Part shown: positions 1 to 38,934 of the stretch, in pieces
Layout: every line of letters starts with the position of its first letter
How positions within the stretch are numbered: the first letter of the stretch is position 1
DNA from: an uncultured delta proteobacterium
Lineage (GTDB): Bacteria > Desulfobacterota > Desulfobacteria > Desulfobacterales > JAFDCJ01
Assembly (NCBI GenBank): GCA_963769935.1
Contig: CAVYNY010000026.1
Span: forward strand, 1 to 38,934
Length of the DNA stretch: 38,934 nucleotides
Reading direction: 5' to 3'
The notes under the pieces: model-generated
Seen by the model: the letters and a program-made list of their open reading frames with translations, nothing else
What the model was told of the DNA's origin: nothing
The model's database searches: none
Translations under genes and position numbers: made by a program

Positions 1-30
1 TTTGCTTATATTCACCGTTAGCTCAGTCAT
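1..30 (-). CDS. 5' end of probable SRPBCC/AHSA1 (START-like) domain protein, runs off window edge
   Basis: GGAGGA RBS then ATG ACT GAG CTA ACG GTG AAT ATA AGC AAA (MTELTVNISK), overlapping the end of the ArsR gene. ArsR-SRPBCC pairs are a common arrangement, but only 10 codons are visible. Confidence 0.45.
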   Translation of the reverse strand, partial: MTELTVNISK

Positions 31-370
31 TTTGAGTTCCTCCGTTTTTCATTATTTCAGCGAGTTTTTCTAAACGTAATTCCCAGATTGATTTGAGTTC
101 TTTGAACCAGTTTTCAATCAAACCAACCTGTTTTAAGTTCGCTTCAATCCAATGGGTTCTTCCGATGGTCCTGCGTGTTACAAGTCCGGATTTTTCCAAC
201 ACTTTTAAATGCTTGGATATCGCGTTGAGTGACATATCATAAAGGTCGGCTAAGTCTGTGACGCGACTGGCGCCCTGCTGGCAGAGTTGCGTTAAAAGAG
301 AGCGCCGTGTGGTATCGCTCACAGCCTTAAGAAGTTGGGTCAGAATTTTATCGTTCTTATATTCAACCAT
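23..370 (-). CDS. ArsR/SmtB-family winged-HTH transcriptional regulator (115 aa)
   Basis: KAVSDTTRRSLL...VTDLADLYDMSLNAISKHLKVLEKSGLVTRRTIGR is a typical ArsR HTH. Start moved from 508 to the ATG at 370 (MVEYK). Confidence 0.9.
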   Translation of the reverse strand: MVEYKNDKILTQLLKAVSDTTRRSLLTQLCQQGASRVTDLADLYDMSLNAISKHLKVLEKSGLVTRRTIGRTHWIEANLKQVGLIENWFKELKSIWELRLEKLAEIMKNGGTQND

Positions 371-417
371 ACAGTTGAATATAGCCACAACCCCTATGTT
401 GTCAACCAAAAGGTTGA
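358..417. promoter_or_regulatory. Two palindromic operators, probably ArsR autoregulation
   Basis: TATATTCAAC-N6-GTTGAATATA (358-383, spans the start codon) and TCAACC-AAAA-GGTTGA (402-417) share the core TCAAC-N6-GTTGA. Confidence 0.7.
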
Positions 418-813
418 ATAAATTTTTAAAAATGCGTCTGTGTGCTTTGACAATCCTAATGGGTGCAATTGCAGTAGCAGACCATCCCCCCAGCTTTAGC
501 GACAGCACTCAACCCGCAGATAGAGATAAAAAACCATCACCTTGTGAAAATATTCAAACACTTAGTGCCAATGTACGGCCCAATCCGAATTACGATATGT
601 TTTTCACAGCCATTTCAACCGCATCGGCGCCCAATTGCGAAGTTTGAAGAAAACCTCTTCATCAGCAGCTATTTCCCCACGCTCCACCTCCGCCAATCCG
701 ATTATCAACTCCGAAGCCGGCCTTGCCAAATCCCTCAACCGTATTAATTTATTATCTTATTGTTTGTAATTCCGTTTTTATAATTTTTACCATTTGGCCA
801 TGGGATTGCGGCT

Positions 814-1806
814 TTGAAGAAAATTGCTTTATCCGGCATAAAGCCCACCGGCGAACTTCATATCGGAAATTATCTGGGCATGATTAAACCGGCCCTGGAT
901 TTAGCGGATGAATATCAGGCGCTTTACTTTATCGCCGATTACCATGCGCTGACAACGGTGCACGACCGCAAGACGTTAAACCAGCTGGTCTATGAGGTGG
1001 CGGCCGCATTACTGGCACTGGGCCTGGATACCGAGAAAATCGTTTTTTTCCGGCAGGCCGATGTACCGGAAATTTTTGAATTGACCTGGATTCTGGCCTG
1101 TTTCACCGCCAAAGGGCTGCTGAACCGGGCCCATGCTTACAAGGCCGCGGTCGACGCCAACCAGGCGGCCGGCAAACAGCCGGATGCCGACATTAATGCC
1201 GGACTTTACAATTACCCGGTTCTGATGGCGGCCGACATTTTGCTGTACGGCTCGCATTTTGTGCCGGTCGGCCAGGATCAAAGGCAGCACGTTGAAATTG
1301 CACGTGACATCGCCGACGCTCTCAATCACAATTACGGCCGTATTTTCACCCTGCCGGAGCCGCTGATTCAGGATGAGGTGATGACCATCCCGGGGATCGA
1401 CGGCCGTAAAATGAGCAAAAATTATAACAACACCATCCCCATTTTCGCGGATGCCAAGGCCGTGCGCAAGCAGGTCATGCGAATCGTTACAGACTCTAAG
1501 TCCCCGGAAGATCCCAAGGATCCGGAAGCGTGCAATGTGTTCGGCATTTACCGGTACTTTGCGACACCGCAGGCGGTTGAAACCAAAAGGAATTTGTACC
1601 TTCAAGGCGGGCTGGCTTACAGTGATATCAAACAGGAATTATGTGAATTGTTAGAAACTAAATTTGGCGGGAGCCGTGAAACCTATTTGCGTCTGGTGGC
1701 GGACCATGGGTACTTAGACGCTATTCTAAATCAGGGGGCGGTAAAGGCACGGGCCATTGGAATGCCGGTGATGGAGAAATTGCGGCGCAAAATCGGCATC
1801 CGGTAA
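814..1806 (+). CDS. trpS: Tryptophan--tRNA ligase
   Basis: SGIKPTGELHIGNY (HIGH), YPVLMAADIL, VPVGQDQRQH, GRKMSKN (KMSKS); TTG start. Confidence 0.97.
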   Translation: MKKIALSGIKPTGELHIGNYLGMIKPALDLADEYQALYFIADYHALTTVHDRKTLNQLVYEVAAALLALGLDTEKIVFFRQADVPEIFELTWILACFTAKGLLNRAHAYKAAVDANQAAGKQPDADINAGLYNYPVLMAADILLYGSHFVPVGQDQRQHVEIARDIADALNHNYGRIFTLPEPLIQDEVMTIPGIDGRKMSKNYNNTIPIFADAKAVRKQVMRIVTDSKSPEDPKDPEACNVFGIYRYFATPQAVETKRNLYLQGGLAYSDIKQELCELLETKFGGSRETYLRLVADHGYLDAILNQGAVKARAIGMPVMEKLRRKIGIR

Positions 1807-1834
1807 AGATTTGTTGATTAGTTGAAAAGAATAC

Positions 1835-2065
1835 TCACCGCAGAGGCGCAAAGAGCGCAGAGAAAGTTTATTATTCCTTTGGCGTTGAGAAGGACGCCAA
1901 AGGAAATATTATCCGCTTTCGGCACCGCTATTGGTCCTGCAGGCGTTAACAAATTTAATTTAGGGTTTGACAGAATATGTGAAAAATTTTTCTCTCTGCG
2001 CCCTCCGCGCTCTGCGGTGAACACATAAAAAAAGAATATATGCGATCATTGCGCCTCTGTGGTGA
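1835..2065. repeat. Palindromic intergenic element (REP/MITE-like), family 1
   Basis: TCACCGCAGAGGCGCAAAGAGCGCAGAG at 1835, inverted copies at about 1990-2020 and 2041-2065, internal 12-bp hairpin TTCCTTTGGCGT/ACGCCAAAGGAA (1874-1905). A related arm occurs at 5853. Confidence 0.75.
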
Positions 2066-2109
2066 AATTTATAAATATTTTTTTGTTGTAAGAAAAGAAG
2101 GTGAACGAC

Positions 2110-4068
2110 ATGGGTAAAAATGTATCCCAAAAACTTATCGAAGCTCATCTGGTTACAGGCACCATGGTGCCGGACGAAGAAATCGGGTTGAAGATCGATC
2201 AGACGCTGACCCAGGATGCGACCGGGACCATGGTGATGCTGGAATTTGAGGCCATGCAGATTCCGCGCATCAAAACCGAACTGTCGGCGCAATACGTCGA
2301 TCACAATCTGCTGCAGACCGATTTTAAAAATGCCGATGATCACCTGTTTCTGCGCAGCGCCTGCAAAAAGTTCGGTCTCTGGTACAGCCGGCCGGGCAAC
2401 GGCGTCAGCCACCCGGTTCACATGGAGCGCTTCGGCATACCCGGCAAGACGCTGCTCGGATCCGACAGCCACACGACGGCGGCCGGTTCTCTGGGTATGT
2501 TGGCCATGGGCGCCGGCGGCCTTGAGGTTGCCATGGCGATGGCCGGTGAGCCGATTTTTATCAATATGCCAAAAATATGGGGCATCAGGCTGACCGGTGA
2601 GCTGCCGGACTGGGTCAGCGCCAAAGACGTCATTCTGGAAATGCTGCGCCGGCATGGGGTCGACGGCGGCATCGGTAAAATAATTGAATATTATGGCCCG
2701 GGCCTGAAACCATCTCAGCGCCATGGACCGCCATGTGATTGCCAATATGGGGACTGAACTGGGGGCGACGACCACGGTTTTTCCCTCCGACCATGCCGTA
2801 AAGGAATTTCTCCAAAGCCAGGGGCGGGAAGATGTCTGGACGGAAATAATGGCCGACGAGCGAGGCCGACTACGACGACCACGACGAAATTGACCTTGCC
2901 GAATCTGGAGCCATTGGTTGCGCTGCCCGGCAGTCCGGGAAATGTCGTGCCGGTGCGTGAAGTGGCCGGCCGCGAAATTTATCAAGCCTATGTCGGATCC
3001 TCGGCCAATCCGGGCTTGCGGGACTTTGCCGTTGCCGCGCTGATAGTCGACGGCCGGCAGGTGCATGATCGGGTTTCCTACGACATCAACCCGACCTCCA
3101 GGCAGATTCTGGAGAACTTGGCTTCATTGGGATATCTGGAAAAACTGATTCATTCCGGCGCCCGGATTCATCAGGCCGGATGCAATGGGTGTATCGGCAT
3201 GGGGCAGGCCCCCGCGACCGGCCGCATCAGCCTGCGAACGGTCCCCCGAAATTTTCCCGGCCGATCGGGAACCAAAGAAGACCAGGTATATCTTTGCAGC
3301 CCGGAAACCGCCGCCGCCTCGGCCCTGACCGGTGTGATTACCGATCCGCGCACGCTGGGGATGGCGTATCCACGTATTGAAGCGCCGCATCAGATTCGAA
3401 TCAATACTGAAATGCTGGTTGGACCGGCGGATGGTTTCGAAAAAATTGAACTTGAAAAAGGGCCCAACATTAAGCCGCTGCCGCCCTTTGACCCGTTGCC
3501 GCAGACTTTGCAGGGACCGGTCCTTTTAAAGATGGGCGACGGTATTTCAACCGATGAAATCATGCCGGCCGGTGCCCGGGTCCTGCCGTTTCGCAGCAAT
3601 ATCCCGGAAATCAGCAAATTTGCGTTCAGCGTCATCGATGAATCTTTTTATGACCGGGCGCTGCCTTTCCAGAAATCCGGCTGCTTTGTGGTGGGCGGCG
3701 ACAACTACGGTCAGGGATCCAGCCGCGAACATGCGGCCCTGGCTCCCAGATTTTTGGGGCTTAAAGCCGTCATTGCCAAAAGTTTTGCCCGCATTCACCG
3801 GCAGAACCTGATCAATTTCGGCATCCTGGCGCTGACATTCAACGACCCTTCCGACTGGGAGAAAATCGACCGGGACGATGAATTGGAAATACCCGACGTG
3901 CGGGCGGCCATCCAGGACGGATCACAGGTAAAAGTGATCAACAAGACCAAAAATCAAGTGTACCAAACGAAGCACTCGATGCACACCCGGCAGATTCAAA
4001 TGATACTCGAAGGCAGTTTGATCAATGTCGTCCGGAAAAAGCATAGTGGATTTAAAATTGAAGATTGA
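2110..4068 (+). CDS. Aconitase-family hydratase (short, about 650 aa type); three +1 frameshifts at about 2710, 2861 and 2900 in this sequence
   Basis: DQTLTQDATGT, DHN, GSDSHT, CNGCIG, RNFPGRSG, NYGQGSSREHAA. The missing middle (SAMDRHVIANMGTELGATTTVFPSD...ADYDDHDEIDL) is readable in the shifted frames. Confidence 0.88.
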
Positions 4069-4161
4069 ATGTGCCTGGAATTCTTCTGATTTTATGCCCA
4101 ACGTATTCACATCAGCGGCCGGCACCAGCCGGCAAGTGACCGAGGATAGGAGATTCAGATA

Positions 4162-5526
4162 GTGAAATACCGCGATGAAAAAGATTCGATGGGAACCGTG
4201 AGGGTTCCCGCAGATGCGTATTACGGATCCCAGACCCAGCGGGCCGCGGATAATTTTCCCATCAGCAGCCTGCGGTTTCCGCCGGCATTTATTCAGGCCC
4301 TGGCGCTGGTAAAAAAATGTGCGGCTCGGGTAAACGATACCCTTGGGCTGCTGGATGCCAAGTTGGCACCGGCCATCGCACACGCCGCCCAGGAAGTCAT
4401 GGACGGCAAATTCGACGATCAGTTTGTGGTGGATGTTTTTCAGACCGGATCCGGCACCTCCACCAACATGAACATGAACGAGGTCGTGGCTTCACGGGCC
4501 AATGAGATCCTCAGCGGTAAGAAGGGCGGTCGCGCACCGGTTCATCCCAATGATCACGTGAATCTGGGTCAATCCAGCAATGATGTCATTCCCTCGGTCA
4601 TTCATATCGCCGCCTTGACCCTCATTCACGGCCGTCTTCTGCCGGCCCTTGAATCACTCCAACAAATGCTGCTTGCGAAATCCCGCGAATTTGAAGATGT
4701 CAAAAAGCTTGGCCGCACGCACCTGCAGGATGCCGTACCGCTGTCGCTGGGGCAGGAATTTTCAGGCTATGCCCGGCAAATCGAGCTCGGCATCGCGCGC
4801 ATCCGGGCCGTCGAGCCCCGGCTGGCCGAACTGGCGTTGGGCGGAACGGCGGTCGGCAGCGGCTTAAATGCCCATCCGGGTTTTGCCGGAAAAGTCATTG
4901 CGCTGATTTCGGAGCATACGGGTTTGCCTTTCACCGAAGCCGTCAATCACTTCGAGGCCCAGGCCGCCCGGGATGCGGCGGTCGAGACCAGCGGCGCTTT
5001 GAAGACCCTGGCGGTCAGCCTGGTCAAAATCGCCAACGACATCCGCTGGCTGGCATCCGGCCCGCGCAGCGGCATCGGCGAGATCACCATCCCGTCCCTG
5101 CAGCCGGGCTCTTCCATCATGCCGGGCAAGGTCAACCCTGTTATTCCCGAAGCGGTCCTTCAGGTGGCCGCCCAGGTAATGGGCAGCGACACGACGATTA
5201 CCATTGGCGGTCAGGCCGGCAATTTTGAATTGAATGTCATGCTGCCGGTAATCGCCTACAATCTTTTGCAGTCGATTTCCACGCTGGCCTCGGTGACCCA
5301 GGCGTTTAACGAGAAATGCATTTCCGGTATTGCCGCCAATCGGGAGACCTGTGCCGGCTATATTGAAAAAAGCCTGGCCCTGGTGACCGCCCTGGTACCC
5401 AGAATCGGCTATGATAAAGGGGCTGAAATTGCCAAAAAGGCCTATGCAACCGGTAAAACGATCAGGGAGGTTGCGCTGGCAGAAAAGATACTGCCCGAGG
5501 AGGAACTGGAAAAATTGTTAAATTGA
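4162..5526 (+). CDS. fumC: Class II fumarate hydratase
   Basis: [51 protein letters not shown] start after AGGAG. Confidence 0.93.
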
Positions 5527-5532
5527 CGGCTG

Positions 5533-5561
5533 TTTACATTTCTACCAAAATCAGCTATAAA
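5533..5561 (+). promoter_or_regulatory. Putative sigma70 promoter of the small Cys-rich gene
   Basis: TTTACA-17 nt-TATAAA, followed by a GGAGG RBS at 5594-5598. Confidence 0.5.
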
Positions 5562-5604
5562 TCCGCACATCATCAATTAACTTTAGGAACAATGGAGGTA
5601 TGGT

Positions 5605-5811
5605 ATGGCCAAAAAACGGTACACGATCAACACTGCCTGTCCCCAGTGCGGTTGCAGCCGGGCGCAGGTGTTGAGCGATGAGGAAATGCAGAAACAGTAT
5701 GGGCACCTTCCCAACTTCGACATGGAATGCAGCGAGTGCATGAAAAAATTCACCGCCGATATGAAAACCGCCTGTCCCGAGTGGGACAAAGAATGCCGGT
5801 TGAAGGAATAA
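5605..5811 (+). CDS. Small Cys-rich (zinc-ribbon-like) hypothetical protein, 68 aa
   Basis: Strong RBS; CPQCGC, CSEC, CPEWDKEC. Confidence 0.75.
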   Translation: MAKKRYTINTACPQCGCSRAQVLSDEEMQKQYGHLPNFDMECSECMKKFTADMKTACPEWDKECRLKE

Positions 5812-5852
5812 TCTTCCCTTACCGATAAGTTCAATGTTGTTTAGACACGGAT

Positions 5853-6050
5853 TCACCGCAGAGACGCAAAGAGCGCAGAGGGTATTTTTTCGCTGGGAGG
5901 CCGAAAAGAAATAAATCCAAGCCTTACGGGCAGTTGTTAGAGCCTTCTGCTTGTCTTCGCCACCAAAAACAATTGCTTGCTATCTTGCTAGTGGGGCGAA
6001 TTGCCCTTTATGTTTGCCGTCCCCTCAGGGGCAAACATAAAAAGCGGTGA
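5853..6050. repeat. Second, partial copy of family-1 palindromic element; contains a terminator-like hairpin
   Basis: TCACCGCAGAGACGCAAAGAGCGCAGAG (1 mismatch to the 1835 arm); 12-bp stem TTTATGTTTGCC/GGCAAACATAAA (6007-6041); residual GCGGTGA. Lies between convergent genes. Confidence 0.7.
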
Positions 6051-6107
6051 TTAAAATATTAAATTTCGATATTTCATGTCAAAGTATTCATTGCCCGGCC
6101 GTCGGGC

Positions 6108-6794
6108 TCACCCGATGGCGCGCCAAACTTTCAGCGTTAATTCAGCGGCCATATAAATCATGAGCAGTCCGGCGAAGATATCCAATTGTTTTTGATACCT
6201 TCGCGCCAACCCGGAGGCACCCGTTCCCAGCAGCAGCAAACCGGGCAGCGTACCCAGGGCAAATGCAAAAACCAGCCTGGCGCCTCTAAAAGGCCCGCCG
6301 GCCGGAAGTGCCCGGCTGAAGGCCGCAAATGACAGCCCGCACGGCAGAAACCCCATCATTAAACCCACCAGAAATAAACTCATTCCGGCCTGATTCGATA
6401 CGGCGGATTTGATGATCTTTCCGTATCCGGGAATTTTACCGGGCGAGGCCAGGGTCATCCAGCCCGGTTCCTGCATAATGCCCAGGCGGGCCAGACCAAA
6501 TATCATCAGAAACAGCGCCGCGAGCATTGAAAACCCAACCTGAATTCGTGCTACCCAGGCCGGAAAATTTCCGCCGGTCAGAGCGGCAATTCCTGCCAAT
6601 CCGCTCCCGATGCCGCCCATGACAGCCCCGATGACCGTATAGGTAACAATCCGGCCGAAATGATAGAAAATATGCGCGGACAATCGGCCGGTCCGGCCCG
6701 GAAAGGCGATAATCAGCGGACCGCACATGCCGAGGCAATGTCCGGTTCCGAGCAGCCCGAGCATAAACATTGACAATAGTGTCAGATCGTTCAT
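6108..6794 (-). CDS. DsbD_2 / TauE-SafE-like membrane protein (type often found next to ccoGHIS)
   Basis: GHCLGMCGP, YHFGRIVTY, GFLPCG, FALGTLP; about 6 TM segments; start moved to ATG 6794. Confidence 0.88.
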   Translation of the reverse strand: MNDLTLLSMFMLGLLGTGHCLGMCGPLIIAFPGRTGRLSAHIFYHFGRIVTYTVIGAVMGGIGSGLAGIAALTGGNFPAWVARIQVGFSMLAALFLMIFGLARLGIMQEPGWMTLASPGKIPGYGKIIKSAVSNQAGMSLFLVGLMMGFLPCGLSFAAFSRALPAGGPFRGARLVFAFALGTLPGLLLLGTGASGLARRYQKQLDIFAGLLMIYMAAELTLKVWRAIG

Positions 6795-6859
6795 GCTGCA
6801 ATCACTAACATTTCGGAAAATAATTGAAAAGCAGTAAAACGGTCGTCGGTGTTTATGGT

Positions 6860-6888
6860 TTGACAAGGAGATTAGATTTCATTAGAAA
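6860..6888 (+). promoter_or_regulatory. Possible sigma70 promoter of the nosL-like operon
   Basis: TTGACA-17 nt-TAGAAA (the -10 box is weak). Confidence 0.35.
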
Positions 6889-6996
6889 CAACCTTTGATT
6901 CATTTGAGTCGGTGGCCGGTCTGCTGCCGGATGGCGGCATCGATAGTTCCCTGAACCGCATGGAATTTCAGGACAACAATTGTTAAGGAGGATGAT

Positions 6997-7584
6997 GTGC
7001 AAACCAATGGTGATCGAAAGGCGCGGGGTCTGTTTGGATACGATTTCTTCAAGCGCTTTATCCTGGTGGCGGGGTGCATTGGAGCTGTGCTCTTCGGACC
7101 GGCGATATTGACCGGGGAGGCCGGCTCGGGTGCGAAACCCGGCTTAAAACCCCTGGATGAACACGGCCGCATGCAAATCAGCGATCAGGACCGGTGCCCG
7201 GTCTGCGCCATGAAGGTGAACGCCCATAAAAAGTTTTCCAGCGCCATTCAGCTTACCAACGGCGACACCTTTTATTTCTGCGGCACCGGCTGCATGATCC
7301 GCTCCTGGCTGCATCCGGAAATATTTTTAAATGCAGCCAAGTCGGAATTGAAAAAAAGCGTGGTGCAGGACTATTTCAGCGGTGCCCAGGTCGACGGCCT
7401 GGCCGTTTACTGGGTGGCCGGCTCCGATGTGGTGGGACCCATGGGACCGGCGTTGGTACCCATTTTAGATGAAGGCCAGGTGGAGATCTTTAAACATCGA
7501 CACGGCGGCAAGGCTGCATTTCGCCTCGGCGAAATGACCGATGAAAAATGGCAGCAGCTGACCGGTAAAAAGGCCGCCCCTTAA
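6997..7584 (+). CDS. nosL: NosL-family metal(Cu)-binding protein
   Basis: N-terminal hydrophobic segment; CPVCAM, FCGTGCM, VQDY, YWVAGSDVVGPMG, F..RHGG; AAGGAGG RBS, GTG start. Confidence 0.82.
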   Translation: MQTNGDRKARGLFGYDFFKRFILVAGCIGAVLFGPAILTGEAGSGAKPGLKPLDEHGRMQISDQDRCPVCAMKVNAHKKFSSAIQLTNGDTFYFCGTGCMIRSWLHPEIFLNAAKSELKKSVVQDYFSGAQVDGLAVYWVAGSDVVGPMGPALVPILDEGQVEIFKHRHGGKAAFRLGEMTDEKWQQLTGKKAAP

Positions 7585-7587
7585 AAA

Positions 7588-7896
7588 ATGAAACAATCCC
7601 CGGCAAAGGCCGATCGGTTGGACGCCTGTAATGCGATCGGCCTGATCATCCTGATTCTGGCGGCTCTGGTCGCGCTGGTTGTTTTCGTCGATGCTGCGTA
7701 TCGGAGCAACCCTTCCGGCGATCAGAGCGCACAATTGGTGCGGGTTTTCGGATTCGACCGGCTGTCCCTGGTACCCTCCGGCCGGACGTTGCGAAGCCCC
7801 GACATGCCGAAGTCGACCGTTGAATGGTGCTATGATCCGTACCTTACAGGCATCCCACCGGACGCGGCGGATTTAATTCTGAAAGCCGCGGATTGA
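7588..7896 (+). CDS. Hypothetical single-TM protein
   Basis: 3 nt after the nosL stop, one hydrophobic helix, 9 nt before the next gene. Confidence 0.7.
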   Translation: MKQSPAKADRLDACNAIGLIILILAALVALVVFVDAAYRSNPSGDQSAQLVRVFGFDRLSLVPSGRTLRSPDMPKSTVEWCYDPYLTGIPPDAADLILKAAD

Positions 7897-7905
7897 AAAC
7901 GAAAT

Positions 7906-9060
7906 ATGAATCTGCGTTCATCCTATCCATTGCTGGCCTGGGCGGTAAGAGATATTCTCAGACAGCCGCTTGAAGCCGTTGTCCTCTTTCTATCGCTGGC
8001 TTCACTGGCAGCAGTGCTGGGCACCGTGCTGCTGTTGAGTCAGTCACTTTCCCACACCGCCCAACGAATTTTGAACCACGCCCCGGCGCTGGTTATCCGC
8101 CGGGTCGGTACCGGCGGCTGGACGCCCATGCCGGCTCAGGAATCCATCCGGTTGGCCAAATCGGTTGCCGGGGTGATCGGCGCCAGATCAAGGATCTGGG
8201 GTACGGTAAACGGTCCGGCCGGACCCGTCACCGTGTTCGGAATTGATCAGGCCGTTGAGCTCGGCGGACTGCCGGACAATATCCCGCTTCCGTCCCCGGG
8301 TCAGGCGATTTTAGGTCCCGGGGTTTTGGCGGCTGCCGGGACGGATGCCGTCAAATTAAGCGGCACGAAATCCCTGGTTGTCAAAGTAGCGGCGGTCCTA
8401 AATTCCCAAACGAGCATGGTCGCCCATGATCTGGTCCTGCTTGATGCAGAAGATGCCAGACACATTTTAGGCATTGCGCCGGAATACGCCAGCGACGTTG
8501 CCGTGGATGTATTTTACGAAAACGAGGCCGATGCTATCCTGCCGGATCTGGCTGCGGTGTATCCCTGGCCGGTGCGCCTGACCACCCGTCGGGAGGCAGC
8601 CGGCATTTATTCCGCGGGGCTGGCCCGTCGCAGCGGTCTGGTGTGTATGACCCTGATTCCGGCTTTGCTCGCACTTGCTTTTATTGTTATCGGCGCCGGC
8701 AGAAATTATAGTGCGCGGCGGTACGAGGCCGGACTTTACAAAGCCTTCGGCTGGACAACCCCGGACATATTTCGCTTGCAGCTGCTTAAAGCATTGCTCA
8801 GCGGGGTGCCGGCAGTCACCGGCGGACTGTTTCTGGCTTACGGCCTTGTCATGTGGCCCGGCGTGTCGTGGCCCGGATTGTTGCTGCTGGGGTGGGAGCA
8901 ACATCCGCCGCTGCTGTATCTTGACCCTTCCGGCGCCGTGTCGGTGCTCCTTGAGATCGCCTTGCTTGTATTTTTGCCGTATCTGGCGGCAACGCTCTGG
9001 CCGGTCTTGAAAGCTGCCGCGGCCGACCCGCAGGATTTTCTCGAAAGGGATTTCATTTAA
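7906..9060 (+). CDS. ABC transporter permease, FtsX/MacB/LolCE type
   Basis: 1 TM, large periplasmic domain, then 3 TM; RRYEAGLYKAFGW matches the FtsX-type motif. Confidence 0.85.
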   Translation: MNLRSSYPLLAWAVRDILRQPLEAVVLFLSLASLAAVLGTVLLLSQSLSHTAQRILNHAPALVIRRVGTGGWTPMPAQESIRLAKSVAGVIGARSRIWGTVNGPAGPVTVFGIDQAVELGGLPDNIPLPSPGQAILGPGVLAAAGTDAVKLSGTKSLVVKVAAVLNSQTSMVAHDLVLLDAEDARHILGIAPEYASDVAVDVFYENEADAILPDLAAVYPWPVRLTTRREAAGIYSAGLARRSGLVCMTLIPALLALAFIVIGAGRNYSARRYEAGLYKAFGWTTPDIFRLQLLKALLSGVPAVTGGLFLAYGLVMWPGVSWPGLLLLGWEQHPPLLYLDPSGAVSVLLEIALLVFLPYLAATLWPVLKAAAADPQDFLERDFI

Positions 9061-9062
9061 AT

Positions 9063-9749
9063 ATGGACTCCGCGCTTGTCTGTCAGGATATCGGTTTACT
9101 GCGCCGCGCATGGGACGGATCACAGCGTGTGGTTCTAAAAAACGTCAATGCCGTTTTCAGGTCCGGTCAGGCGGCAATCATTTCAGGATTGACCGGCGCC
9201 GGCAAAAGCACGCTGCTGAACATTCTGGCCGGTCTTTTGCGTCCTTCACAGGGCCGGGTCCTGGCAGACAATCTGCCCGTGTCCCGCTGGAACGCGGCCC
9301 ATCGGGACCGCTGGCGCAGAAAAGTGGGGATTGTCTTTCAGCACCCGCATCTTTTAAATCAACTCACCGTTATGGAAAACGTCATTCTTCCGCTCATTCC
9401 CCGCATCGGTTCTATGGCCCGGCTGCGCCGGCACGGTTATGAAGCCCTCGAAAAATCAGGCATTTCACATCTGGCCGGGCAAACTGCACACACGCTTTCA
9501 GGCGGTGAGCAGCAAAGAGTCGCCATCGCCCGGGCCATAGCAGCTCAACCCGAAATCCTGATCGCAGACGAACCGACCGCCCATCAGGATGAAGCCGGAG
9601 CCGCCGCGATCATCCGCCTGCTCACCGAATGGAAGCGTCCGGGGGCGATCGCGATTGTCGCCGCGCATGATGCGCGATTGCTGGGATACGGGCGATTTGC
9701 CGACAGACACTTTGAACTGGCGGACGGTTGTCTGAAGGAACTGAAATGA
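9063..9749 (+). CDS. ABC transporter ATP-binding protein (LolD/MacB-like)
   Basis: GLTGAGKST, LSGGEQQRVAIARA, ILIADEPT, H-loop. Confidence 0.93.
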   Translation: MDSALVCQDIGLLRRAWDGSQRVVLKNVNAVFRSGQAAIISGLTGAGKSTLLNILAGLLRPSQGRVLADNLPVSRWNAAHRDRWRRKVGIVFQHPHLLNQLTVMENVILPLIPRIGSMARLRRHGYEALEKSGISHLAGQTAHTLSGGEQQRVAIARAIAAQPEILIADEPTAHQDEAGAAAIIRLLTEWKRPGAIAIVAAHDARLLGYGRFADRHFELADGCLKELK

Positions 9750-10780
9750 TCCGGCATCCTTTGCTGATAGCCGTTTTCATGGGAGATTTGATCAGCCTTT
9801 TGTTATTGCTGGCGGCGGCCAAAACCGCACTCAAGACGGTCACCGAATGGGCGCCGCAGTCAGCCGCGGGGCGGCAGATACAACTCGAACGTGCGGTGGA
9901 GACCGGCGAATTAACCGCTAAATTTGCACTGGCAGCCTTTTTTGCGTCCACCCTGGTTCTTCTCGTCGCGGTCACCAACGTGTTGCCGGCCGTCATCCCG
10001 GGTGCCATGTGCGGGACCGGTGTGCTTCAGGCAACCCATGGCCTGGGCGGCCCGGCGGTGTTTTTGCGGCTGCTTGTACTGGGGGTCATCTATATCTGGC
10101 TGGTCCTTGAAAAGCTCAACAACCGGCAGCCGGACAGGCCGCTGACAATCAGCAACGCCCGTGTTTTGCTGCTGATGCTGCCGCTTCATCTGCTGGCCGT
10201 ATCAACCACCATGCAGGCCTTTATGCGTATCGACACGCACCAGCCCGTCGACTGCTGTGCGGTGGTTTACGATCAGTTCCCCAATCTTGCCGTCGCCCGC
10301 CAGACGGCCGGGCTTCCGAATACCCTATGGCTGCAGATTTTTTGGATTTTAACCATTCTGCTGGTGATCAGCGGCTGGCAAGCCTGGCGGACCAAGCCGG
10401 CCGGCCGGGTCAAGACCTCGGGATGGATGGCCTTGCTTACGCTGTTATGGGTGCCGTCGGCCGCCGTCGTCCTGGTAAGGGTCTTTGCCGCTTACTACTA
10501 TCAGGTTCTCCACCATCACTGCCCCTGGTGCCTGTTTTTGTCTGATCACAAATTCGTCGGGGTTCCATTATTTTTCAGCCTCGCAGTTGTCGTCCTGGAA
10601 GGACCGGCGGCCTTTATAACTGCCAAATTAGCCGTTAAATATCCTCAATTCGTTCAAACGGCCGCCCGGCGCTCAAAAATTGCGGGTTTGAGAATCCTGC
10701 TGGCAGCCGGCGCATTTATTGGTATGGTGAGCCTGCCGGCGGTTTTCTGGCGATTACAGTTCGGGGTGTGGATTCATTAA
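9746..10780 (+). CDS. Polytopic membrane protein with Cys/His clusters, function unknown
   Basis: ATGA overlap with the ABC ATPase; about 8 TM; PGAMCGTG, DCC, HHHCPWC. Confidence 0.8.
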   Translation: MIRHPLLIAVFMGDLISLLLLLAAAKTALKTVTEWAPQSAAGRQIQLERAVETGELTAKFALAAFFASTLVLLVAVTNVLPAVIPGAMCGTGVLQATHGLGGPAVFLRLLVLGVIYIWLVLEKLNNRQPDRPLTISNARVLLLMLPLHLLAVSTTMQAFMRIDTHQPVDCCAVVYDQFPNLAVARQTAGLPNTLWLQIFWILTILLVISGWQAWRTKPAGRVKTSGWMALLTLLWVPSAAVVLVRVFAAYYYQVLHHHCPWCLFLSDHKFVGVPLFFSLAVVVLEGPAAFITAKLAVKYPQFVQTAARRSKIAGLRILLAAGAFIGMVSLPAVFWRLQFGVWIH

Positions 10781-11070
10781 AAGCAGGCTGACGTTCAAGT
10801 TAATTCTAAACCAGTTGGAATTTTCATGGTTTTCATCAAGTAATTAAATTATCTAAACTAAATCATATGCTTATATAAGTAAAAGTCCCCCTGCGCTGCC
10901 CTTAAACTCCTTGACGGCAATGACGAATACATGCTAAGGCTTGCCTTGCAAAATCTTCGCCGATCGGCGAATTACGGACGTTTTTGAAGCATTTATCAGC
11001 TGCACGCCGGCGGTTTGCATGCGATAGGCCGCCCCAGGCTTCAAATTGGCAAGAGGATAGGTTTTATCAC

Positions 11071-12012
11071 GTGTCTGATACCTCACTAGCGGATCAATTT
11101 AAAGGCGTTTCACGATTGAAGCTTTTCCTGGCGTTGTCCAGAACGCCCCATGGTTTGCTGGACATGTGTACCCCCGCTTTTGGCGCCCTTTTATGGCTTG
11201 GACATTTTCCTGCTTTTCATGTGGTCGCTATCGGTCTTGTTACGACTTTTGCCGGCTATACCGCCGTTTATGCCTTGAACGATATCGTCGATTATAAGGT
11301 TGATAAAGAAAAGGCGGTCAAGGTAGGTCTGTCGAATGCAGGTAGTGATCTGGATGGGGTCTTCGTGCGGCATCCCATGGCCCAGGGATTGTTGACTATC
11401 AAAGAAGGAATTTGCTGGGCGATGTCCTGGGCTTTTTTGGCACTGATCGGCGCCTTTATCCTCAATCCGGTTTGTGTATTTATTTTTGCCGGGGGCTGCA
11501 CGCTGGAGGCCGCTTATTGCCTGTTATGGCGCGTGAGCCCGTTTCGTACCTTTGTCAGCGGCGCCGTAAAAACCTCCGGCGCCATTGCGGCGGTCTTCGC
11601 GGTTGATCCGGAGCCCTCGGGCTGGTATTTAATATGTTTGTTTTTAATGCTGTTTTTTTGGGAAATCGGCGGGCAGAATATTCCCAACGATTGGTCTGAT
11701 GCCGCCGAGGACCGACAGCTGAATGCCAAAACCATTCCGATCCAATGGGGGCTTCAGATTGCCAACGACATCATTCTCGGCACCCTTATTTTAACCTTGG
11801 GGCTGAGCGCCATCGTTTTTTATTTTCCCCGGGCAGCTTACGCAATCACTTTTATTATTCTGTCCCTGGCGGTGGGCGGTTATCTGCTGCTGTTGCCCGC
11901 GCTGAAACTGTCCAAAACCCGTGAACGTTCCCATGCCATGGTGCTGTTCAACAAAGCCAGTTATTTCCCGCTGGCGTTGCTGCTGATCGTTTTGATCAAA
12001 ATTTTGTTTTAG
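11071..12012 (+). CDS. UbiA-superfamily prenyltransferase
   Basis: Asp-rich motifs NDIVDYKVD and NDWSDAAED, multiple TMs; probable GTG start at 11071. Confidence 0.88.
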   Translation: MSDTSLADQFKGVSRLKLFLALSRTPHGLLDMCTPAFGALLWLGHFPAFHVVAIGLVTTFAGYTAVYALNDIVDYKVDKEKAVKVGLSNAGSDLDGVFVRHPMAQGLLTIKEGICWAMSWAFLALIGAFILNPVCVFIFAGGCTLEAAYCLLWRVSPFRTFVSGAVKTSGAIAAVFAVDPEPSGWYLICLFLMLFFWEIGGQNIPNDWSDAAEDRQLNAKTIPIQWGLQIANDIILGTLILTLGLSAIVFYFPRAAYAITFIILSLAVGGYLLLLPALKLSKTRERSHAMVLFNKASYFPLALLLIVLIKILF

Positions 12013-12037
12013 CGCCGGGAAATAGAAGGAGTCTTTC

Positions 12038-12751
12038 ATGAAAGAATTTGATGCCGATGAGTTGGCCGAGTTCAACGGTGAAAACGGCAATCCAATTTAC
12101 GTTGCCTACGACGGCAAAGTTTACGATGTCAGCGAAAGCAAACTCTGGCGCAAGGGGCAGCATATGAAACGTCATCGCTCCGGCAACGAGCTGACCGGCG
12201 ACATGCAGGCCGCACCCCACGAAAGCGATGTTCTGGAACGATATCCCCAGGTCGGCCTATTCAAAAAGACCGCTGTCGAGGAGCCGGCCCTTCCGCAGCC
12301 GCTCGCCCGGCTCATCAGCCGCTATCCTTTTCTGCGGCGTCATCCGCATCCGATGACGGTTCATTTTCCCATCGTTTTTGCCTTCTCAACGACAATTTTT
12401 AACATCTTTTACCTGGTTAGCGGTATTAAATCGTTTGAGATGACCGCGCTGCATTGTCTGGCCGGCGGCATAATATTTACGGTTGTGGGCATCACCACCG
12501 GCTTTTACACCTGGTGGATGAACTACATGGCCAAACCGCTGAAAGCCGTCAAAATAAAAATTCCCCTCGCCGCCGCGATGCTTGTCACCGAGATCATCAT
12601 ATTTATCTGGCGTATCATGAAACCGGACATCCTGGATTCCGTGCATCTCGGCAGTGTTATTTATTTTCTGCTGGTGCTGGCCCTGGTGCCGATGATAACG
12701 GTTATCGGCTGGTATGGGGCTTCCATGACATTTCCGATTGAGAAAGGATAA
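12038..12751 (+). CDS. Cytochrome b5-like heme/steroid-binding domain fused to DUF2231 membrane domain
   Basis: ELAEFNGENGNPIYVAYDGKVYDVS...H..G.ELT...APH, followed by HPMTVHFPI and 4 TMs; AAGGAG RBS. Confidence 0.85.
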   Translation: MKEFDADELAEFNGENGNPIYVAYDGKVYDVSESKLWRKGQHMKRHRSGNELTGDMQAAPHESDVLERYPQVGLFKKTAVEEPALPQPLARLISRYPFLRRHPHPMTVHFPIVFAFSTTIFNIFYLVSGIKSFEMTALHCLAGGIIFTVVGITTGFYTWWMNYMAKPLKAVKIKIPLAAAMLVTEIIIFIWRIMKPDILDSVHLGSVIYFLLVLALVPMITVIGWYGASMTFPIEKG

Positions 12752-12805
12752 AGGATTTATCTCTACTTTATGATATGCAAACCTGGTTTTTTATTCCAAT
12801 TCTTA

Positions 12806-12937
12806 AAATTCCAAAACACAAGCACCAAAATACAAATAAATCTCAATTTCAAATATTCAATGACCCAAACATGTTTGATATTTCGGATTTAGGTCATTGG
12901 GATTTGTTTGATATTTGGGATTTGGCTATTGGAATTT
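12806..12937. repeat. Long inverted repeat with about 7-nt periodicity, family 2, between convergent genes
   Basis: AAATTCCAAAACACAAGCACC...AATGACCCAAAC / GTTTG...GGTCATT...GGAATTT; homologous element at 26338-26555. Confidence 0.8.
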
Positions 12938-12996
12938 ATTGTAATTCCTCACTTTTTTTGGGGTACAGATTCCCTGCTTCTCCAAGCCCGGGTTCT

Positions 12997-13806
12997 TTAC
13001 TTAACCGCCAGGTGTATCACCGCTATGCCGTTGGTGAGTTTGCGGTGGCTGACAGTTGCAAAGCCGACCGCCTTCAAAATTTCAGTCAGTTCGTCGGGCA
13101 GCGGCCACATGCGAATGGTCTCCGGAAGGTGGGTGTAGGCCTGGCGGGAGCCCGCAATCAGCTCGCCCAGCAAGGGCATGATGTAAAATGAATAGAAATC
13201 ATACAGCCAGCGAAACGGTGTGAAGGTGGGTTTCGAGAATTCCAGGCACATCATTTTACCGCCGGGTTTGAGCACCCGGTACATTTCCGCAAAGCCCCTT
13301 TTCATATGCGTCACATTCCGGATACCAAAGCCGACCATCGCAGCGTCGAAATCAGCATCGGGAAATGATATCGATTCGGCATCTCCCTGAACATGGCAGA
13401 TACGCTGTTCAATATCTGTGTTTGCAATTTTAGGCAGGCCGGCCAGAATCATGGCACGGTTAATATCATAAACAATGACGCGTCCAGCTGGGCCGATTTT
13501 CCCGGCGGCCAGAATTGCCAGGTCACCCGTGCCCCCGCAGACATCAAGGACCCGGTTGCCGGGAGCCAAGGCCATCATACCGACGGCCGACCGTTTCCAG
13601 AGGTGATGAATCCCGAGGCTCAGCAGGCTGTTCATGAAATCGTAATTTTGAGCCACCGTGTTGAAATGCTGTAAAACGCGGCCGGCTTTTTCCCGGCTGG
13701 CAACGCGTTGAAACCCGAAGTATGTGGTTTGCCCGCTATCGGCGATTTTTTCAAGTTGTTCCTTGCGTTTCTGGTCTTCCAGCCACAATTTTTTCCGTTT
13801 GAACAT
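12997..13806 (-). CDS. ubiE: Demethylmenaquinone / ubiquinone C-methyltransferase (UbiE/MenG)
   Basis: YDFMNSLLSLGIHHLWK, VLDVCGGTGDLA, GFGIRNVT, RVLKPGG, LEFSKP. Confidence 0.95.
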   Translation of the reverse strand: MFKRKKLWLEDQKRKEQLEKIADSGQTTYFGFQRVASREKAGRVLQHFNTVAQNYDFMNSLLSLGIHHLWKRSAVGMMALAPGNRVLDVCGGTGDLAILAAGKIGPAGRVIVYDINRAMILAGLPKIANTDIEQRICHVQGDAESISFPDADFDAAMVGFGIRNVTHMKRGFAEMYRVLKPGGKMMCLEFSKPTFTPFRWLYDFYSFYIMPLLGELIAGSRQAYTHLPETIRMWPLPDELTEILKAVGFATVSHRKLTNGIAVIHLAVK

Positions 13807-14134
13807 TTTGCGTTCTCTTTTTCAGGTATTGGTTTAGAAATAAAATAAGCAGGCTAACCCGGCCGACAACCCTAAATCTTAATCTATATAATACTAATTA
13901 AAGTCTGCCGGATTTTTACACATCCGGCGGTCGGCTTCAAGTTTTTTTAAAGGAATTCTTTTTTTGACCGATAATAAAACCAGATGCAATTTCAGGGATT
14001 GACGGGGAAAACGTACCGGTTATTCTCACCGCAGGTAGTTGTGACAACTGATTCCGGTTTTGGCGAAGGATCCAGAATAGATCCTTGCAATCAGGGGATA
14101 TAGAAATAAATTTGCACACGGGGAGGGAATACGG

Positions 14135-14329
14135 ATGTCTGATTTGTTAATCAATTATTGTAAACAGGAGCAGATGAGTATTTGCACGGCCGACAGTCAG
14201 AAACAGCAGGTTGGTTGCAGCTATTATCAAAAATCGCAATTCGCCGAACGGTGCATGTATTATATTTTCGAGGAATACTGTGATTGTCTGACAGCCCAGA
14301 TGAATGCGCAGCGGGAATTGAAAAACTGA
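14135..14329 (+). CDS. Small Cys-rich hypothetical protein, 64 aa
   Basis: GGGAGGG RBS, ATG, six Cys including RCMY..FEEYCDC. Confidence 0.55.
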   Translation: MSDLLINYCKQEQMSICTADSQKQQVGCSYYQKSQFAERCMYYIFEEYCDCLTAQMNAQRELKN

Positions 14330-14347
14330 AGATTGAAAATTGAATAT

Positions 14348-16807
14348 TCAAGGATTGGCGAATTTTTTCGCCAAGTCGTTATCAATTACATAGATACACA
14401 CTTCTTTGGCCCCCTGTTCGGCATAACCGCTGTTTTTACACAAGTTATTGATTAAATAGCTCACATCGTCTCTGATGCGCTTATCATAGGTTTTGAAATC
14501 CTCTCCGTTATAGTCCTTAATGGCCCGGCGGAAATTTTCATTTTCAAGAAACGGATCCAGCACTTTTTCTTTCAAATTATAAACATAGCGGTCATGCATG
14601 GCTTTGAAAATTTTGGTTGCCGTAATCGGCAGCCCCTCCACTATGATTTCCTGGGTTAATGTTTTGGTCGTGTATTCTTTCTGGGAAGATTTGCGGAATG
14701 CAAGGCGCTGACTGCTGTCGGCTCTGCCACCCAGGAGGCGCCGTTCAATGCCTTCCAGAAATTCTTCGGTGATTTCCAGCTTTTCTTTCGTATAGGTACA
14801 GGTTTCAGTTGAACCGATTTCAAAATTAATCGCGAATATATAATTCTGGATTTCCCGGGAGATCTGTTCTTCATTGTAGTAATAAAGAGATTCTTTAACC
14901 TCCTGCAATACTGTGTAGTCGTACATGCGCAGCAGGGAATCCAAGAATCCCGCCGGTATCAAGTCTTTTACATCTTTTTGGATCTTGGTAAAAAATTTGC
15001 AGAGATCCGACATGTTGATCAACTTGTCTTCTTTGGCATAGGCCGAGTAAAATTGATTAAAAATTTTGATGGAGTCACGACCGGAGATGCCGTGTTCGCC
15101 TTCTTTTTCCGATTCGGAAATGATATTGCGGCGGCGTTTGGCAGTCAATCGCTTGCGGTCTTCTTCCTTGAGCCACTCGGGAATATAGCCGGTGTATATT
15201 TCCATTTTGAGCAACTGCATGTTTTCGTCACAATACAGCCGGTATTTGTTCGAATCGCCGATCCACTCCAGCATGGCTTCGGACCTCAAATTCAGGCGCG
15301 ATGAAATGATGACGCGCGCAAAATTGTGCAGCACTCTGGGCAGAAAACTTTCGTCAAGGTGTTTGCCGAAAATATTGCGGTATATTTCTACTTCAGTTGC
15401 CAGATCCATGACATAGGGGATATTGATGTATTCAACGCGATCCAGAAAGGACTGGAATCCTTGAATGTTTTTTTCATCTTCCGGGTTCATAACGGCCAGG
15501 AGCAGAGAGTTGACATTTTCCTCAATATCTTCCACTTTGTGAACACCTTCGCTGATGATGTTGTGAAGTTCGATCAACCGTTCGGTGTTATGGGACTTGA
15601 CATCCATTAACGCATAAATACCGTTATTGGTTTTGGCGTATTGTGAGAAAATGTATTTGACCTGATTGCTGTCCCTCAAAAGACTATTAATGCGGCGCTG
15701 CAAAATAGCATTGCTCATAATGTTATCGCGCAGGGGTTTGTCGCCCGGATTAAAGACGCTGATGCCCTCTCCCAGACGCCGGTTGAACCGGTAGGGACGC
15801 GCGTACAGCATGTCAAAAACTTTTTGCGGACGTTGCAAACGACTCAGCAGGGCCTCGTACAAAGCGCTGCAGATGGTACAGGCATTATCTCGGAAGACCC
15901 AGTCATACTCCTTCTCCGTGGAAAGGTTCCACTTGAATTCATCGTTTTTAAATAAATCGTCAAAAAATTCGCGCCGGTGCTGTTTAGGGATTATTAATAT
16001 CGGATTATCGTGACTGGGACAGGGCACTTCGATGAAATCGCCGGCCAGGTAATTGGCGGCCATATATGCTTCGGAGCCCCCCAAAGAATTGTGTGATCCG
16101 TTTTCAGCCATTATTTCAGGCTGAGCGGCAAGAGAGCTGTCCAGCAGTTGAGATAATTTTTCAAGCACCGGGTGGGTTTCGAAATCACTGAGCCGGCCCA
16201 ATATTTTTCGATCAAAACGCCACAGGGCTTCATAGCGCAGGCCGGCATCGGTGTTGGCGTATTCTTCAAACTTCATCAACAAATTGTTTAAAAAAGTGCT
16301 TTTGCCGCAGCCGGGTGGGCCTTTAAACAGGTAGATCTTATTTTGCTGGGCACCGCGCTTCCAGGCTTCTACCAGGCTGATCAATCGGTTGGCAAAGAGC
16401 CGATCAGCAAAAAACGGATGGTCGGTGCCGTCAACGAAGAGCTTGCTGAAATCATAGTAAACGTAATGAATGGATTCCGGATCATCCGAGTATTCATCGA
16501 CGCCTTCCCCGACATAGGCTTTAATCATATCGTGAAAGGCCTGAAAGACGTTGCGGATAACGGCTGACGGATCGGAAACAAGCTCGGTGAGAAACGCTTC
16601 ATAGGGGATAGCGGAACGCTGTTCCAGCCCGCTCATGTTCTGGTTGAGCGTATGCATGGCCTTCTTGATGTTTTTTGCTCCCTGATCTTCGTGCGGTGTT
16701 AAGGCCGTTTTTCTCTTTGACAGCGCCATCAAATTTTTGATGTCCTTCATCGTTTTATCCTGACTGCCGGCGCCTGGTTTCCCGGGTCTGTTGTCCGATT
16801 TGCGCAT
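14348..16807 (-). CDS. prkA: PrkA/YeaG-family AAA+ ATPase / serine kinase, second paralog
   Basis: Walker A GPPGCGKST, CPSHDNP, EGEHGISGR; last gene of the prkA-yeaH-spoVR cluster; GGAGG RBS. Confidence 0.85.
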   Translation of the reverse strand: MRKSDNRPGKPGAGSQDKTMKDIKNLMALSKRKTALTPHEDQGAKNIKKAMHTLNQNMSGLEQRSAIPYEAFLTELVSDPSAVIRNVFQAFHDMIKAYVGEGVDEYSDDPESIHYVYYDFSKLFVDGTDHPFFADRLFANRLISLVEAWKRGAQQNKIYLFKGPPGCGKSTFLNNLLMKFEEYANTDAGLRYEALWRFDRKILGRLSDFETHPVLEKLSQLLDSSLAAQPEIMAENGSHNSLGGSEAYMAANYLAGDFIEVPCPSHDNPILIIPKQHRREFFDDLFKNDEFKWNLSTEKEYDWVFRDNACTICSALYEALLSRLQRPQKVFDMLYARPYRFNRRLGEGISVFNPGDKPLRDNIMSNAILQRRINSLLRDSNQVKYIFSQYAKTNNGIYALMDVKSHNTERLIELHNIISEGVHKVEDIEENVNSLLLAVMNPEDEKNIQGFQSFLDRVEYINIPYVMDLATEVEIYRNIFGKHLDESFLPRVLHNFARVIISSRLNLRSEAMLEWIGDSNKYRLYCDENMQLLKMEIYTGYIPEWLKEEDRKRLTAKRRRNIISESEKEGEHGISGRDSIKIFNQFYSAYAKEDKLINMSDLCKFFTKIQKDVKDLIPAGFLDSLLRMYDYTVLQEVKESLYYYNEEQISREIQNYIFAINFEIGSTETCTYTKEKLEITEEFLEGIERRLLGGRADSSQRLAFRKSSQKEYTTKTLTQEIIVEGLPITATKIFKAMHDRYVYNLKEKVLDPFLENENFRRAIKDYNGEDFKTYDKRIRDDVSYLINNLCKNSGYAEQGAKEVCIYVIDNDLAKKFANP

Positions 16808-16823
16808 GGCCCCTCCCGAATTC

Positions 16824-18475
16824 CTACAAATTTTCCTTCGACAGCTTGCGGTCTTTCATGGTATAAAGCACCCGCTGCCATTTAATTTCCCTGGCCTGGG
16901 GTTCTTCTTCCACCGGCATGGTAAGCCCGGGAATCGGAAGACGCACCTGGGATGGCTCGGCCGGCACAACCTCGCTGGTTTCCAATTGAACCGGACTTCC
17001 CCACAAATACTCAATTCCCAGCATGGTATTGGCGATGAATTCTTTTACAAGCGGCTTGCCTTCAAATACGTGCACCAGATAAAGATTGCCGTTGTTGGCT
17101 TTTTCCTGATTGATCTGAATATGCGGCGGGTGGTAGAGCGTGCCGAGCAGCATCCGGCGATATTTCTCGGCGCTGCGGCTTTTGACGAAATATTCCCACA
17201 CGCCTCTATTCTGGTTCAACCGCCGGCCGGCTACAAACAGTTTGTATTTGTTGACGAAATCCTGATCCACAAAGGTGTTGATGAACATGAAATCATTGAA
17301 GTTATCACGCAGGTTGAATAAAAAATCAAGGCCCTGTCCGGTGTGCACATCGAACTGGTCCCGCTGTCTGGCATCCCGGAGCCGTCTGAATTTAATTGAA
17401 TATTTGCCCTTGCCGGCCAACTCTTCAATGTAGTGAAACAATCGCATGCCTAAAGCATAAGGATTTAGGCCCACCCGCGGCATGGACGTTACGCCCGCAT
17501 GGGTGCGGGCGAAGTCGACCTCGTGTCCCTCGATGCGGTCATCTTCAGAAAAAGCTTTTCATGCCAGTAACTGGCCCAGCCTTCGTTCATAATTTTGGTT
17601 CGGATCTGCGGCTGGAAAAACAAGGACGTTTTGCGGACCACCTCAATGACCGGCTTTATCCAGCTGTTTTTTTCTTTTCGCAAAAATTCGGAGTGCTCCA
17701 GCAGATATTGCATCAGGTCGAGTTTTTGAGCCGGTTTTTTTCCCAAACTCTTTTTGAATATGGCATCAAATTCGGGGTATTTTCTGAACACTTCCGCGAA
17801 AAAGGCTTTTTCTCCAAGCTCTTTGCTTTCTTTTATATTCTGATTGAATCTTTCTATTTCTTTGACGTATTCATTTATTTTTAACTTCTTATTCGATTGC
17901 AGGAAAACATCAAAATAGTAATCGAGCATCTTCGAGCTGTTGGTTTTGGGGGGACGATTGAGTTGCGAGAGCTCATAATGGTATCCGACCAGGTTGTCAA
18001 TGCCGCGTGAAAATTCGATGATGTAGTCCAGCCATCGGCCTTTTTCCGATCTGAGCTTGGCCATCATGCGCTTATCTGAAAGGGCCTGGCCGGTGAAATC
18101 ATAATCCCATGTGTGCCGAAAGTATAAATTGTTCTGGAAAAAATCAATGTGAGCCAGAACGTGATAGAAAATCATGACATTCATCCAGTCCGGATTGTTG
18201 TCATTGTAAAAAGATATCGCCGGCCGGGTGTTGATGACGGTTTCGTAAGGATTGCTCGGATAAAGTTCATACCGGCCTTTTTCTTTCAAAACCTCCACAT
18301 CGTGGACCCAGTAGTCATAAAGGGTTGGAATCATAAGCTTGGGAGTAAGCTCCAGCAGATCGCGGTTGGAAACAATATATTCCAGGGATTCATCCTGAAA
18401 ACTCAGACCGGCGTCCCGGGCTCTCTGCTTGCACCCTTCCATGATTTTTTTGGTATGTTGGTCGATTAATTCCAT
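16824..18475 (-). CDS. spoVR: SpoVR/YcgB family protein; one-base deletion at about 17545 in this sequence
   Basis: YETVINTRP, HVLAHIDFFQNN, PQIRTKIMNEGWASYWH, continuing in another frame as DDRIEGHEVDFARTHAGVTSMPRVGLNPYALG. Confidence 0.9.
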
Positions 18476-18495
18476 AATTTAAATTTGGTTCTGCA

Positions 18496-18593
18496 GGTTA
18501 GCCGGTTGGCCCGTTGGCCGGCTCCTTTATTCCCATATATTGTGATTGCAAACCGTTGACGGGCTCAACGGGCAAACCGGCAAACCGGACAAC
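18496..18593. repeat. Inverted arrays of degenerate 8-mers (GGTTGGCC / AACCGGCA), family 3
   Basis: GGTTAGCC GGTTGGCC CGTTGGCC ... AACGGGCA AACCGGCA AACCGGAC; same motif as 36750-36986. Confidence 0.7.
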
Positions 18594-18596
18594 TTT

Positions 18597-19985
18597 TTAT
18601 TCGCTAATCAAATGTTTTATTCCCTCGATCAACCTCGGTTCACCGGCATCCTCCTGCATTACATCCAGCCTGAGCAGATTCGGTTTGTCTTCCAGCAGGT
18701 TGGATTTTTTTAGATATTTTTCAACCTCGCTGTTGTGGGAGACTTCAGTTGTATGCTCGGCAATGGTGATGCCCACCCGGTTGGCATAGGTCAGCATCTT
18801 TTTGAGCTCCGGAAGGCTCTCTTTGCCGTCCGTGTCCCAATCGTCACCATCGGTTCCGTGAAAGATATAAATATTGTAATCCCGAATCAGATTTTCTTTT
18901 TCGACGATTTCATTAACCAGCCGGTAGGCCGCCGACACCTGGGTCCCGCCGGCAACTCTCGAATTGTAGTAAGTGTAAAAGTCGGGCACCTCGCTGGCTT
19001 CGGTGTCATGCAGGATAAAGCGGGTTTCTACCTGCATGGCATACTGATACAGCAGCCAGCTGTAAATCAGCACATGCTGGGCGACCACCTGCACGGTGGA
19101 TTTACCGGCCATTGATCCTGAATAATCCCGCAGGAAAAATACCATTGCCTGGGACTCATAATCTTTTTCGCGGGACAGAATCCGGTAGACCAGATCCGCG
19201 GGCGACACCAGGAAGCGCGACGGGTCGATGTTGGCAACATCCGGAATATTGCCCAGATGGATGTTGGTTTCAGTGATTTTACGCAGGGTCGCTTTTTTGT
19301 CGAGAAACTGGCCGAAGCCACGGTGCTTATCGGTCAGGTCGTAGGTGTAGCGCGTCAGAGATTTCTTTTTACCTTTGTCTTTCAGGTTGGGAAGTTCAAA
19401 TTTTTCGGTTAGAATTTTGCCCAGATCATAGGCGTTTGACTCCATTTCATGCTGACCGCCCTCGCCTTGTCCGGGTCCGGTCCCGCCCTGCTGATCGGGG
19501 GCCCGCACCGGCTGTTCGCCGATGACCTCCCCCTCTTCGCCCTCGCCGGATCCGCCGCCGCCCTGCTCTTCCTCCGTGCGAGACGAGTTGTCATGCATAA
19601 ATTTCTCCTCGACGGTGGAGGGTACGATAACGATTTTATCTTTACCGCTTTTACCCGGCTTGATCAGACGACCCACATTGATCTTGCGTGGAAAACCATC
19701 TTTTTCCCGCTGCTTGTCGCGTTCGAGCAACTCATCTATGGAACGGATGCTGACATTGGACGTGCTCTGCATCGCGGTGATGCCCTGCAAATCCAGCAGG
19801 TCATGGTAGGCGTAGATGTTCTGAAAGGCCCTGGAAAGCGATTTCCGGCTGCCTCCAGCTGCCTCCGGCTGCGGTAGGTCATGAGAGCCCGCGTCGTTCA
19901 GCTCGGCAAGGATTCTTTGCTCCTGCTCAGGGCTGAGTCCGTCTTGTTTAAGCCGCCTATAAAGATCTAAACGTTTTGAATCCAT
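18597..19985 (-). CDS. yeaH: YeaH/YhbH (DUF444) vWA-domain protein
   Basis: Gly-rich linker GEGEEGEVIG, ELPNL, MIDAS-like DYSGSM, GGT, TDGDDW. Confidence 0.9.
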   Translation of the reverse strand: MDSKRLDLYRRLKQDGLSPEQEQRILAELNDAGSHDLPQPEAAGGSRKSLSRAFQNIYAYHDLLDLQGITAMQSTSNVSIRSIDELLERDKQREKDGFPRKINVGRLIKPGKSGKDKIVIVPSTVEEKFMHDNSSRTEEEQGGGGSGEGEEGEVIGEQPVRAPDQQGGTGPGQGEGGQHEMESNAYDLGKILTEKFELPNLKDKGKKKSLTRYTYDLTDKHRGFGQFLDKKATLRKITETNIHLGNIPDVANIDPSRFLVSPADLVYRILSREKDYESQAMVFFLRDYSGSMAGKSTVQVVAQHVLIYSWLLYQYAMQVETRFILHDTEASEVPDFYTYYNSRVAGGTQVSAAYRLVNEIVEKENLIRDYNIYIFHGTDGDDWDTDGKESLPELKKMLTYANRVGITIAEHTTEVSHNSEVEKYLKKSNLLEDKPNLLRLDVMQEDAGEPRLIEGIKHLISE

Positions 19986-20004
19986 AGTATTTTACTTCGC
20001 TCAA

Positions 20005-20152
20005 TGGCACAGGGCTAAGGGCAATGGGCAGAGGGTGTTATGCTTGTCACTTCAACGAATAGTTTGAAGTCTGTTTAATTTTCAGGCGCAATATAAACGT
20101 CGACAGCTCAGTGTTGCATTTTCTCCATGCTCTTTGCACTATGCGCTATGCG
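20005..20152. repeat. Inverted arrays of degenerate 7-mers between prkA and yeaH
   Basis: GGCACAG GGCTAAG GGCAATG GGCAGAG ... CCATGCT CTTTGCA CTATGCG CTATGCG. Confidence 0.6.
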
Positions 20153-20154
20153 AA

Positions 20155-22212
20155 TTATTTTTCGTCTTCCTGCGTACAGAAGTACTCAATGGTCTTCTGC
20201 GCACAGGTTTTGCAGTATCCCAGCTTATCGAGCATCGTGGCGATCATGCGATCGTACAGCTTTTGATTTTCTTCATTGGTTCGATTTGCCAGGGCGCCTA
20301 TGAGACTGCCGGCACCGGCAATGTCGGATTTAAGACGCACATCGGTGACGGCCTTGACCAGCTCCAGGTTGTCCATAAAATCATAATCCGGATTTACGGA
20401 TATTTTCTGACCGTAAATCTTGCGGATGGAAGTTCGAAACGACTCACGCTGTTCTTCACTCTTCAGCCCCAGGCGCTCCTCCACGCTGTTAATGTAGCGC
20501 TCATCGATCTTCAGCGCCCTCAGTTCGCCGGATTGGGGGTCTTTGTATTTCCACATTTTGTCGGGGCCCAGATTTTCAGCATCAATGCCGATGATCATGT
20601 TGACATAGCTCATTACGTCTTTGCGAATCGCAAAGGGCTCATCCATATAGGCGTTGAACATTTCGGTCATGATGCGTTCGCGATACAAGCCCTTGGCGGT
20701 TTTTAGATCATCGAGGTATTTGGTCCGGTCGTTGGCTTCAGTGACATAGTCCAAAATGATCCGTTCCAGGGACCTGAAAATGTCATAGGCAAACATGCAT
20801 TCGCCTTCGTTGGTTTCCGAGCTTTCGATCAAAAGCTGGACTGCCCGTCCGAGATTGCGCTGGCCCAACCCCTTTTGGCCGAAGCGGTTGATAATTTCCG
20901 GATCCTGATTGAGTATGTCAATGACCTCGGCCAGGGTTTTGATGCTCTTTTCACCGGCCACTTCCCCGGCCGATAATTTCATGGTTTCCACCGGTGTCAG
21001 TTTTTCGGAGCGGGGTAAACGGGACAAAACAACGGCAATGGATGCGGCATAATTCAAATTCGGATCCTGATGCAGAATCTCTCTGGTCAGCGTGGTTCGG
21101 GTTTCGCTGCCGATGGCATAATTGGTGAGCTCCTTCTGAAGTTTGTAATTGGTATTGTGCGACACGTAGCAAATTCGACAACGGTCGACGATAGGCGCTT
21201 CCTCCTTTTCGGACAGAAAACGGTGAAATTCAGAATTGTTGCTGGTGGCGACGATCAGGGTGTCGATGGGCCATTTGTAGCCGTCGATTTCGATATTGCG
21301 GTTCTGGATGACGCCTAAATAGACCTGGACCAGATCTTTTTTGTTTTTATATATCTCGTCACTGAAATGAATACCGCCGCCGGCCACCCGGGCCAGGGCC
21401 CCCCGTCTCAGATCAAAGCGATAGGGGTTGTTGGTGTCGGTGATGTGCAGCAGGCGCTGGATCGATTCCTCTCCGAGCAGGTCCACCGAGGAGGAGGTAA
21501 TTTTATCTTTTGCCGGATATTTGCCGGTTACGGTGCCCAGACTTTCGGTCAGCGGCACGGGCGTGATTTCGATGAACTTGAGCACTTCATCGATCGCTCC
21601 ATCAGTATAAGCTTTGTAATCATTCAATATATAACTGCTGCAGGCACCCAGGGGACGATAGTTCTCATAGAGGGTATCAATTTCTTTGTCTGAAAAGCCG
21701 ATTTGTTGGGCCAGATATTCTTTGTTTTTTTCAGGATCGTCAAACAGATTCATGGCCAGAATCAGCGGATCTTCATAGGTCTGCGATTCAATGGTGGTAA
21801 TCCTGCCGTAATTGCCCAGTTTATCAAGATGTAGATACTTGAACGTATATTTGCGGTTTTTGTCATGGGATAGAAAGGCGCGATATTTAGCTGCCAGAAA
21901 TTCGACCAGGAAGGTCTTGCCGTTTCCCGGTTCACCCACCAGCACGAAAGCCATTTCTTTGGATGATCCTCCCTCGGCGGCATCTTTGACATAGGAGACA
22001 AAACTGTTGATTTCATCATACATGCCGATCACGTGCTTGGATCCTTCGCGGAAGATACTGAAATCATAAGTTGTTTTGCCGTTTACCACCACTTTTTCGA
22101 TCTTGTTTTCCAGAATCATGCGCGACACGCCTTGAAACGCATTCTCAAAGCAGCGATTGCCATGCTTGACTTCAGTCAGATGATGGTGGAGTGTTTTTAA
22201 ATTATCAGACAT
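20155..22212 (-). CDS. prkA: PrkA/YeaG-family AAA+ ATPase / serine kinase
   Basis: Walker A GEPGNGKT, Walker B IHFSDE, C-terminal LGYCKTCA; GGAGG RBS before ATG 22212. Confidence 0.9.
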   Translation of the reverse strand: MSDNLKTLHHHLTEVKHGNRCFENAFQGVSRMILENKIEKVVVNGKTTYDFSIFREGSKHVIGMYDEINSFVSYVKDAAEGGSSKEMAFVLVGEPGNGKTFLVEFLAAKYRAFLSHDKNRKYTFKYLHLDKLGNYGRITTIESQTYEDPLILAMNLFDDPEKNKEYLAQQIGFSDKEIDTLYENYRPLGACSSYILNDYKAYTDGAIDEVLKFIEITPVPLTESLGTVTGKYPAKDKITSSSVDLLGEESIQRLLHITDTNNPYRFDLRRGALARVAGGGIHFSDEIYKNKKDLVQVYLGVIQNRNIEIDGYKWPIDTLIVATSNNSEFHRFLSEKEEAPIVDRCRICYVSHNTNYKLQKELTNYAIGSETRTTLTREILHQDPNLNYAASIAVVLSRLPRSEKLTPVETMKLSAGEVAGEKSIKTLAEVIDILNQDPEIINRFGQKGLGQRNLGRAVQLLIESSETNEGECMFAYDIFRSLERIILDYVTEANDRTKYLDDLKTAKGLYRERIMTEMFNAYMDEPFAIRKDVMSYVNMIIGIDAENLGPDKMWKYKDPQSGELRALKIDERYINSVEERLGLKSEEQRESFRTSIRKIYGQKISVNPDYDFMDNLELVKAVTDVRLKSDIAGAGSLIGALANRTNEENQKLYDRMIATMLDKLGYCKTCAQKTIEYFCTQEDEK

Positions 22213-22778
22213 TTTTCCTCCATTAGAAATGTTGGTTGAGTCGTTTTCCGGCAGCTCCCGCTTGGCAAGGGGATCAGTCAGAATGTTGTATTTTCCCAAA
22301 TGCAGTTGTTCCGCGTTTTTTCAGGCGCACGATTCTTTGGAGACGCTGTTTCGGCTCTCGAGTGGGAAGTCCCGGCGGGAAACCGAAAAAATCCCCACAA
22401 TCGCAACTGTCGGAACTGGATTGATCCCGCCGCCGCCTTATAATAAAAGCGTAAGCATCTTACCCATTCGGTCAACCAATAACTCATAAAAAGATTTACA
22501 GATTATCGATTTTTTGACATTAAAATGACGGTTTTTATGTCGCTCGCAAGAATTTTGGAAAGGATTTCGAATTTTAAAATCAATTAAATTCCAGATGGGC
22601 GGGTGAAATTTTCAAAGAACTAAAGTCGTTGATGCTTAAATATCGTTTGATTCCGGAAGCTTATCAGGTGTGGTCAGATCGAGTGCAACGCTTTGCCAGG
22701 TGAATTGTCGGTCAGCAGAGAATTTTATTACAAGCTTGTAGCTTTAAAGATGCAAAATTGATACCATGGATATCAGCT

Positions 22779-23501
22779 ATGAAGCTTTGGAAACGTGCGG
22801 GGTTCTGGGCGTTCGGATGGCTATCAAAAGCCGTGGCCACTTTGTGGCTGAGCACCTGTCGGATTTCTGAATTCGGCCGTGAGATCGAAGAAGAATATAT
22901 TGAACGGAATCCGGATAAAGGGGTCCTATATGCCAGCTGGCATCGAGGGCTGTTTTTTGTCATATACTGGTACCGCCATCAGAATGTTGTGTCCATCGCC
23001 AGTGCCAGCGAAGATGGCGAACTGGCCGCGCAGGCCGCGAAACGCTTCGGATGGATTACTGCCAGGGGGTCCTCATCGCGAGGCGGGCGGCAGGCGTACC
23101 GGGAAATGGAAGCGCTCATTCGCCGGGGCCACAAAGGCGGACTGGTGGCCGATGCTCCCCGCGGGCCGCGATTCGTATCTAAATTGGGCATTATTTATTT
23201 GGCCCGGCGAACCGGGATTCCGATCATTCCGGTCATATGGAGTGCCGACCGGTTCTGGAAGCTGCGCAGCTGGGACCGGACCATCATCCCCAAGCCGTTT
23301 GCCCGCATCGTGGCCATTTTTGCCGATACGGTTATTCAGGTACCGGCCGATGCCTCCCGTGAAGCCTGTGAGCAATATCGCCGGCAACTCGACCATGAGC
23401 TCAATCGGATTATGTACCAGGCGGACCATTTTTTTAAAATTTCCACCGCAACCGATCCACGGCAAATCGAAGTGCCGGAGCCTGTGCCGTTGCCCGAGTA
23501 A
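22779..23501 (+). CDS. DUF374 / lysophospholipid acyltransferase-family protein
   Basis: ASWH, SASEDGEL, RGSSSRGG, DAPRGP, SWDRTIIPKPF; start uncertain (22758 or 22779). Confidence 0.88.
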   Translation: MKLWKRAGFWAFGWLSKAVATLWLSTCRISEFGREIEEEYIERNPDKGVLYASWHRGLFFVIYWYRHQNVVSIASASEDGELAAQAAKRFGWITARGSSSRGGRQAYREMEALIRRGHKGGLVADAPRGPRFVSKLGIIYLARRTGIPIIPVIWSADRFWKLRSWDRTIIPKPFARIVAIFADTVIQVPADASREACEQYRRQLDHELNRIMYQADHFFKISTATDPRQIEVPEPVPLPE

Positions 23502-23630
23502 TTAATCCGCCCTTAAAAACAGCGATTTCAGGTTCCTAAAATATTACTTAAAATTGACAATTGTAACCAATAACGCCTAATTGAGCTTTTATCGCTGGTA
23601 CTCTCAATTAGGGTGAGAGCGAGGACGATC

Positions 23631-25058
23631 ATGAACAAGGAAATTGCGGCGATTATCGCCGGTGCGAATACGCAGGATTGGAAACAAATTAAAGTGGATT
23701 TTGGAGATGATTTTCTGGACCTAAAGGTGCCTGAGAATTGTGAGATTCTGACCATGCCTTCCATGCCCTGTTTGGTCGACTCGGGTGAGGCCATAACCAG
23801 GGCTTTGAATCAACCGATTGGTTCAGCGACCATATCCGAAATTATTCATTCAAAAGAAAAGCCGGCTGACAAACTAACGGTTTGCATTACGGTATCGGAT
23901 ATAACCCGACCGGCGCCCTATAAGGGGGAAAACGGCCTGTTGCTGCCCCTGCTCAGGCTCATCGAGGATGCCGGCGTCAAAAAAGAGAATTTAGTGATTG
24001 TGATCGGCAACGGGATGCATCGTCACAGCACCGTGGAGGAGCGCATTCACATGTACGGCCGGCAGGTGGTGGACAATTATCGGATTGTGGATCATGATTG
24101 CGAGGATGACGATTCCATGGTCCTGGCTGCTCAAACCAAAAGGGGGACCCAGGTCCATCTGAACAAAATTTTTTATGAATCGGACGTTAAAATCATTACG
24201 GGACTTGTTGAAAGTCATTTCATGGCCGGCATTTCCGGCGGAAGAAAAGCCGTTTGCCCGGCTCTGGTTAATGCCCGGACCATTCAGTTTTTTCACAGTG
24301 TCCGTGTTCTTGAAGATCCCAAGGCAACCAACCTGATCCTGGACGGAAACCCCTGTCATGAGGAGGCCCTTGAGGTTGCGCAAACCGTGGGAATAGACTT
24401 TTTGGTCAATGTTACCCTCGACAAGCGGCTGTGCCTGACCGGTGTATTTGCGGGCGCGCTGGAAAAGGCCCACCTGGCAGCCTATGAAGCCATGAAAAAG
24501 TCGGTTTTGATTCAGATTGAGCGGCCTTTTGATGTTGTGCTGACCCACGCCGGATACGTCGGGCGCAATCATTATCAGGCCGTGAAAGCGGCCGTCAATG
24601 CCATGCCCGCCGTCAAAGACCAGGGCCTGATCGTGATGCTGGCCAACAACGTGGATGTGGAGCCCATCGGCTCGCAGGAATACAAAACCTTTCTGCATCT
24701 TTTTAAAATCTTAGGACCCGACGGTTACAACAACGTCCTGGAGCACCCCGACTGGATTTTCACCAAAGATCAATGGGAACCTGAAATGTGGGGCAAGCCC
24801 TATCGGAAGGTCGGCATGGATGGTTTGATCTACTGCTCTCCGCAAATTCCAAAGGCCCATTATGACATTATTCCGGGACTCGGCGGCTATGACGTTATCG
24901 AGGATGGCGTCAATTTTGCTTCAGAACGGGAAAAAGCATCAGCCATGCTGCAAAATTCGGTTATCTATGCCGTGAACCATCCCAGATTTAAGGGCCGAAA
25001 ACCGACGATTGCCTACATCGAGGAAGGCCCCTATGCGGTGCCGATGGCCAGCGAATAA
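23631..25058 (+). CDS. larA: LarA-family nickel-pincer-dependent racemase/epimerase (DUF2088)
   Basis: SDITRP, GMHR, HFMAGISGGRK, FFH, YQAVK match LarA catalytic motifs; GAGGA RBS. Confidence 0.85.
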   Translation: MNKEIAAIIAGANTQDWKQIKVDFGDDFLDLKVPENCEILTMPSMPCLVDSGEAITRALNQPIGSATISEIIHSKEKPADKLTVCITVSDITRPAPYKGENGLLLPLLRLIEDAGVKKENLVIVIGNGMHRHSTVEERIHMYGRQVVDNYRIVDHDCEDDDSMVLAAQTKRGTQVHLNKIFYESDVKIITGLVESHFMAGISGGRKAVCPALVNARTIQFFHSVRVLEDPKATNLILDGNPCHEEALEVAQTVGIDFLVNVTLDKRLCLTGVFAGALEKAHLAAYEAMKKSVLIQIERPFDVVLTHAGYVGRNHYQAVKAAVNAMPAVKDQGLIVMLANNVDVEPIGSQEYKTFLHLFKILGPDGYNNVLEHPDWIFTKDQWEPEMWGKPYRKVGMDGLIYCSPQIPKAHYDIIPGLGGYDVIEDGVNFASEREKASAMLQNSVIYAVNHPRFKGRKPTIAYIEEGPYAVPMASE

Positions 25059-25080
25059 GGTTTTTTTCCAACCCTGGAAA

Positions 25081-25430
25081 CCTGGTCCTCCGGGCCAGGG
25101 CCAGAGGAGATTGGCTTTGCCGTGAATCCCGCTTGCGGCGGGATGGAGTGATGGCCGGCCCTGGTGCGGCGTACTGAGAATTTAAAGCCCGTTTGTCCTG
25201 GTTAGAAAAAAAATAGCTAAAATTGGGTTTATGTTAAAAACGGTCTGGGCCAGGGAATATTGGAATGCTGAAGACCCGCGTTTGGCGGATTGAGAGTTGT
25301 TTTTATATGCCTAGCACGAATCAAAAAATAAAATGAGACCATCATCCGCTTTTGATTCCCCATATTCCAGTATTCCACCATTCCATTATTCCATAGGTTA
25401 TCGGACGGTCAAAACCACCCCTCTGGGTGA
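25081..25430. repeat. Composite intergenic repeat region (short GC hairpins plus inverted 8-mer arrays)
   Basis: CCTGGTCC-TCC-GGGCCAGG and ATCCCGC-TTGCG-GCGGGAT hairpins; GGAATATT GGAATGCT against ATATTCCA GTATTCCA CCATTCCA TTATTCCA. Confidence 0.6.
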
Positions 25431-25575
25431 TGTCAAATTCCGCCTGAAAATTCAAAAATTAAGGTTTCCGAAAAATTACCGATATCCTGGTTGAGAAACC
25501 GAAATAGCGCCTTATCTTCTTTTTCACTTTTGAGAAAAAACCATTGCCAATTCATTATTTGCAATCGGGAGAAAA

Positions 25576-26373
25576 ATGAACGCGATTGTTGTCAGCGACC
25601 TGCATATCGGTTCCCGCTACTTTAAATTCGGCCCATTTGAGCGCTTTCTTAAAGCACTGCCGGCAGATCATGAACTGATCATGAACGGGGACATCATCGA
25701 TTCGCCATACGTGCACATGGATTCTTCGGATCAAAGAATCCTTGATCTGATCGAAGATATTTCCTTTCGGCAGAAAGTGGTTTGGATACGGGGCAATCAT
25801 GACAATGGGTATGTGCCGCAAAATTTTGGAAATACCATTTTTAAATCTTCCCATAGCATCGGCCGCCGACTTTTAATTACCCACGGCGACGGCTTCGATG
25901 ACATCATGCGCCGCAGCCGCCTGTTTATAAAAGCATTCCATCTGATGCACAATTTGAGGGTCAAATTGGGCGCCAAGCCGGTGCACGTGGCGGAATACGC
26001 CAAGAAATGGAAATCTTTTTACCGCGTGCTGCGAAAAAATGTCGCCTTAAATGCCATAAACTGTGCTGCAGAAAGGGGTTTTGAAGCGGTTACCTGCGGC
26101 CATACCCACTATCCGGAAGATCTTGAGTTAAATGGCGTCCGATACATTAATACGGGTGCCTGGACCGAGTTTCCCGCCTATTATCTTCATACAACTGCCG
26201 ATGGAATGGTTTTAAAACGGGTGGCTCCATCCAGTGAGTCTTATCGCTTAGAACGCACACGATCCAATCGGACTCAACCGGCACCGGCAATCCAATTTGC
26301 GCATGCCAACCATCCTCCTGTGGACTGCAACACGCTGAAAAACCCCAAATCTCAAGCACCAAATTACAAATAA
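25576..26373 (+). CDS. Calcineurin-like metallophosphoesterase, LpxH (UDP-2,3-diacylglucosamine diphosphatase)-like
   Basis: SDLH, GDIID, GNHD, HGD, GHTH, YINTGAW; GGAG RBS. Confidence 0.88.
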   Translation: MNAIVVSDLHIGSRYFKFGPFERFLKALPADHELIMNGDIIDSPYVHMDSSDQRILDLIEDISFRQKVVWIRGNHDNGYVPQNFGNTIFKSSHSIGRRLLITHGDGFDDIMRRSRLFIKAFHLMHNLRVKLGAKPVHVAEYAKKWKSFYRVLRKNVALNAINCAAERGFEAVTCGHTHYPEDLELNGVRYINTGAWTEFPAYYLHTTADGMVLKRVAPSSESYRLERTRSNRTQPAPAIQFAHANHPPVDCNTLKNPKSQAPNYK

Positions 26374-26555
26374 ATCTCAAATCACAATATTTAATGACCC
26401 AAACATTCGAAACCGTTTGAACCGATCAATTTGCAGAGCTTAACCCACAGGTCATGCAGCGTTTGGGTAAGCAGGATGACAGATTATTTGTTTTGAATTT
26501 TGAATTTAGGTCATTGAGATTTATTTGGGATTTGGTTTTTGGTGCTTGGAATTTT
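26338..26555. repeat. Family-2 long inverted repeat, second copy, with about 85-nt spacer
   Basis: CAAGCACCAAATTACAAATAAATCTCAA...AATGACCCAAAC / ...TTTAGGTCATTGAGATTTATTTGGGATTTGGTTTTTGGTGCTTGGAATTTT; between convergent genes. Confidence 0.8.
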
Positions 26556-26611
26556 AATGCATTAAGCAGCAATTGCATTGGAATCATTCGACAATCATTT
26601 ATAAATAGCGG

Positions 26612-29163
26612 CTATTGGCCCCTGGTATTCTTGCGCACCAGCATCAGGGTATTGCCGGTGACGCTCAAACTGCTCAGCAGCATGGCCGTCACCGCTACCA
26701 GGGGATTCAGCAGGCCGCTCATGGCGATGGGGATGCTGACGGCATTGTAGATGCAGGTAAAGGCAAGGTTCTGATAGATTTTTTTGTTTACCTGTTTGGC
26801 AAAATCCAAAAATTCGATTATTTGGGAAGGCCTACCCCGCATCAGGGTGATGTCGGCGGCTTCTTTGCTAAGCTGTCCGCCGGAATGGACGGCAATGGAT
26901 AGATCCGCCTGAACCAGCGCCGGCGCATCATTAATCCCGTCGCCCACCATGGCTACACACTGTCCCTGCTGCTGCAAATCGCGAATAAAGTCTGATTTAT
27001 CCTGGGGCAGCCGGCCGCCAAGGGCCTGTTGGATTCCGATGCGGGCGGCAACGGCGCTGGTGGTTTGGGATCCATCGCCGGACACCAGCGCCAGGTGAAA
27101 TCCGCGGTCGCGCAAATTTTTTATGGTCGCCGCGGCATCCGGGCGCAAGCTGTCGCCAAAGACAAAAATCGCAGCCAGCCGGCCGTCAATTCCCAGATAC
27201 ACCAAAGAATGCTCGGCCGACCCGTCGATCTCCTTTGCGATTGGCCAGGGCATTTGGGGCTTGCAATTCCTTGATCAGAAACTCGGCCGAGCCGATTTTT
27301 AGGGTTTGCCCGTTAAAATTTGCCCTGAATTCCCTTTTCATTCGTCCCGGATGCTTTGTCATAGGGACCGGCTGAACTCTTTTATGTTCTCGCCTGCCTG
27401 AGAATTTCAACGGCGATGAAATGATCGCAATCATTTTCCAGGCCGGCGGCCAAGGCCAGGGCTTCATCTTCGCTGAGCGACTCATCGCAAATGATATTTG
27501 ATCAGATTCCACTGCCCCACGGTGACGGTGCCGGTTTTATCGAATACAAAGGCCGTGGCTCTCTCAGCCTGTTCGAAGGCTTGAAAATCTCGCACCAGGA
27601 GACCCTTTTTGCCGGCGATGGAGATGCCGGCCACCCGGGCCAGCGGTATGGCGATGCCCAGGGCACACGGACAGGATATAACCAGAACCGTGACGGCCCG
27701 CAGCACTGCCGCTTCCAGCGGAATTCCCGCCAGCAGGCAGACCAACGCCGTGCCGGCCGCCAGGGCCATGATGATCGGGACGAACCATTGTAAAATAACA
27801 TCCGTTTTGCCTTCCAGCGGCGTTTTGGTCATCAGGGTCTTTTCGATGATGGCGATCATCTGACCCAGGGTTGAGCTGCGCGCCGACCTTTTGCGCGCTT
27901 ACGATAAACGATCCCCTTATGACCCGGGTGCCGCTGCGCAACAGTATCGCCCGGTTTCTTTTTAAGCGGCAGCGGCTCGCCGGTTAGGGAAGATTCATCC
28001 ACTGAACCGGTGCCGCTTAAAATTCTGCCGTCGGCGGGAATGATTTCATTTTCATCGATTCGAAATATATCGTTTTCAGAGAGATGGTCGGCGCTCACAT
28101 AGCGTCCGGTCGGGATATTCAGCCGTGCAGATTCGTACTTTGGAGGGTCTTAAAGCGAAAAAGCTTTCCAGGCTTTGCAGCACTTTACCTTTGGCGCTGC
28201 GTTCCAGCGTTTTGCCGAGCAGCACAAGGGTAATCAGCATGGCGGCGGTATCGTAATAAATGTGAATGCTGCCGGCAAAAAGGTTTACCGTGCTGTAAAT
28301 ATAGGCGCTTAAGGCCCCTATGGTAATCAGGGTTTCCATGCTGAAGGCGGCATTGGTAAGGCCGGACCATGCTTTTTTAAATAACTCGAAACCGCCGTAG
28401 ACGACCACAATGCTTGCCATGATAAAAGCCGGCCAGGAGAGCTTATTAATCGTATCCCGACTGAATCCGGGTAAAAAACCCCGAATAAAGGGCATAGGAG
28501 AGCATCATGATGTTCATCGTCAGAAAGGCTGAAATGGCGAACCGCATAAATTCCCTGCGTCTTTCGGCGGCATCCTGAGATTCATCGGGTTCCGCCGCCC
28601 GGTAGCCGAGTTTTTTAACGGCCTCGATAATTCGATCGGGTGAGGTTTGAACGGGGTTAAAGGAAATATGAAGGCGATCGGTTGAAAAATTGCAGGTGGC
28701 ATCGATGACACCGGGCGTTCTGTTAAGACTTTCATCGATCAGCCAGGCGCATGCCGGACACCACATATTGCTGACCTTCAGATCCAGGCTCAACGCCGCA
28801 TTTGTCGATAGCGACGGCCCGGCGGCGGATTCAAGCCTTCCATCCGTTTTCGCCGGGATTTCCTTCGAATCGACGTGAAAATCATCTTCTGCTAAATCGG
28901 CTTCCGTTCGAGGAATAATGCCGGCTTTCCGGCACTGCTTGAATAGATCCGATTCCCGGAATTTAGCGGGGTCGCCCGAATCGGTGGCTTCCATCAGGAT
29001 AGCTAAACACCTGACGGCATCCGATGCAGCAGAATCGGTAGGTTGATCCGGAAAATTTCGCTTCGAACCGGCCGGCACGCAGCGAAAGACCGCATAAATC
29101 GCACGTGTTTAAAATACGGCGGGAGATATCTAAATTATTGTGGTTTATCTTACTGCTGGACAT
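26612..29163 (-). CDS. ccoI: P1B-type Cu-translocating ATPase of CcoI/FixI type, broken into 7 or more frames by single-base insertions
   Basis: CDLC...FCCIGC N-domain, HMA MWCPACAWLI, DESSLTGE, ISCPCALG, DKTGT, GDGINDAPAL, YN and MLLSS, all in order across the fragments. Confidence 0.88.
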
Positions 29164-29227
29164 GGTTTAAAAACACGGGTGCCGCTGCAGAAATGCCGGA
29201 CTGCCGGAGTGGTATTTGCAGGGGGGT

Positions 29228-29743
29228 TCAACGGACTCCCAGGGATTTGACGAAGGCGATGACGTGCCAGCGATCGTCGATCGTGATGGTCGTATCCAGA
29301 GCCGGCTGGCGTCTGCCGGGGATACCATAACTGATGGTTTTAAATAATTCGCCGTCCGGTTTGGACTGGACCTGGGCGTTGCGCAGATCGGTGGGCAGCG
29401 GCTGAAAGCTCTGGCCGACCGTGCCTTCGCCGTCATAGTCGTAGCCATGGCATTGGGCACAAAATGTCAGATATACGGCTTTGCCCCGGGTGATGACAAA
29501 TGGTTCGGAGGCCTTTATCGGGGAAATCAGATCGGCACCGGGCGTTATCCGGTAAAGGGCTTCTCCGCCGTCGACCGGAACCAGGCCTGTTTCCATAATC
29601 TGCTCCGGCGCTTCCATAGGCCTGACGCCCGGGGTTTCCCGCATACGGCCGTACCGGAAATTATTGTCATAATACATCAACGCTTCATACGCCGCGTAAA
29701 GAACCACGCCGACTACGATGAAAAAGATTATTATTTTCTTCAT
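29228..29743 (-). CDS. actE: Membrane-anchored monoheme cytochrome c, ActE-like
   Basis: N-terminal TM, RGKAVYLTFCAQCHG, PTDL, DGELFKTISYG, DRWHVIAFVKSL; inside the ACIII cluster. Confidence 0.72.
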   Translation of the reverse strand: MKKIIIFFIVVGVVLYAAYEALMYYDNNFRYGRMRETPGVRPMEAPEQIMETGLVPVDGGEALYRITPGADLISPIKASEPFVITRGKAVYLTFCAQCHGYDYDGEGTVGQSFQPLPTDLRNAQVQSKPDGELFKTISYGIPGRRQPALDTTITIDDRWHVIAFVKSLGVR

Positions 29744-30028
29744 TTATTCAACACCTTGATACGGCAGCGGTTTTAGATGCAGGGGATTTTCCTCTTGACC
29801 CTGCTGTCCCCTGACATGTTGACCCGCAGGCAGCGGATGATACGGTTCCTGTATCGAGTAGATGGATTCGCCGGGAACATCCGCAATCGGCCGGTAATCC
29901 CAATCCGGTTGGCCAAGATTGCCGATAACGTTATAGGCCAGCCATCCTTTAAACACCACCCATCCCAACATCAGCAGGATGAGGAGCCATGTTTTGACTG
30001 CGGAAGATGTATGCTCCAAATGATTCAT
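29744..30028 (-). CDS. Hypothetical single-TM protein
   Basis: Abuts both neighbours (0-1 nt), one TM, WDYRPIADVPGES tail. Confidence 0.72.
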   Translation of the reverse strand: MNHLEHTSSAVKTWLLILLMLGWVVFKGWLAYNVIGNLGQPDWDYRPIADVPGESIYSIQEPYHPLPAGQHVRGQQGQEENPLHLKPLPYQGVE

Positions 30029-30303
30029 CAGTATTTCACCTTCAAAATACCAATTAAGAGAATATACGCCAGAACCCAGATCACGGTTCCCGCGATAGTC
30101 AAGTACAAAAATATCGGAAACGGGGCGTTGCGGCCTTCGATTCCACCCGTATAGCGCTCGATGATGCGGGTTTCGCGCTCCGCTGAATCCCTGCGATTGA
30201 TATGATAGTAGCCCAGGGCAAGGATGAACAGCGCGATAAATGCCACTGCCGGGAACAAATACATGACAAAGTGCTGCAGGCCCAGAATATTGAAATATCT
30301 CAT
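30028..30303 (-). CDS. Two-TM protein resembling the CcoP/FixP N-terminal anchor, no heme motif
   Basis: RYTGGIEGRNAPFPIFLYLTIAGTVIWVLAY resembles the CcoP H.wDGIeE.dNPlP...lf..TI.f...Y pattern; AAGGA RBS. Confidence 0.65.
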   Translation of the reverse strand: MRYFNILGLQHFVMYLFPAVAFIALFILALGYYHINRRDSAERETRIIERYTGGIEGRNAPFPIFLYLTIAGTVIWVLAYILLIGILKVKY

Positions 30304-30394
30304 ATTTTATATCCTTTTGCCCCTTACTCCAAATTTATCCGCCAGGCGAATCGGGACCACGCCCTTCCGAATGCGAGCAGCCGGTCGATGGATT

Positions 30395-30658
30395 TTATTT
30401 GACTACCTTCAGCAAGGCAAACACAATGACTGCCACGGAGCACAGCAGACAGATGCAAACCAGTGAAAACAGGGCGATTGTCTCGATGCGGGCAAACCGG
30501 GATGCTTTCACCGGCTCCGTTTGCAAATCATTTTCCAGCGGAATGAACCGCGCCCGCTGCTGGTCATTGAATTGCCCCTTATTCAGCGCCCATAAAAACA
30601 CCACGATACTTATAACAAAACCGGACGCCATGTATGCGATAAAATAGGGATAATACAT
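30395..30658 (-). CDS. ccoS: cbb3-type oxidase assembly protein CcoS/FixS with extra C-terminal TM
   Basis: VFLWALNKGQFNDQQRARFIPLEND. Confidence 0.8.
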   Translation of the reverse strand: MYYPYFIAYMASGFVISIVVFLWALNKGQFNDQQRARFIPLENDLQTEPVKASRFARIETIALFSLVCICLLCSVAVIVFALLKVVK

Positions 30659-30674
30659 GTTTGAAATCCTGTAT

Positions 30675-30773
30675 AAATGTCTAAAATGAGTTAAAATGAG
30701 CTAAGATGTTAAAAAGAAGGATCAGAACCCATAATTTTAGGCACTTTAGGCATTTTCAAATTTTAGGCATTTT
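30675..30773. repeat. Inverted arrays of 9-10-mers between ccoO and ccoS
   Basis: AAATGTCTAA AATGAGTTAA AATGAGCTAA ... ATTTTAGGC ACTTTAGGC ... ATTTTAGGCATTT. Confidence 0.65.
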
Positions 30774-30777
30774 CTTT

Positions 30778-31710
30778 TCATGGTTCCCAGGCCGAGTCGA
30801 TGCCGCGCGGCTCGGTGTTGGCGTCACTCTGGTTGATAAAGTAAACCGCCACGTAGTTGCCGACCTCCCAGATTTTTTGCGACTCCAGATCGCGTTTGAA
30901 ATAAGGCATGGCGGTTCCGGTAATGCCGTTCATGATTTGATAGTAGAGAATCCCGCCGGAAATTTCTCTGCCTTTTAAAATCGTAAAATTTAACGGCGGC
31001 GGATAGAGATAGGGCTGGGCCGGGCCCATCCCGTCTCCAACCGGGCCATGGCAGCCGATGCAAAAAAACTGGTAGATTTTGTGTCCTCGTTGAAGACCGG
31101 CATCCGTCGTCGGATACGGATCGGGAACTTCGTGCCAGCCTTGGGGAATATGATCCGCCAGCCACTTGACATTGGCCTCGGGCCCGCCTTCAAAACCTTT
31201 AATGGATTCCTTTTTCCAGTAACGCTGCCGCTCCATGCGGCGGTCTGCATCTTTAAGTCCCAGACTTTGTATATACTGAGCCAGTTTATGAATCCGGTCC
31301 ATGCCCAACCATTTAAAGGGCGGCATGATCGAAGCCGGCCGCGTGAACCGCGGATTGATGAAATGGGCGACGTGCCAATCGTCCGGATGCTCGCCGCCTT
31401 CCTGGGAAAGATCAACGCCCGTTCGCTGCGAGCCCAGTTCGATGGGTTCATCCGCGAGGTAGTCCCCGGACTGGGCGATACGCTCCGCTCCGTGGCCCCA
31501 ATCGAAGGCGCGAATCGCTTGGCTGTGGCAGTAAACACAGCCGTTTTGCAGATAAATCAGGCGGCCTTCCGCCTCTATCTTGGTTCGTTCGCGAAATATG
31601 TCGGAGGGTGTCGTCGTACGCTTGGCATAGGGCCAGTAGACCATGGTCAGGGCGATTGCAGCCAAAAGGGCCAGAATGCCGACAATAATAACAGTCGGGG
31701 TCATTTTCAT
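30778..31710 (-). CDS. ccoO: cbb3-type oxidase subunit II with fused second cytochrome c domain
   Basis: EGRLIYLQNGCVYCHSQ, GSQRTGVDL, WHVAHFINPR, SIMP; second heme CIGCH with GTAMP; ATGA overlap with ccoN. Confidence 0.88.
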   Translation of the reverse strand: MKMTPTVIIVGILALLAAIALTMVYWPYAKRTTTPSDIFRERTKIEAEGRLIYLQNGCVYCHSQAIRAFDWGHGAERIAQSGDYLADEPIELGSQRTGVDLSQEGGEHPDDWHVAHFINPRFTRPASIMPPFKWLGMDRIHKLAQYIQSLGLKDADRRMERQRYWKKESIKGFEGGPEANVKWLADHIPQGWHEVPDPYPTTDAGLQRGHKIYQFFCIGCHGPVGDGMGPAQPYLYPPPLNFTILKGREISGGILYYQIMNGITGTAMPYFKRDLESQKIWEVGNYVAVYFINQSDANTEPRGIDSAWEP

Positions 31711-33080
31711 GTTGAAGCTCCACGATTAAAATATAGCGATCGCAATATATTGTACAGGCCCAGATAGGCGCCGGTCACAATCATCGTCCCGAGTGAGGCC
31801 CTTATGATATAATAGGGTTGAAGCTCCGGCAAGGTACGATAGATGGTTTCGCCGTTGTACCAGGCACTGCCCTGGATCAGTCCCACAATGGTGAGCACGA
31901 TTAAAAAGCCGGTAATCCCGATCAGCACCAGCCAGTACTGAACATCGGCCAGGAACCTGCTGTAGAGGGGTTTGCCGGTCAGCCGCGGGAGAATGAAATA
32001 GAGTCCCCCCAGCGCCGTCAAGCCGGCAAAACCAAGCACGCCGATGTGGGCATGGCCGACGACCCAGTTGTTGTAGTGGGTGATGCGCTGCACATGCGGC
32101 AGGGCCATCATGGAGCCCTGGATGTTGACGAAGAAATAGAAGATAGTGCCGGCGAATATGAACTTGGCGCCGATATCGGCATGGATTCGGCCGAGCTTGC
32201 CCTTGATTGTGTACCAGATATTGATCAGAAAGACCATGACCGGGATGACCATGGCTATGCTGTCGACGACCGATATCGTTTTCAGCCAGGTCGGCACCGG
32301 CACTTGCAGCAAATGATGGGTGCCGATGTGGGTATATACCACGATCAACGACCAGAAGCCCAGCAGCGACAGGGTGTGGCTGTACAACGGGCTGCGGGTT
32401 GCGATCGGCAGGACATAGTAGGCCACCCCCAGGCCCATGGGCGTCAACAGAAGCCCAAAGATGTTGTGGCCGTAAAACCAAAGAATAATGGCATCCGGAA
32501 TGCCGGCTAAAGCGCCGGTGTCCGGTTTCCAGATGACATTGCCGATGCAGTAGGTGACGGCCGTCAGGATAACGGCCGCCAGAACATACCATACGGAAAC
32601 ATATAAAATCTTCTCCCGGCGCCGGCGCACAGTCATCAGCAGATTGAAAATGACCATCGCGAAAGAAATTACCATCATAATATCTACCGGCCAGGCCAGC
32701 TCCGCGTATTCCCGGGCCTGGGTGTGGCCGGTGGAGATTCCAATGATGCCGGCCGCCACGGTAAGGTTCCAGAAAACCGCATTGAATACGCCCAGCTTGT
32801 GGCTGAAAAGCTCTGTTTTGAGCAGTCGCGGAATATAGTAAAAGGCGGCCGCCAAAAGGCCTGGGGTAACGAATCCGAACAGTACGCCGTTGACGTGCAT
32901 CGGCCGTATGCGGCCGAAGTGGATGTACTCGATATTGGCCATGAAGTCAGGGGCTATCAGATACCCCGCGCCGATCATCCCGAAGGTTGTCGCCGCAGCA
33001 AACCAAAAGGCGGATGTCAGCATAAACGCTTTGGCCGTCGGGTTTGGGTCTGGTACATTTTCAATTGCTTCATCAGACAA
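31707..33080 (-). CDS. ccoN: Heme-copper oxidase subunit I, C (cbb3) family
   Basis: FGRIRPMHVN, REYAE, WFYGHN, YTHIGTHH, WVVGHAH: six His ligands plus the helix-VII Tyr; TTG start after GAGGAG. Confidence 0.92.
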   Translation of the reverse strand: MSDEAIENVPDPNPTAKAFMLTSAFWFAAATTFGMIGAGYLIAPDFMANIEYIHFGRIRPMHVNGVLFGFVTPGLLAAAFYYIPRLLKTELFSHKLGVFNAVFWNLTVAAGIIGISTGHTQAREYAELAWPVDIMMVISFAMVIFNLLMTVRRRREKILYVSVWYVLAAVILTAVTYCIGNVIWKPDTGALAGIPDAIILWFYGHNIFGLLLTPMGLGVAYYVLPIATRSPLYSHTLSLLGFWSLIVVYTHIGTHHLLQVPVPTWLKTISVVDSIAMVIPVMVFLINIWYTIKGKLGRIHADIGAKFIFAGTIFYFFVNIQGSMMALPHVQRITHYNNWVVGHAHIGVLGFAGLTALGGLYFILPRLTGKPLYSRFLADVQYWLVLIGITGFLIVLTIVGLIQGSAWYNGETIYRTLPELQPYYIIRASLGTMIVTGAYLGLYNILRSLYFNRGAST

Positions 33081-33134
33081 AATTAGAACTCCTCTTAACG
33101 CGTTTAGTTATTTGTTATAACCAATAACTCCAAG

Positions 33135-33650
33135 TTAGCTGTGACACGCCAGCCAGCAATCCACATTGGCATTTTTCTTTCTATGGCATTGGATGCACAT
33201 CCCCATCCGCCAATCCTTATACGGCAGTCGCTGCAAATCTTGAACCTCCCCGTGACATTCCCGGCAGGCGATCTGGGCGTTGATATGTCTTTGATGATTG
33301 AACAGCACATGCTCGGGTATATAATTCACCTTGACCCAGGGAGTGGGGGTTTGGGTGTTGAAGTACTTGTGCTCCTTTTGGATTTGCGGGTGTCCTTTAA
33401 TTATATAATTGTGGCAGTACAGACACTTTTCCACCGGCGGGATGCCCGGGAAATTTGAGTAGGCGACATAGGGGTGGCAGAACTGGCATTGGATCTGCTT
33501 GATGCCGGCGTGCACATTATGGCTGAAGGGAATCGGCTGTTCCGGGCCGATGCCGCTCAGGGGCGACTGCCAGTAAATATAGACAAAGGCTGCCACAGCC
33601 AATATGGCGATCAGCGTCAGGAGAACAGCTACATTATTTTTTTTCAACAT
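33135..33650 (-). CDS. actA: Membrane-anchored pentaheme cytochrome c, ACIII ActA-like
   Basis: PEQPIPFSH..H, CQFCH, CLYCH, FNHQRH, CRECH, MGMCIQCH, CWLACH; ATG 33650 with AAGGA RBS. Confidence 0.85.
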   Translation of the reverse strand: MLKKNNVAVLLTLIAILAVAAFVYIYWQSPLSGIGPEQPIPFSHNVHAGIKQIQCQFCHPYVAYSNFPGIPPVEKCLYCHNYIIKGHPQIQKEHKYFNTQTPTPWVKVNYIPEHVLFNHQRHINAQIACRECHGEVQDLQRLPYKDWRMGMCIQCHRKKNANVDCWLACHS

Positions 33651-33696
33651 CCTATTCCTTGTCAATACAGCGGATTTTATTCTCTATTCTTTTAGG

Positions 33697-34912
33697 TCAT
33701 GTATTCTCCCTGACCAGTGTTATTTCGGGAAATATCTTGAGAAAATATCCGATCGCGAAGGCCATCAATCCAAAAAATCCCAGCGAAATCAACCCGTCGG
33801 AAAGGTTCAGCGGAATCGCCCGGGCCGTCTCATGGCTCAGCGCCGGTGCCAACAGCAGGAGATGTTCCAGCCAGATGCCGACGATCACGACCGAACAAAT
33901 GATCAGCATGAACAGCGGCTTGGTCTTGATATTCTGTCTCAACAGAATGAAAAAAGGGCCGATAAAACAGACGAAAAATACCGTCCATGCCAATTTGCTC
34001 CAAGGGGCCAACACGGTGCGCAGGATCACATAGTGGGTCTCTTCGGGGATGTTGCCGTAATAGATCACCAGCAGCTGGACATAGAAGAAATCAGCCCAGA
34101 GCAGACAAAAGGCAAAATACAGCTTGCCGATATCATGAAAGTGGGCGGCGCTCAGACGCGAGGCCTCACCCTGCCTGAGACGGATAATCGCCGCCAGGAT
34201 GATCAGGGCGCCCAGTCCGACATAGAATGCTTTCACGAAATTGTAGGCGCCGAACAGGGTGGAAATCCAATGGGGATCCATGCTCATGATGAGATCGAAG
34301 CCGATCAGGCTCAACACAAGCGCAAATGCCAGGATGTAGAGTCCGCCCCAGATCGTCATGCGCCGTCTGATCCGCTCCGGTTGGCGGTTGTTGCGCCGCC
34401 AGGCCTCGTATATGGATTGACGCCATTTGCTTTGCGGCTGGTTGGGATCGAGTTTGAGCTGCATGGCATTGAACAGATAGCCGAAGCCAAGGATATACAG
34501 TATCAGAAGGCCGATGCAATCGCGGGTGAAAAGAAACGGCATATTGAGCCAGACTTCCTTGCCGTGCAGATCTTCGTGCAGCCACGGGAAAATTTGGGCT
34601 TTTCCCAGGAATAACAGCAGAAACAAGAACGTATGAAATCGGGAAAAACGCTGTAAATGACTCTGAAAGTCCGGACAGCGGCCCGCTCCAGCGGGCATTG
34701 GTCATGTGCATGAGCGCTGAAAACAGAACGGCGCCCTGGGCAATGGCCGACCACAGGAGAAAGTTGATGAGGTATGCCTGCCAGGCCCTTTCGGGGTGCC
34801 GGCCGTTCAGTCCGAATATAAAGGCGGCCGCCCCGATGGCGACCAGAATGAGAAATATCCAGTATATTTTGGATTTCTGTTTTGGCATGGTTTTTTGGCT
34901 GTTCTCAGACAT
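33697..34912 (-). CDS. actF: ACIII membrane subunit ActF (NrfD-like); +1 frameshift at about 34627 in this sequence
   Basis: RAWQAYL..., ARWS, FPW, WLN.PF, MSMDPHWISTLFG, HFHDIGKL, YYGNIPEET. Confidence 0.85.
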
Positions 34913-34928
34913 GGCGGTGGACTTTCCT

Positions 34929-35435
34929 TTACTCGAAAACCTTGACATCGGCGCCCTGATTTTGAAAGAAATCTTTCAATCCGTCTTCCTGTTCGATTTC
35001 ACAGGCGGCCAGGACGCCGAAATACTCTCCGGAGCAACGCGGATCATAATATTTGAACCAACGGTAGCTGGGCAATCGTGTCAGGATGAGCAGACCGATA
35101 ACGTTGCCGAATACCGAGAAAAGAATGGTACCTTCAAAACCAACGATGACAAAGGGAATCCAGGCAATGACCGGCTTGCCGCTGACAATCAGGCTCCATT
35201 CCGTGGACGCATAAATAGCCAGGCCAAATCCGCCGATAAATCCCAATATCCCGCCGCACAAGGTAAACCATCCCACCATGCTCTTTTTTAATTTCAGGGC
35301 GTCCATGATTTTGTGGCTGGGAAAGGGTGTATTGACCCGGATGAATTTAAAACTCGATTGTTTCAGCGCCTTGATTGCCGAAACCACGGTATCCTCATCT
35401 TTAAAGAGCCCCATAATGTGGCGTTCACGCGGCAT
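34929..35435 (-). CDS. actD: ACIII subunit ActD (DUF3341)
   Basis: GLFKDE, TPFPSH, LIVSGKP, FEGTILF, YDPR.S; 2 TM; follows actC. Confidence 0.87.
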   Translation of the reverse strand: MPRERHIMGLFKDEDTVVSAIKALKQSSFKFIRVNTPFPSHKIMDALKLKKSMVGWFTLCGGILGFIGGFGLAIYASTEWSLIVSGKPVIAWIPFVIVGFEGTILFSVFGNVIGLLILTRLPSYRWFKYYDPRCSGEYFGVLAACEIEQEDGLKDFFQNQGADVKVFE

Positions 35436-36741
35436 GGCCTGCTCCTTCGGCAACGGTTTCCTTCATCTCCGTCATGGAAATCGACGGCAAATGCTTCACA
35501 AACAGCACATACAAAAAGAAAAACAGACAAAAAGTACCCAGCATGATGCCGTATTCGATCATGGAAGGTGCATACAGACCCCAGGCATGGGGTGGATAGC
35601 CGTGGGCAACCCCTCCCGCGATGATGACAAATCGCTCCCACCACATGCCCCAGTTGATGAGCAGCGAAATGATAAAAAGCGCGGCAATGCTGGTGCGGAT
35701 TTTTTTAAACAAAAACAAAAGCGGGGCCATCGTGTTGCACGATACCATGAAATAAAACCCCCAGCGGTAATCGCCGGTCGCCCGCCAGTAAAATTGCGCA
35801 ACTTCAATGATGTTGTGGCTGTACCAGGCGATAAAAAATTCCGTGGCGTAAGCCAGGCCGACAATCATACCGGTGAACACAATGGTTTTGGCAACATTTT
35901 GCAGGACTTCGATGGTGATGATGTCCTGGTACTTGAACAACTTGCGCAGCGGGATCATCAGGGTCAGCACCATGGCCAATCCGGAGTGGATGGCCCCGGC
36001 CACAAAGTAGGGGGCAAAAATGGTCGAATGCCAGCCGGGAACAATGCCAAGCGCGAAATCCCAGGAAACCACACTGTGCACGGAAATGACCAGGGGTGTT
36101 GCCAGGGCTGCGAAAAACAAATAGCCGCGTCCATAATGGCGCCACTGCTCGTGGGCGCCGGTCCAGCCGAACGAGAGAATTTTAAAGATCTTATAGCGCA
36201 TGCCGGTCGACCGGTCTCTTACCGCGGCAATGTCCGGCAGCAGGCCCGTGTACCAGAAGAGGCTGCTGACGGTAAGGTAGGTGCTGATGGCAATGACATC
36301 AAACATCAACGGCGACAGGAAATTGGGCCACAGAAACCGCTGGTTGGGCAACGGGAGCATGTAGTACACCTGCCAGACCCGCCCCAGGTGAATAAACGGA
36401 AACAATCCGGCGATGCACACCGCAAACACCGTCATGGTTTCCGCGGCCCGGGCAATGGGGTTGCGCCAGCCGGCTCGAAACAGATGTAAAATAGCGGAGA
36501 TCAACGTGCCCGAATGGGCGATACCGACCCAGAAGACGAAATTTATCAGATACGTTCCCCAGGCCACCGGGATGTTTTGGCCTCCCGCGCCGATGCCGAC
36601 AAAAATCTGATAGGTCCAGCAGGCAGCTCCGATCATCACCCCGACGAACAAAAGAAAAACAGTCCACCAGTAGTACTTTTTCGGCGGTGTCAACGTGTTC
36701 AGGATCGTTTGATCGATATTAGCGAAAGTGAGTTGCGACAT
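35425..36741 (-). CDS. actC: ACIII quinol-oxidising subunit ActC (NrfD/PsrC family)
   Basis: NFVFWVGIAHSGTLISAIL, RAAETMT, HLGRVW, WPNFLSPLMFD, SVHSVVSWDFA, WHSTIFAPYFVAGAI. Confidence 0.92.
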   Translation of the reverse strand: MSQLTFANIDQTILNTLTPPKKYYWWTVFLLFVGVMIGAACWTYQIFVGIGAGGQNIPVAWGTYLINFVFWVGIAHSGTLISAILHLFRAGWRNPIARAAETMTVFAVCIAGLFPFIHLGRVWQVYYMLPLPNQRFLWPNFLSPLMFDVIAISTYLTVSSLFWYTGLLPDIAAVRDRSTGMRYKIFKILSFGWTGAHEQWRHYGRGYLFFAALATPLVISVHSVVSWDFALGIVPGWHSTIFAPYFVAGAIHSGLAMVLTLMIPLRKLFKYQDIITIEVLQNVAKTIVFTGMIVGLAYATEFFIAWYSHNIIEVAQFYWRATGDYRWGFYFMVSCNTMAPLLFLFKKIRTSIAALFIISLLINWGMWWERFVIIAGGVAHGYPPHAWGLYAPSMIEYGIMLGTFCLFFFLYVLFVKHLPSISMTEMKETVAEGAGHAA

Positions 36742-36749
36742 GTTTTTAA

Positions 36750-36986
36750 CCGTTTTCCCGTTTTTCCGTTGGCCGGTTAGCCCGTTGGCCGGTCGGCCAG
36801 TTAAGTCGGCTATTTGATCCTATGTTTATTTGCGTGTGAAAAAAATTTGTTATCGATATAGAAAGTTATTATTTATTAAAATAAAAGCGTTTATCCTTTT
36901 TTAACCGGCCAACCGGCCAACCGGCCAACCGGCCAACGGGCCAACCGGCCAACCGGCCAACGGGCCAACCGGCCAACGGGCCAACC
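36750..36986. repeat. (AAC[C/G]GGCC)x10 tandem array with an inverted degenerate array, family 3
   Basis: Ten 8-mer units at 36903-36982; complementary degenerate units at 36750-36804; AT-rich spacer between. Confidence 0.92.
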
Positions 36987-36992
36987 CAAAAG

Positions 36993-38933
36993 CTATACTT
37001 CCTGCACCACCTTTTTCAGATAAATCACCGCCGGCTTGGTATTCAAATAGCCGATGGCCTGATAGGCCCGGGGACCTTCAACCAATTTTCGCACGCGACT
37101 TTGCTTGTCCATCAAATTGCCGAAAACGAGCGCCTGGGTGGGGCAGGTCTGCACACAGGCCGGCGTCACCTCGCCGTCCCGGATCATGCGTTTTTCGTTC
37201 TTGGCGACATTGTGGGCGGCCTTGATGCGCTGAATGCAAAAGGAACATTTTTCCATTACGCCTTTGCTGCGCACGGTGACATCCGGGTTCAGCTGCAGGT
37301 TCAGCGGTGCCGGCCACTTCCAGTCAAACCAGTTGAAACGCCGCACCTTGTAGGGACAATTCTGGCTGCAAAAACGGGTTCCGATGCAGCGGTTGTATAT
37401 CTGGTTGTTCAATCCCTCCTTTGAATGGTGCGGTGCATACACCGGGCAGACCGATTCGCAGGGTGCGTTGTCACAGTGCTGGCACAACATAGGCAAAAAT
37501 TTGACTTTTTCCATCGCATCTTCCGAGTGATACCGCTCAATGCTCAGCCAGGACATTTCGCGGCCTTCGAGAATGCGGTCCACCCCGACAACGCCAAGGT
37601 TGTTTTCCGCGTAGCAGGCCGCGGCGCAGGCGCCGCAGCCGATGCAGCGGTCCAGGTCGACCACCATTGACCAGCGGTAATTTACATGGTCGTGGGGCGG
37701 ATAAAAATCACGCTGGGGGTCATAGCCTTCCGGCAGCGGAAGGGTCAGCGGAAAATTTCCCATGGTCAGCCCGGTCTTGGGCGGTGGCGCTGATTCGGCT
37801 AGATCCGTGAGCTTAATCGAAAGCGCAAAAGTTCTGCCATGCTGGGTGCGGCTGCCGGATGTGCTGGCCAGCTTCATCGTGCGCCCTGTTTTTTTGACGG
37901 CAACTTGCGGCGCATTCAGGCCGGCTCCACCGGATTCCGGATCGGCGCCCCCTGCAAGCAGCCGCAGAGGGTTGCTTCCCGTTTCCCGGGCATATCTCCC
38001 ATAGGACGCGTGCCCCTGCCCGATGCTCATTACCAGCAAACCGGGCGTCACAAGTTCGGTAACATACACCGGTGCTTCCAGGCTGCCGAATTCGGTCCGA
38101 AGTTCAACGACATCTTTCTCTGCGATCCCTTTGGCCCCGGCCGTGGCGGGATGCATGCTGACCGGGGTTTGCCAGGCAACACGGGTCAACGGATCCGGAA
38201 CTTCACACAGCCACGGCCTATTGGCGCCGCGTCCGTCAAAAAAGCGGATGGACGGCATCGCCGTAAAGGCCAATTCCGATTTTGAGGGTTCCGGGCTTTG
38301 GCTCAGATTACTCTCCAGATTTTTGATGCGGGGCGCCTTTCTTGTTCTGGCCGGTTTGACCGACTGATCGAATTTGCCGCCCTGCTGGAGCGTTTGCACC
38401 CACAGGACTTCATCGCTAATGCCGCCCATTTCAGCCAGACCGGCAACAAGGTAGTCCTTGTAATTTTTAGCCGGCGGCTCTTTTTCGAAACCGACATACA
38501 GCATTACGTCTCCCACATGGGAAGCTTTGGTTATTTTGCCCATGGCCGGCTGCAGGGTGGACACCATGGGCCTTTTGCCGCCGTATTCATCCCAGCTCTC
38601 CAGGGGCATGCGAACCGGCAGAATCAGATCGGCCGATTCGGCTGTTTCGTCCATGAAGTTGCTGAAACACACGACAAATAGATTTTTGTCGTCGAGCGCT
38701 TCCCTTACGCTGTTGTCCGCCGGCAGACTGTAGACGGGATTGACATTGTTGAGCAGCAATAAGTCGGCGCCTTCCTGTTTCAGGGAATCAAAGAATTGCA
38801 GTATGTCGGATCTTTTGGCTGCCAGTTCAACCCGGTGCCGGCTGGTGAAATCTATCAGGCTCAGTTTTGGATCCAGCAGAAGATTGAGTAAATTTACGGC
38901 CAGATTGGTCTGCAATCCGTTGAGATTGGCATT
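36993..38933 (-). CDS. actB: ACIII subunit ActB (molybdopterin-oxidoreductase-like domain fused to Fe-S domain), 5' part outside window
   Basis: DETA..ADLILP...LESW, ANRPWLCEVPDP; CIGCGAC, CQHCDNAPCESVCP, CIGTRFCSQNCP, CSFC..CVQTCP; the frame stays open to the window edge. Confidence 0.9.
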   Translation of the reverse strand, partial: NANLNGLQTNLAVNLLNLLLDPKLSLIDFTSRHRVELAAKRSDILQFFDSLKQEGADLLLLNNVNPVYSLPADNSVREALDDKNLFVVCFSNFMDETAESADLILPVRMPLESWDEYGGKRPMVSTLQPAMGKITKASHVGDVMLYVGFEKEPPAKNYKDYLVAGLAEMGGISDEVLWVQTLQQGGKFDQSVKPARTRKAPRIKNLESNLSQSPEPSKSELAFTAMPSIRFFDGRGANRPWLCEVPDPLTRVAWQTPVSMHPATAGAKGIAEKDVVELRTEFGSLEAPVYVTELVTPGLLVMSIGQGHASYGRYARETGSNPLRLLAGGADPESGGAGLNAPQVAVKKTGRTMKLASTSGSRTQHGRTFALSIKLTDLAESAPPPKTGLTMGNFPLTLPLPEGYDPQRDFYPPHDHVNYRWSMVVDLDRCIGCGACAAACYAENNLGVVGVDRILEGREMSWLSIERYHSEDAMEKVKFLPMLCQHCDNAPCESVCPVYAPHHSKEGLNNQIYNRCIGTRFCSQNCPYKVRRFNWFDWKWPAPLNLQLNPDVTVRSKGVMEKCSFCIQRIKAAHNVAKNEKRMIRDGEVTPACVQTCPTQALVFGNLMDKQSRVRKLVEGPRAYQAIGYLNTKPAVIYLKKVVQEV

Positions 38934-38934
38934 G

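Follow-up and report, generated by a model that had tools for sequence, protein, structure and literature searches.

A NosL, type VII ABC and eight-helix membrane protein operon as a candidate periplasmic copper relay

Our analyses indicate that a five-gene module in the genome of an uncultured delta proteobacterium is likely an as yet undescribed machine that works outside the cell membrane and carries copper to cuproenzymes of several kinds. The module lies in a window of 38,934 nucleotides (the whole stretch of DNA analysed) and encodes a NosL-family protein, a small membrane protein (SM), the permease and ATPase of a type VII ABC transporter, and an eight-helix membrane protein (MEM). By comparison with the NosDFY-NosL system, to which it would be analogous and not homologous, we estimate a probability of roughly one half that the operon is a general-purpose periplasmic Cu(I) relay. 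A literature search covering the main text of mostly freely accessible papers returned no description of the module. If this reading holds, a role would be at hand for many NosL genes found without nosZ, in these groups NosL would be an unreliable marker of N2O reduction, and two new membrane-protein families (SM and MEM) would be defined. Metal trafficking would also join the tasks of type VII ABC transporters, which to our knowledge have so far been found to move lipids, lipoproteins and drugs. Finally, the module would suggest a way in which oxygen-reducing enzymes obtain copper in anaerobes and microaerophiles with neither ccoG nor PCuAC, both of which the host genome appears to lack.

The five open reading frames lie on the forward strand at 6997-7584 (NosL-family protein, 195 aa), 7588-7896 (SM, 102 aa), 7906-9060 (permease), 9063-9749 (ATPase) and 9746-10780 (MEM, 344 aa, starting at the ATG at 9746 within a frame that opens at 9728), with gaps of 3, 9, 2 and -4 nt. 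ORF coordinates and translations confirmed this tight coupling and the motifs CPVCAM, CGTGCM, GPMG, PGAMC, CC and HHHCPWC, as given in the original prediction. Independent short-read contigs showed 0 differences over 6150-8291 and 2 over 8334-10771. The module was counted at no fewer than 583 GTDB loci, and the 80 examined were the best matches to one subfamily and not a random draw. Gene order is conserved far above chance, with the ATPase and permease preceding MEM in 76 of the 85 loci that have enough upstream DNA, and SM is present in 71 of the 85. Four genomes, all from a single family, have a split operon of which both halves are retained. Cultured hosts include Pelotalea chapellei (L078) and Desulfoferrobacter suflitae (P0102), so the module is open to testing. 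Contigs from RNA libraries (X8 and X9) span sections of this operon in close relatives; neither transcription nor a single transcript follows from them.

By alignment, the metal site of NosL is intact, all six Zn and Cu ligand positions of the solved NosL being kept. The window protein matches Pfam PF05573 at 63.1 bits (cut-off 24) and Pseudomonas stutzeri NosL (7osf) at E 3.4e-9. In S. denitrificans NosL the Cu ligands are Cys62, Met64 and Met145 and the Zn ligands Cys59, Cys88 and Asp92 (PMC8457098); residues C59/C62/M64/C88/D92/M145 align with C67/C70/M72/C95/C99/M149 of the window protein, with a Cys replacing Asp92, so that its Cu-ligand positions are C70/M72/M149 and its Zn-ligand positions C67/C95/C99. 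Among 131 homologues, C67 and C70 are invariant, M72 is found in 129 and M149 in 128, and positions 95 and 99 are C or D in all. The N-terminus carries a hydrophobic export signal. A lipoprotein anchor is not conserved, as C27 occurs in 5 of 128 aligned homologues and a lipobox-like pattern in 7 of 131 by a simple pattern test.

The original prediction held that the module is independent of nosZ, and a phylogenetic profile bears this out. MEM was found in 33 of 201 sampled genomes of the phylum, and clear nosZ occurs in just 3 of the 33. NosL is present in 30 of the 33 MEM genomes versus 10 of the 168 others, counts in which kin are not independent. Conversely, 30 of the 40 NosL genomes in this sample carry the module and 5 carry clear nosZ. 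A Pfam scan of 41 ORFs found no nos gene family besides NosL in the window, in line with the reported absence of nosZ, nosD, nosR and nosY there. In the whole host genome (96.7% complete), tblastn gave no match to two NosZ, one NosD and two CcoG queries, the last in agreement with the earlier remark that the oxidase cluster lacks ccoG, and a NosY query gave one weak match of 134 aa. The NosZ propeller model PF18764 found nothing in the host genome; as a positive control, it matched in 10 of the 201 phylum genomes.

The permease matches the FtsX Pfam family at 31.8 bits (cut-off 25.5). Hydropathy gives it a 1+3 topology with helices at residues 25-43, 244-262, 297-315 and 344-362 and a large outer domain, and its family profile matches the YtrF, LolF, LolC, MacB and LolE structures (E 2e-6 to 3e-3). 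The ATPase (Pfam ABC_tran) is of the FtsE/LolD type and has intact Walker and signature motifs (GLTGAGKST, LSGGEQQ and IADEP). Both proteins thus fit the MacB/LolCE-type ABC proposed originally, and the permease, being FtsX-type, is not of the NosFY type, as had been noted. LolCDE, MacAB and FtsEX proper were rejected as identities, the scores lying far under the equivalog cut-offs for LolCE, LolD, FtsE and MacB: the best NCBIfam matches of the ATPase were LolD (151 versus a cut-off of 308) and FtsE (166 versus 265), and a permease homologue scored 34 on the lolCE model (cut-off 362). The window permease has no conserved Cys, His or Met, hence no conserved metal ligands. The module shares its four-helix permease, large outer domain and FtsE/LolD-like ATPase with LolCDE/LolDF, MacB, FtsEX and YtrF; it differs in its single permease gene and in its partners, which are NosL, SM and MEM, where LolA, MacA/TolC and EnvC serve elsewhere. 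By analogy with this family, the ABC may act by mechanotransmission on an outer partner. SM, a single-helix protein of no named family, gave no Pfam or NCBIfam match. Its match to the positional-family profile is weak (8.8 bits) and its genus orthologues stand at 39-57%; on this sequence evidence, it is a divergent member of the family that occupies the same position in most loci.

In NosDFY-NosL (PDB 7osf-7osj and 7znq; NosL 7og7), as in the module, a NosL with the Zn,Cu ligand set is encoded with an ABC complex, and the NosDFY ABC drives the ATP-dependent transfer of Cu(I) from NosL to the enzyme, according to the available part of PMC13685413. The module differs in that its host genome lacks nosZ and nosD, its ABC is type VII (FtsX/LolC-like) and not NosFY, its candidate acceptor is an eight-helix Cys protein and not the NosD beta-helix, and its NosL has no conserved lipobox. 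The two systems lie side by side at two loci (L025 and L026), where the module adjoins nosD-F-L-Y. For clade III nosZ clusters a review proposes that a MacB-type ABC may play the part of NosDFY in maturing copper enzymes (PMC13685413), a point of likeness to the module. Compared by description only, these clusters differ in that the available part of that source names no NosL, SM or MEM, and in that the module here is without nosZ.

MEM belongs to an unnamed family and has eight helices by hydropathy and in an AlphaFold2 model (pLDDT 96). Residues C89, C170, C171, C259 and C262 are invariant in 142 sequences and M88 and H257 are conserved in at least 90%, so the Cys/His/Met conservation proposed as a check is seen in MEM as well as in the NosL ligands. 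Together with H258, these residues sit in three loops predicted to be periplasmic. A positive-inside count (mean K+R: odd loops, 4.4, 3.2, 3.0 and 5.1; Cys loops, 0.2, 1.6 and 0.7) likewise predicts that the Cys loops face outward. An N-terminal NosL domain is fused to MEM in two Myxococcales MAG proteins (P0260, 493 aa; P0267, 537 aa), which are related by tree and so represent a single event; no longer fusion turned up between 633 and 2000 aa, which is weak evidence. Complex prediction weakly suggests that MEM contacts the permease: the combination of permease, SM and MEM scored 0.56 and the best of 3 controls, including one with the permease replaced, scored 0.00. Runs gave 0.56, 0.00 and 0.57, with contact agreement of at least 76% and partner pLDDT of at least 72. 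Of 157 solved complexes, 116 pass the mark used, as do 2 of 215 mismatches, and scores at 0.60 or under comprise 18 of the 157 solved complexes and both mismatches. No Foldseek match reached E<=0.001 for the whole model or for residues 132-302, and the fold searches returned generic helical bundles only (best Z 13.1, rmsd 3.3, 138 aligned; Z 8.3, rmsd 4.1, 93 aligned). No internal two-fold repeat was detected in MEM, PDB sequence searches with profiles of MEM and of SM gave no meaningful match, the ESM Atlas held only 'hypothetical protein' clusters and plasmid searches were empty.

Divergent from the operon lies a DsbD_2-family gene (6108-6794, reverse strand, likely ATG at 6794; Pfam PF13386, 127 bits, cut-off 24.9). 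The 202 nt between this ATG and the nosL start correspond to the roughly 200 bp of common upstream DNA described earlier. A DsbD_2 gene is found in this divergent position at 8 related loci, its HCLGMCG and PCG motifs are conserved, and from its sequence it is likely a thiol-reductant conduit and a conserved partner in the window's subfamily. In two genomes (G169 and G199) MEM stands next to DsbD_2, no NosL was found and no ABC adjoins it, so MEM may function without them. The intergenic region contains a candidate sigma-70 promoter upstream of nosL (TTGACA-N17-TAGAAA, 6860-6888, forward strand), which a consensus promoter scan did not list; by eye, spacing and hexamers are identical at 5 genus loci (TTGACA-17-TA[G/C]AAA). 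No conserved regulator stood out near the module among 100 of 158 flanking proteins scanned.

These cysteines and this partner raise the alternative of a thiol-redox or Cu(II)-reducing unit, whose outer MEM cysteines would relay electrons from DsbD_2, CcdA or TlpA, for instance onto Cu(II) to provide reduced copper to NosL, and would not hold metal in transit. DsbD_2 stays beside MEM at two loci that lack NosL and the ABC (L014 and L016), TlpA occurs at 16 of 71 long loci, the CxxC of MEM precedes a membrane helix, and the host genome is without ccoG, the product of which is a known cupric reductase (PMC7558416). The window MEM also has a faint VKOR Pfam match (E 0.008); however, such matches at E<=0.1 are found in only 5 of 142 members (best E 6e-4, all below cut-off), and hhalign gave 1.1% and 6.6% probability against 15 VKOR domains, so that VKOR/DsbB ancestry was rejected by sequence profile. 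VKOR and DsbB were absent among the fold-search matches listed, and a shared fold could still exist. An odd number of cysteines with conserved Met and His would better suit a metal site, and we regard the redox alternative as decidedly unlikely.

Support of metal uptake, or handling of another metal such as Zn or Fe, is highly improbable in our view. The parts resemble those of Campylobacter jejuni FetABCDEF, in which iron import is supported by an eight-helix Cys-bearing protein together with an ABC and thioredoxins (PMC10783030, available part), again a case of envelope metal handling. FtrD-like genes lie near the module at 4 of 71 loci, and one NosL paralogue class is mostly without the GPMG methionine motif. 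Yet MEM has no FtrD/DUF2318 or YHS match (142 members, 25 Pfam families listed), there is one permease and not two, NosL is present and, where it adjoins the ABC, keeps soft Cu(I) ligands, and the context is copper, not iron.

The recurrent neighbours of the module are copper genes. Across 71 loci of at least 12 kb, we found a CusA-type pump at 21, a multicopper oxidase at 13, DsbD_2 at 8, YtkA at 7 and SCO at 4; at 44 there was no CusA, multicopper oxidase, SCO or YtkA within about 9 kb. The module adjoins CopA-DsbD_2 at two loci (L091 and L068), and four genomes from a single family have MEM set among multicopper oxidase and cusBA genes. CusA-type genes occur in 17 of 33 MEM genomes versus 40 of 168 others, kin again not being independent. 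The presence of the pump at about a third of the long loci fits detoxification equally.

A copper-defence adjunct that gathers excess periplasmic or membrane Cu(I) for CusA-type pumps or multicopper oxidases would account for these pump and oxidase neighbours, and for the CusA-type gene in four (G005, G059, G081 and G171, the last at L021) of six MEM genomes without heme-copper oxidase or clear nosZ. We nevertheless consider it unlikely. Biogenesis genes (nosDFY, SCO and DsbD_2) also adjoin the module, the conserved 17-nt spacer of the candidate promoter is unlike the long spacer of promoters under CueR-type induction, and no CusA-type gene was found in the host genome, where the best RND matches reach 22-25% identity. 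Three heme-copper oxidase genes and a single multicopper-oxidase-like gene occur in the host genome; because it has these and no CusA-type pump, delivery to cuproenzymes is more likely there than export. Its SCO matches score a marginal 24.5 and 22.8 bits and fall on TlpA-like genes, and no PCuAC was found. An apparently broken copA/ccoI was rejected as a real pseudogene, the extra bases being missing from independent contigs.

In the periplasmic Cu(I) relay that we favour, NosL, with Zn in a structural role and one Cu(I) as cargo, would exchange copper with the Cys/Met/His site on the outer face of MEM, driven by the type VII ABC. The ABC would form no copper channel; its ATP-driven shape change would load or unload a tightly bound ion, as in NosDFY, with SM as an accessory subunit. 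DsbD_2 or TlpA/CcdA neighbours would supply reductant and keep thiols reduced, and clients would vary by genome among heme-copper oxidases, multicopper oxidases and sometimes NosZ. More tentatively, and with greater doubt than belief, we suggest an independently evolved second ATP-driven copper loader: a type VII ABC acting on an eight-helix Cu(I)-thiolate protein to strip or load NosL. In sulfate reducers, Nitrospirota and methanotrophs it would be the general periplasmic copper hub that serves oxidases, multicopper oxidases and N2O reductase.

In the original prediction, independence from nosZ, the intact NosL site, the conserved ligands, the type VII ABC and the copper-rich neighbourhood find support, but the suggested dedication to the CuB site of an oxidase some 20 kb distant does not. 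A CuB maturation factor dedicated to the ACIII-linked C-family oxidase, in place of ccoG and ccoH, would agree with an ACIII-ccoNO-copA cluster lying some 21 kb from the module in both the window and G194, with a ubiA-like gene between them common to both (48% identity), and with DsbD_2, which lies inside a ccoN-ccoG cluster in L145 and L146 and is attached to the module here. In the genus, however (23 MAGs, 77-97% complete), 7 genomes have module and ccoN, 4 the module only, 8 ccoN only and 4 neither, so that window-type ccoN occurs in 7 of 11 genomes with MEM versus 8 of 12 without. Many oxidase-bearing relatives lack the module, and 6 of 33 module genomes have neither heme-copper oxidase (E<1e-60) nor clear nosZ, with 3 more having nosZ only. 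Since ccoG-like genes are present in 5 module genomes, the module is not a simple ccoG replacement; mutual exclusion of the two was not seen with 8 candidates scored per genome. We therefore rate such dedication as highly unlikely. The ccoGHIS/DsbD_2 genes of cbb3 maturation do share with the module a common DsbD_2 and, in the host, a nearby CopA/CcoI-type ATPase and C-family oxidase; across draft genomes the module differs in not being tied to an oxidase. A looser tie to oxygen respiration remains, with heme-copper oxidases in 24 of 33 MEM genomes versus 44 of 168 others in the phylum (kin not independent) and the same island in G194.

The five co-oriented ORFs of the module (6997..10780, +), which encode NosL, the small single-helix protein SM, an FtsX-type permease, an ATPase and the membrane protein MEM, were confirmed in the window together with their gaps of 3, 9, 2 and -4 nt, the motifs quoted in the original prediction and the divergent DsbD_2 gene (6108..6794, -). 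The sequence of the operon region is almost letter-for-letter the same in independent contigs. The module is real, conserved and uncharacterised, and it probably handles copper. The source genome, of which the window is contig C26, measures 8.0 Mb and is 96.7% complete. It contains a single NosL gene, and NosZ queries matched nothing in it. Genome-wide searches with NosD, CcoG and CusA-type queries and for PCuAC likewise gave no match. The oxidase genes comprise one C-family and two A-family members plus a longer, weaker COX1-family match, and there is one multicopper-oxidase-like gene.

According to passages of PMC8457098, the zinc ligands in the NosL structure are C59, C88 and D92 and the copper ligands M64 and M145, with C62 bridging; the P. 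denitrificans protein holds Cu with attomolar affinity, and some homologues sit outside nos clusters. Alignment of the window NosL to the solved protein matched all six Zn/Cu ligand positions, with Cys replacing Asp92, and these six positions are conserved in the 131 operon homologues compared, in which the lipobox was not conserved. NosL falls into two paralogue classes. Among the genes lying immediately 5' of SM, 63 of 66 belong to the same class, whose two variable Zn positions are both Asp and which, among the sequences listed, has the GPMG methionine. The window NosL has GPMG, yet carries Cys at both variable positions.

For MEM (9746..10780, +), structure prediction gave a confident model with eight helices. 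Its predicted ligand-type residues also held up across 142 sequences, in which five Cys are invariant and Met88 and His257 are conserved. All seven lie in loops after helices 2, 4 and 6, and the Cys loops are predicted to face outside by a positive-inside count. A redox or cupric-reductase unit is an alternative reading of MEM, which we consider improbable. A joint role of NosL and MEM is favoured by two proteins from Myxococcales MAGs (P0260 and P0267), annotated only as NosL, in which an exported NosL domain is fused to the MEM N-terminus and NECPWC stands where others have HHCPWC. The fusions fit an N-out topology of MEM and would tie the two proteins functionally, though they are sisters in the tree. 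Pfam, NCBIfam, PDB profile, fold and ESM Atlas searches returned no family name and no clear fold match for MEM.

The permease and ATPase form a type VII ABC, as judged from topology and profile matches to YtrF, LolF, LolC and MacB. Since the permease has no conserved Cys, His or Met in the window copy, a metal channel in the ABC appears unlikely. A three-chain prediction of permease, SM and MEM scored 0.56 against 0.00 for the best control, with one of three runs at 0.00; scores that pass at so low a level are wrong in most cases where the complex is not likely beforehand, and the result hints that MEM may bind the complex in a permease-dependent manner.

The best reading, which we infer throughout and to which we assign a probability of about 0.5, is a NosL-MEM-ABC relay for Cu(I). 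Periplasmic Cu(I), delivered for example via a CopA/CcoI-type ATPase, would be picked up by NosL and exchanged at an outer thiolate site of MEM, with thiols kept reduced by DsbD_2 or TlpA/CcdA. The ABC would provide the work to shift an ion bound very tightly by NosL; this step is likened to the ATP-dependent steps by which NosDFY moves Cu, as excerpted from PMC13685413. The client enzyme may differ between genomes. The module may resemble NosDFY-L in its working, but it does not belong to that system, as NosZ, NosD and NosFY are absent here. Its likeness to FetABCDEF lies in the parts list only, going by sections of PMC10783030, and Fet-like support of metal uptake seems to us a remote alternative.

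MEM is represented by 592 sequences at 50% clustering (E<=0.001), and a close homologue of the window gene (74% identity) is annotated in a Desulfobacterales MAG. Cultured organisms that carry the module include Pelotalea chapellei and Desulfoferrobacter suflitae. A GTDB pattern scan, queried with a 19-sequence subfamily alignment of MEM, listed 599 stretches, of which at least 583 were confirmed; Desulfobacterota-type groups, Nitrospirota and Methylococcaceae, with a small number of other groups, make up the best 80 of the 583. These 80, the window and 32 loci from the phylum sample made a set of 113, from which two duplicates were dropped. In the 85 loci with at least 3.5 kb upstream, from which the search profiles were themselves built, MEM is preceded by ATPase and permease in 76, SM in 71 and NosL in 65. 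The nine exceptions to the ATPase and permease order are four split operons, two loci where DsbD_2 is the only partner kept beside MEM, and three rearranged or interrupted loci. The split operons occur in four genomes of one family, with NosL-SM-permease-ATPase elsewhere and MEM amid multicopper-oxidase and cusBA genes. Within the window's subfamily, the divergent DsbD_2 is conserved in eight related loci and the two MEM-DsbD_2-only loci; a thioredoxin-like gene takes its place in one genus locus, and two loci are cut short there. A divergent version of the module (L144:7638-11715) consists of NosL-like, permease, ATPase, MEM and a second small Cys protein, and adjoins genes that look cobalamin-related.

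Neighbours were counted in the 71 loci that span 12 kb or more. CusA-type pumps are present in 21, comprising 17 with at least 45% identity to a verified CusA homologue and four longer ones whose identity is 39-41%; of these four, one was scanned, and it exceeded the cut-off for CusA/CzcA. The count excludes one multidrug RND. We estimate the chance expectation at <1%, assuming approximately one cusA per 3-4 Mb in fewer than a third of genomes. Other neighbours were TlpA (16), multicopper oxidases (13), DsbD_2 (8), YtkA (7), SCO (4) and FtrD-like proteins (4), and two loci have CopA and DsbD_2 immediately next to the module. The module might be an adjunct to copper detoxification, which we regard as unlikely. 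As a caution against over-reading the copper context, CusA, multicopper oxidase, SCO and YtkA are all missing from the vicinity in 44 of the 71 loci. The remaining flanking genes are unrelated housekeeping. In three further loci (L135, L137 and L148), a NosL in a non-nos context lies directly 3' of CusBA-type pumps, with no MEM within the stretch fetched.

The module mostly occurs without a clear nosZ in the 201 genomes drawn across the phylum, where kinship makes the counts patterns rather than tests. MEM was found in 33 genomes and NosL in 40, while 10 matched the NosZ propeller model, five of them clear (E<=7e-29) and five weak ones, including MEM genome G059, set aside. NosL is present in 30 of 33 MEM genomes against 10 of 168 others, and clear nosZ in 3/33 against 2/168, in agreement with the proposed nosZ independence. 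In two of the three clear-nosZ MEM genomes the module lies directly 3' of nosD-F-L-Y, and the third assembly is fragmented. CusA-type pumps occur in at least 17/33 versus at least 40/168 genomes (a lower bound, three candidates being scored per genome), and ccoG-like genes in five MEM genomes.

Heme-copper oxidases, which may include some NO reductases at E<1e-60, occur in 24/33 MEM genomes versus 44/168 others. The suggestion that the module serves the CuB site of the nearby C-family oxidase, linked to Alternative complex III (ACIII), is favoured by genome G194, in which the module and an equivalent ACIII-ccoNO-copA cluster lie ~21 kb apart. The link to the nearby oxidase disappears within the window's genus, where 23 draft genomes have both module and ccoN in 7, module only in 4, ccoN only in 8 and neither in 4, and a dedicated maturation role is therefore highly doubtful. 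In the window (29228-38915), ActB, C, D and a multiheme cytochrome (ACIII) are joined directly to C-family ccoN-ccoO(diheme)-ccoS-cytochrome c-copA, in the same order as in G194.

Full-text literature searches, covering open-access main texts, found no description of the module, and term searches of PMC8267372 and PMC3707914 gave no match. Passages of a proteomics paper (PMC6242987) name an orphan Sulfurospirillum NosL but give no context for it.

Several smaller features were observed around the module. A 68-aa protein (window 5605-5811) that contains CPQC, CSEC and another two Cys is 79% identical in a genus relative, is covered by contigs from RNA libraries, has no Pfam match and is possibly a small metal-binding protein. 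Beside the module in two loci (L017:8849-9370 and L092:10192-10704) lies a small, recurrent exported protein, metallothionein-like in composition, in which the CxCGxxCxC motif is repeated; the one scanned had no Pfam match. UbiA-family prenyltransferase and cytochrome-b5/DUF2231 genes (window 10984-12751) follow the operon 3', as in four genus loci, and the G194 island also holds a ubiA, 48% identical to the window's.

The copA/ccoI ATPase is in six or seven pieces (window 26612-29103), and an ActF-like gene has one frameshift (33697-34948). Because independent contigs do not have the single extra bases at eight places in these regions, the breaks are assembly errors and both genes are probably intact. 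The aconitase ORF (1960-4068), matching only the C-terminal 60% of the model, and SpoVR (16824-18475), split into two ORFs, probably reflect further frameshift errors. Short repeated elements are suggested at two intergenic spots (26340-26560 and 30680-30770), where numerous unrelated contigs stack up and run off.
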